From contig JAZNVW010000016.1 in NCBI GenBank assembly GCA_045593025.1, positions 44,537 to 108,536 on the forward strand: a stretch of DNA of 64,000 bases, written 5' to 3'. The notes beneath the pieces are model-generated. The model made no database searches. It was not told the origin of the DNA and saw only the letters and a program-made list of their open reading frames with translations. The stretch is from Ruminococcus sp. (lineage in GTDB: Bacteria > Bacillota > Clostridia > Oscillospirales > Acutalibacteraceae). Numbering within the stretch: position 1 is the first letter of the stretch; the number at the start of each line of letters is the position of its first letter. The translations under genes were made by a program, and so were the position numbers. Of this stretch, positions 1 to 64,000 are shown one piece after another.

Positions 1-1807
1 TCCCATTGCGGTACTTATTGCCTACTCCTTCAACGACAGCAAATCCTCCGTCTGGAGCGGTTTCACCTTTGATTGGTACATAAAGCTGTTTCAGGACCAG
101 GCTATTATGACAGCTCTGGGCAACACGCTGATTGTTGCTTTGCTTGCGGCTGTTTTCTCAACTATACTGGGTACGGTTGCATCTTTGGGTATGTATAACT
201 TCAAGGGTACAACAAGAAAAGTGATTCAGACTGTATCCAACATACCAATTATCAATCCCGAAATTGTAACAGGTATGTCGTTGATGCTTCTGTTTGTTTT
301 TCTGGGACAGATTCTCCACTTTGAGAACGGCTTTGTTACCCTGCTTTTGTCCCATATAGGATTCTGTACTCCTTATGTTATACTTTCGGTTACACCTAAG
401 CTCAGACAGATGGACAACCACCTCTTTGAGGCGGCTCAGGATTTGGGCTGTACTCAGCTTCAGGCATTCTTTCAGGTTGTAATCCACGAGCTTCTTCCCG
501 GTATTGTTTCCGGTTTTCTTATAAGCTTCACTTACTCCCTTGATGACTTTATCATCTCTTTCTTCACAAGCGGAAAAATGCAGACTCTCCCCATTGAGAT
601 TTACACTATGCTCAAAAAGAGAGTTTCTCCGAAAATCAATGCTTTGTCTACAATCCTCTTTGTAATTATCTTTGCTGTACTTATCATCACCAACATCTCC
701 GGTGCAAATAAGGAAAAGAAAAACAAAGAAGTAAACAACGCAAATAACGGAAAGAAGATGCTTTGTCTGGCACTTGCTCTTATTATTCTTTTAGGAGGAA
801 TTGTGGGCTACTCCAGATGCTCAAACTACACTGCAGTAATTAACGTTTTCAACTGGGGTGAAAACATTGCAAACGGTGAAGACGGTACTCTTGACGTTAT
901 TGCAGAGTTTGAGAAAAAATACAATGTTAAAGTCAATTACAACGAATATGAGTCCAACGAGGAAATGTACGCAAAGCTTCAGAACGAAAGCTACGATGTT
1001 ATCATTCCTTCCGACTATATGATTGGCAAACTGATTGCAGAGGATATGCTTCTTCCCCTTGACTTTGACAACATCCCCAACTATAAAAACATTGCAGACG
1101 AATACAAAAATCTGCCCTATGACCCGAATAACGAATACTCTGTACCCTATACCTGGGGCGTTGTGGCACTTTGTTACAACGAGAATATGGTGTCCGGCGA
1201 GGTTACAGGCTTTGATGCTCTCTGGAACGAGGCTGATAAGGGAGAAATCTTGATGTTCAACAACAGCCGTGATGCACTTGCCATTGCAATGCAGAGGCTG
1301 GGAATTGACCCTTCAAACCCCACAAAAGAGGATATCGACAAGGCTTGCGAGCTTCTTAAAGAGCAGAAACCTCTTGTTCAGAACTATGTAATGGACCAGG
1401 TTTACGACCTTATGGAGTGTGACCAGTCTGCTATTGCTCCTTATTACGCAGGCGACATCTATTATATGATGGATAACAACGAGGCTCTTAACTACTGCCT
1501 GCCCGAAGAAGGCACAAACTTCTTTGTTGATGCTATGTGTGTTCCCAAGAACGCAGAAAACCCCGAGCTTGCAGAAATGTTTATAAACTTTATGCTTGAA
1601 CCTGAGGTTGGAGTTTCCAACAGCGAGTACATCGGATATGCCTCTCCCAACAAAGAAGCGGTAGCTCTCCTTGACGAGGAAATAAGAAACAACATACTTA
1701 TCTATCCTCCCAAAGAATACCTTGATAAATGCTATATGTACTCAAACACTCCTGCTGACATTTACAATTACATGCAAGAGAAGTTCATTGAAGCATCCAC
1801 AAGCTGA
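1..1807 (+). CDS. ABC polyamine-type transporter permease (PotC-like, 5' end outside window) fused to a PotD-like spermidine/putrescine-binding domain
   Basis: The frame is open from base 2 (..FNDSKSSVWSGFTFDWYIKLFQDQAIM..), so the Met at 107 is internal. It has the EAA-loop motif FEAAQDLGC, a K/N-rich linker and a hydrophobic anchor LCLALALIILLGGIVG. A solute-binding-protein-like region follows (YDVIIPSDYM, VPYTWG). Confidence 0.8.
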   Translation, partial: PIAVLIAYSFNDSKSSVWSGFTFDWYIKLFQDQAIMTALGNTLIVALLAAVFSTILGTVASLGMYNFKGTTRKVIQTVSNIPIINPEIVTGMSLMLLFVFLGQILHFENGFVTLLLSHIGFCTPYVILSVTPKLRQMDNHLFEAAQDLGCTQLQAFFQVVIHELLPGIVSGFLISFTYSLDDFIISFFTSGKMQTLPIEIYTMLKKRVSPKINALSTILFVIIFAVLIITNISGANKEKKNKEVNNANNGKKMLCLALALIILLGGIVGYSRCSNYTAVINVFNWGENIANGEDGTLDVIAEFEKKYNVKVNYNEYESNEEMYAKLQNESYDVIIPSDYMIGKLIAEDMLLPLDFDNIPNYKNIADEYKNLPYDPNNEYSVPYTWGVVALCYNENMVSGEVTGFDALWNEADKGEILMFNNSRDALAIAMQRLGIDPSNPTKEDIDKACELLKEQKPLVQNYVMDQVYDLMECDQSAIAPYYAGDIYYMMDNNEALNYCLPEEGTNFFVDAMCVPKNAENPELAEMFINFMLEPEVGVSNSEYIGYASPNKEAVALLDEEIRNNILIYPPKEYLDKCYMYSNTPADIYNYMQEKFIEASTS

Positions 1808-1853
1808 TAACAAAACAAAGCACCTGACATTTCAAATCTGTCAGGTGCTTTTT

Positions 1854-2345
1854 CTATTGATATGTAAAGTCTGCCGAAAGGTTTATTTCTTCAATAGAAA
1901 TATTTTGTATATTGCCCTTGCTGTCTGTAGTGGCTTTGTAGTGACCGCTTGCACACTCTCCTTCATACAAGGCAACGCCATCGGAAAAGGATGTGCACTC
2001 CTCAACTCGCGACAGAGCACAGAACACATTGTATAAAGCCTCTGCAAAACATTCCTTTGGTAAATAGCCTTTCTGAGTTTTGCAGTGAAGTCCGTCATAG
2101 ATAAGCTCAAAGCCGTCGCTCCACTTGTAGGTAAGTCCCCATAACTCATCGGGAGTGGTAACCTTCACCGAAGCAGCCCCCTGCATAGTAGAGGAAATCT
2201 CTGCTTCTAAGCCTTTTAAGGCATAGTCATCAGAAATTCTGACCTTTGCCGAAAAATCAAGCACAGGGTTCAAAGGCTTTTGAGCCGTGCAACCTGTAAC
2301 TCCTGCTATAAAAATACATAATATTGCTAAAAAAAGTCTTTTCAC
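1854..2345 (-). CDS. hypothetical lipoprotein
   Basis: ORF 1854..2360. An internal GTG at 2345 is preceded by GAGG and gives MKRLFLAILCIFIAGVTGC, a lipobox-type signal peptide. No family recognised. Confidence 0.55.
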   Translation of the reverse strand: MKRLFLAILCIFIAGVTGCTAQKPLNPVLDFSAKVRISDDYALKGLEAEISSTMQGAASVKVTTPDELWGLTYKWSDGFELIYDGLHCKTQKGYLPKECFAEALYNVFCALSRVEECTSFSDGVALYEGECASGHYKATTDSKGNIQNISIEEINLSADFTYQ

Positions 2346-2389
2346 GCAAAGCCTCAGCAAAACAAACTTACATTAAACATCACTTTGTT

Positions 2390-3262
2390 TCAGCTTAAGC
2401 ATTCCTTTATGGCTTTTGGAATTCTTTCTGTTATATCTGAAGGAATAAGGGAGTACTCGGTAAGCTCTTCCTTTGCAATATCCCCTGCAAGACCGTGAAG
2501 ATATGCACCAGCCACAGCAGAAAGGGCAGGGTCTGCTCCTTGTGCCATCAAGGCCCCTATCATTCCCGAAAGCACATCACCGCTTCCTGCTACTGCCATT
2601 CCTGCATTGCCTGTGGGGTTCATATATCCATCGGAGTTTTTACTTGCAATCAGGGTGTCTTTGCCTTTGAGCACAAGGGTGACACCGTATTCATCAGCAA
2701 AGTTTTGTGCAACTGATACGCGATTCTCTCTGATATAGGATGATGCAAAACCTGTAAGTCTTGACATTTCACCCTCGTGAGGAGTAAGAACCAAAGGATA
2801 CACTCTGTCCTTCAGAATATGTATATGCTTTGACAGAGCATTTATGCCGTCAGCATCAAGCAAAAGCGGGGTTTTGCATTCACTGATAAGAGATATAACC
2901 AGCTCCTCGGTATCAGCACACAGCTTACTTCCGCACCCCATTACCACTGCATCTGCCTTATTGGCATATTTAATAATTTCCTTTATTGCGTCAGAGCTTA
3001 TTGCACCATCTTCATTTTCAGGGAGTACCAGAAAAACTGCCTCAGGCACACAGGCTGATACAATAGGATAAATACTCTTTGGCACAGCTACACGCACAAA
3101 CCCTGCACCTGTACGCAGTGCTGCTTTTGCGCACAACACAGCGGCTCCAGCCATAGAGTAACTGCCGCACACACAAAGCAAAGAGCCTACGCTGTATTTA
3201 TTGGCGCAGGCTTGTCTTTGGGGCAATATTTCTTTGACAATCCTTTTATCTGTAACTGTCAT
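2390..3262 (-). CDS. nnrD: ADP-dependent NAD(P)H-hydrate dehydratase (YjeF C-terminal/carbohydrate-kinase type)
   Basis: 290 aa with motifs typical of the YjeF_C family: KYSVGSLLCVCGS, LTPHEGE, GNAGMAVAGSGDVLSG. Confidence 0.8.
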   Translation of the reverse strand: MTVTDKRIVKEILPQRQACANKYSVGSLLCVCGSYSMAGAAVLCAKAALRTGAGFVRVAVPKSIYPIVSACVPEAVFLVLPENEDGAISSDAIKEIIKYANKADAVVMGCGSKLCADTEELVISLISECKTPLLLDADGINALSKHIHILKDRVYPLVLTPHEGEMSRLTGFASSYIRENRVSVAQNFADEYGVTLVLKGKDTLIASKNSDGYMNPTGNAGMAVAGSGDVLSGMIGALMAQGADPALSAVAGAYLHGLAGDIAKEELTEYSLIPSDITERIPKAIKECLS

Positions 3263-3271
3263 ATTATCACC

Positions 3272-3823
3272 TTATTTTCTATTGTAGAAAAACTTAATAA
3301 CCATTTCACGGGTCATATAAGGACGCATACCCTCGATAATCTTCTGATTCGGAGAGAAAATCAGAAGGCACTTGCCCTTGCCGCTTTCGCGGTATACACA
3401 GTAGTAGCTGTCTGCTTCATTACCGTTTGAGCAATCGCGGGTGCGGGCGTATCTTGCAGAAGGGATATTGTCGCCTTCAATCTTGCCCATATCCTCTATG
3501 GAGTTTATTTCCATCTTTACAAACTTTTTGCGGTTTTTCTTGTTGATAACCTTATCAATATAGAAGATATTGCCCATTACAGAGTAATCAAACTCAACCT
3601 TGTTAATGCGTGGCAGTGCAATTATCAGCACAGTTACTGCCACAACTGCCACGATGAAGGTCAGCATAAGGAAGAAAATCTGTACAGTCGGGTCTGCAAT
3701 TACACAATATACTAAAATAAAGAGAACTTCAATCACAGCAAAAAAGCTAATCAGCAATGCAGAGATAAGCTTCTGCTTAATTCCCGACTGCCGTTTTACA
3801 ACCTGTTCGCAAAAAGTATCCAT
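3272..3823 (-). CDS. hypothetical membrane protein
   Basis: ORF 3272..3832. The ATG at 3823 has a GGTGA RBS 5 nt upstream. Two adjacent hydrophobic helices (LISALLISFFAVIEVLFILVY.., FFLMLTFIVAVVAVTVLIIAL). No family recognised. Confidence 0.5.
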   Translation of the reverse strand: MDTFCEQVVKRQSGIKQKLISALLISFFAVIEVLFILVYCVIADPTVQIFFLMLTFIVAVVAVTVLIIALPRINKVEFDYSVMGNIFYIDKVINKKNRKKFVKMEINSIEDMGKIEGDNIPSARYARTRDCSNGNEADSYYCVYRESGKGKCLLIFSPNQKIIEGMRPYMTREMVIKFFYNRK

Positions 3824-3949
3824 AAATTTCACCTGTCCTAAGAATAATCTGATATTAAGTATAGCACATCAATTCTGTTTTTTCAACAAAACACTTGCCA
3901 AATTAACAATTTAGTGATAATATTATTTTTGATATTGTAGTGAAACGCT

Positions 3950-4203
3950 ATGACGAAGAAAGTAACTTTATCAAAGCTTTGCTAAAGAGAATGGTTGTCA
4001 CAGGCTGAGAGCAACCAGCAACGCAGATAAGGCGAAGTTCCCTTCTGAGCGGTGAGGCTGAAATTTTCAGTAGGTCTTGACGGCAGACCCCGTTACAGGT
4101 CGCAGGAGTGTTTGCTTCTTTGACTAAGCAAAAATCAGGGTGGTACCACGGATATTATTCGTCCCTGCGTGTGAGTTTCACGCAGGGCATTTTTATTTTT
4201 TTT
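3950..4203 (+). promoter_or_regulatory. T-box leader (tRNA-sensing riboswitch) controlling pheST
   Basis: Conserved T-box sequence AAUCAGGGUGGUACCACGG at 4131-4150. It overlaps a terminator stem CCCTGCGTG/CACGCAGGG (4163-4190) followed by a T-run (4191-4203). An AGAGA-containing Stem I region lies upstream, and UUC triplets are present at about 4038-4050. The 5' limit is approximate. Confidence 0.8.
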
Positions 4204-4216
4204 ACGGAGGAAACTT

Positions 4217-5269
4217 ATGGACGAGAAAATCATTGCATTAAAAAATGAAATCACCGACAAAGTCGCAGCTGCAAAAGACACAGCAGAGCTTGATGCAAGG
4301 CGTGTTGAGTATCTGGGCAAAAAGGGCAGCATTACAGCCCTTCTGAAGGGTATGAAAGACCTTTCGGCAGAAGAAAAGAAAACCTTTGGTGCAAAGGTAA
4401 ACGAACTTAAAGAATATGCCACACAACTTATTGAGGATAAAACTCAGGAACTCAAGGACCTGGAAATCCAAAAAGAGCTGGCTTGTATGCCCCTCTTTGA
4501 CATCACCACCCCTGCAAACCTTGACCGCGGTTCTTATCACCCCATTACACTGGTACAGCGTCAGTGTGAGACTATCTTCAAATCCATGGGTTTTGCAGTT
4601 ATCGACTACCCCGAGGTAGTTACCGACTATGAGTGCTTTGGGGCTCTCAATATCCCCAAGCACCACCCTGCCCGCGATATGCAGGACACCTACTATCTCG
4701 ACAACGGTCAGCTTCTTAAGTCCCACACCTCTGCCGCACAAAATGCAATTCTTAAGAAGTACGGCAAGAATCTTATAGAAAACGGTGTGCCCATCAAGGC
4801 TATCTTCCCCGGAAGATGCTTCCGTAATGAGGCAACCGATGCCTGCCACGAAAACACCTTCTTCCAGATGGAGGGTGTTATGGTTGACAAGGATATTTCT
4901 ATCTCCAACCTTATTTACTTTATGAAAACTATGCTTTCCGAGGTGTTCAGAAAAGACATCAAGGTACGTTTGCGTCCCGGCTTCTTCCCCTTTGTTGAGC
5001 CCGGTTTTGAGCTTGACATCAGCTGTCTTATCTGCGGCGGTGAAGGCTGTCCCTCCTGCAAGCAGAGCGGTTGGCTGGAGCTTTGCCCCTGCGGTATGAT
5101 TCACCCCAACGTACTCAGAGAGGGCGGTATTGACCCTGAGGAGTACACAGGCTTTGCCTTTGGACTTGGACTTACAAGACTTGCTATGATGAAGTACGGA
5201 GTTAAGGACATCCGCGACCTGAACTCAGGCAAGCTTAAAGTGCTTGAGCAGTTTACAGACGACGAATAA
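4217..5269 (+). CDS. pheS: phenylalanine--tRNA ligase alpha subunit
   Basis: 350 aa with class II aaRS motifs (HPARDMQDTYY, FPGRCFRNE, GFAFGLGLTRLAM). RBS GGAGG lies upstream. Confidence 0.95.
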   Translation: MDEKIIALKNEITDKVAAAKDTAELDARRVEYLGKKGSITALLKGMKDLSAEEKKTFGAKVNELKEYATQLIEDKTQELKDLEIQKELACMPLFDITTPANLDRGSYHPITLVQRQCETIFKSMGFAVIDYPEVVTDYECFGALNIPKHHPARDMQDTYYLDNGQLLKSHTSAAQNAILKKYGKNLIENGVPIKAIFPGRCFRNEATDACHENTFFQMEGVMVDKDISISNLIYFMKTMLSEVFRKDIKVRLRPGFFPFVEPGFELDISCLICGGEGCPSCKQSGWLELCPCGMIHPNVLREGGIDPEEYTGFAFGLGLTRLAMMKYGVKDIRDLNSGKLKVLEQFTDDE

Positions 5270-5283
5270 GGAGGGTATAAGAT

Positions 5284-7653
5284 ATGTTATTATCGATGAA
5301 TTGGATTGAGGATTTCGTAGACCTAACCGGTCTTGACAAACTCGAACTTATCCATAAACTTTCACTTTCAACTGCTGAGGTTGAAAACGAGATTTTCTTC
5401 AAGGGTGCAGACCTTTCAGGCGTTGTAGTTGCAGAGATTATGTCTGTAGAGGAACATCCCGAGTCAAAGAAACTTCACCTGTTGAAAGTTGACGCAGGCG
5501 ACGGAAAGCTTACCGATGTTGTCTGCGGTGCACCTAATGTAAGAGTTGGTATGAAGACCGCCTTTGCAAAGGTTGGTGCAAAACTCGGCGAAATTGAGAT
5601 TGCTCCCAGACCCCTTGCAGGTTTTATGTCCCATGGAATGTGCTGCTCGGAAGCTGAAATCGGTATTTCCGACGACCACTCAGGCATTATCGACATCACA
5701 GAAGACGCCAAAAACGGCACCGACATCAAAGAGCTTTATGCTATTGACGACATCGTATTTGAAATTGACAACAAGTCACTTACAAACAGACCTGACCTGT
5801 GGAGCCACTACGGCTTTGCCCGTGAGTTTGCAGCACTTGCAGGCAGAGAGCTTAAAGCTCTTGAGTGCGAGGAGCTTACTCAGTATGACAATCTCAAAAA
5901 GATTGATATGAAAATTCTGGACCCTCTGTGCCAGAGATACTCCTGTATGCAGGTTGAAAACATCACCCGCTCTGTAAGCCCCGTTAATATGAGAATCCGC
6001 CTTTTCTACTGCGGTATGAGAGGCATCAACTTCCTTGCTGACCTGACAAACTACCTTATGCTTGAGGTTGGTCAGCCTATGCACGCTTTTGACTCCAGAA
6101 AGGTTGAGAAAATCCGAATCAAGCGTTTTGACACTCCCTTTACTTTCCAGACTTTGGATGGTGTTGAGCGTAACATTGACGAGAACACACTTATGATTTG
6201 CAACGACAACACACCTGTTGCCATTGCAGGTATTATGGGCGGTCTGGACAGCGAGATTGTTGAGGACACCACAACCCTCACCCTTGAATCTGCTACCTTT
6301 GACGCGGTTTCTATCCGCAAATCCACAGTTCGTCTCTCCCACAGGACAGACGCTTCCATGCGTTATGAAAAGTGCCTTGACCCTGAGATGACAACTCTTG
6401 CTATCGGCAGGTTTATAAATCTTCTGAAGAAATATGACAACGGTGCTCAGGTTGTATCCGCTCTCACAGACGAGTACGCATACAAGTATGACACAGTAAC
6501 TCTTGACTTTGACAAGAAGTTTGTTGACCGCTACACAGGCATTGAGATAAGCAACGAGACTATCGTTAAAACTCTCACCGATTTAGGCTTCAAGGTAACA
6601 CTTGAGGGTGACAGCTTCTCTGTTATTGTTCCCTCTTGGAGAGCAACAAAGGATGTTACCATCAAGGCTGACATCATTGAGGAAATCACCCGTATTTACG
6701 GCTACGATAACTTTGATATCAACACCACACGTTCTCCCCTGTACCCTGTTCGTGCAGAAGCAGTAAAGAATAACGAGGACAGAATCAAAGATATTCTTGT
6801 AAAGAAATATAACCTCCATGAGCTTCACTCCTACGTATGGGCATACAATGACGAGATGAAGGCTCTGGGTATTCCTGTTGAGGAAAATGTCAGACTTGCA
6901 AACGCTACAAACCCCAACATTGAAACCCTGAGAAATTCTATCATCCCCACTCAGCTTTGCCAGCTTAAAACAAACACAGGCTATGGTGCTGACTTTGGTG
7001 TGTTTGAGGTAGGCAGAGTTATCAAGGGTCTGAAAGAAGACGGTCTTTGCAACGAGCAGAAGATGCTCGCAATTACTCTGTTCAGCAAGACCAAGGATAT
7101 GAAGGAGCTGTACCTTGAGCTTCGTGATATTATTGCAGTTATTGCAAGCGACTTAAAACACAAAACTCTCAGCTACCAAAAGGCAGAGCCTAAACACACA
7201 TACGAGCACCCTGTAAACCTTAACACCATTCTCATTGACGGCAAAGAGATTGGTACAATCGCTATTCTGCACCCTGTTGTAAGCAGAAATATCGACAAGA
7301 AGGCAAACATTGTATTTGCTGAGATTGATATGAGTGCTTTCACCGAGGCTGAGGTTGCTCCCATTGTATATGACGAGCCTTCCAAGTTCCCCTCTATGAC
7401 CTACGACATCAGCGTAGAGATTCCTGCAGGTGTACTCTTTGAAAGCCTTGAGAAGTGCTGGATGGACGAAGGCAAGGGTATTCTCAAAAGCACACGCATC
7501 GTAGATACCTACGATACCGAAGAAATTCACTCTATTACAATCCGCTTTGAGTTCTCCTCAAACGAGAGAACACTTTCAAGTACTGAGATTCAGGAGATTA
7601 TGGATAAGGTTATCAAGAATCTTTCTGCAATCGGTGTCACATTGAGAGGATAA
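5284..7653 (+). CDS. pheT: phenylalanine--tRNA ligase beta subunit
   Basis: 789 aa with an N-terminal tRNA-binding domain (VVVAEIMSVEEHPESKKLHLLKVD), B3/4 and B5 regions and a C-terminal FDX-ACB-like domain. It lies immediately downstream of pheS. Confidence 0.95.
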   Translation: MLLSMNWIEDFVDLTGLDKLELIHKLSLSTAEVENEIFFKGADLSGVVVAEIMSVEEHPESKKLHLLKVDAGDGKLTDVVCGAPNVRVGMKTAFAKVGAKLGEIEIAPRPLAGFMSHGMCCSEAEIGISDDHSGIIDITEDAKNGTDIKELYAIDDIVFEIDNKSLTNRPDLWSHYGFAREFAALAGRELKALECEELTQYDNLKKIDMKILDPLCQRYSCMQVENITRSVSPVNMRIRLFYCGMRGINFLADLTNYLMLEVGQPMHAFDSRKVEKIRIKRFDTPFTFQTLDGVERNIDENTLMICNDNTPVAIAGIMGGLDSEIVEDTTTLTLESATFDAVSIRKSTVRLSHRTDASMRYEKCLDPEMTTLAIGRFINLLKKYDNGAQVVSALTDEYAYKYDTVTLDFDKKFVDRYTGIEISNETIVKTLTDLGFKVTLEGDSFSVIVPSWRATKDVTIKADIIEEITRIYGYDNFDINTTRSPLYPVRAEAVKNNEDRIKDILVKKYNLHELHSYVWAYNDEMKALGIPVEENVRLANATNPNIETLRNSIIPTQLCQLKTNTGYGADFGVFEVGRVIKGLKEDGLCNEQKMLAITLFSKTKDMKELYLELRDIIAVIASDLKHKTLSYQKAEPKHTYEHPVNLNTILIDGKEIGTIAILHPVVSRNIDKKANIVFAEIDMSAFTEAEVAPIVYDEPSKFPSMTYDISVEIPAGVLFESLEKCWMDEGKGILKSTRIVDTYDTEEIHSITIRFEFSSNERTLSSTEIQEIMDKVIKNLSAIGVTLRG

Positions 7654-7676
7654 ACAAATCGAATATTGTTTCTCAC

Positions 7677-7710
7677 AAGGCTCCCTTTACACAAGGGAGC
7701 CTTACATTTG
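7677..7710 (+). terminator. putative intrinsic terminator after pheT
   Basis: 11-bp stem AAGGCTCCCTT/AAGGGAGCCTT (7677-7687 and 7693-7703). The T tail is weak. Confidence 0.45.
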
Positions 7711-7837
7711 CAACAAAACTGTTATATATTTAGGCTTGAATTCTATGAAAATATATAGTATAATTAATGTGGTATCAGATTTCAACTATTTCTGATACAT
7801 CCATATCCTATAATATATGTAATTGGAGGTGTTTCGG

Positions 7838-8083
7838 ATGTTGGATAAAACTATGGTATTCTCCCTTGGCGGTGACAGAGATGATGAGATGAAGCGTGCA
7901 CTTATGATTGTGTATGATGCTCTGAAGAAAAAGGGCTACAATCCTATCAACCAGATTGTAGGCTACATTCTCTCTGAGGACCCTACCTACATCACCACCT
8001 ACAACAACGCCCGGAATATCATTTCTAAAATTGACAGAGACGACCTGCTGGAGGCTCTTGTCAAATCATACATCAAGAGCTAA
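7838..8083 (+). CDS. ireB: IreB-family regulatory phosphoprotein (UPF0297)
   Basis: Sequence ..VYDALKKKGYNPINQIVGYILSEDPTYITTYNNARNIISKIDRDDLLEALVKSYI is typical of UPF0297/IreB. The ATG at 7838 follows a GGAGG RBS, so the listed start at 7823 is probably too early. Confidence 0.8.
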   Translation: MLDKTMVFSLGGDRDDEMKRALMIVYDALKKKGYNPINQIVGYILSEDPTYITTYNNARNIISKIDRDDLLEALVKSYIKS

Positions 8084-8097
8084 CGGAGGAATATATT

Positions 8098-8388
8098 TTG
8101 GCTAATAAAGAATTTTTCACATACAAAGGCAAGCCCCTTGTGCGCTGCGGTGACGAGTTGTATTACGGCTCAATGTCAGACAGATTTGTTATCCGTATGC
8201 AGGTAAAAACCAAAAAGGAAGTTAACGGTCTGCAGGTTGCAGACAAGGTTGCAATCCAGCTTCTGTGCACAGACCCCGATTTGAGCCCCAGAAAACAGAT
8301 TGTCAAGGTTTCTGAAAAGTCCGGTCTTTTCCTTGCTATGGATATTGCAGATATCTGGCTTCAGCGTGCACTCTCTGCAGAGGCTTAA
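8098..8388 (+). CDS. hypothetical protein
   Basis: 96-aa ORF with a TTG start 7 nt after GGAGG, followed by a strong terminator. No family recognised. Confidence 0.5.
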   Translation: MANKEFFTYKGKPLVRCGDELYYGSMSDRFVIRMQVKTKKEVNGLQVADKVAIQLLCTDPDLSPRKQIVKVSEKSGLFLAMDIADIWLQRALSAEA

Positions 8389-8400
8389 AAACAAACACAA

Positions 8401-8438
8401 CAGCCGTGGATGTAAAAATCCACGGCTGTTTTTGTTTT
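8401..8438. terminator. bidirectional intrinsic terminator
   Basis: 10-bp stem CAGCCGTGGA/TCCACGGCTG with T-rich tails on both strands. It sits between convergent genes. Confidence 0.7.
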
Positions 8439-8477
8439 ATATTATATTATTGAAAGAAGCTCCCTTCAAGATGAAGC

Positions 8478-8843
8478 TTACCGCTTATCAAGGTAAGTTT
8501 TTATAGCCTCAAGAGTGGTATCACTGATTACGTGCTCCATACGGCAGGCATCAGAAGATGCGGTTTCCTCGTCAACGCCAAGGCTTGCAAGAAACTGTGT
8601 GAGCACTCTGTGGCGGTCGTAAATTTTCTCTGCTACTTCCCTGCCGATATCTGTCAGTCTGATAAACCCGTTTTCATCCACAGTTATGTAACCGCCGTCA
8701 CGCAAAAGCTTTACCGCACGGCTGACAGAGGGCTTGGAGTAGTTGCGATACTCTGCCACATCCAGTGAACGTACCGTGTTCATTTTGTTTGAAAGTATTA
8801 AAATGGCCTCAAGATACATCTCGCCTGATTCCTGTAGGGGCAT
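8478..8843 (-). CDS. DtxR/MntR-family metal-dependent transcriptional repressor (short form, no SH3-like domain)
   Basis: 121 aa with a winged-HTH plus dimerisation pattern (YLEAILIL.., VAEYRNYSKPSVSRAVKLLRDGGYI, HRVLTQFL). It is divergent from feoAB. Confidence 0.8.
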   Translation of the reverse strand: MPLQESGEMYLEAILILSNKMNTVRSLDVAEYRNYSKPSVSRAVKLLRDGGYITVDENGFIRLTDIGREVAEKIYDRHRVLTQFLASLGVDEETASSDACRMEHVISDTTLEAIKTYLDKR

Positions 8844-9030
8844 ATCCGCGACCTCCTGCTTGTTAATTATTTATTTTATAATACCACATTCTATGCTTTA
8901 TTTCAAGTAAACAGCATATTTCATTCAAATAAATCATAATTAGTTTTGGATACTTTATTTATAAATCATCTGAATTTTTGCAATCTCATTGCAAAATCCG
9001 ACAAAAAACCAAAAAAGTGCACACAATCAC

Positions 9031-9059
9031 TTGACAAATACTGGAACATAGGTTATTAT
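9031..9059 (+). promoter_or_regulatory. sigma-A-type promoter for feoAB
   Basis: TTGACA (9031-9036), a 17-nt spacer, then TATTAT (9054-9059). Confidence 0.5.
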
Positions 9060-9063
9060 TGTA

Positions 9064-9117
9064 TCCAGTTAGCCACTGCTAACTGGATGTTTCAACTAAC
9101 AGTTAGTCATCGCTAAC
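9064..9117. promoter_or_regulatory. two palindromic operator-like sites (TTAGC-N4/5-GCTAA), candidate DtxR-family boxes
   Basis: TCCAGTTAGC-cact-GCTAACTGGA (9064-9087) is a perfect 10-bp inverted repeat. CAGTTAGtcatcGCTAAC (9100-9117) follows. Both lie just downstream of the -10 element. Confidence 0.5.
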
Positions 9118-9188
9118 AACCATAAACTTCTTGTTTTTACACAGACAGAATTCTTAAAATAATTCACCTTGTCTGTCGGGAGGAATAT

Positions 9189-9410
9189 ATGAAAACACTA
9201 AAAAATGCAAAAATCAAAGAAACCGTGAAGGTTGTTAAGGTTCACGGAGAAGGCGCCATCAGACGCAGAATTATGGATATGGGCATTACAAAGGGTGTTG
9301 AGGTTTATATCCGCAAGGTAGCACCTTTAGGCGACCCGATTGAAATAACTGTCCGAGGATATGAGCTTTCACTGCGTAAAGCTGACGCGGATATGATAGA
9401 AATAGAATGA
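9189..9410 (+). CDS. feoA: ferrous iron transport protein A
   Basis: 73 aa with the FeoA SH3-like pattern (RRIMDMGITKGVEVYIRKVAPLGDPIEI). Confidence 0.9.
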   Translation: MKTLKNAKIKETVKVVKVHGEGAIRRRIMDMGITKGVEVYIRKVAPLGDPIEITVRGYELSLRKADADMIEIE

Positions 9411-9414
9411 CACG

Positions 9415-9464
9415 TTCAGGGGAAGCCCCTGAATTTTTCCAGAATACAGTTAGCATCTGCTAAT
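9415..9464 (+). promoter_or_regulatory. feoA-feoB intergenic hairpin with T-run, plus a third TTAGC-N4-GCTAA site
   Basis: Stem TTCAGGGG/CCCCTGAA (9415-9434) is followed by TTTTT. CAGTTAGCatctGCTAA then lies at 9448-9464. Confidence 0.4.
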
Positions 9465-9484
9465 CAAGAAAGTGAGGAAACGCA

Positions 9485-11632
9485 ATGAGCATTACCATCG
9501 CTCTGGCGGGTAACCCGAACTCGGGTAAAACCACCCTGTTTAACGCACTCACAGGCTCCAACCAGTACGTAGGAAACTGGCCCGGAGTTACTGTTGAGAA
9601 AAAGGAAGGCAAACTTAAGAAAGACAGCTCGGTTATCATCACCGACCTGCCCGGAATTTACTCCCTCTCTCCCTATACGCTTGAAGAGGTTGTGGCAAGA
9701 AACTACCTTATAAACGAGCGTCCCGATGCTATTCTGAACATCGTTGACGGCACAAACCTTGAGCGAAATCTTTATCTTACTACTCAACTTATGGAGCTGG
9801 GAATCCCCGTTGTCATTGCCATCAATATGATGGACCTTGTCAGAAAAAACGGAGACATCATTGATACAGAAATACTTGGTAAGCGGTTGGGTTGCAAGGT
9901 GGTGGAAATTTCCGCTCTCAAATGCGACAGCATCGATGAAGCCGCAGATTTAGCCGTTGAAGCAGCAAAGAAAGGCTCGGTTACTCCCCGTCACATATTC
10001 TCAGGTGTTGTGGAGCATGCACTTGCTCACATTGAAGAAGCCGCCATCCACAATATGCCCGAAGACCAGCAGAGATGGTACTCTGTAAAGATTTTTGAAC
10101 GCGACGAAAATGTACTTGAGTTCTTAAGTCTTAACGAAAACGTTGTAAAGCATATGGAAAGCGACATAAAAGCTGTTGAAGAAATTCTTGATGACGATGC
10201 TGAAAGCATCATCGTCAATGAAAGATACAACTATATTGTCAGCATAATGCAGGTATGTTACAAGAAAAAACACAAGAACAAAACAACAGTGTCTGACAAA
10301 ATCGACAGTATTGTTACAAACAGGTTTTTGGCTCTGCCGATTTTTGCGGTGATAATGTTCATTGTTTACTATCTTGCCATCGGCTCAATAGGCAACTGGA
10401 CAGTAGGTTTTATGAACGACACTCTGTTTGGTGAGTGGATTATCCCTGCAGTAAACTCCCTGCTCGAAACCCTCAACTGTCCTGCGTGGCTAGTCGGCCT
10501 TGTGTCTGATGGTATTGTAAGCGGTGTAGGTGCGGTCCTGGGCTTTGTACCGCAGATGTTTATACTCTTCCTTCTGCTTTCACTTTTAGAGGACTGCGGA
10601 TATATGTCGCGTATTGCCTTCATTATGGATAAGCTTTTCCGCAAGTTCGGACTTTCGGGAAAAAGCTTTATTCCGCTGCTTGTAGGTGTAGGTTGCGGTG
10701 TGCCGGGAGTTATGGCTTCCCGTACAATCGAAAATGAACGTGACCGCAGAATGACAATTATGACAACCTGCTTTATTCCTTGCGGTGCCAAGATGCCCAT
10801 TATAGGTTTGTTTGCAGGCGCAATATTCGGCGGAAGCGGATTAGTTGCTGTATCTGCCTACTTTATAGGAATTGCCTCTGTTATTGTATCAGGCATTATC
10901 TTAAAGAAGACTAAAATTTTTGCAGGTGACCCCGCTCCCTTTGTAATGGAGCTCCCTGCCTACCACGCACCTGTAGCACGCAATATTTTCCGTGCTACCT
11001 GGGAAAGAGGCTGGTCCTTTATAAAAAAAGCCGGCACAGTAATCCTGCTTTCAACCGTTCTTTTGTGGTTCTTACAGGGATTCGGCTTTACTAACGGAAG
11101 TTTCGGTATGGTTGAAAGCAACGATGATTCACTCCTTGCATTCATCGGAAACCTTATTTCCTTTATTTTTATTCCCTTAGGCTTTGGCAACTGGCAATCA
11201 ACCGTTGCTACAATCACAGGACTTATGGCAAAGGAAGGTGTGGTTTCAACCTTTGGTGTGCTCCTTGACGTAGCAGGCGAAGTAAACGAAGCCTCATCTG
11301 CACTGCACTCAGCTGTTTCTCAGCACTTTGGCAATAACGGTGTTGTTGCTTTCAGCTTTATGGCATTCAACCTTCTGTGTGCTCCCTGCTTTGCGGCTAT
11401 GGGTGCAATCAAAAGAGAGATGAACAGTGCAGGCTGGACCTTCTTTGCCATAGGCTATATGACTGCATTTGCTTATGCTGTATCTTTGATGATTTATCAG
11501 TTCGGTTCCTGGTTTACAGGCGGCGGCAACATCATCGGTACCATAATAGCGGCAATCATACTTATATTTATGATTTATATGCTTGTGCGTCCTTACAAAG
11601 AATCCACACGACTTACAAAGAAACTCAAATAA
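9485..11632 (+). CDS. feoB: ferrous iron transporter B (GTPase + permease)
   Basis: 715 aa with G-domain motifs GNPNSGKTTLFN and DLPG, plus a polytopic C-terminal region. Confidence 0.95.
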   Translation: MSITIALAGNPNSGKTTLFNALTGSNQYVGNWPGVTVEKKEGKLKKDSSVIITDLPGIYSLSPYTLEEVVARNYLINERPDAILNIVDGTNLERNLYLTTQLMELGIPVVIAINMMDLVRKNGDIIDTEILGKRLGCKVVEISALKCDSIDEAADLAVEAAKKGSVTPRHIFSGVVEHALAHIEEAAIHNMPEDQQRWYSVKIFERDENVLEFLSLNENVVKHMESDIKAVEEILDDDAESIIVNERYNYIVSIMQVCYKKKHKNKTTVSDKIDSIVTNRFLALPIFAVIMFIVYYLAIGSIGNWTVGFMNDTLFGEWIIPAVNSLLETLNCPAWLVGLVSDGIVSGVGAVLGFVPQMFILFLLLSLLEDCGYMSRIAFIMDKLFRKFGLSGKSFIPLLVGVGCGVPGVMASRTIENERDRRMTIMTTCFIPCGAKMPIIGLFAGAIFGGSGLVAVSAYFIGIASVIVSGIILKKTKIFAGDPAPFVMELPAYHAPVARNIFRATWERGWSFIKKAGTVILLSTVLLWFLQGFGFTNGSFGMVESNDDSLLAFIGNLISFIFIPLGFGNWQSTVATITGLMAKEGVVSTFGVLLDVAGEVNEASSALHSAVSQHFGNNGVVAFSFMAFNLLCAPCFAAMGAIKREMNSAGWTFFAIGYMTAFAYAVSLMIYQFGSWFTGGGNIIGTIIAAIILIFMIYMLVRPYKESTRLTKKLK

Positions 11633-11645
11633 AGGAGCTGATAGT

Positions 11646-11843
11646 ATGTTACAATGGCTCAGTGCAAATATAGGCACTATTGCAGTATGTGCCGTATTGA
11701 TAACGATTATTACTGCAATCATCATTTGTCTTATCAGAAATAAAAAACAAGGCAAAAACTCCTGCAATTGCGGTTGCGGATGCTCAGGCTGTGCTATGAA
11801 GGACACTTGTCACCCTCAGGCAAACAAGCCTTCTGAAAACTAA
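11646..11843 (+). CDS. FeoB-associated Cys-rich membrane protein
   Basis: The ATG at 11646 follows AGGAG. One TM helix is followed by CNCGCGCSGC, as in the small Cys-rich proteins found downstream of feoB in Firmicutes. Confidence 0.75.
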   Translation: MLQWLSANIGTIAVCAVLITIITAIIICLIRNKKQGKNSCNCGCGCSGCAMKDTCHPQANKPSEN

Positions 11844-11868
11844 TATTTTCCTTTCTACATATTCATAT

Positions 11869-11919
11869 AAAGCAAACCTCACAAAGTCCGGTGTTTCATA
11901 CATCGGGCTTTGCTTTTTT
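11869..11919 (+). terminator. putative intrinsic terminator after the feo operon
   Basis: Outer stem AAAGCAAA/TTTGCTTT (11869-11876 and 11909-11916) followed by a T-run. Confidence 0.5.
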
Positions 11920-12021
11920 CTGCAGAATTTATGCTTTACACTGGACTAAACCGCAAATCTGTGATATTATAAAAATGATATTCAAAATTCTACGTAGCCT
12001 TTGCTACAGGGAGGAAATTAT

Positions 12022-12648
12022 ATGAATAAAGCATTCAGAGTTCTTTTCGGTATTTTGGCATTTATCCTGTGCTGTTCAATGCTTTTTACGTTGGCAGGAT
12101 GTAACAACGGTAAAAAGCCGGGCAGCAATCCCAACAACACAAATAACAACACTGTCACCGACACAAAAACTCACCAAAATCCTATTTATGACAAAGAAGG
12201 TAACGAAATTCCTCAGCCTTCTGACAATGACGAGGAAGGCTGGTTCTCTGTGGAGGTTGCCAACCAGTTTGCTGTTCCTTCTTTTACTCAACCTGACAAC
12301 ACAAAGGTTGTAACCAAACCCCAGCGTAACGAGCTGTATCTGAAAGGCGACAAAAACGCTTTCAAAAATACAGTTTTGTATGCTTTTCAGGCGGTAAGAA
12401 TCAACGATGCAGTTTATCTGCCCGAATTAGGAAAAGGTGAAGACGGAATCGCCAAGGTAACCGCTCTTAACAAAATCACTTACATTGATTCAAATACCCT
12501 TTTCCCCACAGGCGACATCACATCCATAAACCTTATTTATAAAGCAGGTCACAAAGCGTACGAGTGTGCTGTTTCTTATGATATTGATACAGAACAGGTT
12601 TACATAGCACTTAACGACAGAACCGAGCTTTACTACGACCTGATGTAA
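12022..12648 (+). CDS. hypothetical lipoprotein
   Basis: The ATG at 12022 follows GGAGG. Signal peptide and lipobox are MNKAFRVLFGILAFILCCSMLFTLAGC. Confidence 0.6.
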   Translation: MNKAFRVLFGILAFILCCSMLFTLAGCNNGKKPGSNPNNTNNNTVTDTKTHQNPIYDKEGNEIPQPSDNDEEGWFSVEVANQFAVPSFTQPDNTKVVTKPQRNELYLKGDKNAFKNTVLYAFQAVRINDAVYLPELGKGEDGIAKVTALNKITYIDSNTLFPTGDITSINLIYKAGHKAYECAVSYDIDTEQVYIALNDRTELYYDLM

Positions 12649-12671
12649 CAAACCTTTGAAAGAGGCTTAAT

Positions 12672-14309
12672 ATGGCAACTAAGAAAAACACAAAAACTTC
12701 TCAACCCAGACTGAGGTTAACAGTACGTCACGCACTGACAGACATTTATGTAATTCTTCTTTTTACATTCTTCCCTCTGTTCCTCTCAAATTATTACGCC
12801 GCCGCAAGACGCGATAAGTTCTGGTCTTTCATTATCATCACCGGAGCAATCGGTCTTGCTGTAGGAATTATCTCCATTGTAAATCATTTTACTAAAGACA
12901 ACCCTTATAACCAAAAGCTCAATACTTATCGCGACCCTTTTAAGCTGAGCATTACCGACATCGGCTTCTTTGCTTTTGCAGGGGTTTCACTTGTTTCTAC
13001 CCTTACAAGCGGAAGAATTCTGCACTGTCTTATGGGACTTTCCTCAGGTGCCAGTAACGGACGTAACATCGGTCTTATTACAATAATTCTCCTGCTTGGG
13101 GCATATATGATGATATCCCGTTTTTACTTTAATAAAAAGATTGTTTACTATTGCATCTTCGGCGGTATCACAATTCTGAGTTTCCTTGCTATTGTAAACT
13201 ACTACTATATGGACCCGCTGGGACTTTTCAAGGCTTACGAAGGCTCCTCAAACTATGATACAGTAATCAACGACTTCACCTCTACCATAGGAAATAAAAA
13301 CTATCTTTCTGCCATCATTTGCGTGTCTCTGCCCTTCTCCTTCGGTATGGCTGTTGCCACAGAGGACAGGATAATGAGAATCGTGGCACTTCTGAGCACA
13401 GGTCTGCAGTTTATGGGACTGATTGTTGCTACCAGTGACGGCGGATTCCTTGGTTGCTTTGCCGCTTTTGCAGTTATGGCTGTAGTTGTAAGCCGAAGCC
13501 GCAAAAAGCTTATGAGATATTGCATCAGCTTTGCCGTTATGATGGCTTCAGCAAAAATTCTTTGGCTTTTTGACCTTATTATGAAAGGTAAATCCAAGGG
13601 TTACTCCAGCTTTTCAAAGTTCTTTTTAAGCAGTAACTATGTATACATAATTCTTGCTGTGTTTGTACTTATAGCTATAGCACTTTATCTAACAGGCAAA
13701 GGCAAAGAAAGCGACGAGCTTCCCAAGGGCATCTTCTGCGGGTTGATTGTTCTTGTGTGCCTTGCGGTGCTTGGCTTTATGGGACTTATGATATACTACA
13801 CCTTCATCGATACCGCAACTCCCCTTACAGGCACAATGAAATTCTTCCGCTTTAATATGTACTGGGGTACTCACAGAGGCTATTTCTGGATAAACTCCAT
13901 TGAAGTTTACAAGGGGATGAACCTGTGGCAGAAGCTTTTTGGTGCAGGTCCCGAAACTTTCTACTTTATGTTTAAGCCTTATTTCTCTGAAATGAGCAAG
14001 CTGTTTAACGAAGGCTCCTGCAACGCGGCACATAACGTATACATCAACTATCTTGTAACTCAGGGTGCCTTGGGACTTGCTGCTTATCTGCTCTTTGTAG
14101 GCAGTACAATCGTGCGAAGCATCAAAAACTCAGGACACAATCCCCTTGCACTGATTTGTGCATTTGTAATTGTTGCTTATGCTGTTCAGGACGTTGTAAA
14201 CATTGCAAACCCTGTAAATGTTCCCTGGTTCATTATTTTCATAGCGCTTAATGAATCAACTAACCTTCGTGCAAACTCCACCTTGGAACTGCGCGAAAAC
14301 AACTTCTGA
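12672..14309 (+). CDS. O-antigen ligase/polymerase-like (Wzy_C-type) polytopic membrane protein
   Basis: 545 aa with about 12 hydrophobic segments. The loop with AHNVYINYLVTQGALGLAAYLLF resembles the Wzy_C signature. Confidence 0.65.
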   Translation: MATKKNTKTSQPRLRLTVRHALTDIYVILLFTFFPLFLSNYYAAARRDKFWSFIIITGAIGLAVGIISIVNHFTKDNPYNQKLNTYRDPFKLSITDIGFFAFAGVSLVSTLTSGRILHCLMGLSSGASNGRNIGLITIILLLGAYMMISRFYFNKKIVYYCIFGGITILSFLAIVNYYYMDPLGLFKAYEGSSNYDTVINDFTSTIGNKNYLSAIICVSLPFSFGMAVATEDRIMRIVALLSTGLQFMGLIVATSDGGFLGCFAAFAVMAVVVSRSRKKLMRYCISFAVMMASAKILWLFDLIMKGKSKGYSSFSKFFLSSNYVYIILAVFVLIAIALYLTGKGKESDELPKGIFCGLIVLVCLAVLGFMGLMIYYTFIDTATPLTGTMKFFRFNMYWGTHRGYFWINSIEVYKGMNLWQKLFGAGPETFYFMFKPYFSEMSKLFNEGSCNAAHNVYINYLVTQGALGLAAYLLFVGSTIVRSIKNSGHNPLALICAFVIVAYAVQDVVNIANPVNVPWFIIFIALNESTNLRANSTLELRENNF

Positions 14310-14336
14310 TTTCTTTAACAGAAAAATAGCATAATT

Positions 14337-14383
14337 AATATTCCTTCTGTGAAATATACTTTGCAGAGGGAATATTTTATTTG
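14337..14383 (+). terminator. intrinsic terminator
   Basis: 13-bp stem AATATTCCTTCTG/CAGAGGGAATATT with one mismatch, followed by TTATTTG. Confidence 0.6.
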
Positions 14384-14413
14384 CATAAAGGCTCAAAAAT
14401 ATGCTCATATTTA

Positions 14414-14442
14414 TTGACAGATTGAGCTCTTGGGTGTAAAAT
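14414..14442 (+). promoter_or_regulatory. sigma-A-type promoter
   Basis: TTGACA (14414-14419), a 17-nt spacer, then TAAAAT (14437-14442). Confidence 0.5.
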
Positions 14443-14487
14443 AAATTGTTCGCAAACGAAACTCTAATTTGTGAAAGGTTGATATTT

Positions 14488-15669
14488 ATGCATTACACAG
14501 GAGTAACCTCCAGAGGTATCATCTGCCCTATTTTTCAGCAGGGTGACGACCTGGTAGCAGCTATTGTAAAGAGTGTTACCGATGCCGCCAAGAACGAGGG
14601 CTTTGAGCTTCAGGACAGAAATATTATCGGTGTTACAGAGGCAGTTGTAGCTCGTACTCAGGGCAACTACGCTACCACCGACCAGATTGCTGCAGATATC
14701 CGTGCTAAATTCGGCGGTGAGGAAATGGGTATTGTATTCCCCATTCTCAGCCGTAACCGTTTTGCTATACTCCTGCGCTCTATCGCAAAGGGTTGCAAGA
14801 AGCTTTATGTTCAGCTTTCATACCCTTCTGACGAAGTAGGCAACTCCTTCATCACATACGACCAGATTGACGAAAAGGGAGTTAACCCCTACTCAGACAG
14901 CTTCAACGAAGAAGAATTCAGAGCTGTTTTCGGATATGATACAAAGCACACCTTCACAGGTGTTGACTACATCGAATACTACAAGAGCCTGGGCGACAAC
15001 ATTGAGATTATCTTCTCCAATGACCCCAGATACATTCTCAAATACACAAAGAATGTTCTCAACTGTGACATTCACACCCGTTTCCGCACACAGCGTCTCT
15101 TAAAGGCAGCAGGTGCAGAGAAGGTTTACAGAATGGATGAAATCCTCACAGAAAGCATTGACGGTTCAGGATTCAACCCCGAGTACGGACTTTTAGGCTC
15201 TAACAAGGCTACTGAGGACAAGGTTAAGCTCTTCCCCCGTGACTGTCAGGAGTTTGTGGACAGACTTCAGGCTGAGATGTTCAAGGCTACAGGTAAGATG
15301 ATAGAATGCATGGTATACGGCGACGGCGGTTTCAAAGACCCTGTAGGCGGTATCTGGGAACTGGCTGACCCTGTTGTTTCCCCTGCTTTCACTCCCGGTC
15401 TTGCAGGCAAGCCCAACGAGCTTAAGATGAAATACTTTGCTGATAACGACTTCTCCGACCTTTCAGGCGAAGAGCTTGCAAAGGCTATGAAGGAAATGAT
15501 TAAAGCTAAAGACGGCGACCTTGTAGGTAATATGCAGTCTCAGGGCACAACACCCAGACAGCTTACAGACTTACTCGGCTCTTTGTGTGACCTTACAAGC
15601 GGCTCTGGTGACAGAGGCACACCCGTAATTCTCATTCAGGGTTACTTTGACAACTACGCTACAGAATAA
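14488..15669 (+). CDS. CofE-like (F420-0:gamma-glutamyl ligase family) protein
   Basis: The ATG at 14488 follows GAAAGG. The N-terminal pattern (TSRGIICPIFQQGDDLV...IIGVTEAVVARTQGN) resembles the F420-ligase fold family. The assignment is tentative. Confidence 0.45.
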   Translation: MHYTGVTSRGIICPIFQQGDDLVAAIVKSVTDAAKNEGFELQDRNIIGVTEAVVARTQGNYATTDQIAADIRAKFGGEEMGIVFPILSRNRFAILLRSIAKGCKKLYVQLSYPSDEVGNSFITYDQIDEKGVNPYSDSFNEEEFRAVFGYDTKHTFTGVDYIEYYKSLGDNIEIIFSNDPRYILKYTKNVLNCDIHTRFRTQRLLKAAGAEKVYRMDEILTESIDGSGFNPEYGLLGSNKATEDKVKLFPRDCQEFVDRLQAEMFKATGKMIECMVYGDGGFKDPVGGIWELADPVVSPAFTPGLAGKPNELKMKYFADNDFSDLSGEELAKAMKEMIKAKDGDLVGNMQSQGTTPRQLTDLLGSLCDLTSGSGDRGTPVILIQGYFDNYATE

Positions 15670-15677
15670 TCAAACAA

Positions 15678-15707
15678 AACCTCTTCCGACTTCGGAAGAG
15701 GTTTTTA
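15678..15707 (+). terminator. intrinsic terminator
   Basis: 11-bp stem AACCTCTTCCG/CGGAAGAGGTT with loop ACTT and tail TTTTATT. Confidence 0.75.
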
Positions 15708-15804
15708 TTATCCCTTGAACAAGGGGTTGACTTTTTGATTTCAGCGTACTAAAATGAAGTTGCAGGAAACAACATCTGTTGTAAAAAACGAAAGGGTGAT
15801 ATTT

Positions 15805-16152
15805 ATGAAAAAGACTTCTATTCTTCTGGCGGTTGTTCTTATTCTCTCTATGCTTCTGTGTGCTTGCGGCGGTGGCGGCGGCAAGAACTCACTTATAGGC
15901 ACTTGGTCAGGTACACAGGAAGGGGTTTTAATCTCCATGACTTTCAACGAAGACAAGACAGGCAGTATGGCTGTTATGGGCGGTCTTATCAGTGCAGGCT
16001 TTACCTACACCGATGACGGTAGCAAGCTTGTTCTGACACCTGACGAAGGTCAGGAAGACTACATCTCTTTTTCAGAGATTACATACACCATTGACGGTGA
16101 CACTATGACCGTGACCGGCGACGGAGATACCCTGACACTTACAAGACAGTAA
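15805..16152 (+). CDS. hypothetical lipoprotein
   Basis: The ATG at 15805 gives MKKTSILLAVVLILSMLLCACGGGG, a lipobox signal peptide. Confidence 0.6.
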   Translation: MKKTSILLAVVLILSMLLCACGGGGGKNSLIGTWSGTQEGVLISMTFNEDKTGSMAVMGGLISAGFTYTDDGSKLVLTPDEGQEDYISFSEITYTIDGDTMTVTGDGDTLTLTRQ

Positions 16153-16166
16153 ACTTATAAAAAATC

Positions 16167-16207
16167 AAGCCTGGTGCAGTACAAAAACTGCATCAGGCTT
16201 TTTGTTT
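16167..16207. terminator. bidirectional intrinsic terminator
   Basis: 13-bp stem AAGCCTGGTGCAG/CTGCATCAGGCTT with one G-T pair and T-runs on both sides. It sits between convergent genes. Confidence 0.65.
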
Positions 16208-16640
16208 ACAGATATTTAGTCATAAGCAGAGCATCTTCCCGAGGATTTGAATAGTAACCCTTTCGCACACCTATCTCCTCAAATCCTGCTTTTCTGTAAA
16301 GATTTGAAGCAGGAATGTTGGAAACTCTTACCTCCAGAGTTACAAAGGTCAGAGAGTTTTCTTTTGCCTGTAAAAGCAAAGCTTCTGTAAGATTCTGTGC
16401 GATTTTTCTGCGACGGTATTCGGGCAGAACCGCCAAGTTAGTAAGACTGCCTTCGTCAAGCACCCACTCCAGAGCTATGTAGCCTGCAAGGGTGTCTTGG
16501 TCAAAAAATCCGAGCACACAGGCATTGGTGCTTTTGAGAAGAGCTTTCACAGTATCTTCGCTCCAAGGGCTCTGAAAACAGCTTTCTTCCACCCTGCAAA
16601 TATCCTTGAGATGTTCCTCGTTTAACTTTACTATGGTCAT
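16206..16640 (-). CDS. rimI: ribosomal-protein-alanine N-acetyltransferase (GNAT)
   Basis: 144 aa with the GNAT core (LAVLPEYRRRKIAQNL, TLEVRVSN.A..LY.K.GF). Confidence 0.8.
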   Translation of the reverse strand: MTIVKLNEEHLKDICRVEESCFQSPWSEDTVKALLKSTNACVLGFFDQDTLAGYIALEWVLDEGSLTNLAVLPEYRRRKIAQNLTEALLLQAKENSLTFVTLEVRVSNIPASNLYRKAGFEEIGVRKGYYSNPREDALLMTKYL

Positions 16641-17077
16641 ATTTCCTCTCTGAGCCTCTCTATAAGGATTCTTACAGCTTCTTCTATTTCTGCCCTACAC
16701 AGATTATAAACTCCCTGTGAGGCACCGTAGGGGTCAGATATACCGCCTTTATCTTCTGCAAGGACATATATCTTCTCAGAAGGCACCGAGTAAGAACAAA
16801 GCACCTCTTTGTGCTCCGGTGTCATCACTGCAACAAGAACATAATCGTCAATATTAATATCCTCAACAGATGTGGCTGTAAAATCAGAAATATCAATACC
16901 GATTTCTTCCAAAGCATTGACAGCGTTCTTTGATACAGGCAAACCTGTCAAGGTACATATTCCTGCAGAATCTGACACAAAGGGCAGGTTTTCCTTTTTA
17001 CATATATGATTAAATATCCCCTCTGCCATAGGACTGCGGCAGGTGTTGCCTGTACAGACAAAAAGTATCTTCTTCAT
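16637..17077 (-). CDS. low-molecular-weight protein tyrosine/arginine phosphatase
   Basis: P-loop motif ILFVCTGNTCRSPMAE. The ATG at 17077 (MKKILFV) avoids overlap with the polA stop at 17091. Confidence 0.8.
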   Translation of the reverse strand: MKKILFVCTGNTCRSPMAEGIFNHICKKENLPFVSDSAGICTLTGLPVSKNAVNALEEIGIDISDFTATSVEDINIDDYVLVAVMTPEHKEVLCSYSVPSEKIYVLAEDKGGISDPYGASQGVYNLCRAEIEEAVRILIERLREEI

Positions 17078-17090
17078 AGTGTTCCCTTCA

Positions 17091-19649
17091 TCAGCCTTTT
17101 GCATCATACCAGGTTGCACCCATTGAAGCTTCTGCCACCAAAGGAACAGACAGCTTCACTGCATTCTCCATTTCCTCCTGAAGCACCATTGCCGCACGCA
17201 TAGCCTCGTGAACGGGTGCTTCAACAATAAGCTCGTCATGAACCTGCAAGATGAGCCTTGATTCCATACCCTCTGCTCTGAGCCTTTCTTCAACTCTTAT
17301 CATTGCAATCTTGATGATATCAGCCGCTGTGCCCTGAATAGGCATATTACGTGCTACTCTCTCTCCAAAGGAACGTGTTATATGATTGGTTGCCGTTAGC
17401 TCGGGCAGGTAACGTCTTCTGCCGAAAATGGTTTCAACGTAACCTGTAATTCTTGCATTCTCAATAACGTTCTTCATATAAGAATCAACGCCTGAATAAT
17501 GCTCAAGATAATTCTTTATATACTCAGAAGCTTCACGGTTTGTAACCCCGATATCCTTTGCAAGCGAAAAAGCACCGATACCGTAAACAATACCGAAGTT
17601 TACTGCTTTTGCACGGCTACGCATCAGAGGGGTAACCATATTCACAGGCATTCTGAACACTTCGGAAGCCGTTACTGTGTGAACATCTGTATTATCAAGG
17701 AAAGCTTTGCGCATATTGTCATCCTTTGCAATATCCGCCAAAACTCTTAATTCTATCTGAGAATAATCCGCATCTACAAGAACACAACCCTCTTTTGCAA
17801 CAAAGAACTTTCTGAGTTCTCTGCCAAGCTCGGTTCTGACAGGAATATTCTGCAGATTAGGCTCTGTGGAGCTTATTCTGCCTGTGCGTGTTTCCTTCTG
17901 ATTAAAGCTTGAGTGAATACGTCCGTCTTCGGCAATAACCTTTGTAAGTCCTTCACAGTAGGTAGATTTAAGCTTTGCATAGGTTCTGTATTCAAGGATA
18001 AGTCCCACCACAGGATGATAGCTTCTCAGAGACTCCAACACCTCTGCATTTGTGGAATATCCGCTCTTTGTCTTTTTCTTTGCAGGAAGACCGAGTTTTT
18101 CAAACAATGCCACTCCAAGCTGTTTAGGGGAGTTTATGTTGAACTCGTAACCTACGCTTTCGTAAATTTCCTGCTCAAAGTTTTTAAGCCTCTCACCGAT
18201 GTACTCACCGTATTTTTCAATTCCCTCACGGTCTACCGCAAAGCCTGAGTTCTCCATTCTTGCAAGTACCTTTGCAAGAGGGAGCTCTATAGTATCAAGG
18301 AGAGTTTTCTGATTCTTCTCTAAAATTTCTTTCTGAAGCTTTTTTGACAGTTCAGGCAAAGCACAAAAAGCAGGGTCAACACCCTCACCCTCAACCTCAG
18401 GGACAGAAACCCTGTACTCAGCACAAAGACGCTCAGGGGAATAATCGGAGGAGGAAGGATTGAGTAGATATGCACCCAAGGACACATCAAACTGAGCTAA
18501 ATCAAGCTCTATACCCTGCTTGTCTGCATAAGCATAAACAGGCTTGCTGTCATAAAATACTTTCTTACCTGAAAAGCCGAGGAAGTCGCAGAAAAGCTTT
18601 TCATCTTCAGTAACGAAAACAGTCTCACCGGTATAGACGCAAAGGCGTGTAAACTTGCCCTCGTTAAACTTCACATCTGCTACAGCATCCTCAGTAATGA
18701 TAAATTCCTCTGCTCCCTTTACTGTCACAACCTTGATAGTTGGCACCTCTGCCTGCTTCTCAGTATTTGCAGGAGTAACTGCGTGAAGTCCGAACTTCTC
18801 AATAAGCTTGAAAAGCTCAAGACGTGCCATATATCTTGCTGCCTTTTCAGGCTCTGTCATATTTACTCTGTAATGTTCAAAGTCAGTATCAACAGGCACC
18901 TTGCGGAAAATCTCACCCAACATAAGGCTGAGATACGCATTGTCTTTGTCTGCTAAAAGCTTCTTTCTCACGGATTCTCTGATTTCAGCGGAATCAATGT
19001 TTTCATAAACGCCGTCAAGACTTCCGAATTTTGAAATCAGCTCACAGGCACCCTTAGGTCCGATTCCTGCCACTCCGGGAATATTATCTGAGGTATCGCC
19101 CTGCAAAGCCTTGATGTCAATAAGACGCACAGGCACAACCCCATACTCCTCCATAACCTTCTCTTTGTCATAAATCACCGCTGTGGGTGTTCCTTGCTTA
19201 GTGGAAGCAAGACGAACCGATACCTTGTCCGATACAAGTTGCAAAGAGTCCCTGTCTCCTGTTGCAATGACGCACTCATCACCCTGTTCTTCGCAACTTC
19301 TTGCAAAGGTTCCCAGGATATCATCAGCTTCGTAACCCTCACAGCTTACAATGGTATAGCCCAAAAGTACTAAAAGTTCCTTTAAGGGTTCAACCTGAGA
19401 AGCCAACTCCTCGGGCATACCTTTGCGGTTTGCCTTGTATCCCGAGTATGCTTTGTGACGAAATGTAGGCGCTCTTAAATCAAAAGCTATAGCTACAGCC
19501 TCAGGGTTAGTATCTGCCTTTATTTTCTCAAGCATTGTCAGAAATCCGTAAATCGCGTGGGTGTACTGTCCGTCCTTTGTGGTTAAAGGGCGGATTCCGT
19601 AATAAGCACGATTCAGGATACTGTTGCCGTCAACTGCCAATAATCTCAT
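17091..19649 (-). CDS. polA: DNA polymerase I
   Basis: 852 aa with an N-terminal 5'-nuclease (LLAVDGNSILNRAYY, GDTSDNIPGV) and Pol A motifs (DYSQIELRVLA, RSRAKAVNFGIVYG, QVHDEL). Confidence 0.95.
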   Translation of the reverse strand: MRLLAVDGNSILNRAYYGIRPLTTKDGQYTHAIYGFLTMLEKIKADTNPEAVAIAFDLRAPTFRHKAYSGYKANRKGMPEELASQVEPLKELLVLLGYTIVSCEGYEADDILGTFARSCEEQGDECVIATGDRDSLQLVSDKVSVRLASTKQGTPTAVIYDKEKVMEEYGVVPVRLIDIKALQGDTSDNIPGVAGIGPKGACELISKFGSLDGVYENIDSAEIRESVRKKLLADKDNAYLSLMLGEIFRKVPVDTDFEHYRVNMTEPEKAARYMARLELFKLIEKFGLHAVTPANTEKQAEVPTIKVVTVKGAEEFIITEDAVADVKFNEGKFTRLCVYTGETVFVTEDEKLFCDFLGFSGKKVFYDSKPVYAYADKQGIELDLAQFDVSLGAYLLNPSSSDYSPERLCAEYRVSVPEVEGEGVDPAFCALPELSKKLQKEILEKNQKTLLDTIELPLAKVLARMENSGFAVDREGIEKYGEYIGERLKNFEQEIYESVGYEFNINSPKQLGVALFEKLGLPAKKKTKSGYSTNAEVLESLRSYHPVVGLILEYRTYAKLKSTYCEGLTKVIAEDGRIHSSFNQKETRTGRISSTEPNLQNIPVRTELGRELRKFFVAKEGCVLVDADYSQIELRVLADIAKDDNMRKAFLDNTDVHTVTASEVFRMPVNMVTPLMRSRAKAVNFGIVYGIGAFSLAKDIGVTNREASEYIKNYLEHYSGVDSYMKNVIENARITGYVETIFGRRRYLPELTATNHITRSFGERVARNMPIQGTAADIIKIAMIRVEERLRAEGMESRLILQVHDELIVEAPVHEAMRAAMVLQEEMENAVKLSVPLVAEASMGATWYDAKG

Positions 19650-20830
19650 AATTTATACATCACATCCACTACTTCCCCGTTTCTCACATAAACACGGGGG
19701 ACACGTTTTGAAACTGCACAAATGATTTCATAATTTATTGTATCGGCAAGGCTTGCCAGCTCACTTGCAGTAGGCGTATTATTCTCACCATTTGAGAACA
19801 CCACAACCTCATCACCGATTTTTACATCTTTAATGTGGGTAACGTCTATCACAGTCTGGTCCATACAAACTCTGCCGAGAATTTTTGCTTTCTCACCTTT
19901 TACTGTCATATATCCTTCTTTTGAAAGATTGCGGAAGTATCCGTCAGCATAGCCGATAGGTACAGTTGCAACCACCATATCATCCTGAGCTTCAAAGGTT
20001 CTGCCGTAGCTGACTGTTGAACCTTTGCGAAGCTTCTTGACAAAAGCTATTGAAGTTTTGAGAGTAAGTGCGGGCTTCAGTTTAATTGCAGCCTCCAATG
20101 CAGGATTGGGAGCAAGACCGTAAAGAATAATTCCTGCTCTGACCATCGAAAGGTGAGCGTCCTTGTAATACTCCACGGCACCGCTGTTTGCGTGATGGAC
20201 AAGAGGAAATGTAACACCTCTTTGTGCAAGAGATTTCACTGTATGCTCAAAAGCTTCAAGCTGTCTGAGAGTATATTCCTTGCCATCTTCTCCCTCGTCG
20301 GAAACTGCAAAGTGTGCCATAATACCGCAAGGCTTCAAACCAGGCAGAGAACAAGACAGCGCAATCTCGTCAAGTGAAGGATTATCCTCAGGGAAGCTCT
20401 GGCACATAAAACCGATACGGCTCATACCTGTGTCAATTTTTATGTGTATATCAACACATACCCCTGCTTTTTCTGCATTTTCTGACAGAGCTTTTGCATA
20501 GTCAAGTCCGTACACAGCCTGAGTAATATTATTCTCAGCAAGAGTGTGTGCAAGAGAAACAGGAGTATAGCCTAAAATAAGCACAGGTTCATTGATGCCG
20601 TGCTCACGAAGTTCCAAGGCTTCGTCAATATTGGAAACCGCAAAGAAATCTGCACCGAGGCGTGAATAAAGCTGTGCAAGCTTTACCGCACCGTGGCCGT
20701 AGCCGTCTGCCTTGACAACACAGCAAATCTTTTTATCCTTGCCAACATAAGCACGGATTGCATTGAAATTTTCTTCAAGAGCACGAAGGTCAACCTCTGC
20801 CCATGTACGCTTTATTATATCCAATTCCAT
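19646..20830 (-). CDS. alr: alanine racemase
   Basis: 394 aa with the PLP-lysine motif CCVVKADGYGHG and the C-terminal pattern RVCMDQ. Confidence 0.95.
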   Translation of the reverse strand: MELDIIKRTWAEVDLRALEENFNAIRAYVGKDKKICCVVKADGYGHGAVKLAQLYSRLGADFFAVSNIDEALELREHGINEPVLILGYTPVSLAHTLAENNITQAVYGLDYAKALSENAEKAGVCVDIHIKIDTGMSRIGFMCQSFPEDNPSLDEIALSCSLPGLKPCGIMAHFAVSDEGEDGKEYTLRQLEAFEHTVKSLAQRGVTFPLVHHANSGAVEYYKDAHLSMVRAGIILYGLAPNPALEAAIKLKPALTLKTSIAFVKKLRKGSTVSYGRTFEAQDDMVVATVPIGYADGYFRNLSKEGYMTVKGEKAKILGRVCMDQTVIDVTHIKDVKIGDEVVVFSNGENNTPTASELASLADTINYEIICAVSKRVPRVYVRNGEVVDVMYKL

Positions 20831-20977
20831 TTATATTCCTCCTGACTTTTTCATCAGAATAAAGGATAAGTAAAATTCACATAGATACCTATGTTAATTA
20901 TATTACTAAGGTGTAAATAAATCAATATTTAAGTCAAATAAAAAGCCTTCTCCAATAAAGGAAAAGGCAAATAGAAT

Positions 20978-21769
20978 TTATTCTGATTTGGTTTTTCTGC
21001 GGTGAATCACAAGATATAAAGCCACACCTGCAAGGGTAAGAAGGCTTATCCATTGTGATGTGGAAAATATAAGGACACGCCCCCTTATTTCATCACCTCG
21101 CAGAAATTCAAGGAAAAACCTGAGCACAGCATAAGCACTCAGATAAAGCACCATAAGTTTTCCTGTAAATTTCCCTTTGAGCAAGAAAATCAAAAGTACT
21201 GAAAACAAAATCAGAAGGCAGAAAGCTTCCAATAATTGAACGGGAAACCGAAAAATATGCTCGCTTGCTCCCGAGGGAAGCACCCTGCCATCTATGCCGT
21301 GTTTCCACTCTATTCCGTAGCAACAGCCTGCGAAAAAGCACCCTACTCTGCCAAAAGCGTGAAATAGCGGAATAAGCACCGAAAAGGTATCTGCCATTTT
21401 TCCTGCAGGATAATGATTTTTGCGAATCCACAGAAAGCCTGCAAGCAGTCCGCCGTAAAGCCCGCCGTAGAAAACCATTCCGCTTGCTACGTCGTAGATA
21501 TATCTAAAAAACTCCCATTTATTCTCAAAGCTGTCATAATGGGAAAAGGCAGAAATAATATCGCCTGTACGGGTCAGTGCATACAGAAGCTTTGCTCCTA
21601 TAAAAACACCTATTCCGCCTATCATTGCAGTCAGGAGCACATCGTAAAAATCCAAATCTTTTTTCTTTGAGAGAACAAATCCTACTACGCCTGCCACCAG
21701 CACACCAAGCAGTGATATAAGTCCGTAAACAGGAAGTTCCAATCCGAATAGATACACATAAGGATGCAT
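20978..21769 (-). CDS. lgt: prolipoprotein diacylglyceryl transferase
   Basis: The Lgt pattern (HAFGRVGCFFAGCCYG) and a polytopic profile. The ATG at 21769 follows AGGAGA, so the listed TTG at 21790 is probably too early. Confidence 0.9.
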   Translation of the reverse strand: MHPYVYLFGLELPVYGLISLLGVLVAGVVGFVLSKKKDLDFYDVLLTAMIGGIGVFIGAKLLYALTRTGDIISAFSHYDSFENKWEFFRYIYDVASGMVFYGGLYGGLLAGFLWIRKNHYPAGKMADTFSVLIPLFHAFGRVGCFFAGCCYGIEWKHGIDGRVLPSGASEHIFRFPVQLLEAFCLLILFSVLLIFLLKGKFTGKLMVLYLSAYAVLRFFLEFLRGDEIRGRVLIFSTSQWISLLTLAGVALYLVIHRRKTKSE

Positions 21770-21773
21770 AGGC

Positions 21774-22184
21774 TTATCTCCTGCTGTCAAGGTAGCTTTG
21801 CAGAATTACCGTTGCCGCAACTGCATCAATAACCGCCTTGCGTTTTTTGCCGCGGGTGTTGGTTTCGTTTAAGTATCCGTGAGCAGTCACTGTTGTGCAT
21901 CGCTCATCCCAAAGAACAGTTTCAAGCCCTGTAGCCTCTGAAAGTTCCTGAGCAAAAGCACGGGCATTTTGAGCACTTTCGCCCTCTGAGCCGTCCATAT
22001 TGCGGGGAAGTCCCACAACCAAGAGTTCGGCTTTGATTTCTTTTGCCTTGCCTGCCACTTTCTCAAGGAGCACCTCTCTTTTGTGCTCAGAGATTACTGC
22101 CACAGGAGATGCAAGGTATTCTGTTTTGTCCGAAGCGGCAATGCCTGTTCTGGCTTTGCCAAGGTCAACTGCCATAATAATCAT
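21774..22184 (-). CDS. ruvX: Holliday-junction-resolvase-like nuclease YqgF/RuvX
   Basis: MAVDLGKARTGIA...LVVGLP.NMDG pattern. The start is ambiguous (22193, 22184 or 22175). Confidence 0.85.
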   Translation of the reverse strand: MIIMAVDLGKARTGIAASDKTEYLASPVAVISEHKREVLLEKVAGKAKEIKAELLVVGLPRNMDGSEGESAQNARAFAQELSEATGLETVLWDERCTTVTAHGYLNETNTRGKKRKAVIDAVAATVILQSYLDSRR

Positions 22185-22195
22185 GAGTTTCACCC

Positions 22196-23521
22196 TTAAT
22201 ATTCAATATAAACAACAATAACAGATTCCTGTGAAACTTCCTCTGTTGTCACATACTCATTACTGATCGCATTGCCAGAAAGCATAGTATTTGCTTTGTC
22301 AATGCAAGTAAAGATTGCATAATCCCCACTGTAAAAAAGATTGTTGCTTGCATCTTCATAATCAAGGTAATAGGGGTCTATATAAAGATAAATCTCTTCT
22401 TTATTGCTGTTTACGGCATCAACCATAGCTTGTGCAATACTGTTAATATTCTCTTCGTCAAATCCCGTTACCGTAACCGAGTTGTGTGAATAAAAGCTCA
22501 TTGTGTCGCTGTCGCAGTCAGGAATAAAGATATTGAAGTTTACAGCGCTTGAACCCTCACCAACTATTTCATCAGAACTAAGCTCTTCATAGAGAGGCAA
22601 AATACTGCGGTCTGAAAGCAACTGCTCTGTTGTAATATTGAAATGATTATAAGAAGCACCGTCCTGTCCTTTATCATCCCAGGTTACATCTGTGTAGTAC
22701 CAATCCCCGTCAAGATTAACGCTGTTCCACATATGAAGTTCATTATTACCTCTGCCGTAAACGCAGTAGCTCTCTATACCCAAAAGGCTGAGCATAAGCT
22801 GAGTAGCACGGCTGTAGCCTTCGCAGACAGCTACCCCGTCAACTATTGCACCAAGGCTTGTGTACACATTGATGTTTCCGTCTGTTCGCTGTTCTTCATC
22901 TGCGTACTTGCAAACTTCAATGAGCTTGTCGTGAACATACAACTCTCTGTCAAACTGCGAAAGATTACCCGGTAAACCAGAAAACATCGCTTTTAAGCCT
23001 GCGTGCATTTTCTTTAGATTATCTTCTGCCGCTTGTGCACTCATAGTTGAAGCCACCTGCAGATAAGTTTCAGAGGAGCTTGTATAATAAGAGAAAGAGC
23101 TATCAATCCAGAACACCTGGGGGTTATCAAAGACAAAGGCGGAAATTACAAAGTGAAGTTCTGCCTCGTGAAGCTGTGTGTTTTTCAAAGTTACAGGCAG
23201 AATGTTATATGATTCATCCTCTTCATCCTGTGAAATATAAAACACGTTTTGTTCAAGAAACTTGTAACATTCCCTCTGGGCATCACTTTCAAGGCTTTCG
23301 TATCCTTTTGCAAGCTCTGCTTTGGTATACAAATCCATACTGAAATCAAGAAGGCTCTTATCTATTCTGTCGTAGCCTTCGTATTCTTCAAAGGATGTTT
23401 GCAAATCAGTTGAATGTTCTGTTATGTCAGCTGATGAAGTCGGTGTATTCTCAGGCGTGCAGGCGCAAAAGCTCAGCACTAAAACCAAAACCAACGCCAA
23501 TGAAACAAAGCGTTTTCTCAT
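22196..23521 (-). CDS. lipoprotein with a transglutaminase-like cysteine-peptidase core
   Basis: Signal peptide and lipobox LVLVLSFCAC. A Cys...His...Asp-type core is present: GVAVCEGYSRATQLML, ELHMWNSVNLDGDWYYTDVTWDD. Confidence 0.65.
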   Translation of the reverse strand: MRKRFVSLALVLVLVLSFCACTPENTPTSSADITEHSTDLQTSFEEYEGYDRIDKSLLDFSMDLYTKAELAKGYESLESDAQRECYKFLEQNVFYISQDEEDESYNILPVTLKNTQLHEAELHFVISAFVFDNPQVFWIDSSFSYYTSSSETYLQVASTMSAQAAEDNLKKMHAGLKAMFSGLPGNLSQFDRELYVHDKLIEVCKYADEEQRTDGNINVYTSLGAIVDGVAVCEGYSRATQLMLSLLGIESYCVYGRGNNELHMWNSVNLDGDWYYTDVTWDDKGQDGASYNHFNITTEQLLSDRSILPLYEELSSDEIVGEGSSAVNFNIFIPDCDSDTMSFYSHNSVTVTGFDEENINSIAQAMVDAVNSNKEEIYLYIDPYYLDYEDASNNLFYSGDYAIFTCIDKANTMLSGNAISNEYVTTEEVSQESVIVVYIEY

Positions 23522-23596
23522 ATACTCTCCTAAGTTTCTTAATGGAAATAAAGGGACAGCAAAGTGTGCTGTCCCTTTGAGTTATTATTCAGTAAA

Positions 23597-25363
23597 TTAC
23601 TTGCTGAGTCTTTCTTTGAGGGAGTTAAGCTGAGCTCTGAGCTCCTCGGGAAGTCTGTCGCCAAACTTAGCATAGAACTCCTCGATGCCTGCTGTCTCGC
23701 CAAGCCACTTCTGGTTGTCAACCTCAAGGATGCTCTTGAGAACATCGATGTCCATATCAAGACCTTCAAGGTTGATGTCCTCTGCTGCAGGAACGTAACC
23801 GATAGCAGTCTCAGTAGCATCAGCCTCGCCGTTGCAACGCTTAACAATCCACTCAAGAACACGGAAGTTGTCACCAAATCCGGGCCAGAGGAAGTTGCCT
23901 TCGTCGTCAAGACGGAACCAGTTAACGTTGAAGATTTTGGGAGCCTTCTCACCGAGAACCTCACCCATATCAATCCAATGCTTGAAGTAGTCACCCATGT
24001 GATAACCGCAGAAAGGAAGCATTGCCATGGGGTCACGGCGAACAACACCAACTGCACCTGTTGCAGCAGCTGTTGTCTCGGAAGCCATAATAGAGCCTAC
24101 GAACACACCGTTGTTCCAGTCTCTTGACTGGTAAACAAGGGGAGTTGTCTGAGCACGTCTGCCGCCGAAGATGATTGCGGAAATCGGAACACCCTGAGTT
24201 GAATCAAACTGGTCGCTGATGCAGGGACAGTTCTTTGCAGGAGCAGTGACACGGCTGTTGGGATGTGCACCCTTCTTGTCACTCTCTTTGCCGTTCCAGG
24301 GCTCGCCAATCCAGTCAACTGCATTTGTGGGAGGATTCTTGTCGAGACCTTCCCACCATACTGTATTATCATCAAGGTTGTGAACTACGTTTGTGAAGAT
24401 TGTGCCCTGCTGAGTTGAAGCAAGAGCGTTGGGGTTAGACTTAACGTTTGTACCGGGAGCAACGCCGAAGAAGCCGTTCTCAGGGATGATAGCATAAAGT
24501 CTGCCGTCGGGACCCTTACGCAACCAGGCAATATCATCACCTACTGTCCAAACCTTGTAGCCCTTTGCTCTGTAGCCCTCGGGAGGAATGAGCATAGCCA
24601 GGTTAGTCTTACCGCAAGCGGAGGGGAATGCTGCGGAAACGTAGGTTACGTTGCCATCGGGGTCTTCAATGCCAAGGATGAGCATATGCTCTGCCATCCA
24701 CTCGTTCTGCTTGCCAAGGTAGGAAGCAATACGAAGAGCAAAGCACTTTTTGCCGAGAAGAACGTTACCGCCGTAACCGGAGTTAACGGAGATGATGTAG
24801 TTATCCTCGGGGAAGTGACAGATGTATCTCTTCTCCTCGTCGATATCGCAACGGGAGTGAAGACCTTTAACCCAGTCCTCACTGTCGCCCAGTGTATCAA
24901 GTACAGCCTTACCTGTACGTGTCATAATATCCATGTTGAGAACAACGTAGATGGAGTCGGTAACCTCAATACCAATCTGAGAGAGAGGTGAGCCGATGGG
25001 GCCCATGGAGTAAGGGATGATATACATTGTTCTGCCTTTGTAGCTGCCGCGGGCAATGTCAAAGAGCATCTCATAAGCCTTCTTGGGGTCCATCCAGTTG
25101 TTTGTAGGACCTGCGTCCTCCTCGTTCTTGGAGCAGATGAAAGTTCTGCCCTCTACACGAGCTACGTCGTTAACAGCTGTACGGTGGAGGTAACAGCCGG
25201 GAAGTTTCTCCTGGTTAAGCTTAATCATTTCGCCTGTCTCGCAAGCCTGTGCACGGAGTGCTTCAACCTGCTCACGGCTGCCGTCAATCCATACTACCTC
25301 ATCAGGTGTAAGGAGAGCCTTCATTTCATCAAGCCAATTGAGAACTGATTTGTTGTTTGTCAT
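23597..25363 (-). CDS. pck: phosphoenolpyruvate carboxykinase (GTP-dependent)
   Basis: 588 aa with GTP-PEPCK signatures (AAFPSACGKTNLAM, FGVAPGT, WEGL, NWFR.D..G.FLWPGFG.N.RVL.W). Confidence 0.95.
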   Translation of the reverse strand: MTNNKSVLNWLDEMKALLTPDEVVWIDGSREQVEALRAQACETGEMIKLNQEKLPGCYLHRTAVNDVARVEGRTFICSKNEEDAGPTNNWMDPKKAYEMLFDIARGSYKGRTMYIIPYSMGPIGSPLSQIGIEVTDSIYVVLNMDIMTRTGKAVLDTLGDSEDWVKGLHSRCDIDEEKRYICHFPEDNYIISVNSGYGGNVLLGKKCFALRIASYLGKQNEWMAEHMLILGIEDPDGNVTYVSAAFPSACGKTNLAMLIPPEGYRAKGYKVWTVGDDIAWLRKGPDGRLYAIIPENGFFGVAPGTNVKSNPNALASTQQGTIFTNVVHNLDDNTVWWEGLDKNPPTNAVDWIGEPWNGKESDKKGAHPNSRVTAPAKNCPCISDQFDSTQGVPISAIIFGGRRAQTTPLVYQSRDWNNGVFVGSIMASETTAAATGAVGVVRRDPMAMLPFCGYHMGDYFKHWIDMGEVLGEKAPKIFNVNWFRLDDEGNFLWPGFGDNFRVLEWIVKRCNGEADATETAIGYVPAAEDINLEGLDMDIDVLKSILEVDNQKWLGETAGIEEFYAKFGDRLPEELRAQLNSLKERLSK

Positions 25364-25508
25364 ATTGATAAAACTCCTTTCGGTGTATTTACATAGATTG
25401 ACCTAAAGTCATATATATTGTACCATAAAGCCTCATTCATAGCAATATATTTTTTGTTATATAAATGTTAAGCTTTTAACAAATTTTTATCATTTTTCAC
25501 AAAAGTAT

Positions 25509-26519
25509 TTACCGATAATCTATAGGGAGAGTTGCAACTGCATTAAGGTCAGTTTGAGCTACATTTGAACTCAAGAATTCATAGTAACCCTGAGAGCCGA
25601 CCATTGCCGCATTATCTCCGCAAAGCGAAAGCTCGGGCACATAGAGTTTGTATCCTTTTTCTTTACAAATTCTTTCAAGTTCACGGCGTAAAAGTCTGTT
25701 TGCAGAAACTCCGCCTGCGGCAACAATAGTCTTAACACCCAAGTCTTCTGCCGCTTTGAAAAGGTTATCTGTCAGACACTCAACAACAGCTCTTCTGAAA
25801 GATGCGCATAAGTCCTCTTTGCAGATTTCTTCACCCTTCTGCTGTGCATTATGCAAGAGATTAATAACCGCTGTTTTAAGTCCCGAAAAGCTGAAGTCAT
25901 AAGGTGAGCCTGCCACTGTGGGACGAGGCAGAACATAGGCTTTGTCGTTGCCTTCTTCTGCCACCTTGTCAAGTTCGATTCCGCCGGGATAAGGCATGCC
26001 CATAGTACGTGCCGCCTTGTCAAAGGCTTCGCCTGCCGCATCATCACGGGTTTGACCGATTACACGCATTTTTGTGTAGTCCTCCACCATAACTATGTGG
26101 CTGTGTCCGCCGGACACCACAAGGCAGAGAAAAGGAGGTTTGAGTTCTTCAGAGCTTATGTAATTGGCGGCGATATGAGAACGCAGATGATGAACAGGAA
26201 TCAGCGGTTTGTTTGTTGCAAGAGAAAGTCCCTTTGCAAAATTCACTCCTACAAGCAAAGCTCCGATAAGTCCCGGTGCAAAGGTAACTGCTATTGCATC
26301 AATATCCGAAAGTGAAAGCTGAGCCTCTGTGAGAGCTTCTCTTACCACAGAAGAAATCGACTCTGCGTGTCTTCTGGACGCAATCTCAGGCACAACGCCT
26401 CCGTAAAGTCTGTGTTCCTCAACCTGAGATGCCACCACTGAAGAAAGCACCTTCCTGCCGTCTTCAACTACTGCAGCTGCGGTTTCGTCACAGGAGGATT
26501 CTATACTTAAAATTCTCAT
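25509..26519 (-). CDS. tsaD: tRNA N6-adenosine threonylcarbamoyltransferase
   Basis: 336 aa: MRILSIESSCDETAAAV, GPGLIGALLVG-like motif, VSGGHS, AAGGVSAN. Confidence 0.95.
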   Translation of the reverse strand: MRILSIESSCDETAAAVVEDGRKVLSSVVASQVEEHRLYGGVVPEIASRRHAESISSVVREALTEAQLSLSDIDAIAVTFAPGLIGALLVGVNFAKGLSLATNKPLIPVHHLRSHIAANYISSEELKPPFLCLVVSGGHSHIVMVEDYTKMRVIGQTRDDAAGEAFDKAARTMGMPYPGGIELDKVAEEGNDKAYVLPRPTVAGSPYDFSFSGLKTAVINLLHNAQQKGEEICKEDLCASFRRAVVECLTDNLFKAAEDLGVKTIVAAGGVSANRLLRRELERICKEKGYKLYVPELSLCGDNAAMVGSQGYYEFLSSNVAQTDLNAVATLPIDYR

Positions 26520-26742
26520 ACATCTTCCCCTTTCCCGGAAAGTTTACAGTAATCACTAAAATCAAAAACCGAAAAATTCCACATTATATATTCAGTATAT
26601 CACAAACTCAAGCCCCGCACAATCATAATTACAACAAAACAAGGCAAAATAATTTACAAAACCTCATAGACTTTATTAAGATAAAGTAGTATAATACAGT
26701 TACAGGCAAATCCTGTAAAATAATAAGAGGATGTGAAAACAA

Positions 26743-27369
26743 ATGAAATTCACAGACAAGGTCAAAGAGACCTCAAAAAACACAAAACGCGAAATAGCCT
26801 TTGTGGACATAGCGTTGCTTCTTTTGGGCGTGCTGATGATAATTTTTCCCGAACAATCTGCAGATATCATCTGCATTGCAATCGGTGCAATCCTCGGCAT
26901 CTGGGGACTGGTGAGACTTATCACCTACTTTGCATCAGGCAAGGTTGAATCCTTCGGCTCCTTTGCTCTGGTTCAGGGTGCCGCACTCATCGGCTTCGGC
27001 GTACTGTTTATCATTCAGCCTGACATTCTGACTTCTTTTCTCTTTGCAGTACTTGCCATCGTGCTGATTGTAAGCGGTGTTATGAAGCTTCAGTATGCAG
27101 TTGACTTCCTTCGCCTCAAAGCAAAGTTCTGGTACATTTCCCTTCTGGGTGCAATAATCTCCATAACTCTGGGGGCAATCGTATTTTTTAATCCCTTCAC
27201 TGCAGCCAAGTGGCTTATGCTGTTCATCGGACTTTCTCTTACACTCAATGCTCTGTGGGATATAATTTCTGTAATTATCCTTACAAGAACCACAAAGAAA
27301 TTCATAAACACCAACGAGACGATGATAAACACAGATGCCTCAAAAGTTGAAGACACTGACGTTGAATAA
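26743..27369 (+). CDS. HdeD/DUF308-like membrane protein
   Basis: 208 aa with six hydrophobic helices in the repeated pattern typical of DUF308. Confidence 0.55.
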   Translation: MKFTDKVKETSKNTKREIAFVDIALLLLGVLMIIFPEQSADIICIAIGAILGIWGLVRLITYFASGKVESFGSFALVQGAALIGFGVLFIIQPDILTSFLFAVLAIVLIVSGVMKLQYAVDFLRLKAKFWYISLLGAIISITLGAIVFFNPFTAAKWLMLFIGLSLTLNALWDIISVIILTRTTKKFINTNETMINTDASKVEDTDVE

Positions 27370-27380
27370 TTCTCAAACAA

Positions 27381-27418
27381 AAAGCCTGCTTCTTTTTCTG
27401 AAGCAGGCTTTACTTTTG
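27381..27418. terminator. bidirectional intrinsic terminator
   Basis: 12-bp stem AAAGCCTGCTTC/GAAGCAGGCTTT between convergent genes. Confidence 0.7.
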
Positions 27419-27430
27419 CCGTAAATGTGA

Positions 27431-27961
27431 TTAGCCGAAGATTTCTTTGTAATCCGCTCTTGCCTTGCGGATAATATCCAGAGCTTTTTCTCTGCCGCTG
27501 ACTTCGTTTACAGCGGTATTTTTGTTCTCCAGATTCTTGTAAACCTTGAAGAAGTGCTTCATCTCATCAAAGATGTGCACAGGCAGGTCGGTAATATCCT
27601 GATACTGATTGTAGCTGGGGTCACCGAAAGGAATTGCAATGATTTTATCATCGCACCTGTCGTTGTCAATCATAGTTATAACACCGATAGGATAAGCCCG
27701 CACAAGTGTTAAGGGAGCCAGAGGCTCAGAGCACAGGAGAAGCACATCAAGGGGGTCTTCGTCCTCACCGTAGGTTTTAGGAATAAAGCCGTAGTTTGCA
27801 GGATACTGAGTTGAAGTGTAAAGTATTCTGTCAAGCATAATACAGCCAGTTTCCTTATCAAGTTCATATTTAGTTTTGCTGCCCTTGGAGATTTCTATAA
27901 CACAAACAAAATCATCGGGTTTAATTCTTTTTGCAGCAATGTCGTGCCAGATATTTGACAT
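27431..27961 (-). CDS. ppa: inorganic pyrophosphatase (family I)
   Basis: 176 aa with the signature YPANYGFIP.T.GEDEDPLDVL...D.KIIA. Confidence 0.95.
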   Translation of the reverse strand: MSNIWHDIAAKRIKPDDFVCVIEISKGSKTKYELDKETGCIMLDRILYTSTQYPANYGFIPKTYGEDEDPLDVLLLCSEPLAPLTLVRAYPIGVITMIDNDRCDDKIIAIPFGDPSYNQYQDITDLPVHIFDEMKHFFKVYKNLENKNTAVNEVSGREKALDIIRKARADYKEIFG

Positions 27962-28042
27962 ATACGTCTCCCCTTACATAGTAATGGGACTATTATAACA
28001 CCCTATTCCCAAAAATGCAAGTTTTTAGAACCAATCCTGCAA

Positions 28043-28083
28043 AAAAAGAGCAGACTGAGAGTACTCAATCAGCTCTTTTTTTA
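28043..28083. terminator. putative terminator after the RyR operon
   Basis: Imperfect hairpin AGAGCAGACTGAG..CTCAATCAGCTCT flanked by A- and T-runs. Confidence 0.5.
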
Positions 28084-28089
28084 TAGCAA

Positions 28090-28374
28090 TCAATCTTCTT
28101 TTGTAATCTTGTATCCCATAGATACAATCAACTTCACGGTTTCCATTGCTGTGTTGCGGTCGTAGTCCTTTTCGCTTTCAGAAAGCTCTGAATATGGCAC
28201 AAGACTCGGTGTGGTCTTTTTTGTATCATCGCGGAATTCTCCGTATGTCCAACCTTCATCGATTCTTCCCTTTGCCCATACCTCATGGACATTCTCTGCA
28301 ATTTTCTCAGACAGCAAGAGCAAATCCTGAGAAAGCACCACAGAACTCGTATCCGCAGGTTTTGGTGTATACAT
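28090..28374 (-). CDS. stand-alone RyR (ryanodine-receptor repeat) domain protein
   Basis: AENVHEVWAKGRIDEGWTYGEFRDDTKKTTPSLVPYSELSESEKDYDRNTAMETVKLI matches the RyR-repeat pattern. The ATG at 28374 is 6 nt after AAGGAGG; the ATG at 28380 abuts the RBS. Confidence 0.75.
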   Translation of the reverse strand: MYTPKPADTSSVVLSQDLLLLSEKIAENVHEVWAKGRIDEGWTYGEFRDDTKKTTPSLVPYSELSESEKDYDRNTAMETVKLIVSMGYKITKED

Positions 28375-28394
28375 ATTCATCCTCCTTCAGTAGT

Positions 28395-30872
28395 TTACTG
28401 AATCTTCAGAGTTTTATTCTCAGCATCCAGTTCATAAGGACTGTCGTATGCTTTATAAATGCAACATTTGCCCGAGGCTCTCTCAATTGCCAGCTTGTGC
28501 AGATATAAAGAGACTGCATCAAGCCTGTCAAAATTCTCTGCTTTTATACGAGCCAAATCAAGATTTGCATCCTTGCTTATTTCTGCCGGCATACCTGCTT
28601 CACACTCAATTTTGGGTGCATACTCATCACACTCTACAAGGCATGGATGAAGTTTCAAAGAAAGTTCCTTTGTCTTGTTTTTACCTGCAAAAGCAAAGGC
28701 ATCAAGCTGTGACTTTGTAGGCAAAGTAAATCCGCCTGTTCGGATAAAGGCGTTCCAGCGTCTGTGTTCAAGCCAGATAAGACGGTAATAAAGGTTTCTT
28801 CGTTCTTCTTGTGAAGGCAGGTTATCAGTCTTTGAAACAAGCTCACTGCAAACCAAACGAAGGTAATTGTTGAACACTTCGGGACTTTCTGATGCATTAT
28901 TGGCACCGTCAAAAACCTTTGACTTGGTTATTGCTCCTGCAGAAAAATATTTATAAGGTATATGCAAACCTCTTGCGATAGATGACCAGTATCCGTACTC
29001 GTCATCCACAAATCTTGTCATTTCCTTTTTGCCGTATACCTTATCTTCAGAGATTCTCTTTATGTATGTCTCGTTAAGCTCCATTGCTGTGCCGTAAGCT
29101 TTGGACATAAACACGTTTTCATAATTATACACATCGGCAAAATTACCGAAAGCATTCATATAAACCTTCTTGTTGTTCTGTTGTAAATTCAAGGTAGTAC
29201 AAACACCCTTGTCAAAAACAACATAGTTTATTACTGCTCTTCTGTTTGTTCTGTCTGTAAGCAAATCTCTGCCGATATACTGTCCGATTTTGTTTGCGAC
29301 AAATATGTTGTTTTCATCAGAACCAATAGCAACCACAAAGTAATCAGAATCGCACAATGCAAATTTATCGCCGTCAAATCTTGCTCTGAGGGCATCATAG
29401 AGGTTGCCTGTCATAACATCTGCCTGCTTATAGCGCAGAGTAAAATAAGGCTTTGCCTGCTCATCGGAATTACAGTAGATGCTTAAAAGTTCCGAAGATG
29501 CTGTTGATGCTTCTGTTTTGAGAATATCTGCATTAATCAGATTAACTCTGTTTCTGAAAGACTCCTCACTCTCCTGAGATACCACATTTATAAACAGGTT
29601 AACGTCAAGCATCTGACCCATCCAGTAAGTTGCAAGAAACATCTGCATACCAATCAGTCCGCTACCGATAACAGTAACGTTCAGAGTTCTGTCCTTTTCG
29701 CCTTCTCTTAAGTTTCTTCCCACCAAGGGCTCATAAAGGGGAACGTCGGAAAGAAGGTTATAAACAAGGTTTTTGTAGCCGTCGATAACTCTGAAAACAG
29801 GAAGCTTTCTGTTGTCTGCACCATATTCATTTTTCAGCTTAGTACTTATTCTGCCAACAAGCTCGTTAGCAGAAGGACTGTTTGAAAACAGGTACACATT
29901 TGAATCCAACAAGCACTCTTCTGCATCACTCTGAGATAACAAAGACATTGTGTGCAGGTTGTTTTCCTGATTCTCGTTCATAATCAGAAAATTAAGTCTT
30001 GTTCCCAACAGTTTGCGCAAGAAGCCTCTTACCTTTATATGGGCAATGTCTTCATCCATACAGAAAGCACCCATAGCCTTTGCTCCTGACAAAAGCTTAA
30101 CCGCCTCTTCGCATTCACAATCAGTATTCACGGAAGCAAAAATAAAAACAGGTTTCTTAATTTTACGTTTAGCTTTTTTGCTTACACTTGCTTTGCTGTC
30201 ATTGTCCTTTGCAAAATCAAAGTACAAATCTTCATCCAGAAGTCTGGATGAAACGATGTTTTTTTCGCCCTTTTCCTTTGCAGATTTGTAATTATTCATA
30301 ATACTCTGTGCAAGGGCAAAGGAGCTTTCGTTAAGCTGTGAAAAAACATAAAACTCATCCCAGAAAGGCAGAAGTCTTAATTTCATTCTGGGGAATATCT
30401 TTGTGAGTATATCAAAGATGATTGCGCCTCCTGCCACAGGTGCCAGCACAGTAACAATAGCCGCGTGAATTCTGTATATCTGTGTAACCCAAGGATATGA
30501 AGAAAAGATGCCCTGCTTCATACTGCGTGCCACAACTACAAACAAATTGTAATCTTCATCAACAGCAAAGGTACGCAAAGTCTGCACCAGACTTCGTACA
30601 ACGGACTCGCCCCAGTGAAGCATCACGGAATTATCTCCGATTGAATCTATAAAACCTGCATCGGAAACACCTGCTATAAGTGTATTATTAATATAAACTC
30701 CTGTTGCAAGTCTCAGAAGAAAAATAGAAACAAACAAGCCTGCAGAGAAAATAAGCAGATTTGTACTCACAGACATCTCTTTATTCTTTGTAAAGAAAAC
30801 TAAGGTCAGCACCGTACAAAATGCAAACACCAGCCAGGACGAAAGAAGCAGAACAAAAATCGTACTTGCCAT
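28395..30872 (-). CDS. polytopic membrane protein with a Rossmann-like (TrkA_N-type) segment and a C-terminal RyR-like module
   Basis: The ATG at 30872 lies 5 nt after GGAGG. The N-terminus has about 5 hydrophobic helices and a K-rich linker. It carries a glycine-rich dinucleotide-fold motif NVTVIGSGLIGMQ. The C-terminus (LIWLEHRRWNAFIRTGGF...LKLHPCLVECDE) echoes the EHxRW...hP.LV core of RyR repeats. Confidence 0.6.
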   Translation of the reverse strand: MASTIFVLLLSSWLVFAFCTVLTLVFFTKNKEMSVSTNLLIFSAGLFVSIFLLRLATGVYINNTLIAGVSDAGFIDSIGDNSVMLHWGESVVRSLVQTLRTFAVDEDYNLFVVVARSMKQGIFSSYPWVTQIYRIHAAIVTVLAPVAGGAIIFDILTKIFPRMKLRLLPFWDEFYVFSQLNESSFALAQSIMNNYKSAKEKGEKNIVSSRLLDEDLYFDFAKDNDSKASVSKKAKRKIKKPVFIFASVNTDCECEEAVKLLSGAKAMGAFCMDEDIAHIKVRGFLRKLLGTRLNFLIMNENQENNLHTMSLLSQSDAEECLLDSNVYLFSNSPSANELVGRISTKLKNEYGADNRKLPVFRVIDGYKNLVYNLLSDVPLYEPLVGRNLREGEKDRTLNVTVIGSGLIGMQMFLATYWMGQMLDVNLFINVVSQESEESFRNRVNLINADILKTEASTASSELLSIYCNSDEQAKPYFTLRYKQADVMTGNLYDALRARFDGDKFALCDSDYFVVAIGSDENNIFVANKIGQYIGRDLLTDRTNRRAVINYVVFDKGVCTTLNLQQNNKKVYMNAFGNFADVYNYENVFMSKAYGTAMELNETYIKRISEDKVYGKKEMTRFVDDEYGYWSSIARGLHIPYKYFSAGAITKSKVFDGANNASESPEVFNNYLRLVCSELVSKTDNLPSQEERRNLYYRLIWLEHRRWNAFIRTGGFTLPTKSQLDAFAFAGKNKTKELSLKLHPCLVECDEYAPKIECEAGMPAEISKDANLDLARIKAENFDRLDAVSLYLHKLAIERASGKCCIYKAYDSPYELDAENKTLKIQ

Positions 30873-30890
30873 AAAATCCTCCAAAAATTA

Positions 30891-33800
30891 TTAGTCAACA
30901 GAATCAAAGACCTCTTTAATCTCCGCTCCTGTAAGCTGACTGCGCTCAAGCAAAGCATTAACCAAAGCATCTATCTTTGCTTTGTTTTCAAGCATTATTG
31001 CCATTGTGTTGTCCAGTTCAGTCTTAAGCACGCTGTTGACAGCTTTTCTCACGTCATCTCCAAGCTGTGTCATATCCACTTGGTTTACGTCCATTACCGA
31101 AAGACCGAATTCCTCACTCATACCCCAGGAACATATCATATGCATAGCATAATAAGTGGCTGTTCTCAAATCAGAGGAAGGACCTGTGGAAACTCCGTCC
31201 TCTTCCCCATAATACATAAGCTCAGCACAACGCCCGGCAAGAGAAGTACGGATATTATTGATAACATCTTTTTTGGTATTAACCATTTTATCCTCGTTAT
31301 CATCGTGCATCATATATCCGCCGTGATTGCCGCGGGACACAATGGTAACATAAGAGGGGGTTTCTCCTGAAAGGTAGCACAGCAGGGTGTGTCCTGCCTC
31401 GTGTCTTGCAGTACGCAGTACAGATTCCTCGCTGTACTTTTTACTGTCACCGCTGTTAAATTCCTCAAAAGCCTCATCCAGAACTTCATCGGTAATTTTT
31501 CGCTTACCTTCTCTGAGCGCAGAACGAAGCGAAAGTTCCAGCACAGAGTCAAGATTAGCAAGGCTCTGTCCCATTGAACGCACAGCAATATTCTTTATAG
31601 TTTCCTCACTGATTTCAAAGAGAGGATTCTTTGCAATTTTTGCTCTGAGGTGCTCTTCACGGCTGTCCTTAGAAGGCAAACCAATATAAATCCGTCTGTC
31701 AAAACGTCTCATAAGAGCAGGGTCTAAGCTCTTGGCATTTCCCGAAACAACATCAAAGTTTGTCGCCGCAAGAACAAACACAGGCTTTGAAGAATCTGTT
31801 CTGAAGCCGTCCATCTCTGTGAGGAAAGCAGTCAGAGTTGCTTCACGCTCAGGGTCGGAGTAGCCTGTCCGCTCCTTTGCAATAGCATCTATTTCATCAA
31901 TAAAGATAATGGCAGGAGCGTACTTTCTTGCAAGTGCAAACAGCTCGTGCACCGCCTGTTTGCCTGCACCCATACTGCCCTTTAAGAAGTCATTGCCTTC
32001 CTGAGAAATAAAGGTAACATCAGATTCTCCTGCAGTAGCCTTGGCAAGAAGAGTTTTACCTGTGCCCGGAGGGCCGTACAGAATAATACCCTTGGGTGCT
32101 TTAATTCCTGTACCTGCATACTTTCTGGGATTCTTCATATAATCAATGAAGAACTGCAACTCCTCTTTGGCATCCTCGGCACCGCGTACATCAGAGAATT
32201 TCACATCAGGCTTGGACAGTCTTCCCATAATGCTGTCCCTGTCCTCTGCGTCAACTGCAGTATCCATATACAAATCAAAGAGCCTTATTACAGCTTTCTT
32301 ACCGTCTGCAGATATTGTCTGTCCTGTGGAGAACTTAATCATCTTGTTGGCTCTTGCAAGTTCTTTGAGAGTATACTGATAATGAATCTGGCTCTGCACC
32401 ATATTAAGCTGAGCTCTCAAAGCATCTGCATCATCAATATTTTCAATAATACCCTTACTGCCTTCTTTGTTGAGAGAAACAACCTCCTCTAAACTGAGAG
32501 GGTTTGAAGGAAGTTGCAGAACAAAAACAGGAATGTCTGTCTCCTTGGTAACATATCTAAACAAAGCTCTGCCGTCTGTTTCCATATCCTCAACATTGAG
32601 GTAATCTGTGATTTTCTGAGTAGCACCGAAATAAAAATCACAGATACAGGCACTTATTTTATTCTCCTTTATAATTTTTACTGCTTCTTCATAACCGCAG
32701 GCAGTATGTACAACCAAGTTATCCGACGCAGACTTAATCAAATCGGAAGTTTTGCTGTCTGCATATACAAGAAGCTCTACATCCGATGATGCTTCATACA
32801 TAGCCTCAATCTCAGGTTTGTCATCGGGAACTTCAACCTCAATGCTGATGCTCTCAATGTCCGCAACGCTATGCTGTGAATTTTCTGTTCCGATAAGTCT
32901 TAAAAGTTCAAAGAACTCGTTATCAAAGAAGGCTTTTGAGCGACTGCTGACAGAACGTGCGTCTGCGAGCCCTCCCTCGGAATAAAGTATTGAAGGATAC
33001 AATCTTTCGTCTATAGTTATAGAGTATCCGAACTTTTCTTTCACTTCTTCAACGTGGGTTTCAATATTCCTCTTTGCAAGCTTAATCAAATCACAGGCAC
33101 TCATATGATTAAACATAATAACATTGCCTGTTGCAAAACGGGAACATATAGCCGCAGGGAAGAAAGGCTCCTTGGTGTTGGGGTCAATGTCATTTTTCAA
33201 AGCATTAATAATAACCTTGGGTGAAACGTCTGAGAAAACTGTCTGCTCAGAATTTTCATACAAAGGTCTGCCTGCGTTGGTGGTAAATATAATTATTGCA
33301 TCCTTAAAGGACACATATTTCCTTGTTTTCTGGTCAAGACATCTGCCTGCATCCAGAATCTGCAGAAATTGATGTATAACCTTAAGGTGTGCTTTTTCAA
33401 TCTCATCGAAAAGGATAATACACTTAGGATGCTTATCCACAAATTCTGTCAACTGTCCCTGCTGTGCACCCTTATACACATCATCAGAACCGCAAAGTCC
33501 CACCAGAGAATCCTCATCGGAATAATCACTCATATCAAAACGCTTATAAGCTTCTCTGTCATACCCCAGATGTTCTCTGAGCTGTTCTGCAACAAAGGTT
33601 TTACCTACTCCGGGAGGTCCTGCAAAAAGAAAAGTTGCACGGGGTCTGCGGCGGTCCTTTTCCGTCATATCAGAAATCACAGCCTTAAAAAGCCCCTGTA
33701 TAACAGAATTTACTGCGTGGTCCTGTCCGAAAACACAGGAAAGAAGCTTTTTTCTTACCTTTTTCAGGTTTTCAAGTTCCCTTGCAAGCTGAACTCTGGG

Positions 33801-34379
33801 AGGCTCTGAATCCTTGTGTTCCTGCACAGAAACAGGCTGTGCTCCTTTAGCTTTATCAAAGACAAATACAGCGTCCGAATCAAGCTCGCCATCTTTGTTT
33901 GAACTGACTTCGCCCGAAGAAGACTTGTCATCCTGATGAGTTTCTGATTCAACACAGATTTCTTTACCTGTCACAAAGCATTCAATTAAATCAGTAGGCT
34001 TCTGGAGTATACAATCAATGAGTGTATCTGCTGTAATCAGCTCTTTGCCCTTCTCTGAAGCTGACTTGTTTGCACGAGACACAAGAATCTGATACTGTAT
34101 TGTTGCATCAAAGTCATTGCAAGGTTTATTCGCAACTGCAGTTGCAAGCTGAGAAATCCTCTCTGAAACATTACCCTCAAAAGGCTTAACCAGTGCTTTC
34201 AGAGCTTCAAATTCCTCTTGTAAAAACTTCTCCTTTATACAATCGCCGTTCATCGCATAAAAAGCGTTCAGAATAACAACCGAAAAAATATCCTCAACGG
34301 TTGCAACAGAGCCACCCCTTGCACCGGCAATCTCCTTTGCCTTATCCAATGCATATTCTAAGAAAGGACTAAAATTCAT
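30891..34379 (-). CDS. soluble chimeric AAA+ protease: Clp_N-like N-domain + ClpA/B D2-type AAA + receiver-like insert + FtsH-type AAA + M41 metallopeptidase
   Basis: The ATG at 34379 follows GGGTGG. First Walker A is FLFAGPPGVGKTF with ILFDEIEKAH and FTTNAG (AAA_2 type). Second module is ILYGPPGTGKTLLAKA, IIFIDEIDA, LDPALMRRFDR (FtsH type). A zinc site ARHEAGHTLL (HExxH) follows. No TM helix is seen. Confidence 0.75.
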   Translation of the reverse strand: MNFSPFLEYALDKAKEIAGARGGSVATVEDIFSVVILNAFYAMNGDCIKEKFLQEEFEALKALVKPFEGNVSERISQLATAVANKPCNDFDATIQYQILVSRANKSASEKGKELITADTLIDCILQKPTDLIECFVTGKEICVESETHQDDKSSSGEVSSNKDGELDSDAVFVFDKAKGAQPVSVQEHKDSEPPRVQLARELENLKKVRKKLLSCVFGQDHAVNSVIQGLFKAVISDMTEKDRRRPRATFLFAGPPGVGKTFVAEQLREHLGYDREAYKRFDMSDYSDEDSLVGLCGSDDVYKGAQQGQLTEFVDKHPKCIILFDEIEKAHLKVIHQFLQILDAGRCLDQKTRKYVSFKDAIIIFTTNAGRPLYENSEQTVFSDVSPKVIINALKNDIDPNTKEPFFPAAICSRFATGNVIMFNHMSACDLIKLAKRNIETHVEEVKEKFGYSITIDERLYPSILYSEGGLADARSVSSRSKAFFDNEFFELLRLIGTENSQHSVADIESISIEVEVPDDKPEIEAMYEASSDVELLVYADSKTSDLIKSASDNLVVHTACGYEEAVKIIKENKISACICDFYFGATQKITDYLNVEDMETDGRALFRYVTKETDIPVFVLQLPSNPLSLEEVVSLNKEGSKGIIENIDDADALRAQLNMVQSQIHYQYTLKELARANKMIKFSTGQTISADGKKAVIRLFDLYMDTAVDAEDRDSIMGRLSKPDVKFSDVRGAEDAKEELQFFIDYMKNPRKYAGTGIKAPKGIILYGPPGTGKTLLAKATAGESDVTFISQEGNDFLKGSMGAGKQAVHELFALARKYAPAIIFIDEIDAIAKERTGYSDPEREATLTAFLTEMDGFRTDSSKPVFVLAATNFDVVSGNAKSLDPALMRRFDRRIYIGLPSKDSREEHLRAKIAKNPLFEISEETIKNIAVRSMGQSLANLDSVLELSLRSALREGKRKITDEVLDEAFEEFNSGDSKKYSEESVLRTARHEAGHTLLCYLSGETPSYVTIVSRGNHGGYMMHDDNEDKMVNTKKDVINNIRTSLAGRCAELMYYGEEDGVSTGPSSDLRTATYYAMHMICSWGMSEEFGLSVMDVNQVDMTQLGDDVRKAVNSVLKTELDNTMAIMLENKAKIDALVNALLERSQLTGAEIKEVFDSVD

Positions 34380-34530
34380 ACAAACCACCCTTGTTCTCTA
34401 TACTACCTTAATTGTAAAACCATCTGAAATAACATTATGATATACTTGTTAATATTTTACAAAACATACCCTTTATTGTCAACACAGATTAACAGAACAA
34501 TGTAACTTTCAGGGGTTTTGTGTCAAAACA

Positions 34531-34568
34531 AAAACCACATCGGAATTTGACGTATCCGATGTGGCTTT
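34531..34568 (-). terminator. intrinsic terminator after the MATE gene
   Basis: On the minus strand, stem CCACATCGGA/TCCGATGTGG followed by TTTTT. Confidence 0.7.
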
Positions 34569-34570
34569 TA

Positions 34571-35962
34571 TCATTCTGTTTTATTTTTTAGAGGATTCCA
34601 TTTTTCCCTGAGCCAATGCACAAGAAACATTGTAAACAGCAATAAATTATGCAGTATCATACAGCCCCAGGCAGAAACAAGTCCCAAGTCCAGAATCTGA
34701 GTACATACAAAAGTGCCCACAATACGTATTCCCCACATACCTATTATATTGAATATAAAAGGCGTCAGGGTTTTTCCAAGACCTTGAAGCATACCTTCGA
34801 TAACGATTGAAACGCCATAGAAAGGCTCAGACACAGCCACCATTCTCAACACCAATGCACCAAGAATAATAACCTGATTGTCCTGCGAAAACAAACGCAT
34901 CATAGAAGGAGCAAAAACAAACAGCAGACTACCCGAAATAATCATCAGCACTGTCTCAATAAACATAATCATTCGTGCAAGACTGTGAAGACGCCTTGAA
35001 TCCTTTGCACCCAAAGCGTTACCTGCCAGGGTTGCCGCCGCAGTCTGCATTCCGTAGCCGGGTATATAGAAAGCTGACTCAACGGTGTTAGCTATAGTAT
35101 GAGCCGCGGTCGATATTTCTCCCAAAGAATTAATCATCGAAGCAAAGGCAACATAACCAAATGAAGTTGCAAACCTCTGCATCATATTGGGAAGTGCCAC
35201 CCTGAGGCACGGCTTCAGAATTTCTTTATCGGGCTTGATTGAATTGCCCACAGGAGAGATTTCCTTGTGTCTGAACAATGTAACCGTCATTAATATACCG
35301 CCGACAGTAAAGGCGACGGCACTGGCTAACGCCGCACCCTCAACTCCCAGATTTGCTCCCCACAATGTAAATGTGCTGTTAAACACCTTCACCTGACGCA
35401 CAGGATAAATCAACAGCAAATTGAGAATCACATTGATTATGTTTACAAACACACCTACAAGCATAGGTTTTTTAGTATCTCCTGAAGCTCTTAGCACCGT
35501 ACCGAAAATTATACTGGCAGTACGAAAAAGCATAGGCGAATAAAGGATAAAAAAATACCTTGCCGCAAGATGCTGAACATTCCTGTCAACCTGCATCCAC
35601 ACAGGAACAAAAGAGCTAAGCGAAAGAGTAAGTGCTGTAAAGAAAACACCTGCAACAATTACCGCAAGCACCGCCTGAGCTGAAGCTCTGCGGGCAAGCT
35701 CCTTTTTGCCTGCACCCAAGGAACGGGCAATAAAGGAAAGAAAGCCAACCCCCAAAGCAGAAATACTGGAATTAACAAGCCAATTCACCGTAGTGGTAGA
35801 ACCAACCGCAGCGGTAGCCTGTGTACCCAACGCACCCACCATTGCCGTATCTATGTACTGCACCGCCGTATGCATAAGCTCCTCAAGCATAGTAGGCCAG
35901 GCAAGAAGAAAAATTGTTCCTATCATACCCCATTCAATTTTAAGCTTTACTTTCTTAGTCAT
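34571..35962 (-). CDS. MATE-family efflux transporter
   Basis: 463 aa with 12 TM segments. The N-terminal WPTMLEELMHTAVQYIDTAMVG motif is typical of MATE/NorM transporters. Confidence 0.9.
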   Translation of the reverse strand: MTKKVKLKIEWGMIGTIFLLAWPTMLEELMHTAVQYIDTAMVGALGTQATAAVGSTTTVNWLVNSSISALGVGFLSFIARSLGAGKKELARRASAQAVLAVIVAGVFFTALTLSLSSFVPVWMQVDRNVQHLAARYFFILYSPMLFRTASIIFGTVLRASGDTKKPMLVGVFVNIINVILNLLLIYPVRQVKVFNSTFTLWGANLGVEGAALASAVAFTVGGILMTVTLFRHKEISPVGNSIKPDKEILKPCLRVALPNMMQRFATSFGYVAFASMINSLGEISTAAHTIANTVESAFYIPGYGMQTAAATLAGNALGAKDSRRLHSLARMIMFIETVLMIISGSLLFVFAPSMMRLFSQDNQVIILGALVLRMVAVSEPFYGVSIVIEGMLQGLGKTLTPFIFNIIGMWGIRIVGTFVCTQILDLGLVSAWGCMILHNLLLFTMFLVHWLREKWNPLKNKTE

Positions 35963-36109
35963 AAAAACCTCAAAACATTAATCCCTGTAGAAAAACATCA
36001 CTATAATAGAGTACAAAAATCCCCACCATTTGTCAACCTCAGGCACAAAAACAGCCTGCGTAGAAAATACACAGGCTGTTATAGATGTTTCGCTTGTCAA
36101 AAGATAAAA

Positions 36110-37507
36110 TCAGACAAGACTTTTAATCCAGTTCCAGATTGTAAAGTTATCAGCAAAAGGATAGGTAAATATTCCGATAAAGAATATTATAATAATAACC
36201 GCAGGGAGCACATAGGTAAGATACGGTTTCATCCACTTTTTAAGTTTCAGACCCTTACCTGCATTTGCCTCTGCTATAAAGTTATCAAAGCCCCAACCCT
36301 TGCGGCTTACGCAGAAAAGCACATAACAAAGTGCACCCAGGGGCAAAAAGCAGTTAGATACAAGAAAATCCTCCAAATCCAGAACCGAGGAACCGGAAGC
36401 AAAAGGCTCAAAAGATGACCAAAGGTTAAAGCCCAGAGCACAAGGCAAGGAAAGAACAAGGACTGCTAATCCGCAGATAACACAGGACTTAATTCTTCCC
36501 CAGTTTGTAAGTTCACGGACAGATGCCAGAATATTCTGAAACACGGCAATAACCGTAGACATAGCCGCAAAGAACATAAACAGGAAGAAAAGTGAGCCCC
36601 ACCATCGGCCCCCGAGCATATTGTTAAACACCTTTGCCATTGCCACAAACAGCAGTTTAGGACCTGATGTAGGCTCTACATCGAAGGTAAAGCAAGCAGG
36701 GAAAATAATAAGTCCTGCAGTAATAGCTACAAAAGTATCAAGTACAAGAATGTTTATGCTCTCACCCACAAGTGAGCGTTCTTTGCCTATATAGCTTCCG
36801 AAAATCGCCATCGAACCGATACCCAAACTCAGAGTAAAGAATGCTTGGTTCATAGCACCAACCACAACAGAGCCGTTGATTTTTGAAAGTTCAGGCTTCA
36901 AGTAGAAAGCAAGTCCCTCTTTTGCACCCTCAAGAGTGAAACTGTTCACAGCCAGAACCACCATAAGAGCAAGCAGCAACAGCATCATATACTTGGTAAC
37001 TCGCTCAACTCCGTTTTGCAAACCAAAGGAAAGAACAATAAAACCAAGTACTACAACAATTGCCATAAAGCCAACCATTACAGCAGGACTTGCTTGCATA
37101 TCTGTGAAAAGCTTTGCTGATGCTTCATTCGTAATACCTGTCATTTTACCGCTTAAGAAGCTTACAAAGTAATAAAGTATCCACCCTGAAACAGATGTAT
37201 AAAACATCATAAGCAAGATATTTGCAATCAACGTAGCATATCCGTGAATATGCCATTTCTGACCGGGCTTTTCAAGTTTCTGATAAAGCATAACAGGGCT
37301 TGCCTGACTTGCTCTGCCCAGTGAAAACTCCATAACCATAACAGGAAGTCCCAGCATAAACAGAAAAATAAGGTAAATCAGTACAAACGCACCGCCACCG
37401 TACTGTCCTGCCATCCAAGGAAACTTCCATACGTTTCCTACACCTATCGCACAGCCTGCACTGAGGAGTATAAATCCAAGTCGGCTGCCTAATCTTTCAC
37501 GCTCCAT
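36110..37507 (-). CDS. sodium-dependent neurotransmitter:sodium symporter (SNF/NSS) family transporter
   Basis: MERERLGSRLGFILLSAGCAIGVGNVWKFPW is the canonical NSS N-terminus. The listed start at 37618 runs through the promoter and terminator, so the ATG at 37507 is preferred. Confidence 0.9.
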   Translation of the reverse strand: MERERLGSRLGFILLSAGCAIGVGNVWKFPWMAGQYGGGAFVLIYLIFLFMLGLPVMVMEFSLGRASQASPVMLYQKLEKPGQKWHIHGYATLIANILLMMFYTSVSGWILYYFVSFLSGKMTGITNEASAKLFTDMQASPAVMVGFMAIVVVLGFIVLSFGLQNGVERVTKYMMLLLLALMVVLAVNSFTLEGAKEGLAFYLKPELSKINGSVVVGAMNQAFFTLSLGIGSMAIFGSYIGKERSLVGESINILVLDTFVAITAGLIIFPACFTFDVEPTSGPKLLFVAMAKVFNNMLGGRWWGSLFFLFMFFAAMSTVIAVFQNILASVRELTNWGRIKSCVICGLAVLVLSLPCALGFNLWSSFEPFASGSSVLDLEDFLVSNCFLPLGALCYVLFCVSRKGWGFDNFIAEANAGKGLKLKKWMKPYLTYVLPAVIIIIFFIGIFTYPFADNFTIWNWIKSLV

Positions 37508-37535
37508 AAAATCACCTGATAAAATAGATATAATG

Positions 37536-37564
37536 ATTTTATCAAATCGCAGGCTCATAGTCAA
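37536..37564 (-). promoter_or_regulatory. sigma-A-type promoter for the SNF transporter
   Basis: On the minus strand: TTGACT, a 17-nt spacer, then TAAAAT. Confidence 0.5.
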
Positions 37565-37570
37565 TGGAAA

Positions 37571-37606
37571 GAAAAAATAAAACTCAGATATCGTAATCTG
37601 AGTTTT
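37571..37606 (-). terminator. intrinsic terminator
   Basis: On the minus strand, 10-bp stem AAAACTCAGA/TCTGAGTTTT followed by a T-run. Confidence 0.7.
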
Positions 37607-37633
37607 ACTGAAAAACACCTTATAAAAAACGTA

Positions 37634-38158
37634 TTAAGCTAAGGCACGATTATTACGGACAATAAGTTCCCTGCAATCTTCCCACGAGCCCTCAGTGAAT
37701 CTTGATTTATACACACGAATAGTCGTTTTTGCTTTAAGCCTGAGAGAAACCAAATCATTGTTTTCCTCAATAGCTACAATATCAGAGTAATCGTATGTCA
37801 TCATTGTCTTTTCTTCTTTAAGAACGATTACATCCTCCTCAAACAAAATAGTCCTTATCCAAGTATCCTTACCATATGTCTGACAAAGGATTTTATATTG
37901 GCGTTTCGTAATTAAAGCAGGAAAAATAAACGCCCGATACAAGCAAAACAAAGCTGTCCAAACAAAAAAGAATGCGTAAAGATACATCGCTACGTATAAA
38001 GACAATGAACCAAGTACTACGCAAGCACCTGCCAACACACACCAAATAATAAAAATTACAAGACGCCTGCCTCTATATCGTCCCTCTTTCTCCCATTGTT
38101 TAAGAATTCTATAACTGATCTGATACTCGTTTTTCAAAATAATCACCCTTAAAAACAC
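37634..38158 (-). CDS. YcxB-like membrane protein (hypothetical)
   Basis: 174 aa with two N-terminal TM helices and a beta-rich C-terminus, resembling the YcxB/DUF family. The start codon is uncertain (GTG at 38158 or downstream). Confidence 0.45.
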   Translation of the reverse strand: MFLRVIILKNEYQISYRILKQWEKEGRYRGRRLVIFIIWCVLAGACVVLGSLSLYVAMYLYAFFFVWTALFCLYRAFIFPALITKRQYKILCQTYGKDTWIRTILFEEDVIVLKEEKTMMTYDYSDIVAIEENNDLVSLRLKAKTTIRVYKSRFTEGSWEDCRELIVRNNRALA

Positions 38159-38225
38159 AGAAATTATTTTCTATTATAGTATATATCAAGCAATAGTCGA
38201 ATGCAATAGTTTATCTAAAAATAAA

Positions 38226-38312
38226 ACACAAAAAAGCACACATCCAAATGGATGTGTGCCACATGGCTCCCACAGCCCATATCGAACCAACGACAACTTC
38301 TCTTGCAGTGCC
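38226..38312 (-). pseudogene. degenerate tRNA 3'-remnant with its own terminator hairpin (older copy of the 38503-38593 unit)
   Basis: The minus strand reads GGCACT..AGTTGTCGTTGGTTCGAtatgggctgTGGGAGCCA, followed by hairpin GCACACATCC/GGATGTGTGC and a T-run. The anticodon arm is deleted and the T-stem cannot pair. Confidence 0.55.
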
Positions 38313-38502
38313 TAAAATCGCAATTATATGTTAATTAAATCTTAGGTATTCACCATCTCAGAAATCCATATCAGCAAAACAACATTTGCGATTATGACCG
38401 CTGCGCCTTTTCGCCCTCCCTGTATCCGCCACTGGCGGCGGTCTGGCTCAACGCAGTTAACAGCATCGTCTGTTAACAAACACATAAAATACAACATAAC
38501 GC

Positions 38503-38533
38503 AAAAAAAGAACACATCCAAATGGATGTGTTC
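38503..38533 (-). terminator. intrinsic terminator downstream of the tRNA-Asn fragment
   Basis: On the minus strand, stem GAACACATCC/GGATGTGTTC followed by TTTTTTT. Confidence 0.7.
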
Positions 38534-38537
38534 TACA

Positions 38538-38593
38538 TGGCTCCCCCAGTTGGACTCGAACCAACGACAACTCGGTTAACAGCCGAGTGCTCT
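38538..38593 (-). tRNA. tRNA-Asn(GUU) 3' fragment (56 nt: half of the D-stem, anticodon arm, variable loop, T-arm, acceptor 3' strand, CCA); the 5' ~20 nt are missing
   Basis: The minus strand reads AGAGCACTCGGCTGTTAACCGAGTTGTCGTTGGTTCGAGTCCAACTGGGGGAGCCA. The anticodon loop is CUGUUAA, the T-arm GTTGG-TTCGAGT-CCAAC is intact, and the upstream sequence has no matching acceptor 5' strand (TCCCCCA). Confidence 0.75.
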
Positions 38594-38646
38594 CGGCTGC
38601 GTATTGATATATACCCTAATTTAAGGGTTTTCTTAATTCCCATTAA

Positions 38647-40266
38647 TTATGTTAGAAACTGCTCATAGGATGAGTCCATAAGAATTTCTATCTTATAACC
38701 CTTCCCCACTGTAATCTCTTTGAAGAGTCTACAGATTATCATTTTCTTTCTCTCAAGTGATGCTGTGTCAAATTCATCAGCCCAGCTAACGAACTCCTCG
38801 TAGTAGACATCGATGTTTTTCAGTTCAACTTCAGTATTCCTGAGTTTGCTCTGTTTCTCAGATATCTTTCTCGCATTTTCTGTTATCTTGGCTTTTGTAT
38901 TCTCAATTGCCATAGATAACACATCGGGAGTAAACTTGCTGTCACCTATCAAGGCATTTGCGATTTCTTCTGTAAGTTCACCGAGTTTTCTTTTCAGAGT
39001 TTCGGATTCCTTTTCGAGCTTCTTAATCTCCTGCCTTATCTGTGATAACTGAGCTCTGAATTTCTTTTCGATTGCAGCATCCTTGGGAGTAGCTTTGATC
39101 CTCTCGAAACATTTGTGCAGGACTTCAATAACATAGTCATCAACTATCTGAGCTGAATATACAGACTGTCCGTCACATTCATTTCTTTTCATAGCTTTTC
39201 CTGAACATAAGTATCTGTATTTTCTTGTGCTGTTATGTACGACACCATCTTTTGTTCTGTATGTGTCCATACTACTGTTAGCACATAATCGTTGACCGCA
39301 ATGAGCACAGTAAATATTACCACCTATCATTGTTGAGGACTTTGACCTTTGACTCATTTGTGTTCTCTCATCGTTCTTGAGTTTTCTTTGATCAAGTATT
39401 CTCTGAGCCTGTTCAAACAATGAGTCGCTAATGATTTGCAGTTCTACGATTCGTTTGGATTTTACTCCGCCCCTTACATAGAAGCCACAGTATAGAGGAT
39501 TCTGTAAGATTCGCTTAATAGTATTTGACTGGAATTTAGAACCGTTATGTGTCCGTATTCCCATACTATTAATATACTCTGCCATAACATAAGAACCCAA
39601 GCCCTCTTTTACGGTCTTTTCGAATATCATTCTGACAATCTCCGCCTCATCGGGGTCGACCTCCAGTGTCATAAGTTCCTTTCCTTTTTTATTTACGACA
39701 CCGCTTTTTACAAGTCGATATCCGAAAGGAGCACATCCGCCTGTATAGAATCCATCTTCAACTAACTGATGGAGGCGAGTCTTTACACGCATTGATGTCT
39801 TTTGACTTTCACCGTTGGCCTGCCAGAATCTTATGTAGTTCATGAGCTTGTCAACATGGCTGTCCATTCTCTGTTCGCCTTCGTTGACACTCCATACTTC
39901 TATACCGTGCTGAATGAACCATTCAACAACGAACGGGGTTTCATTGTCGATTCGTCCTATTCTGTCAAACATAAACACGAGAAGTATATCGAACTCTTTG
40001 TTTTCCGCTGCAGTTTTCAATTCCTGAACAGCATCTCGGTCATTGGCTGATACTTTATATCCCGAAATGCCTTGTTCTTGGTATTCTTTCTTAATCACCC
40101 ATCCGGGGTGTTGAGCTGCAAATTCTCTGCAAGCCTGCCTCTGCATTGGAATGTCATTCTTATCAACCTGTCCTTTGGTTGATACTCTATAAAGACAGTT
40201 GACGATTTTTGTTTCTACAAGTGGCGGCACAAATGCCGGAAATACTGTCGGTACGGTTGAGCCCAT
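38647..40266 (-). CDS. large serine recombinase (resolvase/invertase catalytic domain + recombinase/Zn-ribbon + coiled-coil)
   Basis: 539 aa with the catalytic motif LYRVSTKGQ, then FDRIGR, the Cys cluster CAHCGQRL...C and a C-terminal coiled coil. RBS GAGGT lies upstream. Confidence 0.9.
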   Translation of the reverse strand: MGSTVPTVFPAFVPPLVETKIVNCLYRVSTKGQVDKNDIPMQRQACREFAAQHPGWVIKKEYQEQGISGYKVSANDRDAVQELKTAAENKEFDILLVFMFDRIGRIDNETPFVVEWFIQHGIEVWSVNEGEQRMDSHVDKLMNYIRFWQANGESQKTSMRVKTRLHQLVEDGFYTGGCAPFGYRLVKSGVVNKKGKELMTLEVDPDEAEIVRMIFEKTVKEGLGSYVMAEYINSMGIRTHNGSKFQSNTIKRILQNPLYCGFYVRGGVKSKRIVELQIISDSLFEQAQRILDQRKLKNDERTQMSQRSKSSTMIGGNIYCAHCGQRLCANSSMDTYRTKDGVVHNSTRKYRYLCSGKAMKRNECDGQSVYSAQIVDDYVIEVLHKCFERIKATPKDAAIEKKFRAQLSQIRQEIKKLEKESETLKRKLGELTEEIANALIGDSKFTPDVLSMAIENTKAKITENARKISEKQSKLRNTEVELKNIDVYYEEFVSWADEFDTASLERKKMIICRLFKEITVGKGYKIEILMDSSYEQFLT

Positions 40267-40380
40267 TTTTACCTCGCTTTCATAATGAAAGTACCGACAC
40301 TATTCTGAATTATGTGAGATTTCTCTCACTCAGTATTATATAACAATAATACTAATAAAGCCAGATAATATCGGTACTTA

Positions 40381-40554
40381 TTATAAAGTTTTACACATTC
40401 TGCTTTCGAATGCATCAAGTAAAAGTTCTTCAACTTCTTTTAATGCCTTCGAGGTGCTTTCTTTTAAAAAATAGACAGTAACATTTCCACCTTCGAGGGT
40501 TATTGTATGTTCCTGATCCACATCTTCTCTGTATCGCATAGATTTCATAGTCAT
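40381..40554 (-). CDS. small hypothetical protein, TnpW-like (tentative)
   Basis: 57-aa ORF not in the supplied track: MTMKSMRYREDVDQEHTITLEGGNVTVYFLKESTSKALKEVEELLLDAFESRMCKTL. Its position next to a serine recombinase and its T.Y/V...LL pattern resemble clostridial TnpW proteins. Confidence 0.35.
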   Translation of the reverse strand: MTMKSMRYREDVDQEHTITLEGGNVTVYFLKESTSKALKEVEELLLDAFESRMCKTL

Positions 40555-40564
40555 TCTCCATTCG

Positions 40565-42835
40565 TTAAGTAAAATAATCTTCCGTTTTCACTGATTTCAT
40601 AAATTCAGAAACTTCTTCAATGTTTCTTATTACAGGATATTTTTCCATTGCTTTGAACACTTTGCCTGTATATGACAAGGCTCTTGCCCTTGGGTCAAGT
40701 ATAGATACAACTCCTGTATCCGTTTCACTTCTGATGAGTCTGCCTACACCCTGCCTGAGTTTAATCAGCATATTCGGGGTACAATATCTGTTTATATACT
40801 CTTTCACATAAGCACAGCGATCCTTCTTTTCTTCCATCAGAACGTTTCTTATAGGGAAAGGCAACCTGACGATTATAACAGATGAAAGTCTATCACCGAC
40901 ACAATCTACACCTTCCCACATTGAACCTGAAGCAAACAAAATACCATTGTCTGACTTTTTAAAGTCTGAAATAACATTGTTAGTACCTCTTGTCATTTTG
41001 AACAGCTTATATTTCGAGAGCTTGTCCGCAAGCTTTCCGTATACTGTTTCCAACATTCTGTATGAAGTGAAAAGTATTGCCGTGTGTCCGTTAGTAGCTT
41101 TTATTATCTTTTCGATCTCTGTTGAGATTCTTTTGATATACTGCTCATTCTTGTTATCGGGAAACGGCAGTCCATGCGGAGCATATAATCGTGCATTCTC
41201 CCTGTAATTAAATGGAGACTCTGTTTTGGATTCTAAAATCAATCGGCTTTCAATATCTGCCAGACCCTTTTCTTCTTTGAAGAACTCAAAGTCTGTACCG
41301 TCTGACATCGTTCCGCTTGTCAGCACATAGCTTACATTTCTATCCCAAACGCTGTCTTTAAGTTGTTTGGTAATATCTCTTGGCACACTGCAAATGTACA
41401 TTTCGTTATTCTCGTCTGTATTTATCCAGACGATATTTGAAATATCATCTTTAAGGGCTGTCAGTTTTGTAATCAAACTCTTTCCTGTTATGGGCAAATA
41501 ATAATTTGCTCTGACTTTCAGATCTTCAATGCTGACAATTGTGTTTGCCATCTTATCAATAAGCGATGCGAGTGTTTTTCCAACATTGATAACAGTATAA
41601 CTATCCTCATCGGCATCAGAAAGTCTGCGAGAGCTTTTTATATATCTGAACAATTCATTATGGGTTTTATGTGCCATAGCAATTAAGTATTTATACTCTT
41701 GTATTCTTTTCTTATCCGAACACAACGTATGTACCGCATTGAGATATTCGGGAATATCACTTTCACAAAGAACTTCGCCAAATGTTGTTTCAGCCGCTTC
41801 TATCAGTTTATGTGCTTCATCTACCACAACAAAGTAACTATCTTTGATAACTCCTTTTTTACCCGGTACTCTGTTCTTCTGTGATGCAAGATACATATTG
41901 TGGTTTGTCACCTGAAAATCAATGCCAACTTCTTCTGTAGCATCTGATATATATTGTACATATCTGCAGAGTGAACGCTTTGCGCAACCTGAGCACGAAC
42001 CTTTTACGCAAATCCTGCTTTTGACGGCATTAGAAATTGTAATTTTATCAAGGTCAATATTGCTGTCGTTTTTAATCTTGGTTTCCAATGCAAAGATTTT
42101 TCTGCTGTTATTATCGGGATACTTGAGAATATTGGTAAGATAATCTTTATATCTATAAGAACACAGAAAATGTTCCTTACCTTTTCTAAGTACCGCCTTT
42201 AATGGCTTTGGAATTATCCTAAAACTCATCAGCATTGCCGACAGCTTCGGAATCTCCTGTTCCACTAAAGCTTTCTGCAATTCAATGCTCGATGTGGTAA
42301 TTGTAACAGGCATATCCTGTCCGTATTTTCTTTTATATACAAGTCTTGCTACAAGACTCGCAACCATATATGCAAGAGTTTTACCTGTACCGACCTCCGC
42401 TTCGCAGATGGCAACCTGTTTTTCTGTAAGACCTTTATACATTGTTTTTGCAAGGTCTATCTGAGCTTTTCTGATGTTGTAGCCGTAGCTTGGCATAACT
42501 ACATTGAAAATGGTATCTACCATTCCGATGGGATTATCAACCATCTCCTGAACAGTATCAACCTGACGGTTATCTTTTACTGTTTCCAATATATATGGTA
42601 TAAGTTGAGTGGCAGTTTCTTCTGTAAACTGTTCGCACGGCTTAACTGTTGTCACTACCTCAGAATCACCTGTAGCTTTATCGATAGCTATATATCTGAT
42701 CTGATTTCTGAGTGCAATATGATAAATGATAAATCTATCTTCAAAGGTAAAGTCGTACTCTCCCCCATAATAGGCTTTATCGCAATTAACGTAACTTTCA
42801 AATAACTCATGATCACTATATGTAAATTCAAACAC
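40565..42835 (-). CDS. DinG/XPD (Rad3)-family Fe-S DNA helicase
   Basis: Walker A is CEAEVGTGKTLAYM and the DEAH box is VVDEAHKL. A four-Cys cluster ICVKGSCSGCAKRSLC lies between them. C-terminal motifs are ILFASGSMWEGVD and QGVGRLIRSETD. The GTG at 42835 has an AAGGAGAA RBS 6 nt upstream; the listed extension to 43018 looks non-coding. Confidence 0.8.
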   Translation of the reverse strand: MFEFTYSDHELFESYVNCDKAYYGGEYDFTFEDRFIIYHIALRNQIRYIAIDKATGDSEVVTTVKPCEQFTEETATQLIPYILETVKDNRQVDTVQEMVDNPIGMVDTIFNVVMPSYGYNIRKAQIDLAKTMYKGLTEKQVAICEAEVGTGKTLAYMVASLVARLVYKRKYGQDMPVTITTSSIELQKALVEQEIPKLSAMLMSFRIIPKPLKAVLRKGKEHFLCSYRYKDYLTNILKYPDNNSRKIFALETKIKNDSNIDLDKITISNAVKSRICVKGSCSGCAKRSLCRYVQYISDATEEVGIDFQVTNHNMYLASQKNRVPGKKGVIKDSYFVVVDEAHKLIEAAETTFGEVLCESDIPEYLNAVHTLCSDKKRIQEYKYLIAMAHKTHNELFRYIKSSRRLSDADEDSYTVINVGKTLASLIDKMANTIVSIEDLKVRANYYLPITGKSLITKLTALKDDISNIVWINTDENNEMYICSVPRDITKQLKDSVWDRNVSYVLTSGTMSDGTDFEFFKEEKGLADIESRLILESKTESPFNYRENARLYAPHGLPFPDNKNEQYIKRISTEIEKIIKATNGHTAILFTSYRMLETVYGKLADKLSKYKLFKMTRGTNNVISDFKKSDNGILFASGSMWEGVDCVGDRLSSVIIVRLPFPIRNVLMEEKKDRCAYVKEYINRYCTPNMLIKLRQGVGRLIRSETDTGVVSILDPRARALSYTGKVFKAMEKYPVIRNIEEVSEFMKSVKTEDYFT

Positions 42836-43256
42836 TTTTGATTCTCCTTTTCTTCGATATATGAGCAACAGAATGGTATGCAGGAACCAGATCGGCTCCT
42901 GCACAGTAGTTCTATTGCTCATTAAATAAATTAGAGCATTCGAAAAGATGTAGAGTATCTCGCAGCATTTGTTATACCTTAAGGAATAACCGAGCTTCAT
43001 ATATAATGCAACAGGCATCCGCTCTCAGCCTGAACCACTATATCCCGTATCGCAAGGGCTGTGCCAACAGAAGTATCATTATTACCCACCGAGGTCATGG
43101 CTAATTGAGAGTCTGCTGTTTATCTCTCAACTCGGCACATAGTTTATCGCTCTCTCTTTCGAGGTCTTGGCGCCTATGCCCGACAGCTTTCCTTTCGGCT
43201 CTGTGGGTATTACCCTCTACATCCGTTTATTCAATTTTCAAAGTGCAAAGAAGGAT
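42836..43256 (-). ncRNA. candidate structured non-coding RNA or cis-element (class unknown)
   Basis: 421-nt gap between co-directional genes with nested helices. On the plus strand: CCGAG..TTGAGAG-12 nt-CTCTCAA-CTCGG (43090-43134). On the minus strand: GGCACAGCC..GGCTG..TGCC (43016-43067) and two GAAA-loop mini-hairpins (CCGAAAGG, CTCGAAAGAG). No convincing ORF. Confidence 0.3.
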
Positions 43257-43739
43257 TTATAAAACCCTCTCATATGTACAGGAACGAAAATCGGGTTTTG
43301 TACCCCCTAAATCAAAAATATTTTTTAATTTTTTTAAAATTCTCTCTTTTCTGTGCTGAATGACAGCTTTGCACACACCAAATCTATCTGCACACTCTCG
43401 GATTGTTAGACCTTCGCCATATAGCAAATCAATCAATTTTCTTTCTTTAATTGCTAATCGGCTTTTTGCAAATCTAAGTCGTTCTAATCTTTCATTGTGA
43501 ATAACCATTTCTTCAAGATCGAAGTTCTCATCTTCATATTCATGAAACTCATCTTCCGAATCATCGTCATCGCCTATTAAGCAACTCGTCGGATATGTAT
43601 GGGTTATGTATTTAAGGTCGCTTTTTTCAATTCGCCAGATTCCTCTGCGGAACTCATCGTAAACTTCTTTTGTAACAGGAACGGTTTCTTCCGTGCCAGT
43701 TGCAGGATTGAAAGTAATAATTGCGTAAGTTTTACTCAT
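43257..43739 (-). CDS. sigma-70 region-4-like HTH protein (mobile-element-associated)
   Basis: 160 aa. The C-terminus (LAIKERKLIDLLYGEGLTIRECADRFGVCKAVIQHRKERILKKLK) matches a sigma region-4 / LuxR-like HTH. The middle is acidic. No region 2 is recognised. Confidence 0.6.
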   Translation of the reverse strand: MSKTYAIITFNPATGTEETVPVTKEVYDEFRRGIWRIEKSDLKYITHTYPTSCLIGDDDDSEDEFHEYEDENFDLEEMVIHNERLERLRFAKSRLAIKERKLIDLLYGEGLTIRECADRFGVCKAVIQHRKERILKKLKNIFDLGGTKPDFRSCTYERVL

Positions 43740-43740
43740 A

Positions 43741-43799
43741 TCTTTAATCTCCTTAAAATTTTTGATTTTTGTCTTTGATCAAAAATTGGAGATTAAGGA
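43741..43799 (-). promoter_or_regulatory. 59-nt hairpin or dyad that sequesters the RBS of the sigma-like gene
   Basis: The outer 12-bp stem pairs 43741-43752 with 43788-43799 and contains GGAG. The inner 10-bp stem is AATTTTTGAT/ATCAAAAATT. The start codon lies at 43739-43737. Confidence 0.45.
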
Positions 43800-43852
43800 T
43801 AACGAGCAATATATGGTTGCCACTTCTTGTTCATAGCGTTTTACCAAAAAGA

Positions 43853-43920
43853 AAAAGCCGAACATTTAGGTCAGAATCTATCTTATATAAGATAGTTCAT
43901 AACGCTAAATGTTCGGCTTT
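43853..43920. repeat. 68-nt nested palindrome
   Basis: AAAAGCCGAACATTTAG...CTAAATGTTCGGCTTT encloses the perfect palindrome CTATCTTATATAAGATAG. Confidence 0.7.
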
Positions 43921-44093
43921 AAGAACGCTTTGCAGTTTGCCGTTAAACACACAGGTAATAAACTATCTGCTTTTCAGATAGTTCCGACTGTAGTGTTCGG
44001 CAGGTTGGTGTCGCACAACTTTATAAAAAGCTATGAACCCATGGGCGCGAGACGCTCAATGTCCGTATTATTCAATTGTCCTTTCTAATAAAT

Positions 44094-44270
44094 TTATGCA
44101 ATTCTATATTTAATCCCACGGCCTCTACGCAAAGATAAGTCTACTCTTACTCTGCGATGACAGTTTGGGCATTTCACTTCAACTACACCTGAGGTAGCAC
44201 CTATTTTGTCAAGTACACGCCAATTACAATTGGGGCATCGCTTTATAACCTCAATCTTCACTTCGTTCAT
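44094..44270 (-). CDS. small Com-like CxxC...CxxC zinc-ribbon protein
   Basis: 58-aa ORF not in the supplied track: MNEVKIEVIKRCPNCNWRVLDKIGATSGVVEVKCPNCHRRVRVDLSLRRGRGIKYRIA. Its ATG overlaps the stop of the ImmA-like gene (ATGA). Confidence 0.55.
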   Translation of the reverse strand: MNEVKIEVIKRCPNCNWRVLDKIGATSGVVEVKCPNCHRRVRVDLSLRRGRGIKYRIA

Positions 44271-44875
44271 GATATACCTCCATAAACATCTAACAATGCA
44301 GTAGGATTATCCAACTGTTCTCTGTCAAGTAAACCTAAATATTTCATTCTGATTGCCAATACTTTTTTTGATACTCCAAGGTATTCCGATAGCATTGAAA
44401 ATCGTTTATATACATCTTGAAAATAAAATCTGTTAACACAACTGATTTTATCTCCCAACCCAAACAGGAACATACCTTTCTGAACAAGGTCTTTAGGTAG
44501 CAACAATGCAGAGGCAAGTGTATTTGCCTGCCATTCTTCCCAATCCTGAATAGGTTTTAAATTATCCGTTTCTGTTTTATAAAAATGTAGTCTTTCTGAT
44601 GCCGTTACTACACCATACTCTTTCGGAAACATCATCTTAAAGACTTGATGCGCCCCTTCATGAGCTTTAGTGAAGTTGCATCTTCCAAGTTTGCTGATAT
44701 CTGTTTGTAATGATATTTCAATAACAACCGTTTTGCCATCCAAACACAGAATATACTCCTCATCCGTTTCGTCATACACTAACACATCGACCTCATCAAA
44801 AGATGTCAGCCCGAGTATGGATTCGTCTGACGACAAATGTACATACTCTATATTCAGTTTAAGAACCTTTTTCAA
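44267..44875 (-). CDS. ImmA/IrrE-family zinc metallopeptidase (N-terminus possibly frameshifted)
   Basis: HExxH motif is KAHEGAHQVF, with the downstream E..AN.LA..LLLP pattern. The only in-frame start is the TTG at 44875. A 30-codon ORF in another frame (44889-44981) looks like the missing N-terminus. Confidence 0.65.
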   Translation of the reverse strand: MKKVLKLNIEYVHLSSDESILGLTSFDEVDVLVYDETDEEYILCLDGKTVVIEISLQTDISKLGRCNFTKAHEGAHQVFKMMFPKEYGVVTASERLHFYKTETDNLKPIQDWEEWQANTLASALLLPKDLVQKGMFLFGLGDKISCVNRFYFQDVYKRFSMLSEYLGVSKKVLAIRMKYLGLLDREQLDNPTALLDVYGGIS

Positions 44876-45207
44876 AAGGACATCAGGATCAATCCTGTAT
44901 AGTTCTCTGTATTTTATTTCTGTATTCTCCTAAGATTTGCTCTGCTATTTCTTCAATATTAGTTCTTGATAGCATCTTCACTGTTATCCCTCTATTCGAT
45001 ATATTTTTATGATTTCTTTGTTTATAACAAAAACTCTATATTGATAGAACGACTTTCCTATTTCTATCCCAGCGTTTACTTAAAACTATCCAAAAGAAAA
45101 ACATTGATCGAACAACCGTTCTTCATTTGGTTACATAACACCAGAATGTTTGTTCGATTTCAATATGCAACTCCCAAAAAGTTACAAATTTGTTATTTTG
45201 TACAAAT

Positions 45208-45252
45208 ATAAAAAAGAAAAAGTAGCAAGCCTGCACTACAACCTTGCTACTT
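45208..45252 (-). terminator. intrinsic terminator closing the T7SS/kinase gene string
   Basis: On the minus strand, stem AGTAGCAAG/CTTGCTACT followed by TTTTCTTTTT. It lies 16 nt after the kinase stop. Confidence 0.7.
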
Positions 45253-45267
45253 TCATAAAACTTCTAT

Positions 45268-46791
45268 TTACTTAATCTTTGCTCCACACGCGAAACAATA
45301 TCCAGAGTTTCTTTTTACAACAGCTCCGCATAAAGGACAAGACTTCATCGATTCTATCGAAGTCCGATCTATCGGTTTCTTCTTATCCTCTGAAGTCGCC
45401 TTAATTACAATTGGTGCTTCTTGATGCTTGTGTGGTATATCTTGTTTTATCTTTACAGTTTTATAACATACACTACAATAACGCTGAGACTTCTGCATAA
45501 TTGCACCACAATATTCGCAGCATACCGTAACATTATTTTGACTACTCGTTGTTTTTATATCAACAACCACTTTATCCTCTACATCTGTTGAGTTATGAGA
45601 AACTTCATCAGTAACCATTGAAGTTTCTGTTTCTATGCTTGTTGAATCTATGTCATCAAGCATAACAACTGTAGTATCTTCTACTTCGGACTCTTCTATT
45701 AACACTGTTTCTTCGTTCTGCTCTGTTTCCTCTAGAAACAAAGTAGCATCCGAGTTATCGTCAGGATGAAGAGCAATCTCATCAGAATCATCGCAATTAA
45801 TTACTATATTTGATATTCTTTCTTTGTCGTTCCCATCTAAAACATCTTTAAGAACACCCACAAGCTCATGAACATTTTGATATCTGTCCTTATATGATAT
45901 AGATAAACCTTTCATGAGAACATTCTCTTGATCAATCGTTATATCAGCATTAAACTTAGATGGTTTTTCTAAGCAATCATCAAAAACTCTCTCCATTGCA
46001 TCGTCTGGTGTTACACCTGTTATACACCTATATATTGTCGCACAGAGAGCATAAATGTCAGTCCAAGGTCCTTGTATCCCCTTTGAACGATACTGTTCTT
46101 CCGGAGCGTAACCTGGTTTTAACATTATTGAAAGACTTCTTCTATCTTCAAAATTAACATCTCTAGCAGCACCGAAATCCATCAGCTTTAATGTACCATC
46201 TTTTAGCAACATAATATTATCTGGACTAATATCTCTATGTATTAACCCTCTATTATGCACCTTTCCAAGAGACTCTAATAATGGCAACATCTTACTGATA
46301 ATATCAGTATAATCAAACACTGAATTCTCTTTAAGATACTCTTTAAGTGTTATTCCATCCACAAACTCCATAACAATATATGCAGTATTATTAGCCTCAA
46401 AGTAATCTCGAACATCAACTATATTTTTATCACCAGAGAATTTCGCAAGCACTCTTGCCTCACTTAAGAATTTACTCTTTCCATTCATAAAATACTCTGA
46501 GTGCTTTGTTCCTGATATCGTTATATCAGAGGTTATTTCCCCATATCTATTCGCATAACCGCTCGGATAGAATTCTTTAACAGCTATTCGCATATCAAGA
46601 TTTAAATCTCTACCAATATATGTAATACCAAAGCCACCTTCACCAAGTGCTTTACCTACCAAATATCTATTATTTAGAATTGTTCCAGGCTTTAGGTGGT
46701 GAGGAGAAGTACTTTCTAAACCTAACTTTTTACAATTCTCGCATACATCTTCATTACACTTGTGCATACAATTGTAGCAATAATTGTCCAT
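45268..46791 (-). CDS. cytoplasmic Hanks-type Ser/Thr kinase flanked by zinc ribbons
   Basis: N-terminal CYNCMHKC..CENC. Kinase motifs are GEGGFGITY, AVKEF, HRDISPDNIML, DFGAA and GYAPEEQ. An acidic linker follows, then two C-terminal CxxC...CxxC ribbons. No TM helix. Confidence 0.9.
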   Translation of the reverse strand: MDNYCYNCMHKCNEDVCENCKKLGLESTSPHHLKPGTILNNRYLVGKALGEGGFGITYIGRDLNLDMRIAVKEFYPSGYANRYGEITSDITISGTKHSEYFMNGKSKFLSEARVLAKFSGDKNIVDVRDYFEANNTAYIVMEFVDGITLKEYLKENSVFDYTDIISKMLPLLESLGKVHNRGLIHRDISPDNIMLLKDGTLKLMDFGAARDVNFEDRRSLSIMLKPGYAPEEQYRSKGIQGPWTDIYALCATIYRCITGVTPDDAMERVFDDCLEKPSKFNADITIDQENVLMKGLSISYKDRYQNVHELVGVLKDVLDGNDKERISNIVINCDDSDEIALHPDDNSDATLFLEETEQNEETVLIEESEVEDTTVVMLDDIDSTSIETETSMVTDEVSHNSTDVEDKVVVDIKTTSSQNNVTVCCEYCGAIMQKSQRYCSVCYKTVKIKQDIPHKHQEAPIVIKATSEDKKKPIDRTSIESMKSCPLCGAVVKRNSGYCFACGAKIK

Positions 46792-46805
46792 ATAAGCACG
46801 CCTCC

Positions 46806-47513
46806 TTAATTCACAAATAAAGCAATTGCCGAATGATTATCATTATTTTCAGGCATCACACGCTCTAACAAAGCTCTCATTTTCTTTAGCCAATCTTGCG
46901 AAGATTTCGAGCTGTTCAACAAACCAATCATTTCTTGTTCAGTAATATTTTCCCAGAAACCATCTGAACACAAAAGCAACGCATCACCTTGTTCCAGAGA
47001 GGAACTGGTCAAATCAACTTTAACCTTCTCTTTACTACCTAAAACTCGAATAAGTTTATTTCGATCCTTATGTCCCCTTATCTGCATTGCGTCAATTTCA
47101 CCCATCAAAACTGCCATTTGCGAGACACTATGATCCGTTGATTGAAATTTTATTGTGCCATTTCTAAAATGATACACCCTGGTATCCCCAACTGTCGCAA
47201 ACAAACAGTTATTTTCTTCTATCCATACGATAGAAATTGTTGTTTTCATTTTATTCTCTTGGTTTTGTTCTAAGATACTCATATTTGCTTTTTCGACAGA
47301 GTCTAAAAGCAACGATTCTGACAAAGGCATATTATGTAAGCAATTATTTATAGTTGTTGTAGCAAGTCTGGATGCAACTTCTCCCGAATCGTATCCACCT
47401 AGTCCATCTGCAACTATTGCCACCAACTGATTGCACCCTTCAATCAGACTCACAAAATCTTCATTATTTTTTCTACCGCCTACCGCTGAGTAGTATGATG
47501 CATCTATATTCAT
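46806..47513 (-). CDS. PP2C-family Ser/Thr phosphatase
   Basis: 235 aa with motifs GGRKNNEDF, VADGLGGYDSGEVAS, LLLCSDGFWE and DNHSAI. Confidence 0.9.
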   Translation of the reverse strand: MNIDASYYSAVGGRKNNEDFVSLIEGCNQLVAIVADGLGGYDSGEVASRLATTTINNCLHNMPLSESLLLDSVEKANMSILEQNQENKMKTTISIVWIEENNCLFATVGDTRVYHFRNGTIKFQSTDHSVSQMAVLMGEIDAMQIRGHKDRNKLIRVLGSKEKVKVDLTSSSLEQGDALLLCSDGFWENITEQEMIGLLNSSKSSQDWLKKMRALLERVMPENNDNHSAIALFVN

Positions 47514-47546
47514 AACATCGTTCCTTGTTTTTTATAGCTATTTAAA

Positions 47547-48356
47547 TCATTTGTTTTTTATAAAAACAGCAACATTGCAATTGTACTTTTCAGAAAGTTC
47601 TCTTTCCATTTCTTCCGCTAACTCGCTTACATATTCATATTTGTCGTTTTCATAATCATCATTAGGAATATTACCATTTTCATCGTATTCAATACCATAT
47701 GAAATTTCAAATACCAAAGAATCGTTAAAAGCTCTCATTCTGTTTATGGCTTTATAATCATAGATAATCTCATAGACATCATCATTAGATGTGTCTAACT
47801 TAACAAAAATGATATTTTTCCATGTTTCCTCAACTATTGAAATAATGTCTTTAGTAATGGTTAATTGATTTTGATCATTTACTGATGAGAAAAACACCTC
47901 TAATTGCTCATCTGATAATCTTTCAATATAGGCATTATTTCTAATACTGATATTGCACCGCCCACAAGATCCAATTTTGCTGTACACTGAAACATCAACT
48001 TGAGGGAAATTGCTTGAATAATCATCAAGTTTCTTTTGAAAGTCGTCAATTGAAGCAATAGAATTAAGATAAAAATTCATAGTTGCTAAATATGCCGCCT
48101 GTATCTTTTGATATTTGCTTTCCTTAATTGTCTCAAAAACAACACCCTTCTTCTTTGCATGATCAATATCATGTCCCAAAGGATAAATGTTATTTGCCTC
48201 GTCTATATCCAACGGAAAAATTTGCAATGTACATATCACATTAGAACTCTCCTTTATACATCCTTTATTGACACTAAAAAATTCTACCATTACACCGAGA
48301 ACAAGAAATAAAATTATAAAACAAAAAACGGTTATTCTAAGTGTAATTCTATTCAT
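47547..48356 (-). CDS. hypothetical N-terminally anchored protein (candidate immunity/accessory protein)
   Basis: 269 aa with one N-terminal TM helix (ITVFCFIILFLVLGVMVEFF). Its start overlaps the stop of the upstream papain-like effector by 4 nt. No family recognised. Confidence 0.4.
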   Translation of the reverse strand: MNRITLRITVFCFIILFLVLGVMVEFFSVNKGCIKESSNVICTLQIFPLDIDEANNIYPLGHDIDHAKKKGVVFETIKESKYQKIQAAYLATMNFYLNSIASIDDFQKKLDDYSSNFPQVDVSVYSKIGSCGRCNISIRNNAYIERLSDEQLEVFFSSVNDQNQLTITKDIISIVEETWKNIIFVKLDTSNDDVYEIIYDYKAINRMRAFNDSLVFEISYGIEYDENGNIPNDDYENDKYEYVSELAEEMERELSEKYNCNVAVFIKNK

Positions 48357-49468
48357 GAGTTATACCTTGATTGCTGAAATTCAATTCTCATATTTTCATC
48401 GAAATCATCAGGATCAATGTAATACGCCCCCCCCCAAGACGAAACCTTATACATTTTTTTCCCATTAATTGTCGAAACACCTGTAATCACCATAGCATGA
48501 CCACCATCACGTGTGTCAACAAGATTTCCTTCATGATTACGAAGTCGCAAAGGACTAATTGCAACAACAATTTCGCCTTGTTCAGACAATTCTTCATAAT
48601 TATCGACTGTTACATCTAAATTAATTATATCAACTTTAATTTTTTTGACTTTTAAATAGTTTTCCCACCTTGTCTCACTGGTTCTTTTTGTTAATCCATA
48701 TGTTTCTCCATCAATTTCACCCTCAACACAATAAAAATCCAACATAACTAAATCATAATTTGGATAACCATTTTCATCGTACATTGAAAACCCAAAATCT
48801 TTTGCAAATAAGTCCTCTCGTCCAATATACTGACCAAAAATGGTATTAACCCAAGCCATATAATTACAGCCTTCACTATTCATTTCCGAAAGCAAATCAG
48901 CAATTCTCTCATCAGGTAATTCCGGAAAATATCTTCTTACAATACTTCGCAATTGATCTCTATCTCCGCGACCCCAACGTCTTGCAGCAGATCCCTGATT
49001 ACCTCCATAATGCAACCCATCATCATGAGTATATGATGGATTGATAAATCCGGTTAATATGTTCTCCAATTTAACCCAAACCGCATCAAAAGTCGTAATG
49101 TTATCTGTTGAAAACCCATTATTGTTTGGGTTGGCTATATTAGATAATATATGTATACACTTATGAAATTGTGTTATTGCTTGTAGTAGAGCATCAAATG
49201 CATTATTATAAGAGGAATCAATAATATTTACATTCGTAAAAATATTTTCAATATTTGACCGAGTGGTATTATTTTTATCAATTACTTTTCTATGATATTC
49301 ATTCACGTTACTTATGTAATTCTTTATATTTAATACTCCTATCCACGACTGAAAATCATACCATCTGTCTCCAAACCAATCAGTAAAATCACTAAGTTTC
49401 TCATTCTCAACTTCCGAAACCATTTGCAGTAATTCACCTTTTGATCTTTCCGAAAAATCCCTATACAT
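48353..49468 (-). CDS. putative T7SS effector: shared N-terminal domain + C-terminal papain-like cysteine peptidase
   Basis: The N-terminal ~115 aa are paralogous to ORF 49533..51065. The C-terminus has NSEGCNYMAW (Cys), DGGHAMVITG (His) and VSSWGG, the order and context seen in papain-fold peptidases. Confidence 0.5.
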   Translation of the reverse strand: MYRDFSERSKGELLQMVSEVENEKLSDFTDWFGDRWYDFQSWIGVLNIKNYISNVNEYHRKVIDKNNTTRSNIENIFTNVNIIDSSYNNAFDALLQAITQFHKCIHILSNIANPNNNGFSTDNITTFDAVWVKLENILTGFINPSYTHDDGLHYGGNQGSAARRWGRGDRDQLRSIVRRYFPELPDERIADLLSEMNSEGCNYMAWVNTIFGQYIGREDLFAKDFGFSMYDENGYPNYDLVMLDFYCVEGEIDGETYGLTKRTSETRWENYLKVKKIKVDIINLDVTVDNYEELSEQGEIVVAISPLRLRNHEGNLVDTRDGGHAMVITGVSTINGKKMYKVSSWGGAYYIDPDDFDENMRIEFQQSRYNS

Positions 49469-49532
49469 GGTTTTTCACATCCAAACATATAACTATTTCT
49501 TTGCCAACGCAACAATCGTCTTAAACGCAAGG

Positions 49533-51065
49533 TTAAATATTAAGCGTTAAATCCTCTAGTCGCTCAATTTCTTCCTCAATTTTTGCTATCATATCTCTCG
49601 TGCATTGTTTATCTTCTGAACTAGCAAAAATCGCACTCACGCTATCCAACGCATTTTCCATAACTGTAATAATTGCTTTGTATTCTTGTATTTTTGCTGC
49701 TTTCGCAAGTTCAAAATATGTTCTACATTGTTCTGCATCATAATTGGAATAATCCCCAGAGTTAACTTTATTTCGATAGTACTCATATTTCTCAACTAAT
49801 CCATAGGAGTATTGCTGTGTAGAATATACACTTCCAATATTGTCTGTAGTATCTGTTAGTCCAATTACCGAAGATGATATATCCTTTGTGTCAATAAACA
49901 AGTCCAACAAAGGCAAGGCTTTATCTATACCCTTATCAATACCCATTTGGGCAAGCTTTTCAATACCATCATGTGCTGCCGATATGTACTGATTGCGATA
50001 TTCCCACAACAAGGAATCCACAACCTTGTTTACAGTTTCGTTATCATATCCTCCATCTATTAACGCTTTTTTTATTGCTTCAAGATACTTCACATCTTCA
50101 GTATAATCATTAAATACTTTAGTAATCATTTGAGTAGAAATGTCATAAATATCAACTGCATCACTATAAGCCCCCAAAGTGCTTTCCACATCTTTGGTCA
50201 TACTTTGAATAAACTGTAAGTTTTCTGATTGACATAACCATTTTAAGTAATCTGACTCTGTTATATCTTTTATGTCAATCTCTAATATTTCTGCTATCTT
50301 TGCCTCAGTAATATCTTCACCCAAATCAAGTGTAAGTCCAATAATCTTCTCACCAATCTTAAATTCTTCTGGTTTTAGTGCTTTTGTGTATTCTTGGGTA
50401 AAATCGGAAGCAACATGCTTATTATCTAAAACTTGTGAAATCAACTCTAAGATACTCTTTTTCACAATTGTCTCATTAACATCATCACCAATATCAAACA
50501 ACAAGCTCGTCATATTCTCAATCCAGTTAGCTGTCCAACCAACAGCTATTGCATCTAAGTCAGTATTACGCGAGTCAATAAATATACCTGTAAAATCAAC
50601 ACCAAGCAATTTGGGGCATACTTCCTCTGTAGGTGCAGTAAAATACTCCATAGACTCAGTAAGGAGTTCGGATAATTCTGCCATGGAATCCGATATAAAC
50701 TCCCCTCTAAAACACCCATTTGACGGATTAACAAGTTGGCACAACTCTTCCATATATCGCTTAATTATGCCAAACTGTGTATTATTCTGCTGTAATATTG
50801 TAGAATATCTACCATCAAGATTAGTAACTGCATTAAATATTCTGCCTATAGTATCTTTTGTCGTGTTGTTCTTATCAATGACTTTTCTATGATACTCATT
50901 AACATTATCAATATAGTTTTTGATATTTAATACACCAATCCACGATTGAAAATCATACCACCTATCTCCAAACCAGTCAGTCAAATCATGGAGTTTCTCA
51001 TTTTCAACATCAGAAACCATTTGAAGCAATGTATTATAGGAATTCTCAGAAAAATCTCTATACAT
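49533..51065 (-). CDS. putative T7SS substrate/effector: shared N-terminal domain + long helical C-terminal region of unknown function
   Basis: 510 aa. The first ~80 aa are about 80% identical to ORF 48353..49468 (MYRDFSE..DWFGDRWYDFQSWIGVLNIKNYI.NVNEYHRKVIDKNNTT). There is no TM helix and no recognised catalytic motif. Confidence 0.5.
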   Translation of the reverse strand: MYRDFSENSYNTLLQMVSDVENEKLHDLTDWFGDRWYDFQSWIGVLNIKNYIDNVNEYHRKVIDKNNTTKDTIGRIFNAVTNLDGRYSTILQQNNTQFGIIKRYMEELCQLVNPSNGCFRGEFISDSMAELSELLTESMEYFTAPTEEVCPKLLGVDFTGIFIDSRNTDLDAIAVGWTANWIENMTSLLFDIGDDVNETIVKKSILELISQVLDNKHVASDFTQEYTKALKPEEFKIGEKIIGLTLDLGEDITEAKIAEILEIDIKDITESDYLKWLCQSENLQFIQSMTKDVESTLGAYSDAVDIYDISTQMITKVFNDYTEDVKYLEAIKKALIDGGYDNETVNKVVDSLLWEYRNQYISAAHDGIEKLAQMGIDKGIDKALPLLDLFIDTKDISSSVIGLTDTTDNIGSVYSTQQYSYGLVEKYEYYRNKVNSGDYSNYDAEQCRTYFELAKAAKIQEYKAIITVMENALDSVSAIFASSEDKQCTRDMIAKIEEEIERLEDLTLNI

Positions 51066-51088
51066 AGCTATCTTCCTTTCATAAACAA

Positions 51089-51358
51089 TTAACCATTCAC
51101 AATCTTGTCTGCGGCTTTGCTATCACTTGAAACATAGCTATCTCGTGTGTTTTGTAAAAACAGGATTGTATTCGACACAAGTTCTCCAAAACAATTATTT
51201 AGGGATTCATACATTGATGCAATCTCCTCTAATTTATTAACAGTTTTACCGCCACCAACAGTAACGGGTGGCGTAGTGCTTACTAAGTCACACCTTGTTT
51301 GCAAGCTTCTTAATCTTCCTATGGAATTATTTATTTCATCAATATTAATATTAATCAT
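51089..51358 (-). CDS. small helical T7SS-associated protein (DUF3130/TIGR04197-like, tentative)
   Basis: 89 aa with a helix, a Gly/Thr-rich turn (TTPPVTVGGGKT), then a second helix. It lies immediately upstream of the effector genes. Confidence 0.4.
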   Translation of the reverse strand: MININIDEINNSIGRLRSLQTRCDLVSTTPPVTVGGGKTVNKLEEIASMYESLNNCFGELVSNTILFLQNTRDSYVSSDSKAADKIVNG

Positions 51359-51378
51359 AGTTCAAAACTCCACCTAAT

Positions 51379-51666
51379 TTAAAATAAGAATTGATCTTCT
51401 ATATCAACACGCGTTAAAAATCCTTCTATTTCTCGTTTCGCATCTCTAGAAACAAGACCAATTTGACTTTTTAGCTGATTAACATATGAAATGTATGTAC
51501 TCAGTGCATTTGAAACTTCGCCGCTCATAATGGCTTTAGCTTTTACTTCTTCTAAAATTTCAACATAATCTACAATAAATGTATCAAGTTGTTCACCCTG
51601 TGACTCGAAATAGGCACCCATACTTCTACAATATTCATCATCAATAATAAGTTCGTTACTAGCCAT
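51379..51666 (-). CDS. small helical T7SS-associated protein
   Basis: The ATG at 51666 follows AAGGAGGGAG. 95 aa, predicted all-helical and acidic. Confidence 0.4.
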   Translation of the reverse strand: MASNELIIDDEYCRSMGAYFESQGEQLDTFIVDYVEILEEVKAKAIMSGEVSNALSTYISYVNQLKSQIGLVSRDAKREIEGFLTRVDIEDQFLF

Positions 51667-51683
51667 AATTCTCCCTCCTTCTT

Positions 51684-52268
51684 TTAAGTTGCATAGCGCA
51701 ATTGGTTTTCCCAATACACTTTACGTTGTCTGCGATAAGACAATTTTGAATTCGTATCATTGAGTTGACTATTACATGAGTTAATATCTCGTCTTGTCCT
51801 ATCTATTTGTCCATTTACAGAATTAATGCGATTATTCAAATCATCTATTTCTCTTTGTATAGATGAAATTTTATTATTAACCACATTAATTGCTGAAGTT
51901 AATCCATTATATGCATGCCTATATTCAGAACCTGATAACAACGACTGCATTCCATTAACATACGATGAAATAAACTTAAGGTTCAGTTGTCTAGAAAAGT
52001 GCACATTAAATCTGCTAATACGTCTAGATTGTCTATCAGCAAACTGTGTCTGTAAATTTTGATACTTACTTTTAAGATGACTTAATTCATCAATTTGATT
52101 TCTTAGTCCACTAATCTGATTCCTCAAACTATCAATTTGTGAATAGCACTGATTCAACTGAGAATTATAAGTATTAATTCTATCATTCAATCTACCAATA
52201 TCTCTTAAATATTGGTTAATTAAATTTTCGTTGTATCGAATATTATTACGAACCTCTTGCTTTGTCAT
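51684..52268 (-). CDS. coiled-coil protein (YwqH/DUF5082-like, tentative)
   Basis: 194 aa with N/Q/R/I-rich heptad repeats at both ends (LNDRINTYNSQLNQCYSQIDSLRNQISGLRNQIDEL; IQREIDDLNNRINSVNGQIDRTRRDINSCNSQL). Confidence 0.45.
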   Translation of the reverse strand: MTKQEVRNNIRYNENLINQYLRDIGRLNDRINTYNSQLNQCYSQIDSLRNQISGLRNQIDELSHLKSKYQNLQTQFADRQSRRISRFNVHFSRQLNLKFISSYVNGMQSLLSGSEYRHAYNGLTSAINVVNNKISSIQREIDDLNNRINSVNGQIDRTRRDINSCNSQLNDTNSKLSYRRQRKVYWENQLRYAT

Positions 52269-52411
52269 CGCTCGCTCCTCCTACAAAGAATTTTAATATA
52301 TAAACTGCACTAAGCAGGTATTTTCTATCTCATATAATTATCTATGGTACATGGCTAAGGCATTGGCAAGTTATATCAACTAATAACTCACCAATGCCAC
52401 CACATGGATTT

Positions 52412-52720
52412 TTAACCCTTGCGTGTGAACTGACTATTGATATTACGATCAGTTTCTTCAAGGATTTTAGCGGTTTCTCTGAGGTTATGTGCGATTTCCT
52501 CGAATAACTCTACAGCATTTGTAAAGGTTTTAGTTTTTATCTCGTTATATCTACTTCTGTAGCCTTCCATTGCTGCACCTTCCCATTCACCTTCAAGTGT
52601 AACAAGAAGCCTGTCCATATTGCTGATTAAAGTTCTCATCTCTTCTGCACGTCTATCGACCTCACCAGCTCTTGTCCTCATCACTTCAGGTTTCATTCTG
52701 ATAGTACCAGAACCAGCCAT
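52412..52720 (-). CDS. esxA: WXG100-family secreted protein (EsxA-like)
   Basis: About 100-aa helical hairpin with a central W-E-G (LEGEWEGAAMEGY). The ATG at 52720 is 8 nt after AAGGAGG. It lies directly downstream of essC. Confidence 0.85.
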   Translation of the reverse strand: MAGSGTIRMKPEVMRTRAGEVDRRAEEMRTLISNMDRLLVTLEGEWEGAAMEGYRSRYNEIKTKTFTNAVELFEEIAHNLRETAKILEETDRNINSQFTRKG

Positions 52721-52780
52721 AATATTCACCTCCTTATAATTTATTCTATAGGAAATTAGTCTCCGACCAATTTTCTAACA

Positions 52781-55700
52781 TCAAGAATCGGGTTGTTCTT
52801 TTGCTTTTACCAACTTAAGTTTAACAACATTATTATCATGAATATAGTAAGCATCTCCAACCTCAAGGCGTTTTCGATTATTTCGTATATCTTCATACGG
52901 AACATCAAAGGGTTTCAGATTATCAAGATCCTCAAAGAACAAAAGATGTTGTTCCTGCTTAACAGTTCTTATAGGTTCCGGAGCATCATATGACACAGAA
53001 GAATTAGAATAATTCGAGAAGATAATAGCGACATTCATACCTTTAAAACGAGATACAATATCATTAAACATGTCTAGAATGCTATAATCTTCACTAATCT
53101 TTTTGGCTACATCATTGTTTTGAATTATCATCAAAAGCAATTCAGAATTACCATTAATGCTTCCATTCTCGATCAAAGTGTTATATCGTTCTGTTAAAAC
53201 GGAATGCCATTCCTGTATAATATCAGTAACCTTATCAACACCTAAAGAATATGTAGTTACTAACTTACTTTCTTTAAAGCACTCAAGTTTTCTAGTAACA
53301 TCATCAAACAATACAACTTTCGCAGGATTGGTTTCAATATTGGATTCCAGAACATCGAATAAATACGCTAAGAAGTTTTTATGACCAGTGTTCGCTTTAC
53401 CGCACAGTCCTATGATTCCTAACTGAGAAATGTCTAAATAATAAGGCTCAACATCTTGATAGGTTAAACCAACAGGAACTTTGTATCCTTCCGATTGTGC
53501 ATCGAACTCATATTTTATCGCATCCATTGTTAAAACTGTCGGAATATAAGGAATTTGTTTAGCTTTTATGCCAATATATTTATCATTAATATTAATAACA
53601 AACTCTTGCATTTGCTGAACTCGTGCATACTCTTTTTCACCTTCAAAAGCTAAGTAGGTTTGACACTCAAGGATTCTTTTATCGACCTCTAATATGCAAC
53701 GTCCAGGCACCTCATCGGGTTTTAATGTTACATGATCAAATAACGCAGAGTATTCTGATGTATCATTACAACACAAGGCCATCTTGTTAGCAAAGTTAGA
53801 TAAATATCTATATCCGATACCAGTTGTCTGAGAGTTTGTAACAATAGTAGATATACCCACCGATAATCCTTCTCTTAAAATATTCAACAAGCTGTCATCA
53901 TCTGCAAGATACAACTCGATAAGAGCTGTTAGATTATCAATCATTAAATATATATGAGGTAGGTCACTATATCCAGCTTCAACATACGAAGAATATGAAC
54001 TAACGCCTACAGAAACGAGTCTTTCTTTTCTCGTTAATATTTCCGAAAATAAAAGCTTAAACATATTCTTTAGCTTTTCATCATCAGAAGAGCACACAAC
54101 CCCACCAACATGATTTAAATTCTCAAAGTTTTTCAATACCATTGAACCAAAATCTAGAATATAAATGGTAGATTCTTTGGGAGACGATGTTGAGGCAATC
54201 GTTCTTATTAAACTTTGTAAAATATTAGTTTTACCATTTTGTGCTGATCCTAAAACAAATGTATTTTTATTATCAAAATCCATTGATGCTACTCCCTGAA
54301 TTTGGTTGTCCGGATCATCGTAAATACCCAGGCCTATCAAGCTATTTTTCTTCATATTGGCTTTTGAATATTCAATATGTTTTGGTAGTGATGGCAAACA
54401 AATATTAGGCAACCTACTTATACCTTTTACTCCACAATAGTTATGTACATACTCGACGATTGATTCTAACTGTGTAAAAACAGAACCAGATGTCTTTTTC
54501 TTCTTTTGAACATAAATCGGGGTTCGTTTTCCAGCCGCACTCACCTCAAATAATGCAAATTCTTTAATTTCGGCTTCTGCCATTTTTTCAGGAGCACCAC
54601 TATACGCAGACTGAAACAATTCGAACACCTCGTTGTTTCCCACCTGTAAATAAGCGCGACCAGGTTCCTTTATTTCCGCCGCCAATGGAGATTTAATAAC
54701 CTCATTACTATCCTCTTGGCTTTGAACTTTTAAACACAGTTTAAATTTAGAGTTACTCCAGATCTGTTCATCGACCTGACCAGATGGCTTCTGTGTTGCT
54801 AATATTAAGTGAACACCTAAACTTCGACCAATTCGTGCTGCTGATATCAACTCTTTCATAAACTCTGGTTGTTCAGCTTTAAGTTCAGCAAACTCATCTA
54901 CAATAAGTACTAAATGAGGGATTGGAACCGATACTTTTCCTGCTTTATACTTTTGTATATATTTATCTATATGGTTTACCTCAGCCTCAGCAAATAGCCT
55001 TTGTCTCTTCTGCAACTCAGCTTTTATAGATTTAAGAGAACGATCAATCTCTTTTCCATCAATATTTGTAATTGCGCCAAGCATATGTGGCAAATCCTTA
55101 AACTGATTGGCCATTCCACCGCCCTTAAAGTCAATAATCACAAATGCTACTTCGTAAGGATGGAATATGGTTGCAATTGACAATATGTAGGTTTGTAAAA
55201 TCTCGGACTTACCCGATCCAGTGGTACCTGCAACCAAACCATGAGGGCCATGTGCTTTATCATGCAAATCCAAAGAGATAATTCCTGTTTTTGTAACACC
55301 TATTGGTGCCGCCATAGACTGAAAAACTTTAGAATTTGCCCATCTTTGATCAAGGTTCAAATCGTCAACCATTAATATTCCAAACATTTCAAAAAGTGAA
55401 ATGTTTTTTGTAAGAGCACCCTCTAACGATATTTCCTCTGTAAATATTGGTGCTAATAAGTTTACGATTTTTTTTGCATCTTCATCGCTTATTCCATTAT
55501 AAGTAAAATCAACTGTATCGTCCTGATTATTAGAATTGACTAATCTGCCCTTATTATAAGAATCAACAAAAATCAACTGTGAGCATCCTTGCGGAATTTT
55601 GCTTTTTTCTTCCGCCATAAATACAAACGTCGCTGCAAGGTCTTTTAGTTTGTTTACATAGTTGGATAACGGATGTGTTTGAAAGCCACATTCATCATAG

Positions 55701-57295
55701 AAGAATACTATAATATGAGGCGCTTTATCAGCTTGCGAATTTTGTGAACGTTGTGTTAGTTCATTATACAAATAATCGAACGTACGACTCTTACTTTCAT
55801 CGTCAACAGCGATATTTCTATATGATGTTGCTTCGTTATATACATGAGGTAAAAATCTTAACCAACTAATCTTAGGAGCATTTTCTTTTGCAGCTACAAA
55901 GAACAATTGTACATCAGTATAATACTGGCGAGCACAAATATCGATTATTAGGTTCTTCATGATAGAAAAACGACAATCCATATTTCCAATTATACCAATT
56001 GCGTTACTTTCTCGAAACTCACAAACAACGGGTGCATTTTCTAATGCTGAAAATTCCTGAGACACCTGTTGTGGTATTAACTGTAAATCATCTTCAACTT
56101 CTAAGCATTCTTGTTTTTTGTATTCAACATCTCTAGATGGCGTAACGCTACCTAATCCCAATCGCACTTGCAGGAAATCATCATCAAATATTCGTCTATC
56201 AAACAAATCACTAGAATAATCTATGAATCTCGTATACTCCGTTGATATATCTAAATACATCTGTTCTAAAGCTTGTCTTTCTTCATCTCTATATTTAGAT
56301 ATATCCGAACGCTTTCTTTCTATATATTTATTGTATTTTTCTATTCTCTCTTCGTTTTGTTTTTTAAACTCAACCTTATTTTGAATCGCGGTCATAACAG
56401 CTGTTACAATTGCCATTCCTCCAGAAATAAGGCTAAACACCACCATAGTACCGCCCATAGAAGCCATCAAGCCAGACGCCACTAACATACCTAGTGATGG
56501 TAAAAGACTCATCAACAAATTAGATTTTGCTTTTTGCGGTTTTGGAGGCGGATCAAGAACCTCGATTTTATCCGTATTTAAGACTGTCCTAATTCTAGTA
56601 TTACGACTAAATTTCGGATAGTTATTAGGGTTCGGATAATCAGTATAGGATAGTCCGTTTACAAATAAGTCTCCTCTAATTTCTGTCCACAAAATGTCAT
56701 TCTTATAGTAAAAATTAAAATCAGATATTGAGAAAAAATCCCCGTTCTTCACTACGCATCCGCTTATAGCTCTTGAACCATTATAGTAAACACCATATGT
56801 CGCTTTCCTGATTTGCAAATCAAAGCCTTTTGAGGATTTTTGTAATTCTATAACATCATCTTTAACAAAAGCACTCTTAAGCTTCACCTGACAATAATCA
56901 TCTGTTCCTATTCTAATCGAAGAACAACCAACAAGACTAATCGCTCTTTCATACTTAATTTTGCTATTGTTAAAATCAATTAGAAATTCTATTGTGAAAG
57001 CATCTATATTCGATTCTACGTATCTAATCGTAAATAAATCCCCATGCTTTGGAGAAAGTGCCATAAGCTTTCTACTATCTCCTACTGAAAAATAAAAGCT
57101 ATCAGAACACAACAAAGTCCACTCATTATTCTTCTTAATAAAATTAAGTTCAATTGGTTCAAAGAACAAATCTCTGTGTAATCTAAAATCACAACCTACA
57201 CTTGTACCTAATTTCGCTTCATTTTTACCAATAGGCAACTCAAATTCTTTATATAAATTTTTGTTTGATATTATTATTTTATATCTGTACTCCAT
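52781..57295 (-). CDS. essC: type VII secretion FtsK/SpoIIIE-family ATPase EssC
   Basis: 1504 aa with N-terminal FHA-like repeats and two TM helices (LLMSLLPSLGMLVASGLMA.., VVFSLISGGMAIVTAVMTAI). Three P-loop domains are present: GTTGSGKSE with IVDEFAEL, GSAQNGKTN, and the degenerate GKANTGHKN. Confidence 0.95.
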   Translation of the reverse strand: MEYRYKIIISNKNLYKEFELPIGKNEAKLGTSVGCDFRLHRDLFFEPIELNFIKKNNEWTLLCSDSFYFSVGDSRKLMALSPKHGDLFTIRYVESNIDAFTIEFLIDFNNSKIKYERAISLVGCSSIRIGTDDYCQVKLKSAFVKDDVIELQKSSKGFDLQIRKATYGVYYNGSRAISGCVVKNGDFFSISDFNFYYKNDILWTEIRGDLFVNGLSYTDYPNPNNYPKFSRNTRIRTVLNTDKIEVLDPPPKPQKAKSNLLMSLLPSLGMLVASGLMASMGGTMVVFSLISGGMAIVTAVMTAIQNKVEFKKQNEERIEKYNKYIERKRSDISKYRDEERQALEQMYLDISTEYTRFIDYSSDLFDRRIFDDDFLQVRLGLGSVTPSRDVEYKKQECLEVEDDLQLIPQQVSQEFSALENAPVVCEFRESNAIGIIGNMDCRFSIMKNLIIDICARQYYTDVQLFFVAAKENAPKISWLRFLPHVYNEATSYRNIAVDDESKSRTFDYLYNELTQRSQNSQADKAPHIIVFFYDECGFQTHPLSNYVNKLKDLAATFVFMAEEKSKIPQGCSQLIFVDSYNKGRLVNSNNQDDTVDFTYNGISDEDAKKIVNLLAPIFTEEISLEGALTKNISLFEMFGILMVDDLNLDQRWANSKVFQSMAAPIGVTKTGIISLDLHDKAHGPHGLVAGTTGSGKSEILQTYILSIATIFHPYEVAFVIIDFKGGGMANQFKDLPHMLGAITNIDGKEIDRSLKSIKAELQKRQRLFAEAEVNHIDKYIQKYKAGKVSVPIPHLVLIVDEFAELKAEQPEFMKELISAARIGRSLGVHLILATQKPSGQVDEQIWSNSKFKLCLKVQSQEDSNEVIKSPLAAEIKEPGRAYLQVGNNEVFELFQSAYSGAPEKMAEAEIKEFALFEVSAAGKRTPIYVQKKKKTSGSVFTQLESIVEYVHNYCGVKGISRLPNICLPSLPKHIEYSKANMKKNSLIGLGIYDDPDNQIQGVASMDFDNKNTFVLGSAQNGKTNILQSLIRTIASTSSPKESTIYILDFGSMVLKNFENLNHVGGVVCSSDDEKLKNMFKLLFSEILTRKERLVSVGVSSYSSYVEAGYSDLPHIYLMIDNLTALIELYLADDDSLLNILREGLSVGISTIVTNSQTTGIGYRYLSNFANKMALCCNDTSEYSALFDHVTLKPDEVPGRCILEVDKRILECQTYLAFEGEKEYARVQQMQEFVININDKYIGIKAKQIPYIPTVLTMDAIKYEFDAQSEGYKVPVGLTYQDVEPYYLDISQLGIIGLCGKANTGHKNFLAYLFDVLESNIETNPAKVVLFDDVTRKLECFKESKLVTTYSLGVDKVTDIIQEWHSVLTERYNTLIENGSINGNSELLLMIIQNNDVAKKISEDYSILDMFNDIVSRFKGMNVAIIFSNYSNSSVSYDAPEPIRTVKQEQHLLFFEDLDNLKPFDVPYEDIRNNRKRLEVGDAYYIHDNNVVKLKLVKAKEQPDS

Positions 57296-57306
57296 AATAT
57301 CACCCC

Positions 57307-57561
57307 TTATTCCGTGTAATAAATAACACTTCCATTACGAATTCCATATTCCTTTAGCGTTTTGTTACCTCTAAGAAGTGCTATTGGATTTTCAGATTTC
57401 AAATAGCATTTCTTAATGTCTGTTGTATCGATATTCAGTCTATAAGCCGTATTAAGTCCAATCACCAACTCTGTTGCAGTTATATCAAGTGGCACTTCAA
57501 TATCAACACTGGTATTATTCTTAGCGTTATTAAAAATCACAATTGCTTTATCATTATTCAT
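57307..57561 (-). CDS. esaB: YukD/EsaB ubiquitin-like T7SS protein
   Basis: 84 aa: VDIEVPLDITATELVIGLNTAY...TLKEYGIRNGSVIY fits the beta-grasp YukD pattern. It lies directly upstream of essC. Confidence 0.8.
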   Translation of the reverse strand: MNNDKAIVIFNNAKNNTSVDIEVPLDITATELVIGLNTAYRLNIDTTDIKKCYLKSENPIALLRGNKTLKEYGIRNGSVIYYTE

Positions 57562-57572
57562 ATATATACCCC

Positions 57573-58631
57573 TTAAATAATCAAATAGGCAATTTTTTGT
57601 ATATCTTTATCGTTTGATAAATCGTTAATAGATATATCATCATAAGCGGAGTAGTGTCCTATATAATCAACAACACTGTATTTTTTATTAATCGCAGGAG
57701 AGATCAAATAATTAGGTGCATCATCAACAAAGTTATTACACACAAAAATAAACTTATCACTCGTAACCCCATTCAAATTCGATACTAGTAGATTTGTTGC
57801 TTTTACCGAATACTTGCTCTGTGAAGTAACAACAACAACTTTATCTGCTATATCAATCAAACGAACTTGTTCCTCATCAAATGCCGACTCTACATCAATT
57901 ACTATACAATCGTATTCACCGCTGTTTTTTGCAGAAACAGCAATGTTTTCATACACACTAAAATCTATGCCATAAGACATCAACGCCGTTTTAAAGGGTG
58001 GTAAATAGCTAAACTCTTCTTTTCTCACCACATGCTTGATTGCCGAGTATATATTAGTGTTTTCCATTGTCAATTTTGCATACACATCCGAAGCTGCAAT
58101 TGGCTCTTGATTCACAAGCAAAGACTGAAAACATTGCAGTCTTGCGGCATTTATATACAGAACTCTTTTATAATTCTTACTCAAATACGAACAAATACCA
58201 AGTGCAACAGTAGTTTTACCTACACCTCCGGAAGCCGAGCATACGAGTGCTATCTGCGTTTCCTTGTGTTCAACATCCTGCAATTCTAACGAGGATGAAC
58301 CTTTTCCGCTAATAACATTAAAAATCTCTTTAAGACTTGTATATTTATATATAAATGTTATATTTGATGGTTTTTCTATTTGCTGTGAAGGTTGTTCAGT
58401 CATAACAAAGATATTACCTATATTATGTAAACTAAGCGATGAAGAGTATAACTCTTCAGAAACAACCAAAATATCTACTTTTTGAGGAGCAGAAAAAACT
58501 TCATCAAAAAAAATCCTATCGGTTATTATTTCTAAATCAATATTATCATAATATTTTTCTATAAATCGTTGCTGCAAAGGTATTATGTACTTACTATCAG
58601 TATCAGCAATAATAATTCTTGGATTAACCAT
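57573..58631 (-). CDS. CpaE/TadZ-like protein: receiver-like N-domain + ParA/MinD-class ATPase
   Basis: The N-terminus (RIIIADTDSKYI...VDILVVSEELY) has a CheY-like topology. The Walker A is IALVCSASGGVGKTTVALG and the Walker B-like motif is CIVIDVES. Confidence 0.7.
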   Translation of the reverse strand: MVNPRIIIADTDSKYIIPLQQRFIEKYYDNIDLEIITDRIFFDEVFSAPQKVDILVVSEELYSSSLSLHNIGNIFVMTEQPSQQIEKPSNITFIYKYTSLKEIFNVISGKGSSSLELQDVEHKETQIALVCSASGGVGKTTVALGICSYLSKNYKRVLYINAARLQCFQSLLVNQEPIAASDVYAKLTMENTNIYSAIKHVVRKEEFSYLPPFKTALMSYGIDFSVYENIAVSAKNSGEYDCIVIDVESAFDEEQVRLIDIADKVVVVTSQSKYSVKATNLLVSNLNGVTSDKFIFVCNNFVDDAPNYLISPAINKKYSVVDYIGHYSAYDDISINDLSNDKDIQKIAYLII

Positions 58632-58647
58632 TGTTATTCACCCACTC

Positions 58648-59565
58648 TTATCCAATAATAACTTTAAACTCACTGTTGGCAAGTCGAACGATATCACCAT
58701 TTTTAATCAAAAAGATTTCACCTGACGACACTCTTTCTCCATTAATATAGGTTCCATTAACACTGCCTAAATCTGTAATACTATACCTACCGTTATGTTG
58801 CATTATTTTGCAATGTGAGCGACTTATCATTTTGTTATAAGGAACAACTCCATCTACAACGCCTTGCTTTTTACCTATAGTAAATTCATCTTTAGTAACA
58901 TATATTTCAAGAGGAAATGAAGGATTCAATGAAACTAACTTCATAACCATATTCTCTCTTACAACATCATCAGATTTATTGCCACCCTTAGAATCTGCAA
59001 AACCAGCAGTTTTTACTTTATTATAAAGATTTTCTAACGATATCAATCCATTTGACAAATCAGCAGCTAATTGAAAAGTCTGAGACGATGATAATGAAGG
59101 TATATTCTGAATAAGTTTTATCAAATTTGAGCGTAGTGTATTCTCAAATGAAGCAGTATCAACAAACAATCTTTTTGTTATAGGCAGATAAACCAATCCA
59201 ATTTTATAAGTTGCAGGATCAAAATATATTTGATTTAAGGAAAGATCTATGTTCTGACAAGATAAAAAACCATTACTTTTAACTGAAATTATGTCATCAA
59301 GCAAATTCTTTACAATATTTAAAAAAGTTTTAGAATCTAAAGAATACAAAACACTTTCAAGAGACTTATATCCATCGGTTAAATAATAAAGCTGAACTTT
59401 CCCATTAAACAATGCTTTTACACATTTAATAAATGTGCCGTCCTCCTGGCTTTGCAGAACTTTATACTCAGTTAAAGAAAAAATGTCATTTTCATTTATC
59501 ACATAAGCAAAATTTTCACCACACACCATTTCGCTCAAGACACCATTTTCAACTAAAACATTCAC
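58648..59565 (-). CDS. FHA-domain protein with an uncharacterised ~190-aa N-terminal domain
   Basis: The C-terminus (FTIGKK...ISRSHCKIMQHNGRYSITDLGSVNGTYINGERV) is a canonical FHA domain with the R/S/H/N core residues. The N-domain is not recognised, and there is no TM helix. Confidence 0.85.
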   Translation of the reverse strand: MNVLVENGVLSEMVCGENFAYVINENDIFSLTEYKVLQSQEDGTFIKCVKALFNGKVQLYYLTDGYKSLESVLYSLDSKTFLNIVKNLLDDIISVKSNGFLSCQNIDLSLNQIYFDPATYKIGLVYLPITKRLFVDTASFENTLRSNLIKLIQNIPSLSSSQTFQLAADLSNGLISLENLYNKVKTAGFADSKGGNKSDDVVRENMVMKLVSLNPSFPLEIYVTKDEFTIGKKQGVVDGVVPYNKMISRSHCKIMQHNGRYSITDLGSVNGTYINGERVSSGEIFLIKNGDIVRLANSEFKVIIG

Positions 59566-59640
59566 TAAGAATACCCCCTAAACCATTAAGCTGTTTATCA
59601 CAAGTTAAACTGTAAGAGCTTATAATTTAACTTCTAATAA

Positions 59641-59680
59641 ACAAATCTTTCCTCCCGTGCAGAGTAAATCTGCACGGGAG
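59641..59680 (-). terminator. putative (possibly partial) terminator after the PASTA kinase gene
   Basis: 11-bp stem CTCCCGTGCAG/CTGCACGGGAG. The downstream minus-strand tail GAAAGATTTGTTTATT is only moderately T-rich. Confidence 0.5.
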
Positions 59681-59712
59681 ACAAACATGTTAATCCAATT
59701 AGAAACACATAA

Positions 59713-62700
59713 TCAACCAGAATATTTAAACTGTGCTATCCAACCCCATTTTCCGTTATAATTTATGTATCCCCAAATGTAAGTTCCATCCCAATAGTTT
59801 CCATATACCGACAATGTTACACCTTGTCCTACCGTACCAAGCGAAGAATAACCGGTTCCCGCTCCAGAACGAATATTATAAGTTGTATTAGTTGTAAATG
59901 ATGGACTCTTAACCGTAACCCTACATTGAGCAGTATTTCCATTGTATGTCGTTACAGTTAAGTATGCGATATTAGAAGAAGTTGCAGTGGAAGATGTTGA
60001 ATCTGTTCCAACCGCACACACAACTCCACTACCATCCCACACATTGCCTTTTACATAAATTATTTTATTATCACTTGAGGACAGGCTCAATGAATGAGGT
60101 CTGTATACAGACGCACTATATGTTGCTTTTTGTGTTCCATTTAAATAAACATAAACAGATGCTGTCTTTGTTGTGTTATAGTCTATCAAACAAGGTGTTA
60201 CAGTAATAGTTGCTACATTACCACTTTGACTAACAGACGTTGTCACTACACTTGTATTACTACTAGAGGCAGTAACTTTGGTTGCAGAGGAATTTGTTGT
60301 AACTGTAAATTTCTTAGGTGTGCGATCCCATGAATGACTTACAGAGATACTAACCTCTTCACCAACATATACTGTACTTGAATAATCTGTTATTTCGATT
60401 CCAGTGTCAAGCACCTTGAATGAACCACTATAACTACTCATACTAACAATACTGTCGTTGCTTACACTAACAGTAAATGTCGTTGTTTTGCCTCCGTAAC
60501 TAACTGTAATTGTTTTTGTTCCGGAGGAAGAGAACCCACCTGTTGGCGAACAACTAAATCCGTTTGAAATTGTCTTTGTGGAACCATTATTATATTTAGC
60601 TGTTAATGTCAAACCTGAATCATTAAATGATTCGCCCACATAATACGAAGTCTTTGATGGTTTACTCTTAACTGTAATTGACGACAACTCAAGCTTTGAT
60701 ACAGATACAGTGAATGTTGTTGTTTTACCTTCATAAGTAACTGTAATTGTTTTAGTACCTGAAGAAGATAACGATGTTGGTGAACAACTGAATCCACTTG
60801 AAATTGTCTTAGATGTACCATTATTGTATTTAACAGTTAATGATAAACCCGAAGTGTTAAGCGTATCGCCTTCATAATACGAAGTTTTTGTAGGTCCACT
60901 CTTAACCGAAATAGAGGAAACAACCACATCTTCCACATACACTGTGAATGTTGTTGTCTTTCCTTCATAAGAAACCGTGATTGTTTTTGTACCTGATGAA
61001 GACAATGTTGTTGGTGAACAGCTAAAACCACTTGTTATGGTTTTTGTCGTTCCGTTGTTACACTTAACAGTTAGAGATAATCCGGATGTATTAAGTGTTT
61101 CACCCTTATAGTAGGATGTCTTTGTAGGTTTGTTATTAACTGATATAGAAGTAGGCTCAACCTTCTCAACATTAACTGTAAATGTTGTCGTAAATCCTTC
61201 ATAAGAAACCGTGATTGTTTTTGTACCTGATGAAGACAATGTTGTCGGCGAACAACTAAAACCACTTGTTATAGTTTTTGTTGTTCCATTGTTATACTTA
61301 ACACTCAAAGACAAACCAGAAGTATTAAGAGAATCCCCTTCATAGTAGGATGTCTTTGTAGGTTTGTTTTGAATACTTATAGAAATAGGATCTACTGATT
61401 TAACATTAACTGAAAATGTTGTTGTTTTACCATTGTAAGTTACTGTAATTGACTTTGTACCAGACGAAGATAACTTTGTTGGTGTGCAACTAAAACCAGT
61501 TGTAACAATTTTTGTTGTTCCATTATTATATGTTTCTGTTAAAGTCAATCCAGATGTATCGAGTGTATCACCCACATAATAAGATGTTTTTGAGGGATTA
61601 CTCTTAACAGATATATATGCTGGAAGAACTTTCTCAACGTTAACTGTAAACTTTGTTGTTTTACCCTCGTAACTTACCGAAATCGTCTGTGTTCCGGACG
61701 CCGTTAAAGTTGTCGGAGAGCAAGTAAAATCATTGAAAATAGTTTTTGAAGTTCCATCATTATATTTTGCAACAAGCGATAAACCTGATGCATTTAATGT
61801 ATCTCCCACAAAATAATCTGTTATACTAGGCTCTGTTCTAACTGAAATTTCAGTCACTACTATTTTAGTCCAATGAGCATACAAGGTTTGCGAAGAAGTG
61901 ATTTCTACCTTTGACGATGATGTAATATTAGAACCGCCACTCGCAGAGGTATACCAACCATCAAAGATGTAACCACTTCTTATAGGTGTTGGCAATGTTC
62001 CGTATGTAGATGCATATACAACATTTTTACTTGATGTCGCTACACTACCACCATTTGCATTAAAGGTTACTGTATATCCCTTTTCACTCCAGTGAGCATA
62101 CAAGGTTTGATTGCCTGCTGTTGTATACTTTGATTCCGAAAGGATTTCAGTTCCGCCGCTCGCCGATGTATACCATCCAACAAATGTATATCCTGAACGA
62201 CTAACAGTTTCAAGGTCACCATATTTTGACCCATAAGAAACTTTCTTAGATGAGGGTGCTGCTCCACCACCATTTGTATTAAAAGACACTGTATATTCAT
62301 TAGCCGTCCATTGGGCATACAATGTATGGCTTGAAGGAGTTGTTACGATTGTACTTGAGGTAACCTTAACACCGCCTGACTTAGCGGAATACCAACCTTT
62401 AAATGAATATCCTTCTCTTTCAGGAGTAGGAAGCTCGCCATAACCTTCATTCAAATAAAGCGTATTACTGCCGTTGCTAACAGAACCTCCATTAGCATTA
62501 AAAGAAACGTTAATGGGCTGTTTTCCTTTGCTCACATATATAATAATTGTTGAATTCGGCAACTGAGCTGTGCCAGCCTTTGGCGACTGACTAATAACCT
62601 TACCTGCGGCAACTGTAGAATCATAGTTTTCCAGCACTGTTACTTTAAATCCTTGTCCCTTAAGAATACTAGTGGCATCAGATTCGGATTTTCCTACTAC

Positions 62701-64000
62701 ATTTGCTACATCAATTGTTTCACGTCCACTTGAAACAGTAAGCGTTATTTCGTCTCCTCGCTTTACTGCTGTTCCTAACGCTGTACTCTGACTAATAATT
62801 TTTCCTTCTTCTACGTTATCCGTCTTTTTGTATTCAACATAAACAACTAAACCTTTGCTTGTAAGCATAGCTTCTGCACTCTCTAAGCTATCTCCTACAA
62901 CATCGGGCATTTCGAATGCTGATGGGCCAAGAGAAATGGTCAGAGTGATTTTTGTGCCTTCCTCAACTTCATCTCCCGCATTAATACTCTGTGCAATTAC
63001 AGAACCCAACGCAACATTATCATCGTATTTTTCTACGATTTCAGGCTCTGAAAGTCCAGCTTTAAGCAACTTTGCAATCGCATCATCTTTTGAATCCCAG
63101 ATTACATACGGAACTGTGGAGACTCCATTTTCTGGCGATACAACATCCTTACCACTACTTACCATAAGTTCAACGGTTCCATTGATATCCATATAAGAAC
63201 CACCAACCGGAGTTTGGAGTATTATCTTTCCGGCAGGAATGTATTCTGATTCTATGGTTCCTTCTGCTGATGCAAGGAGTTGTCCTTCTTCAATTAATTC
63301 AAGTGCTTCATCCTTGTATAAACCTTCTACTTCCGGAACTACCACAATGCCCTCGGGAATTACAATCTCTTGAGTAAACTTTGAAAAATTAATAACACCA
63401 GTAACAAGCAAAAGTCCCAAGCAAACGATTATTACTAAAAGCGAAGGAATTAAAATCTTCAACCATAACGGCCAACTTAATCTGTCAATCAATTTAATTT
63501 TGCCATATATTCGTTTGGGTGGTGTTGGCGAAGTTAACTCTTGAATAAACGCTTCAATAGTTGGAGTTCTATCTTCAATTCTCACATTCAAAGCATTCAA
63601 GATAGCATTTTCACGAGATTTAGAAATCCCCTTGTTAAGCTTATGCGGATTAACCAAAACATCAGTACGCTTTGTTTCGTACTTAACACGCCTTTCCATC
63701 GCATCGGGAGGCGTTTCCCCTGTGACCATCCTGTATAATGTAGCAGCAAGAGAGTAAACATCCGTATGAGGGCCGTGGTCTCCCCTGCTTCTATATTGTT
63801 CTTCTGGTGAATATCCCTGCTTAATTACTACAGTCAAGCTTCTGCTGTGTGAAGTTGTCGCATAGCGAGAAGCACCAAAGTCTATGAGTTTAATCTCGCC
63901 ATCATCTGTAAGGAATATGTTATCGGGTGCAATATCCCTATGTAATATGCCCTCTGCATGAACAGCCTGTAATGATTCCATGACAGGCATCAGCATAGCT
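59713..64000 (-). CDS. PASTA-type Hanks Ser/Thr kinase (5' end outside window) with a greatly extended ectodomain
   Basis: The window starts mid-kinase (HRDIAPDNIFL, DFGAS, GYSPEEQ) and one TM helix follows (WLKILIPSLLVIIVCLGLLLV). About 4 PASTA units follow. Then come 3 Listeria-Bacteroides-type repeats (NANGGS...GY.F.GWY...LYA.W), 6 Ig-like repeats, a further beta-rich region and a C-terminal SH3b-like domain (YNIRSGAGTGYSSLG..). Confidence 0.9.
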   Translation of the reverse strand, partial: AMLMPVMESLQAVHAEGILHRDIAPDNIFLTDDGEIKLIDFGASRYATTSHSRSLTVVIKQGYSPEEQYRSRGDHGPHTDVYSLAATLYRMVTGETPPDAMERRVKYETKRTDVLVNPHKLNKGISKSRENAILNALNVRIEDRTPTIEAFIQELTSPTPPKRIYGKIKLIDRLSWPLWLKILIPSLLVIIVCLGLLLVTGVINFSKFTQEIVIPEGIVVVPEVEGLYKDEALELIEEGQLLASAEGTIESEYIPAGKIILQTPVGGSYMDINGTVELMVSSGKDVVSPENGVSTVPYVIWDSKDDAIAKLLKAGLSEPEIVEKYDDNVALGSVIAQSINAGDEVEEGTKITLTISLGPSAFEMPDVVGDSLESAEAMLTSKGLVVYVEYKKTDNVEEGKIISQSTALGTAVKRGDEITLTVSSGRETIDVANVVGKSESDATSILKGQGFKVTVLENYDSTVAAGKVISQSPKAGTAQLPNSTIIIYVSKGKQPINVSFNANGGSVSNGSNTLYLNEGYGELPTPEREGYSFKGWYSAKSGGVKVTSSTIVTTPSSHTLYAQWTANEYTVSFNTNGGGAAPSSKKVSYGSKYGDLETVSRSGYTFVGWYTSASGGTEILSESKYTTAGNQTLYAHWSEKGYTVTFNANGGSVATSSKNVVYASTYGTLPTPIRSGYIFDGWYTSASGGSNITSSSKVEITSSQTLYAHWTKIVVTEISVRTEPSITDYFVGDTLNASGLSLVAKYNDGTSKTIFNDFTCSPTTLTASGTQTISVSYEGKTTKFTVNVEKVLPAYISVKSNPSKTSYYVGDTLDTSGLTLTETYNNGTTKIVTTGFSCTPTKLSSSGTKSITVTYNGKTTTFSVNVKSVDPISISIQNKPTKTSYYEGDSLNTSGLSLSVKYNNGTTKTITSGFSCSPTTLSSSGTKTITVSYEGFTTTFTVNVEKVEPTSISVNNKPTKTSYYKGETLNTSGLSLTVKCNNGTTKTITSGFSCSPTTLSSSGTKTITVSYEGKTTTFTVYVEDVVVSSISVKSGPTKTSYYEGDTLNTSGLSLTVKYNNGTSKTISSGFSCSPTSLSSSGTKTITVTYEGKTTTFTVSVSKLELSSITVKSKPSKTSYYVGESFNDSGLTLTAKYNNGSTKTISNGFSCSPTGGFSSSGTKTITVSYGGKTTTFTVSVSNDSIVSMSSYSGSFKVLDTGIEITDYSSTVYVGEEVSISVSHSWDRTPKKFTVTTNSSATKVTASSSNTSVVTTSVSQSGNVATITVTPCLIDYNTTKTASVYVYLNGTQKATYSASVYRPHSLSLSSSDNKIIYVKGNVWDGSGVVCAVGTDSTSSTATSSNIAYLTVTTYNGNTAQCRVTVKSPSFTTNTTYNIRSGAGTGYSSLGTVGQGVTLSVYGNYWDGTYIWGYINYNGKWGWIAQFKYSG
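60463..61851 (-). repeat. six tandem ~231-bp (77-aa) Ig-like coding repeats inside the kinase gene
   Basis: Repeat unit is ..ISVKS.PSKTSYY.GD.L.TSGL.LT.KYNNGT.KTI.SGFSCSPT.LSSSGTKTITV.YEGKTTTFTV.V. Echo ORFs appear in another frame at 60609-61265. Confidence 0.8.

Follow-up and report, generated by a model that had tools for sequence, protein, structure and literature searches.

Two adjacent genes in the window (the whole 64,000-nucleotide stretch of Ruminococcus sp. DNA analyzed here) code for proteins, referred to below as effectors A and B, that share an N-terminal domain of ~130 residues. We put the probability at roughly 75% that both are substrates of a T7SSf-type secretion system and that the shared domain is their export-targeting module, with a role equivalent to that of LXG domains. 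By analogy with known type VII systems, the domain most likely represents an unannotated sequence family of LXG-like T7SSf export tags and not a new mechanism.

49533..51065, minus strand: effector A, 510 aa, the shared N-terminal domain followed by an acidic C-terminal region of ~375 aa (from the ORF list)
50661..51065, minus strand: shared domain of A, residues 1-~135 (BLASTP between the two effectors, family profile, AF2 model)
48353..49468, minus strand: effector B, 371 aa, the shared domain followed by a putative papain-like Cys/His peptidase domain (from the ORF list)
49064..49468, minus strand: shared domain of B, residues 1-~135 (family-profile match and identity to A)

Both ORFs lie exactly where a first-pass annotation of this DNA had placed a pair of effectors with a common N-terminus. 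BLASTP of A against B produced a single significant segment, residues 1-142 (58% identity, E 2e-43), and no significant similarity beyond it, in agreement with the earlier view that the C-termini are unrelated. Identity over residues 1-70 is 87%, slightly higher than the ~80% first given for the initial ~80 residues, and the similarity weakens from ~90 to ~140. B matches the family profile with 180.8 bits over residues 1-126 (hmmsearch). At the DNA level, A and B are 78% identical across the first 210 nt; 32 synonymous and 22 non-synonymous differences in 89 codons point to an old duplication maintained under purifying selection rather than to recent copying or an error in assembly.

The shared domain matches no Pfam or NCBIfam model, and the proteins carrying it are labeled "hypothetical protein" in RefSeq. 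An exhaustive HMMER search (E≤1e-3) nevertheless retrieved 799 clusters at 50% identity, and the family is found in 41 species-representative genomes (GTDB). Almost without exception among the 150 best hits, the domain occupies residues 1-~130 of proteins 260-1690 aa long; in a few members (P0025, P0026, P0038, P0043; L010) it is internal and follows a lipase domain. At least 19 unrelated C-terminal classes were found after the domain in the 150 members sampled. RHS/DUF6531, Mbeg1-like lipase and glycine-zipper types occur in the family, and one Roseburia RHS-type cluster has 2885 member sequences. The polymorphic-toxin pattern of a constant N-terminal domain with variable payloads, which had been read from A and B and proposed for a database search, thus holds across the sampled members of the family.

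The motifs of the domain are MxRDFS, TDWxGD, [W/L]xG at residues 42-44, YHKKVIDKNNxT at residues 58-69, which is the most conserved stretch, and P114. Position 42 is W in 68 of 95 sequences, L in 14 and F in 5 (so that ~20% of members have L or F instead of W), and position 44 is G in 84 of 95. An all-helical fold with four helices is predicted by AF2, at residues 7-22, 28-43, 55-112 and 121-140 of A, helix 2 spanning 25-43 in the model of B. In both models the [W/L]xG motif sits at the end of helix 2, before a loop or turn, in a region of low confidence: pLDDT of both monomer models is 40-60 at residues 21-70, exactly the most conserved part. A Foldseek search of the PDB with the domain monomer gave no match at E<3, though a monomer model is unreliable in its geometry for what would be an obligate subunit of a complex. 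No solved structure came up as significantly similar with HMMER, hhalign or Foldseek.

The secretion system to which we tentatively assign the effectors is encoded by the following genes:

46806..47513, minus strand: PP2C phosphatase, TsfF (Pfam PP2C_2, E 6.6e-15)
52412..52729, minus strand: WXG100 protein, TsfA/EsxA (Pfam WXG100, E 8.5e-15; TIGR03930, E 3.8e-16)
52781..57295, minus strand: EssC-type FtsK/SpoIIIE ATPase, TsfC (Pfam FtsK_SpoIIIE, E 6.6e-50)
57307-57561, minus strand: YukD-like TsfB (Pfam)
57573-58631, minus strand: AAA_31 ATPase TsfV (Pfam)
58648-59565, minus strand: DUF6382+FHA protein TsfJ (Pfam)

T7SSf comprises the WXG100 protein TsfA, the YukD-like TsfB, the EssC protein TsfC, the PPM phosphatase TsfF, TsfJ with DUF6382 and FHA domains, and the AAA+/TadZ-like ATPase TsfV (PMC11217815), and the Pfam scan found all six within the window, which defines the system as T7SSf. 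No FHA domain was detected in EssC at E≤1e-3 in the same scan; such domains are on record for homologues.

Between this cluster and effector A lie the three upstream small helical proteins that the first-pass annotation had mentioned:

51684..52268, minus strand: Lap4-like partner, 194-aa coiled coil, YwqH-like/DUF5082 (Pfam YwqH-like, E 1.1e-6)
51379..51666, minus strand: third small helical protein of the trio, 95 aa counted from the ATG (locus conservation; the ORF list starts at a TTG at 51714)
51089..51358, minus strand: Lap3-like partner, 89 aa, DUF5344 (Pfam DUF5344, E 3.6e-5)

Among the homologues of these genes, 30 members of the Lap4-like set match YwqH-like/DUF5082 (best E 1.1e-34) and 26 members of the Lap3-like set match DUF5344 (best E 1.8e-10) in Pfam. 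The Lap3-like proteins end in a motif of the YxxxD/E type, S-Y-x-x-S-D-x-K-A-A, with the Asp present in 36 and the Tyr in 22 of 38 members. The 95-aa protein matched no known family; its gene keeps its place between those of the Lap4-like and Lap3-like proteins in ~40 loci, and the protein carries a C-terminal tail D-x-x-D-x-[YF]-L-[FY] in ~41 of 44 members and aligns with the WXG100 family of the loci with a probability of 44% over 75 columns (hhalign).

The domain was found downstream of the small-gene trio in 44 Clostridia loci, the synteny holding in ~40 of them, and the order Lap4-like, 95-aa protein, Lap3-like, domain is kept almost everywhere (41 GTDB species-representative loci). The trio usually stands directly 3' of EssC and WXG100 genes in a T7SSf-type cluster. 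Of the 44 loci, 30 have a homologous EssC upstream of the domain. Where the upstream sequence reaches 8 kb or more, EssC is present in 23 of 29 loci and the other six have none nearby, two of these being MAGs with EssC on another contig. Look-up of exact proteins gave the same picture in three of three metagenomic or genomic contexts, where the domain follows EssC, WXG100 and small proteins. The linkage to EssC, another point the first-pass annotation had wanted checked, therefore proved tight.

Neither A nor B matches the LXG family PF04740 above its gathering score of 26.5 bits (Pfam, NCBIfam), and none of 100 full-length family members does so at E≤1e-3; the LXG positive control YokI scored 192.5 bits. 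Isolated domains gave weak PF04740 matches in 11 of 95 cases, the best (20.9 bits, E 3.5e-4) being below the cut-off. These alignments place the domain helix 60-112 on the last LXG helix (HMM 141-193) and not motif on motif, a second LXG HMM puts the domain in another register, and the unrelated helical families AbiH, ANIS5 and RecG_N give as many weak matches as LXG or more. Given the disagreement in register and the mismatch of motifs, the weak LXG matches look like helical compositional similarity. With hhalign, 95 aligned domains against a narrow alignment of 26 Bacillus LXG sequences gave a probability of 0.3%; LXG against WXG100 gave only 0.8%. WXG100 (PF06013) was not matched by the domain in Pfam and reached 4% with hhalign when the WXG100 family of the loci was used, agreement being limited to the WxG motif and its position. 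However, LXG sequences are poorly conserved (PMC10801868), and when run against the PDB the Bacillus LXG profile missed the LXG chain of TelA. For this reason little weight attaches to sequence tests with a negative outcome.

Features other than overall sequence bring the domain close to LXG. Its motif at residues 42-44 has a position comparable to those of the TelA LxG (Leu41) and the WXG100 WxG (PMC10801868), and proteins of the Lap4 and Lap3 families are experimentally required for TelA export and were crystallized with the TelA LXG domain (PMC10801868). An N-terminal position, a predicted all-helical fold, variable payloads, a turn motif and upstream Lap genes, the marks of LXG-like domains, are all found here. 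The first-pass annotation had called the domain unlike LXG or WXG and possibly a new T7SS targeting domain. The former description agrees with the lack of Pfam and NCBIfam matches and with the hhalign result but is too strong in view of the [W/L]xG motif and the Lap3/Lap4-family genes in front; because of these two features the domain is better described as an LXG-like targeting domain family, new as an unannotated sequence family but not as a kind. The profile and Foldseek comparisons it had suggested gave no LXG match, the latter with the unreliable monomer model.

We propose that in the cytoplasm the domain would assemble with the Lap4-like DUF5082 coiled coil, the 95-aa protein and the Lap3-like DUF5344 protein into a helical bundle. 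Three chains could then contribute to a composite signal, the domain with its [W/L]xG turn, the Lap3-like protein with its YxxxD/E-type motif and the 95-aa protein with its DxxDxYLF tail; the EssC ATPase would read this signal, and the complex would be exported with the C-terminal payload attached. Complex formation, signal recognition and export of A and B are all inferred. One partner set would serve both effectors, which would explain why residues 1-70 remain nearly the same despite many silent DNA differences.

How the domain is related to LXG by descent is a separate question. It has somewhat less than an even chance of being a highly divergent LXG family member that works as proposed above but is missed by PF04740 and by the NCBI naming "T7SS effector LXG polymorphic toxin". 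The comparison with the LXG toxins TelA/TelB of Streptococcus intermedius and YwqH-YwqI-YwqJ of Bacillus subtilis (PDB 8GMH) cuts both ways. There too an N-terminal all-helical domain is followed by variable toxins, the gene directly follows DUF5082 and DUF5344 genes in a locus beside EssC and WXG100, a hydrophobic-x-Gly lies in a turn near residue 42, the Lap3-like protein has a conserved C-terminal acidic motif, and an immunity gene stands 3' of the toxin. The gene order in the window is thus the canonical one (ywqH-ywqI-ywqJ, lapA4/lapA3-telA) with true DUF5082 and DUF5344 members as partners (PMC10801868), and both the weak PF04740 matches and the failure of the LXG profile on TelA itself are points in favor of a diverged member. 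In contrast, the domain shows no significant PF04740 sequence or profile similarity, those weak matches being in the wrong register and no more frequent than matches to unrelated families. It has motifs of its own (MxRDFS, TDWxGD, YHKKVIDKNNxT) and only ~130 residues with four predicted helices, compared with ~200 aa for LXG (~220 aa, nine helices and a beta hairpin in TelA). A third, conserved and obligatory gene separates the Lap4-like from the Lap3-like gene, the Lap3 motif is NKxxDD in LXG toxins and S-Y-x-x-S-D here, and the host system is T7SSb in one case and T7SSf in the other.

Less probable, and in our opinion doubtful, is that the domain evolved independently as a T7SSf-specific module, forming a four-protein signal with the Lap4-like, Lap3-like and 95-aa proteins, with the DxxDxYLF tail docking on TsfC. 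If so, it would be a distinct solution to substrate recognition among type VII systems, and MxRDFS...YHKKVIDKNNxT would provide a sequence handle for hundreds of uncharacterized toxins of gut Lachnospiraceae, Oscillospiraceae and Roseburia.

Other T7SS substrates show which of these features are shared more widely. The LXG-like domains of TslA/TslM reverse lipases, EsaD and TspA of Staphylococcus aureus, which are missed by Pfam LXG, are likewise known by helical structure, turn motif and Lap-like partners. EsaD has three partner proteins (EsxB/EsxC/EsxD), like the trio here, and lipase toxins with the helical domain after the lipase, as in TslA/TslM, also occur in the present family. The staphylococcal domains form small families in T7SSb, whereas the present family is large, sharply conserved in its motifs and belongs to T7SSf of Clostridia. 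The bipartite WxG + YxxxD/E signal of WXG100/ESAT-6 and T7SSa substrates (EsxAB, PE-PPE, EspB) is matched by a W-x-G between two helices and by a YxxxD/E-type motif carried separately by a partner protein; unlike WXG100 proteins, the domain has large payloads attached to it and tolerates L or F in place of the W.

It is improbable that the domain is not a secretion signal but a module of the effector itself, serving chaperone or immunity docking, membrane insertion or target-cell entry, or regulation, with export specified elsewhere. YHKKVIDKNNxT varies unusually little for a helical T7SS signal, which could mean one fixed binding partner or a catalytic-like role, and the domain follows a lipase in a few members. 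However, it is N-terminal in almost all members, is joined to many unrelated payloads and is syntenic with Lap3/Lap4-family genes and EssC, and reversed or internal helical targeting domains are known in T7SS substrates (TslA, PMC10730906). Finally, although A and B are closer to each other over the first 70 residues than either is to proteins elsewhere with the same C-terminus (41-73%), a local accident, i.e., recent tandem duplication or gene conversion in one genome, is refuted by the 32 synonymous differences, the 799 clusters and the 41 genomes.

The C-terminal part of B and the gene that follows it are located as follows:

48356..49021, minus strand: putative papain-like peptidase toxin domain of B, residues ~150-371 (conserved columns, AF2, Foldseek)
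47547..48356, minus strand: probable immunity protein for B, 269 aa (start overlaps the B stop codon, ATGA)

The peptidase region matches no Pfam family but contains the motifs YGGNQG, EGC201, GGH324 and SSWG, and in a small homologue alignment (about 7-10 sequences) Cys201 is invariant and His324 nearly so (≥90%). In the AF2 model (pLDDT 75-90 at residues 160-371), helix 204-214 comes after Cys201 and strand 324-334 begins at His324. The best PDB matches in Foldseek were staphopains A/B/C (E 3e-3, probability 1.0, TM(target) 0.43), followed by cathepsin B, at 13-16% sequence identity. With these marginal E-values, we assign the predicted domain with moderate confidence to the papain-like cysteine peptidases of clan CA, as had been proposed from the sequence. 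The predicted alpha+beta fold, the Cys at a helix start and the His at a strand start are shared with staphopains; unlike these, the peptidase domain of B follows a putative T7SS targeting domain in one chain and has a membrane-anchored putative immunity protein as its counterpart. The 269-aa protein has an N-terminal membrane anchor and is predicted to lie mostly outside the cytoplasm, and its homologues stand directly 3' of B-type toxins in two other loci (L029, L044), there with lipoprotein-type signal sequences. It is probably the immunity protein of B and, since it is membrane-anchored and outward-facing, B probably acts outside the cytoplasmic membrane.

The C-terminal region of A matches no Pfam or NCBIfam family; its class recurs in nine proteins, including those of L004 and L008, with the same architecture elsewhere. 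No immunity-like gene adjoins A, and it therefore may not be an antibacterial toxin.

T7SSf of gut Clostridia has so far been described from gene neighborhoods only, with substrates annotated as hypothetical. Downstream of tsfC, Garrett, Higginson and Palmer in 2024 (PMC11217815) already reported candidate substrates ("hypothetical proteins") along with immunity genes and small Lap-like genes related to WXG100, but that paper defines no N-terminal domain family of substrates, motifs, size or fixed three-gene module. The N-terminal signature together with the three-gene module makes such effectors findable by annotators. Since most C-terminal payloads belong to no Pfam family, the family would be a source of antibacterial toxins and immunity proteins yet to be explored, carried by commensals that are abundant in the guts of humans and animals. 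For the T7SS mechanism, the domain offers a compact, sharply conserved object in which to study how EssC would recognize the [W/L]xG motif together with the YxxxD/E arm and the C-terminal tail of a partner. Two Ser/Thr kinases, enzymes not linked to T7SSf in the same paper (PMC11217815), flank the cluster in the window.

Two neighbouring ORFs on the minus strand, the putative T7SSf effectors A (510 aa) and B (371 aa), had been described in the first-pass annotation as sharing an N-terminus. BLASTP bore this out: a single significant segment, residues 1-142 (58% identity, E 2e-43), aligns the two proteins, and no other significant similarity was detected outside it. Residues 1-70 are 87% identical, the DNA identity over the first 210 nt is only 78%, and the 89 codons compared contain 32 synonymous and 22 non-synonymous differences. 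Because of the low DNA identity and the 32 synonymous differences, the common part is read as an old duplication kept by purifying selection; the synonymous differences rule out a recent duplication or gene conversion. A and B carry the only two copies of the domain in the window, where neither a third copy nor a canonical Bacillus-type LXG was found.

From about 45 kb to the window end, all genes are on the minus strand and make up one type VII secretion cluster.

Genes of the type VII secretion cluster in the window, with the flanking kinases
59713-63996, minus: PASTA Ser/Thr kinase with Big_3, Listeria-Bacteroides repeats and SH3 domain; extends beyond the window
58648-59565, minus: DUF6382+FHA protein (TsfJ)
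57573-58631, minus: AAA_31 ATPase (TsfV)
57307-57561, minus: YukD-like protein (TsfB)
52781-57295, minus: EssC (TsfC)
52412-52729, minus: WXG100 protein (TsfA)
between the WXG100 gene and A, minus: three small proteins of helical type, with 194, 95/111 and 89 aa
49533-51065, minus: A
48353-49468, minus: B
47547-48356, minus: 269-aa membrane-anchored protein; its start overlaps the stop codon of B
46806-47513, minus: PP2C phosphatase (TsfF)
45268-46791, minus: Ser/Thr kinase with double zinc ribbon; adjoins the PP2C phosphatase

The gene order is DUF6382+FHA, AAA_31, YukD-like, EssC, WXG100, the three small proteins, A, B, the 269-aa protein, phosphatase and kinase. The TsfA, B, C, F, J and V set was named T7SSf, in Clostridia, by Garrett, Higginson and Palmer 2024 (PMC11217815), and by sequence the component set of the window cluster is that of T7SSf. 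The host system is, then, one already described, a T7SS subtype known from gene neighbourhoods. Its predicted substrates bore the annotation “hypothetical protein”, and the presence of small Lap-like genes was noted (PMC11217815); the description defines no substrate domain. Ser/Thr kinases stand on both sides of the window cluster (59713-63996 and 45268-46791); no kinase was reported as genetically associated with T7SSf by Garrett et al. 2024 (PMC11217815).

The domain had been called unrecognised, and indeed neither Pfam nor NCBIfam has a model that fits A, B or the N-terminus of either, and RefSeq labels members “hypothetical protein” (Clostridium sartagoforme WP_136008272.1, Roseburia amylophila WP_262624220.1). 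A word-indexed homologue search with the domain alone or with the 95-sequence alignment returned only 13-17 short fragments. The rarity that this implied proved false: when the domain profile was run exhaustively with HMMER against 1.84 billion cluster representatives, 799 proteins passed E<=1e-3, of which 464 reached E<=1e-10 and 102 reached E<=1e-30. Among the 150 best of the 799 hits, the match nearly always covers residues 1 to ~130, in proteins of 260-1690 aa. Clustering of the regions behind the domain in 150 members separates at least 19 classes of C-terminus that are unrelated to one another, which agrees with the polymorphic-toxin pattern of a constant N-terminus and a variable payload proposed earlier. 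When 100 full-length members were scanned against Pfam, recognisable C-termini were few (Mbeg1-like lipase, n=4; RHS/DUF6531/YD-shell; glycine zipper; Lipase_3), and none matched PF04740 LXG at E<=1e-3.

Several members have unusual architectures. Among them are RHS/DUF6531 giants, 1040-1690 aa long, with the domain at the N-terminus (L040:10001-14920, L041:9980-14980, L042:10001-15067 and L043:10001-13126, where L numbers denote loci with the domain). In RefSeq the RHS form is a “DUF6531 domain-containing protein” (WP_262624216.1), and the 90%-identity cluster of this Roseburia amylophila form holds 2885 sequences, which makes the form a common one in gut metagenomes. In the member proteins P0025, P0026, P0038, P0043 and P0108 (also L010:9020-11791), an Mbeg1-like lipase precedes the domain, which then occupies residues ~290-420. 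In the same loci, a set of lipase proteins has a more distant domain copy (23-28% identity) near the C-terminus; these weaker cases are L021:17649-19367, L027:10676-12391, L033:14604-16388 and L025:6496-8190. Such arrangements are reminiscent of TslA/TslM, the ‘reverse’ lipase toxins of S. aureus. Many ORFs end just past the conserved domain (58-145 aa) or go on in another frame or protein (L001:10001-10372 in GCA_009741525.1, L002:7758-8024, L006:13655-13828, P0011, P0013). In one of them a VanZ-like segment is joined on. Frameshifts in the assemblies, pseudogenes or leftovers from the exchange of cassettes at the domain boundary could account for such ORFs.

The domain is tightly linked to type VII secretion. 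Scanning a single genome for each GTDB species gave 41 loci, 40 of them from Clostridia (Lachnospiraceae, Acutalibacteraceae, Oscillospiraceae, Ruminococcaceae, Clostridium, Roseburia and Mediterraneibacter were among the hosts); the remaining one is an 8.5-kb contig binned as Gastranaerophilales. In all contexts fetched by exact protein identity, EssC comes first, followed by WXG100, the small proteins (one of them DUF5344) and the domain. With the window proteins as tblastn and phmmer queries, the module of 194-aa, 95-aa and 89-aa proteins followed by the domain was detected in about 40 of 44 loci, and EssC lies upstream with YukD, the AAA_31 ATPase and the FHA protein in 30 of the 44. Where at least 8 kb of upstream sequence was available, EssC was present in 23 of 29 loci, so that the domain is not one found mostly in genomes without T7SS genes; two of the six exceptions (L029, L044) belong to MAGs that carry an EssC cluster on another contig (L015, L007). 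An 18-kb metagenomic contig (L002:102-18009) has two tandem T7SS clusters, each with YukD, EssC and WXG100, and the effector module follows the first only. Small DUF4176-type genes (MF..LPIGSVV...) are located downstream of some effectors (L001 ~11529-11819, L005:11533-11814, L007:12228-12512), and none was found in the window; this family has reportedly been described of late as T7SSb toxin chaperones.

Two of the three partner proteins can be assigned from member-by-member Pfam searches. The 194-aa family matches YwqH-like/DUF5082 (30 members, best E 1.1e-34) and the 89-aa family matches DUF5344 (26 members, best E 1.8e-10), which identifies them, at the level of sequence, as the Lap4 and Lap3 families. 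TelA, an LXG toxin of S. intermedius, needs Lap3 and Lap4 for its export, and its LXG domain has been crystallised in complex with them (PDB 8GMH; PMC10801868). A conserved S-Y-x-x-[SA]-D-x-K-A-A near the C-terminus of the Lap3-like family (Asp in 36 and Tyr in 22 of 38 members) is assigned as a YxxxD/E-type export-arm motif. The middle, 95-aa protein (51379-51666; ~40 loci) probably starts at the ATG at 51666, as in its homologues; it matches no known family and no Pfam family, and its hhalign probability against the WXG100 proteins of the loci is 44%. About 41 of 44 members end in the tail D-x-x-D-x-[YF]-L-[FY]-COOH, a candidate element for docking on EssC.

The domain had been thought to resemble neither LXG nor WXG. 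By sequence and profile this stands: hhalign of the 95-sequence domain alignment against a 26-sequence LXG alignment gave 0.3%, a negative result that is weak evidence because the LXG profile, built from SPbeta YokI homologues, is narrow and Bacillus-only. LXG against WXG100 also gave just 0.8%, and the TelA LXG chain in PDB was missed by our LXG profile. The positive control YokI scored 192.5 bits on PF04740, and 11 of the 95 isolated domains gave weak PF04740 hits at a permissive threshold (best E 3.5e-4, 20.9 bits against a cut-off of 26.5 bits). We rejected these hits as proof of homology. They pair domain helix 60-112 with the last LXG helix (positions 141-193) only, their register differs from that given by our own LXG HMM, and unrelated helical families gather as many; for these reasons they are treated as compositional similarity. 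PDB sequence searches with two domain profiles and a B profile returned chance helical matches only. In the AF2 model of the domain (helices 7-22, 28-43, 55-112 and 121-140; mean pLDDT 78), pLDDT is only 50-60 over residues 21-70, the most conserved part, and Foldseek with this monomer, a search uninformative for an elongated helical subunit, found nothing below E=3.

By motif and context, the earlier view goes too far. Of 95 sequences, 87 have W, L or F at position 42 and 84 have G at position 44, and this [W/L]xG motif is placed by the model at the end of helix 2, ahead of a loop. Leu41-x-Gly of TelA and the WxG of WXG100 proteins occupy matching positions, and canonical LXG loci have the same gene order of DUF5082, DUF5344 and toxin. 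We therefore consider the domain LXG-like by motif and context, but not LXG by sequence. The term “LXG-like” is already in use for domains, as in TslA, that were recognised by structure and partners and missed by Pfam (PMC10730906).

The earlier interpretation, a possible new T7SS targeting domain, has partial support: the domain is a new, unannotated and widespread sequence family, probably in the known LXG-like role alongside known Lap families. Beyond synteny, family membership and motifs, we infer that it would assemble with the Lap4-like, 95-aa and Lap3-like proteins into a helical bundle displaying a composite signal (the [W/L]xG turn, the YxxxD/E arm and the C-terminal tail), which T7SSf EssC would recognise to export the effector. 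A single partner set would serve both A and B. This fits the 87% identity of their N-termini, higher than that to proteins with the same payload elsewhere (59-73% for A-type, 41-73% for B-type). The finding will be no great surprise to a T7SS specialist; the family is useful for annotation and toxin mining in gut Clostridia and makes a good system in which to study how T7SS signals are recognised.

The C-terminus of B had been called papain-like, and modelling supports this. Among nine homologues YGG-Q-G, EGC(201), NT and FG-PMY are invariant, and GGH(324) and SSWG nearly so. AF2 predicts an alpha+beta domain (pLDDT 75-90) with helix 204-214 after Cys201 and His324 starting a strand. In Foldseek against the PDB, staphopains C, A and B rank first (E 3e-3 to 2e-2, probability 0.98-1.0) and cathepsin B comes next, which points to a papain-like fold. 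Homologues of the 269-aa protein, a putative immunity protein, directly follow B-type toxins in L029 (11097-11870) and L044 (11131-11934) and have lipobox signal peptides (…VSGC, …VNGC). These lipoprotein-type signal sequences suggest that immunity works at the outer side of the membrane, and hence that the B toxin acts there too. In the window protein (47547-48356), a hydrophobic anchor at the N-terminus precedes …VNKGC, which may be a degenerate lipobox. The acidic C-terminus of A (~375 aa) recurs in nine proteins and belongs to no recognisable family. B starts 64 nt downstream of A, and no immunity-like gene adjoins the A-type effector in the window, in L004 (10001-11533) or in L008 (9977-11635); A may be no antibacterial toxin, or its immunity gene may be elsewhere.

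The window T7SS cluster may lie on or beside a horizontally acquired island. G+C falls from 42-47% to 32-35% from about 40 kb on (span ~38600-64000), and a large serine recombinase (38647-40266) is located where the change occurs; next to it come a helicase-like ORF of 817 aa and an M78-peptidase-like gene.

Follow-up and report, generated by a model that had tools for sequence, protein, structure and literature searches.

Why is a gene for a protein resembling TadZ/CpaE of Tad pili positioned between the core genes of a T7SS? This question is raised by an ATG-started open reading frame that encodes a protein of 352 amino acids and is located at positions 57573..58631 on the minus strand (stop codon at 57573-57575) of the 64-kb stretch of DNA that we analyzed and refer to here as the window. 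The earlier note on this DNA had placed the reading frame between the gene for an FHA protein and yukD/essC, a position that we confirmed; its strand had not been given. In the following, V denotes this tsfV-like gene and its product, which carries a receiver-like N-domain and a ParA/MinD-type P-loop C-domain, J the DUF6382-FHA gene, B yukD, and C essC.

The gene order on the minus strand is J, V, yukD, essC, and esxA. The TsxJ-type gene J (58648..59565; 305 amino acids) matches the Pfam models for DUF6382 (30.6 bits) and FHA (58.8 bits), and the SxxH and NG motifs of its FHA domain are intact; its match to the TagH model TIGR03354 (E 8e-10) has a score well under the model cut-off. Gene B (TsxB; 57307..57561; 84 amino acids; PF08817, 39.5 bits) encodes a ubiquitin-like protein of the YukD/EsaB type, and gene C (52781..57295; 1504 amino acids; TIGR03928, 1133.7 bits) a TsfC-like EssC protein with an FHA-like N-terminal region, transmembrane segments at about residues 260-304, and FtsK-type ATPase domains. 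A WXG100/EsxA-type gene (52412..52729; 105 amino acids; PF06013, 55.2 bits) completes the series. On the same strand are the genes for a first Ser/Thr kinase (59713..63996; 5' end truncated by the window edge), which has a transmembrane segment and Pfam matches to four PASTA, three Flg_new, six Big_3 and an SH3 domain, for a TsxF-like phosphatase of the PP2C type (46806..47513; 235 amino acids; PP2C_2, 55.7 bits), and for a second Ser/Thr kinase (45268..46791; 507 amino acids; Pkinase, 112.9 bits, and DZR) with C-terminal zinc ribbons. A hydropathy scan found a hydrophobic segment neither in V nor in J, and the latter is predicted from its sequence to be cytoplasmic. The tight packing that had been reported for V is real: 16 nt (58632..58647) lie between the stop of J and the start of V, and 11 nt (57562..57572) between the stop of V and yukD. 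The gaps that separate J, V, B, and the EssC start contain no terminator-like site. The GC content is 32% for V, 30% for J, 31% for B, and 34% for C, while that of the housekeeping genes in the window is 44%.

A word-indexed search recovered 1345 homologues of V, and an exhaustive phmmer search yielded 1404 cluster representatives; of these, 328 reached E<=1e-30, almost all with about 350 amino acids. The V family numbers at least 328 clusters at 50% identity and is widely distributed among gut Clostridia, with members in Lachnospiraceae, Oscillospiraceae, Acutalibacteraceae, and Clostridium; an exact look-up in the contig index has no identical copy of the window protein on record. Wherever the contig allows, the J-V-B-C order is kept in 78 of 78 genome loci found via V, it persists down to 30% V identity, and J is positioned directly upstream of V at every locus that carries V. 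The reverse test, in which metagenome loci were found independently via EssC, revealed V in 65 of the 67 informative loci. Because of this order conservation and the outcome of the reverse test, V is not a chance insertion, the alternative that the earlier note had named; it is a near-obligate member of the J-V-B-C operon. Two of the loci found via EssC (L142 and L143) carry YukD-EssC without J or V, and V may therefore be dispensable, or these two loci may be degenerate. We rejected three apparent Rosetta-stone fusions (P0137, P0216, and P0217); they present one V sequence behind different N-termini and are likely assembly chimeras.

These data also bear on the possibility that V does not belong to the T7SS at all and is either a TadZ protein of Tad pili or a partition ParA that merely happens to reside at this locus, or a remnant undergoing decay. 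The nearest characterized homologue of V is indeed a Tad protein, and Tad loci adjoin the T7SS subtypes g and h (PMC11217815). However, Tad and partition genes are absent from the 64-kb window, the partner genes MinC, MinE, and ParB are not present, Tad genes do not adjoin V in the related loci, and the gene order is invariant across the 78 genome and 65 metagenome loci. Furthermore, V is conserved to a greater extent than J (median identity to the window proteins of 52% versus 46%) and about as well as EssC (54%), its reading frame is intact and near 350 amino acids throughout the family, and a plasmid search revealed no homologue at E<=1e-10. This explanation is strongly disfavored, and we regard it as highly improbable; a randomly inserted or hitch-hiking ParA was rejected on grounds of synteny and base composition.

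The earlier note had stated that no component of this kind is known from the canonical T7SSa or T7SSb sets. This is correct, but the protein is not new: V is probably a TsfV-type protein, a component of T7SSf that Garrett, Higginson and Palmer named in a comparative genomics study (2024, Microlife 5:uqae013; PMC11217815), and hence not a discovery. The published TsfV is cytoplasmic, combines a P-loop ATPase domain with an atypical receiver domain (ARD) of the TadZ-like type, is flanked by T7SS genes, bears the name 'AAA family ATPase' at NCBI, and was introduced by comparison with EccA, with no homology to EccA being reported (PMC11217815). Like TsfV, the window protein is found in Clostridia, with a DUF6382-FHA gene J upstream and a YukD-like gene B and EssC downstream. 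Our assignment is one of published description, gene context, and EssC type. In a comparison that covers the N-terminal region only (about 640 amino acids of TsfC read from the supplement), the window EssC scored 189 bits with TsfC and at most 86 bits with TsjC, EssC, TseC, and TsiC, and it is 25% identical to the TsfC representative over 628 aligned residues. In each of the 75 genome loci that yielded an EssC match, TsfC scored best. A subtype could not be assigned to the window J from the FHA regions (TsfJ, 71 bits; TseJ, 62 bits; TsjJ, 51 bits). Two loci (L079 and L084) show the canonical layout J-F-V-B-C-A, with a J of 467 amino acids, a PP2C gene, and no kinase, and their V proteins align over the full length with that of the window at 38% identity. 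A search with V of L079 returned matches from other Clostridium species only and did not reach C. acetobutylicum proteins; the published TsfV is encoded in C. acetobutylicum ATCC 824 as a neighbor of WP_010963365.1, WP_010963367.1, and WP_010963368.1, and the YukD accession listed in the published supplement is WP_010963367.1 (PMC11217815).

In the published T7SSf, a kinase is absent and TsfJ has 468 amino acids and two transmembrane helices (PMC11217815). The window locus differs in possessing two Ser/Thr kinases and a J of 305 amino acids without transmembrane segments, and for these reasons it is an extended variant of T7SSf, equipped with Ser/Thr kinases and a PP2C phosphatase. Most V loci, that of the window included, carry Ser/Thr kinases, and L006 and L011 also have a counterpart of the PASTA-containing first kinase upstream of their J genes. 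While Garrett et al. called T7SSf narrow in range (PMC11217815), the at least 328 V clusters extend across several clostridial families, and T7SSf-type systems are common among Clostridia of the gut and rumen (Lachnospiraceae, Oscillospiraceae, and Acutalibacteraceae among others). The literature that we searched contains no experimental work on TsfV. The present analysis adds a corrected fold class, the prediction that ATP is hydrolyzed weakly or not at all, the wide distribution of the family, its frequent link to kinases, and a lead that connects V with J.

The nucleotide-binding domain of V comprises about residues 124-352 (57576..58262, minus strand), as delineated by Pfam, PDB, and Foldseek matches. 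Residues 130-290 match AAA_31 (42.6 bits) and CbiA (31.4 bits), both over the cut-offs, and the entire Pfam and NCBIfam output for V consists of generic ParA/MinD matches. A sequence search also matched MinD (4v02; E 1.1e-7). When the AF2 model of V (moderate confidence; pLDDT 71, pTM 0.62) was used as the query, Foldseek ranked the E. rectale TadZ structure 3fkq first (E 5e-14); ParA, Soj, MinD, and FlhG came next, and no AAA+ entry was among the 50 matches listed. The anticipated similarity to ParA/MinD was thus borne out, and the modeled fold of V is that of ParA/MinD (SIMIBI class), not AAA+, so that the 'AAA+' label given to TsfV by Garrett et al. (PMC11217815) does not fit it. The C-terminal tail of V (IQKIAYLII) is hydrophobic and is not a basic amphipathic membrane-targeting helix.

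The Walker A motif of V, as read from the sequence, is SASGGVGKTT (residues 132-141; 58209..58238, minus strand). The earlier note had described it as a deviant ParA/MinD P-loop; the motif and the ParA/MinD-type domain stand, but a true deviant Walker A (KGGxxK[ST]) requires a signature lysine that V lacks. Position 134 is Ser in V and S/C/A/I/N across the family, with Lys not among the five commonest residues in this column of 259 relatives. Switch I of V reads N161-A162-A163, and its first position is Asn in 186 and Asp in 41 of the 259 relatives; the catalytic Asp residues of this switch are those that we take to correspond to D38/D40 of MinD. V shares the topology of P-loop, switch, and Walker B with MinD, FlhG, and Soj, but differs from them in missing the signature lysine and the switch-I Asp-x-Asp and in possessing an additional receiver-like N-domain. 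Since the P-loop GKT (Lys139 of V; Lys in 245/259) and the Walker B Asp (D246; Asp in 259/259) are conserved, V probably binds ATP. Without the signature lysine, and with Asn-Ala-Ala in place of the switch-I Asp-x-Asp, V probably hydrolyzes ATP weakly or not at all. This argument from catalytic residues does not apply uniformly to the family, given the 41 relatives with Asp at the first switch-I position and some losses of the P-loop Lys.

The same residues speak to the proposal that V is an active ATPase, that is, a substrate or assembly chaperone that, as an analogue of EccA, prepares substrates or recycles components. The conservation of GKT and of the Walker B Asp is compatible with it, and Garrett et al. 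presented TsfV beside EccA (PMC11217815). However, EccA of T7SSa has an AAA+ fold with a TPR N-domain, a combination that V does not share. Moreover, V has no signature lysine, most members have other residues at the positions of the switch-I Asp pair, a few relatives have even lost the P-loop Lys (e.g., P0265, with GGSGST), and the closest relative, TadZ, is a localization factor (bioRxiv 10.64898/2026.07.08.737194). We therefore consider an EccA-like activity of V unlikely.

The TadZ/CpaE-like two-domain architecture claimed for V, by contrast, was recovered both by sequence and by fold. In PDB searches by sequence, TadZ 3fkq ranked first, with E 1.4e-12 for the single query and 1.6e-20 for the family profile, and the alignment spans both domains of V (residues 3-278). 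Judged from these alignments, V is homologous across both domains to the Tad-pilus TadZ of Firmicutes. Like TadZ/CpaE, it combines an atypical receiver with a ParA/MinD-like domain in about 350 residues; V and 3fkq have both lost the acceptor Asp and have Asn instead of Asp in switch I, and in both systems the gene is situated directly upstream of that for the motor ATPase. The gene whose product matches 3fkq at 99% identity lies in a Tad locus; 11 nt separate it from a downstream T2SSE ATPase gene, after which come T2SSF and Flp. There are differences as well. V adjoins the FtsK-type EssC rather than a T2SSE ATPase and, unlike TadZ/CpaE, is not encoded in a tad locus beside tadA/cpaF, tadB, tadC, and flp, its identity to 3fkq is 19-22%, and the TadZ-like_ARD model stays under its cut-off of 27.4 bits on the isolated N-domain (residues 5-107; E 0.0099, 16.7 bits). 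The Walker A-like consensus of TadZ is K/RGGxGxS/T (bioRxiv 10.64898/2026.07.08.737194), whereas V follows the opposite pattern, [S/C/A]GGxGKT (SGGVGKTT in the window); 3fkq has GGVGTS and thus lacks the P-loop Lys that V keeps.

Collectively, we consider it fairly probable, by analogy to TadZ, that V is a cytoplasmic TadZ-like component of T7SSf that acts as a nucleotide-dependent dimeric scaffold for the EssC motor. V would bind ATP and turn it over poorly or not at all, and from this predicted combination a role as a nucleotide-dependent dimeric scaffold, and not as an energy source, would follow. Because the TadZ gene directly precedes that of the TadA motor and TadZ recruits or positions this motor (bioRxiv 10.64898/2026.07.08.737194), V might help to assemble, stabilize, or place the EssC motor complex, probably acting jointly with the pseudokinase-like FHA protein J. 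The system hosting V would do so without the EssA, EssB, and EsaA components of T7SSb. Every step of this functional role is inferred by analogy, and a polar or septal placement of EssC by V, as envisaged by the earlier note, would be analogy only. That a TadZ-like protein is near-obligate beside the motor points to a different mode of assembly or positioning for T7SSf machines, the principle of which may have been borrowed from Tad pili.

The N-terminal part of V (about residues 1-110; 58302..58631, minus strand), delineated by AF2 secondary structure and column frequencies, is an atypical receiver domain. No Response_reg match to it was obtained in Pfam even at E<=10, but strands and helices alternate in the AF2 model of residues 5-107, in the order b1-a1-b2-a2-b3-a3-b4-b5-a5, and D10, D12, T78, and K96 are retained. 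Retention of the phospho-acceptor Asp had been left as a point to be checked; this residue is lost. Where CheY-like receivers carry it, at the end of strand b3 (residues 51-58), V has Ser58 (codon at 58458..58460, minus strand), followed by Glu59. This column contains Ser in 206 and Asp in 13 of 259 relatives, and Ser58 pairs with Glu in the 3fkq alignment.

Such a residue might make V a phospho-switch: Ser58, or another conserved Ser/Thr, would be phosphorylated by the Hanks kinase of the locus and dephosphorylated by the PP2C enzyme, and the mark would be recognized by the FHA domain in J or EssC and would gate assembly or firing as in the threonine-phosphorylation pathway of T6SS. The S58-E59 pair at the end of b3 and the four retained receiver residues fit this idea, as do the two kinases, the PP2C phosphatase, and the FHA protein J with its intact SxxH and NG motifs. 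Among the loci with at least 9 kb of upstream sequence, a kinase is present in 40 of 51 of the Ser58 type and in 3 of the 9 that have a different residue (p=0.012 by Fisher's test, which ignores phylogeny), and the kinase-less loci L079 and L084 have His at the acceptor position. The association between Ser and kinase is nevertheless weak, the loci are not phylogenetically independent, and 11 Ser loci have no kinase within reach. FHA domains favor phosphothreonine over phosphoserine, which further argues against Ser58 as the mark. The FHA region of the window EssC is devoid of the GR and SxxH motifs, and both show 0% conservation in TsfC (PMC11217815). Phospho-regulation was raised by Garrett et al. 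for these systems in general, and the parallel to T6SS was drawn there (PMC11217815). As with PpkA, PppA, and Fha-TagH, the secretion motor of the window locus is accompanied by a Hanks kinase, a PP2C phosphatase, and an FHA protein; however, T6SS is a different secretion machine and has no ParA-like component. On balance, a phospho-switch in V appears unlikely. Slightly less probable still is a more elaborate version, in which the pseudo-receiver has been rewired from His-Asp to Ser/Thr signaling, with the Hanks kinase as writer and PP2C as eraser controlling the ATP-dependent dimerization of V and, via J, the assembly of EssC. If true, it would turn a receiver domain into a Hanks-kinase-controlled switch of a secretion system.

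Both the scaffold role that we favor and the phospho-switch agree with a relation between V and J that emerged from pairwise-distance matrices of 104 loci. The sequence divergence of V tracks that of the FHA protein J best (r=0.82), compared with 0.54 for B and 0.35 for C. This co-variation may in part stem from physical linkage and recombination breakpoints and not from contact; we treat it as a lead that V works with J. When single domains were compared, the ATPase domain of V gave a value of 0.77 with DUF6382 of J and of 0.59 with the adjoining B.

The TsfV-like gene studied here (V; 57573..58631, minus strand) begins with an ATG codon and encodes a protein of 352 amino acids. Sixteen nt upstream of it lies the gene for a 305-amino-acid protein with Pfam DUF6382 and FHA domains (J; 58648..59565, minus strand), and 11 nt downstream that for an 84-amino-acid YukD protein (B; Pfam; 57307..57561, minus strand). 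The genes for EssC (C; 1504 amino acids; TIGR03928, 1133.7 bits; 52781..57295, minus strand) and a WXG100 protein (A; Pfam; 52412..52729, minus strand) follow. A sequence scan found no terminator-like site between any of J, V, B and the start of EssC. Reading frame, position, neighbours and the SASGGVGKTT motif (residues 132-141; 58209..58238, minus strand) are as described in the earlier note, to which only the strand is added. The Pfam models AAA_31 (42.6 bits) and CbiA (31.4 bits) match residues 130-290 above their cut-offs; in NCBIfam, weak sub-threshold matches to ParA, MinD, BcsQ and VirC1 models were the strongest found.

The proposal that V has a TadZ/CpaE-like architecture proved right at the level of both sequence and fold. 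In a phmmer search of PDB sequences, the best match was 3fkq, the TadZ protein of Eubacterium rectale (E 1.4e-12; residues 5-275, both domains), with MinD (4v02; E 1.1e-7) ranking below it, and a profile of 22 family members improved the match to 3fkq to E 1.6e-20. An AlphaFold2 model computed from the alignment of these 22 members (pLDDT 71, pTM 0.62) has an N-domain of alternating strands and helices (residues 5-107) and a Rossmann-like C-domain. When this model was compared with the PDB by Foldseek, as the earlier note had suggested, 3fkq again came first (E 5e-14, 375 aligned columns), followed by ParA, Soj, MinD, FlhG, FleN and Wzc-type P-loop proteins. The Pfam model TadZ-like_ARD (atypical receiver domain) aligns to residues 5-107 over nearly its whole length at a sub-threshold score (E 0.0099; 16.7 vs. 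27.4 bits), and the Pfam model Response_reg has no match in the N-domain. A protein 99% identical to 3fkq is encoded in a genuine Tad locus, where its gene is followed after 11 nt by that for a T2SSE ATPase and then by genes for T2SSF, a Flp-like pilin and a Tad-domain protein. Since both sequence and fold lead to 3fkq, whose close relative is Tad-encoded, V is a two-domain homologue of Firmicutes TadZ. The label 'AAA+' (Garrett et al., 2024) does not fit the modeled fold.

A word-indexed search recovered 1345 homologues of V, the best 120 of which are all 351-355 amino acids long, and an exhaustive search yielded 1404 related cluster representatives (328 at E<=1e-30). Scanning one genome per species gave 78 loci from Clostridium species, Lachnospiraceae, Oscillospiraceae, Acutalibacteraceae and their relatives, plus a few bins otherwise labeled. 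The order J-V-B-C, traced by tblastn with the window proteins, is present in all of these loci with a long enough contig, and YukD is still the next gene after a family member with 30% identity. In the reverse direction, an alignment of the EssC N-terminus, blind to V, detected 80 loci on metagenome contigs; 67 of these extend 1450 nt or more upstream of EssC, and in 65 of the 67 V directly precedes YukD-EssC. L142 and L143, the two without V, share one arrangement: a TsfC-type EssC and YukD are present, J and V are absent, and the region upstream of YukD holds a Fur-like gene and chemotaxis receptors. The earlier note had held that absence from EssC loci would point to random insertion. Random insertion is ruled out by the invariant synteny, the reverse test, the GC content (32% in V and 30-34% in J, B and C vs. 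44% in the window's housekeeping genes) and the conservation (identity to the window proteins with a median of 52% for V, 46% for J and 54% for EssC). V is a genuine conserved T7SS component, and the reading as a hitch-hiking Tad or ParA gene is effectively excluded. Two database proteins appear to be fusions: in P0137, V is joined to the DUF6382 N-terminus of J, and in P0216 its ATPase domain is joined to a trypsin-like protease and a TM segment. Both are likely assembly chimeras because their V sequences are identical. A third, P0217, is similar in length to P0216 and matches the same V region.

The T7SS region of the window (38647..59565) has a GC content of 30-37% (esxA 40%) vs. 44% for PolA and PheT. 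At one of its edges are genes for a serine recombinase (38647..40266), a helicase (40565..43018), a sigma-70 region-4 protein and an M78-like protein. An acquired island may carry the system.

The T7SS subtypes c to j were defined by Garrett, Higginson and Palmer (Microlife, 2024; PMC11217815), and beyond that paper our literature search found none naming TsfV or T7SSf. T7SSf comprises a WXG100 protein (TsfA), a YukD-like protein (TsfB), an EssC with FHA domains (TsfC), a PPM phosphatase (TsfF) and a DUF6382 plus FHA protein with two TM helices (TsfJ). For TsfV, the supplement lists the InterPro entries TadZ-like_ARD, AAA_dom and P-loop_NTPase and Foldseek matches to TadZ and Soj. Compared with the N-terminal EssC sequences shown in Fig. 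S2 of that paper, the N-terminal part of the window EssC is closest to TsfC (189 bits; TsjC 86, S. aureus EssC 85, TseC 81, TsiC 73), and the same held for all 75 genome loci in which EssC was matched. Two loci of Clostridium sp. DSM 17811 (L079 and L084) have exactly the published layout (J of 467 amino acids, PP2C, V, B, C, A) with no kinase in the locus, and V of L079 aligns over its full length with the window protein (38% identity). We infer that the latter is homologous to published TsfV. It is a further member of the type described in 2024 as TsfV of T7SSf, in an extended, kinase-bearing variant of the locus; a TadZ-like T7SS component is already known and not new.

Unlike published TsfJ, the J protein of the window has no hydrophobic segment. 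Directly upstream of its gene, a reading frame cut by the window end (59713..63996, minus strand) encodes a Ser/Thr kinase that also has a TM segment, an SH3 domain and four PASTA, three Flg_new and six Big_3 domains. The protein resembles the T7SS-associated kinase (TsxD) fused to a giant surface protein with Ig repeats (TsxI-like), and two related loci (L006 and L011) carry the same gene at 64-73% identity. PP2C and a second kinase are encoded on the downstream side (45268..47513, minus strand). Related loci are arranged as PP2C, kinase, small genes and giant Ig-like protein, then J-V-B-C-A, which equals the gene content of T7SSe or T7SSj (PMC11217815) plus V. Of the 60 genome loci that extend 9 kb or more upstream of V, 45 had a kinase match anywhere in the examined locus. 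On the basis of these layouts and this count, the V-containing family is far broader than its published description and is usually accompanied by a Ser/Thr signaling module. Between esxA and PP2C, six genes (47547..52268, minus strand) encode a coiled-coil protein of 194 amino acids (YwqH-like) and proteins of 111, 89 (DUF5344), 510, 371 and 269 (N-terminal TM) amino acids; the order 194/95/DUF5344/483 recurs in L085. They probably represent an effector with small helper proteins.

Residue frequencies were taken from an alignment of 259 V-family sequences. The P-loop comprises G135, G136, G138 and K139 (Lys in 245 of 259, absent in a few distant members) and T140 (257 of 259), and the Walker B Asp, D246, is invariant (259 of 259). 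Deviant Walker A ATPases are defined by a signature lysine; at this position the window protein has S134 and the family most often S, C, A, I or N. Switch I reads N161-A162-A163 where MinD and Soj have the catalytic Asp (first position Asn in 186 and Asp in 41 of 259). TadZ 3fkq similarly has GGVGTS at the P-loop and Asn at the position equivalent to N161. Judged by what is known of ParA/MinD enzymes, a protein with these residues is predicted to bind nucleotide but to hydrolyze it weakly or not at all, which would point to a switch or scaffold rather than a motor; an EccA-like active chaperone is very unlikely.

Of the receiver residues, D10 (250 of 259), D12 (230) and K96 (247) are kept, and T78 is Thr in 149 sequences and Ser in another 31. 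The phospho-acceptor Asp, whose retention the earlier note had left to be checked, is not kept: Ser58 occupies the end of b3 (Ser in 206 of 259, Asp in just 13), directly followed by Glu59 (Glu in 221). Among the genome loci with 9 kb or more upstream, a kinase is in the locus in 40 of 51 cases with Ser at position 58 vs. 3 of 9 with another residue (Fisher p=0.012, uncorrected for phylogeny), and the kinase-less loci L079 and L084 have His there. These figures favor a phospho-switch on V, which we nevertheless consider unlikely. The C-terminal tail DIQKIAYLII (residues 342-352; 57576..57608) is strongly conserved, with Q345, F/Y349 and L350 almost invariant. It is hydrophobic, not basic-amphipathic, and is a candidate docking motif or core helix.

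TadZ, a ParA/MinD-like protein confined to Tad systems, promotes polar placement of the Tad machine and its TadA motor; a role in protein contacts has been proposed for its ARD, and tadZ usually adjoins tadA (bioRxiv 10.64898/2026.07.08.737194). Both TadZ and V are encoded just upstream of a motor gene (the T2SSE ATPase and, via YukD, EssC), and T7SSf is without EssA, EssB and EsaA. By analogy with TadZ, given its role, the shared gene order and these absences, V would most likely be a nucleotide-dependent dimeric scaffold that aids assembly or placement of the EssC complex. In a mirror-tree analysis of pairwise distances over 104 non-identical loci, V co-varied most with J (r=0.82; 0.81 with EssC controlled for), followed by B (0.54) and C (0.35). 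At the domain level, the ATPase part of V gave 0.77 with DUF6382 of J vs. 0.59 with the physically adjacent YukD. Because linkage and recombination can contribute, these values hint at a J-V module but do not prove contact. J may be a pseudokinase-like counterpart of EssB, because the published Foldseek matches of TsfJ are protein kinases (PMC11217815).

Elsewhere in the window, a reading frame at 30891..34388 (minus strand) encodes a 1165-amino-acid protein with AAA_2 (Clp-like), a second AAA module and Peptidase_M41 (FtsH-type), an unusual double-AAA FtsH-like architecture. In a single reading frame at 107..1807 (plus strand), a BPD_transp_1 ABC-transporter permease is fused to an SBP_bac_8 extracellular solute-binding domain.

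Follow-up and report, generated by a model that had tools for sequence, protein, structure and literature searches.

A soluble TsxJ-type DUF6382-FHA protein with a predicted EssB/YukC-like pseudokinase fold at a T7SS locus of Ruminococcus sp.

The window analyzed here is a stretch of 64,000 nt from Ruminococcus sp. (assembly GCA_045593025.1, contig JAZNVW010000016.1). A tsxJ-like gene, termed J, is located at positions 58648–59565 on the reverse strand. Its GTG start codon is preceded at a distance of 8 nt by a ribosome-binding site, AGGGGG, and it encodes a protein of 305 aa; the open reading frame called in a first-pass annotation, which was made from the sequence alone, is real. The protein is soluble. 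It contains no hydrophobic segment (the Kyte-Doolittle 19-residue mean peaks at 0.99), in agreement with the absence of a transmembrane (TM) segment noted in that annotation. [quoted passage not shown] The full-length AlphaFold2 model has a mean pLDDT of 93.8, with low values in the interdomain linker at residues 195–201; the linker sequence is not conserved.

Genes of a T7SS core follow J directly and on the same strand. The first, termed V (57573–58631), encodes a TsfV-like ParA/MinD-type P-loop ATPase. Pfam AAA_31 and CbiA match V at residues 126–290 and NCBIfam ParA/MinD matches are weak; the N-terminal extension of approximately 125 aa has no Pfam or NCBIfam family match, so that only the ParA/MinD part is matched. 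V is followed by a YukD/EsaB-like ubiquitin-fold protein (57307–57561; Pfam YukD, 39.5 bits), the EssC ATPase (52781–57295; TIGR03928, 1133.7 bits vs a cut-off of 778.4) and a WXG100/EsxA-like protein (52412–52729; Pfam WXG100, 55.2 bits, and TIGR03930). EssC has two TM segments and, at its N-terminus, two FHA-like domains that are degenerate. These FHA domains lack GR (GT or IG-x is present) and a correctly placed SxxH both in the window protein and in 54 members of the family; of the motifs, the NG of FHA2 alone remains. A scan of the locus ORFs from 43 to 64 kb gave no match to the EssB/YukC, EssA or EsaA families, and no TseH/I/K-like gene was recognized in the window.

Two Hanks kinases and a PP2C are in the same gene string and on the J strand, as first annotated. 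Upstream of J, a gene for a membrane Hanks kinase (59713–63996) runs past the window end, so that its 3' part is inside and the N-lobe outside. The partial product carries four PASTA, three Flg_new and six Big_3 domains, one SH3 domain and a TM segment at residues 173–208. The same PASTA-kinase gene is directly upstream of J in loci L005/L008, L007 and L024, which served as stand-ins for the region beyond the window end. A general role in cell-wall sensing, unrelated to secretion, is conceivable for this kinase, a caveat that attaches to the model proposed below. The second Hanks kinase (45268–46791) is cytoplasmic, without TM segments, and has zinc ribbons at both ends (Pfam Pkinase, 112.9 bits, and DZR). 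The PP2C (PPM) phosphatase is encoded at 46806–47513 (Pfam PP2C_2, 55.7 bits).

The spacer between the PASTA-kinase gene and J contains a structured 5' leader (positions 59580–59689, reverse strand). It consists of a GC-rich hairpin, P1 (approximately 59681–59651), and a long AU-rich hairpin, P2 (approximately 59644–59591), which includes a conserved G·G mismatch. The predicted fold has an MFE of -48.7 kcal/mol and a z score of -6.2. Compensatory changes are present in 24 of the 27 pairs. Pairing is maintained in 91.9% of alignment cells, compared with 36–43% when the partners are slid, and the observed values were reached in none of 500 shuffles. A covariance model of the leader scores 88.1 bits in the window; all its other matches lie at the corresponding position, in 42 further loci. 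An Rfam scan of the spacer gave no family (best E-value 0.066, all matches far under gathering scores). A consensus scan of positions 59400–59900 shows no terminator and, on the J strand, no promoter; the sole promoter-like match is on the opposite strand and is no commoner than in shuffled sequences. Neither P1 nor P2 is followed by a U-tract. The two-hairpin leader is a well-supported, previously undescribed element with strong covariation that immediately precedes J, both here and in 42 related loci.

The gene order J, V, YukD, EssC is found in all 69 species-level loci that have both J and V, and V follows J in every related locus with sequence there. Upstream sequence of 9 kb or more is available for 49 related species-level loci. 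A kinase is present in 38 of these, a PP2C in 37 and both in 35; no kinase is found within 10 kb upstream in the other 11. The gene immediately upstream of J is a kinase in three loci only, and elsewhere it encodes a giant Ig-like protein or is one of various other genes. In locus L001, for example, the genes upstream of J encode a TseJ-like protein of 409 aa, a PP2C, a kinase, two small proteins and an Ig-like protein of 2036 aa. The J family comprises 704 clusters at 50% identity and was found in 72 species-level genomes, with hosts in Oscillospiraceae, Lachnospiraceae, Clostridium, Erysipelotrichales and some Bacilli. Relatives that can be cultivated include Clostridium sartagoforme, C. nigeriense and Rossellomorea aquimaris.

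Proteins of this kind are already known. Garrett, Higginson & Palmer 2024 (Microlife uqae013, PMC11217815) described TseJ, TsfJ and TsjJ as DUF6382-FHA components of T7SSe, T7SSf and T7SSj, and J is a TsxJ-type T7SS component. As in the TsxJ proteins, DUF6382 is N-terminal and FHA C-terminal, and the gene clusters with genes for TsxA (WXG100), TsxB (YukD) and TsxC (EssC). J shares the FHA pattern G-K...S-R-S-H with TseJ (Fig. S4, PMC11217815). J differs in being shorter (305 aa, vs 420 aa for TseJ, 468 aa for TsfJ and 508 aa for TsjJ), and it has none of the TM helices of TsfJ, which has two. A search of the literature library found no later work that uses the TsxJ, T7SSe or T7SSf nomenclature.

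The best explanation is that the gene encodes the TsxJ-type component of a T7SSf-like T7SS. The J-V-B-C core gene set matches the T7SSf component list; TsfV is a P-loop ATPase of the cytoplasm that includes a TadZ-like receiver domain and has T7SS genes on its flanks, and V, directly after J, shows the ParA/MinD-type P-loop region. The PP2C is the counterpart of the PPM phosphatase TsfF. The loss of GR and SxxH with retention of NG in the EssC FHA domains also agrees with TsfC (0, 0 and 88%, respectively, Table S1), whereas the FHA of TseC keeps all three motifs (GR 98%, SxxH 99%, NG 90%). T7SSe has a membrane kinase (TseD), a PP2C (TseF) and the membrane proteins TseH/I/K; a membrane kinase and a PP2C are found in the window. 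A difference from T7SSf is the presence of kinases, two in the gene string here and at least one upstream in most related loci, since Garrett et al. found none for T7SSf. T7SSb, the canonical Firmicutes system, differs in its membrane components YukC, EssA and EsaA, for which the scanned ORFs of the present locus gave no matches, and is similar in that EssC matches TIGR03928. A rule by which a J protein without TM segments always occurs with a kinase was considered and rejected: the 11 loci without an upstream kinase have a soluble J, and in T7SSj, which has a kinase, TsjJ seems to contain a hydrophobic stretch (Fig. S4).

The C-terminal FHA domain is well supported, as the initial annotation had it. 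Pfam FHA (PF00498) matches residues 229–295 with 58.8 bits, and Foldseek comparisons with the FHA domains of GarA, FhaA, Rv0020c and DgcB give rmsd values of 1.4–1.8 Å; GarA and OdhI are among the closest matches. The phosphothreonine (pThr) is contacted by the FHA arginine of the Gly-Arg motif. The annotation had read an intact G-R...S-x-x-H...N-G core and had made its interpretation depend on the residues critical for pThr binding. Alignment to solved FHA domains shows that the S-x-x-H and N-G parts are present, as S248-R249-S-H251 and N270-G271-T272, while the canonical Gly-Arg of the β3-β4 loop is G231-K232 in J. One critical residue, the arginine, is therefore replaced by lysine and the rest of the pocket is kept. 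With lysine at this position, pThr binding cannot be assumed.

A comparison of 66 family members shows how this pocket varies. Position 232 is K in 39 and R in 20, and the R is nearly always accompanied by G at position 248. The pairs at 232 and 248 are K+S in 39 sequences, R+G in 16 and the canonical R+S in only 4; H251, N270 and T272 are near-invariant (at least 63 of 66). The K+S+R pocket is found in 53 of 69 genome copies of J. The alternation of K+S and R+G, with R+S rare, is a new observation. This co-variation, together with the near-invariant residues, implies that the pocket is under selection, and we infer that the J FHA domain may bind pThr.

The N-domain had been described as matching nothing recognizable. 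This does not hold, as an HMM search returned Pfam DUF6382 (PF19909; 30.6 bits vs a gathering cut-off of 26.7), which also matches all 40 aligned N-domains of the J family. A Foldseek search with the full-length model gave FHA matches only, and the N-domain therefore had to be modeled separately (pLDDT 94.1, pTM 0.88). The best PDB match of this model is YukC (6z0f, E = 4.9e-6, TMq 0.64), followed by 9qks_C, 4ano, TraF (8cba) and many protein kinases. The fold is thus predicted to be EssB/YukC-like; with a TM of about 0.6 and an rmsd of about 5 Å, the similarity is moderate, and the query is itself a predicted model. At the sequence level, no link to EssB/YukC or to protein kinases was detected. 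A Pfam scan of 40 members with E up to 5 gave DUF6382 only, with neither YukC nor Pkinase, and a profile search against all PDB sequences with E up to 10 gave no matches. The DUF6382 domain lacks the HRD, DFG, G-loop and VAIK motifs. The most conserved segment of the N-domain is the invariant helix at residues 31–38 (TEYKVLQSQ), which is at a position equivalent to the αC-helix of YukC; T32, in its first part, is kept in 38 of 40 sequences.

These models suggest that DUF6382 has an EssB/YukC-type kinase fold without catalytic activity. Garrett et al. make no connection between DUF6382 and the EssB fold in their main text, and their supplementary Foldseek result for TsfJ reads 'Protein kinase domain-containing protein' (PMC11217815). 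The confident DUF6382 model, with YukC/EssB as the best match and without catalytic motifs, is new here. Similarities to EssB/YukC (PDB 6z0f, 4ano, 9qks) extend beyond the fold, in that catalytic motifs are degraded in both and both occur in a T7SS whose EssC carries FHA domains and which includes a YukD. The N-lobe αC-helix of YukC binds EssC FHA2, and the equivalent helix in J is the most conserved segment. The differences are that J lacks the single TM helix and the extracellular domain, has an FHA domain instead, and shows no detectable sequence similarity. TraF of the pIP501 Gram-positive T4SS (PDB 8cba; PMC13037476) is the third-best structural match (TM 0.57), and its N-terminal domain has an EssB-like fold. 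It is a component of another secretion system, is membrane-anchored and has no FHA domain. If the N-domain is an EssB-like pseudokinase, the role of J likely shifts from a free-standing phospho-reader to a subunit of the machine.

In the model proposed here, J would act as a soluble adaptor similar to EssB: it would dock on EssC, and its FHA domain would read a pThr mark. It would replace the membrane pseudokinase EssB, which is absent from the locus. The N-lobe of J, probably through helix 31–38, would dock on the degenerate FHA2 of EssC. This step is copied from B. subtilis, where the αC-helix in the YukC N-lobe docks on YukB FHA2 (PMC12637312). The J FHA domain would bind a pThr, on a presumed partner, that is written by one or both Hanks kinases of the locus and erased by the PP2C. 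Assembly or activation of the EssC machine may in this way be coupled to a phosphorylation signal. Our confidence in the whole model is evenly divided for and against. A more specific version is doubtful: in this widespread T7SSf-like lineage EssB would be replaced by a soluble pseudokinase-FHA fusion, whose recruitment to EssC, and with it assembly of the machine, would be pThr-dependent, with a wall-sensing PASTA kinase as writer and the PP2C as eraser, and the core operon would be under the control of the two-hairpin leader RNA, specific to these T7SS operons.

The first annotation had compared the locus to the PpkA/PppA/Fha1 switch of some T6SSs. The T6SS machine is likewise accompanied by a Hanks kinase, a PP2C and an FHA protein (PpkA, PppA and Fha1 (TagH); Agrobacterium TssL-Fha), with the logic of a post-translational assembly switch. 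The resemblance is functional and does not extend to homology outside the FHA domain. The second domain of J is a predicted pseudokinase, its FHA arginine is a lysine, and membership in TagH/Fha1 was rejected (TIGR03354, 39.1 bits vs a cut-off of 120.25, with model positions 19–103 of 420 matched, FHA only). As for the phospho-gated T7SS suggested in that annotation, the arrangement of an FHA protein, Hanks kinases and PP2C is conserved and the reading is plausible, but the idea is not new, since phospho-regulation of TsxJ and an explicit analogy to the T6SS phospho-switch were already proposed by Garrett et al. 2024 (PMC11217815). A further comparison is the mycobacterial MviN/PknB/FhaA module, in which, in the account of Gee et al. 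2012 given in PMC12599244, a pseudokinase, a Hanks kinase and an FHA protein regulate an envelope machine. In that account these are separate proteins that control peptidoglycan synthesis, whereas in J the putative pseudokinase and FHA are fused, and at a T7SS locus.

Other explanations of J bear on the same evidence. J may be a structural subunit that acts independently of pThr, with the FHA domain as a plain interaction module, as in EssC or in YscD of the T3SS, and with the kinases and PP2C regulating something else, e.g., cell-wall homeostasis or transcription. The replacement of arginine by lysine in most of the family is in accord with this, as are the Pfam Yop-YscD_cpl match to J, which at 32.0 bits is just below the cut-off of 33.2, the absence of an upstream kinase in some loci, and the fact that the EssC FHA domains of T7SSb act without pThr (PMC11217815; PMC12637312). 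However, S/G248, R249, H251, N270 and T272 are kept far better than the corresponding motifs of the degenerate EssC FHA domains, the coupled K+S and R+G states suggest that a phosphate pocket is maintained, and kinase and PP2C co-localize in most loci. This explanation is possible but on the unlikely side.

The FHA domain may alternatively be directed at J itself. J would then be a kinase substrate with a GarA/OdhI-type intramolecular switch, in which its own FHA domain captures a pThr of J and thereby opens or closes the EssC-binding surface of the pseudokinase. The arrangement of two domains with a flexible linker would allow this, FHA proteins beside Hanks kinases are commonly substrates, with GarA and OdhI among the closest matches here, and the conserved T32 is at the start of the invariant helix. 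The linker sequence, however, is not conserved and J lacks an N-terminal ETTS-like tail; we consider this switch improbable. It is far less probable still that J is a general signaling FHA protein of the PASTA-kinase module, similar to actinobacterial FhaA/FhaB, and is beside the T7SS by chance. J is directly downstream of a PASTA kinase in the window, but this position is taken by a kinase in very few loci, while V, YukD and EssC follow J whatever lies upstream. In addition, the conserved leader RNA stands between J and the upstream gene, and the structural match of the N-domain is to a T7SS pseudokinase.

In gut Clostridia, LXG-type toxins are delivered by T7SSb-like systems, whose activation is poorly understood. 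The interpretation of TsxJ as an EssB-like pseudokinase joined to an FHA domain provides a testable structural hypothesis for how T7SS variants without EssB may be assembled and where a phosphorylation signal may enter. The leader RNA represents a separate lead for a new cis-regulatory element. If the more specific version of the model is true, there would be two new layers of T7SS regulation, pThr-dependent assembly and a leader RNA. Because the J family is large, with its 704 clusters and 72 species-level genomes, any such mechanism would apply broadly in the gut microbiota.

J is a DUF6382-FHA protein of 305 aa, encoded by a tsxJ-like gene at positions 58648–59565 of the minus strand. The open reading frame is real, with a GTG start and an AGGGGG ribosome-binding site 8 nt upstream. 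The first-pass annotation, which described an FHA protein without a TM segment, is largely right: Pfam places the FHA domain at residues 229–295, in the C-terminal part (58.8 bits), and no hydrophobic stretch is found in the protein. It is wrong in two details. In an alignment to solved FHA domains the supposed G-R of the binding motif is G231-K232, with S-x-x-H and N-G present as described (S248-R-S-H251 and N270-G271-T272). The N-domain, said to match nothing, belongs to DUF6382 (Pfam PF19909; residues 33–134, 30.6 bits, above the curated cut-off of 26.7). This is a curated family of unknown function, and a Pfam scan finds it in 40 of 40 aligned J family members.

The order of genes downstream of J is a ParA/MinD-type ATPase (TsfV-like), YukD, EssC (1133.7 bits on TIGR03928) and WXG100, as determined with Pfam and NCBIfam. 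Directly upstream is a Hanks kinase with PASTA, Flg_new, Big_3 and SH3 domains (59713 to beyond 63996, minus strand); the window ends inside this gene. A PP2C (46806–47513) and a second, cytoplasmic Hanks kinase (45268–46791) are also on the minus strand by Pfam, so that two kinases and a phosphatase do lie in the same gene string as J. No match to the EssB, EssA or EsaA families is present among the scanned ORFs of the locus.

The extracellular part of the upstream kinase (59713–63996) is unusually long, with four PASTA domains, three Listeria-Bacteroides repeats (Flg_new), six Big_3 Ig-like domains and a C-terminal SH3_3. Homologues of 1385–1677 aa are at the same position in related loci L005/L008, L007 and L024, which come from species-representative genomes. 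This kinase may combine two roles, kinase and Ig-like surface protein, for which other loci have separate genes. The second kinase has no TM segment, follows the PP2C gene directly, and carries cysteine-rich zinc-ribbon motifs at its N-terminus (CYNC...CENC) and C-terminus (Pfam DZR).

Two proteins of 510 aa (49533–51065) and 371 aa (48353–49468), both on the minus strand, are almost identical over their N-terminal ~70 aa (MYRDFSE...HRKVIDKNNTT) and diverge completely thereafter; neither has a Pfam or NCBIfam match. Genes for small helical proteins (YwqH-like, DUF5344; 51089–52268, minus strand) are upstream, and a 269-aa protein with an N-terminal hydrophobic segment (47547–48356, minus strand) is encoded downstream. 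The group resembles a pair of polymorphic T7SS toxins together with genes for partners and immunity. Over the T7SS region, window positions ~38600–62000, G+C drops from about 0.42–0.47 to 0.32–0.35. The low-GC block starts at a large serine recombinase (38647–40266), followed by a DinG-like helicase, a sigma-70-like protein and an IrrE-like protein; to its left is ordinary chromosome (PolA, alanine racemase, PEPCK, TsaD, FtsH-like, FeoB). The T7SS locus may be on an integrated island.

T7SS subtypes c to j were defined by Garrett, Higginson & Palmer 2024 (Microlife uqae013, PMC11217815), the only mention of DUF6382 in the literature searched. Its DUF6382-FHA proteins are named TseJ, TsfJ and TsjJ, collectively TsxJ, and the J gene is a new example of these. 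No later use of the TsxJ/T7SSe/T7SSf naming was found in the literature searched. The published T7SSf consists of TsfA/B/C, TsfF (a PP2C), TsfJ with two TM helices, and TsfV, which has a TadZ-like receiver domain and an ATPase; no kinase is associated (PMC11217815). In the window and in 54 family members, the two N-terminal FHA-like domains of EssC are degenerate: GR and SxxH are absent, and NG in FHA2 is all that is retained. In this they follow the pattern published for TsfC, not that of TseC. Judged by its sequence, the window locus is T7SSf-like in core genes and EssC type. It differs from T7SSf in that J is short and soluble and kinases are present, whereas the published TsfJ has TM helices and its system no kinase.

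J homologues are found in 72 loci of species-representative genomes, the best match being only 60% identical, and the family comprises 704 clusters at 50% identity, most of ~300 aa. Hosts are Oscillospiraceae, Acutalibacteraceae, Lachnospiraceae, Clostridium, Erysipelotrichales and a few Bacilli. The order J, ParA-like ATPase, YukD, EssC is maintained, as far as sequence reaches, in all 69 loci that have both J and the ATPase gene, often with WXG100 next. Among the 49 loci whose upstream sequence reaches 9 kb or more, a Hanks kinase is upstream of J in 38, a PP2C in 37 and both in 35. The PASTA/Big_3 kinase directly precedes J in three loci, as in the window, and L005/L008 have a second kinase, another FHA protein and two PP2Cs still further upstream. 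In many others the genes upstream differ, encoding a long TseJ-like DUF6382-FHA protein, a PP2C, a kinase, two small proteins and one giant Ig-like protein.

Two DUF6382-FHA paralogues are present in many loci (including L001:1-10915, L006, L023, L034, L039, L048, L058, L071 and L077). The long, TseJ-like paralogue (350–410 aa, FRIGKERSY...ISRSH) adjoins this PP2C/kinase set, and the short one is J, before ATPase, YukD and EssC. Such loci resemble a T7SSe-like accessory module in front of a T7SSf-like core. Loci of the J-ATPase-YukD-EssC type in L006, L043 and L050 are from MAGs labelled Gastranaerophilales (Cyanobacteriota), Bacteroides or Muribaculaceae, where a Firmicutes-type T7SS is unexpected; this suggests binning errors or horizontal transfer.

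The FHA fold of J is canonical (rmsd 1.4–1.8 Å to the FHA domains of GarA, FhaA, Rv0020c and DgcB). In a 66-sequence family alignment H251 and N270 are each conserved in 63 sequences and T272 in 65. Position 232, canonically Arg, is K in 39 and R in 20; position 248, canonically Ser, is S in 49 and G in 16. The two positions vary together, with K+S in 39, R+G in 16 and the canonical R+S in 4. An independent set of 69 genome-derived J copies gives K+S+R (53), R+G+R (4) and R+S+K (4). The same two states are seen in Fig. S4 of PMC11217815, i.e., IGK...ISRSH in TseJ and GR...GKLH in TsfJ and TsjJ. Because of these residue counts the pocket appears to be under selection, though it deviates from the strict canonical form. 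Binding of phosphothreonine is plausible, though not to be taken for granted.

All structural conclusions on J are based on predicted models. The AlphaFold2 model of full-length J, from a 66-sequence alignment, has a mean pLDDT of 93.8 with low confidence only in linker 195–201; the N-domain modeled alone has a pLDDT of 94.1 and a pTM of 0.88. Its best Foldseek match in the PDB is the B. subtilis T7SSb membrane pseudokinase YukC/EssB (6z0f, E 4.9e-6, TMq 0.64). Further matches are 9qks_C (chain C of a B. subtilis T7SSb core-unit structure), Geobacillus EssB (4ano, TM 0.60/0.56) and 8cba, the N-domain of TraF from a Gram-positive T4SS, for which EssB homology has itself been reported (PMC13037476). 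Lower in the ranking come dozens of genuine protein kinases. HRD, DFG, glycine-loop, VAIK and APE motifs are all absent from the J N-domain, and the invariant residues of its family are mainly structural. The structural matches and missing catalytic motifs lead to the prediction that DUF6382 is an EssB-type pseudokinase. An EssB/YukC-like or kinase similarity is not detectable by sequence, either in a Pfam scan of 40 members or in a PDB profile search. The EssB relation is absent from the main text of PMC11217815, whose supplementary table has for TsfJ only a Foldseek entry, 'Protein kinase domain-containing protein'.

In the B. subtilis cryo-EM structure the YukC pseudokinase dimer sits on the tip of YukB/EssC FHA2, mainly via the N-lobe alphaC-helix (residues 37–47), and YukD stabilises the FHA domains (PMC12637312). 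The most conserved segment of J is helix 31–38 (T-E-Y-K-V-L-Q-S-Q), at the equivalent position to the YukC alphaC-helix; E33 to Q40 do not vary among 29 close homologues, and each of T32, Y34, K35 and L37 is kept in 37 or more of 40 diverse members. In the best-supported model, J would be a soluble counterpart of EssB in an EssB-less system, docking on EssC FHA2 via its pseudokinase N-lobe, with its FHA domain reading a phosphothreonine mark that the locus kinase(s) would add and the PP2C remove. The J-EssC contact, phosphothreonine binding by J and the choice of phosphorylated partner are all inferred. The MviN-pseudokinase/PknB/FhaA module sets a precedent for such a three-part scheme (PMC12599244).

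Rival readings are that J is a phosphorylation-independent scaffold or a GarA-like intramolecular switch. A general signalling role unrelated to T7SS is disfavoured by the conserved synteny with T7SS genes. A phospho-gated T7SS resembling the T6SS PpkA/PppA/Fha1 switch had been suggested for this locus; this is reasonable but an unproven hypothesis, and it repeats a published one, since PMC11217815 explicitly proposes threonine-phosphorylation control by T6SS analogy. J is not a TagH/Fha1 homologue: the T6SS TagH model gives 39.1 bits (cut-off 120.25), to the FHA domain only. The likeness to the T6SS is one of function and not of protein family.

The 147 nt that separate the stop codon of the kinase gene from the start codon of J fold unusually stably (-48.7 kcal/mol, z -6.2). 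This spacer has a GC-rich hairpin, P1 (~59681–59651, minus strand), and a long AU-rich hairpin, P2 (~59644–59591, minus strand), with a conserved G.G mismatch between A-U pairs. The element is maintained upstream of J, regardless of the preceding gene, though the J proteins are only 40–60% identical. In 35 sequences RNAalifold shows 27 pairs, 24 with compensatory changes. Paired cells amount to 91.9% (36–43% with slid partners), double-change cells number 165 (31–55) and the covariation score is 0.575 (0.08–0.16); on no measure is the observed value reached in any of 500 shuffles. A covariance model scores 88.1 bits at 59580–59689 on the J-sense minus strand, immediately upstream of J, and matches the same position in 42 other loci (e.g., L014:9867-9980 and L005:9869-9982), seven outside the seed. 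Antisense echoes at these sites are much weaker, and there is no match elsewhere in 1.28 Mb of related loci. The spacer has no Rfam match and no U-tract follows P1 or P2. The leader may represent a new cis-regulatory RNA of T7SS operons, with a protein-binding site, an RNase III site and a ligand-sensing leader as candidate roles. It supports the earlier view that J heads a regulatory unit.

What is added to the published description is the predicted assignment of DUF6382 as an EssB-like pseudokinase, from which the docking model of J on EssC would follow, and the coupled K/S and R/G pocket states of the J FHA domain. In addition, where a T7SSf-like core has a soluble J, a kinase and PP2C are usually present as well, and J is preceded by an unexpected leader RNA.
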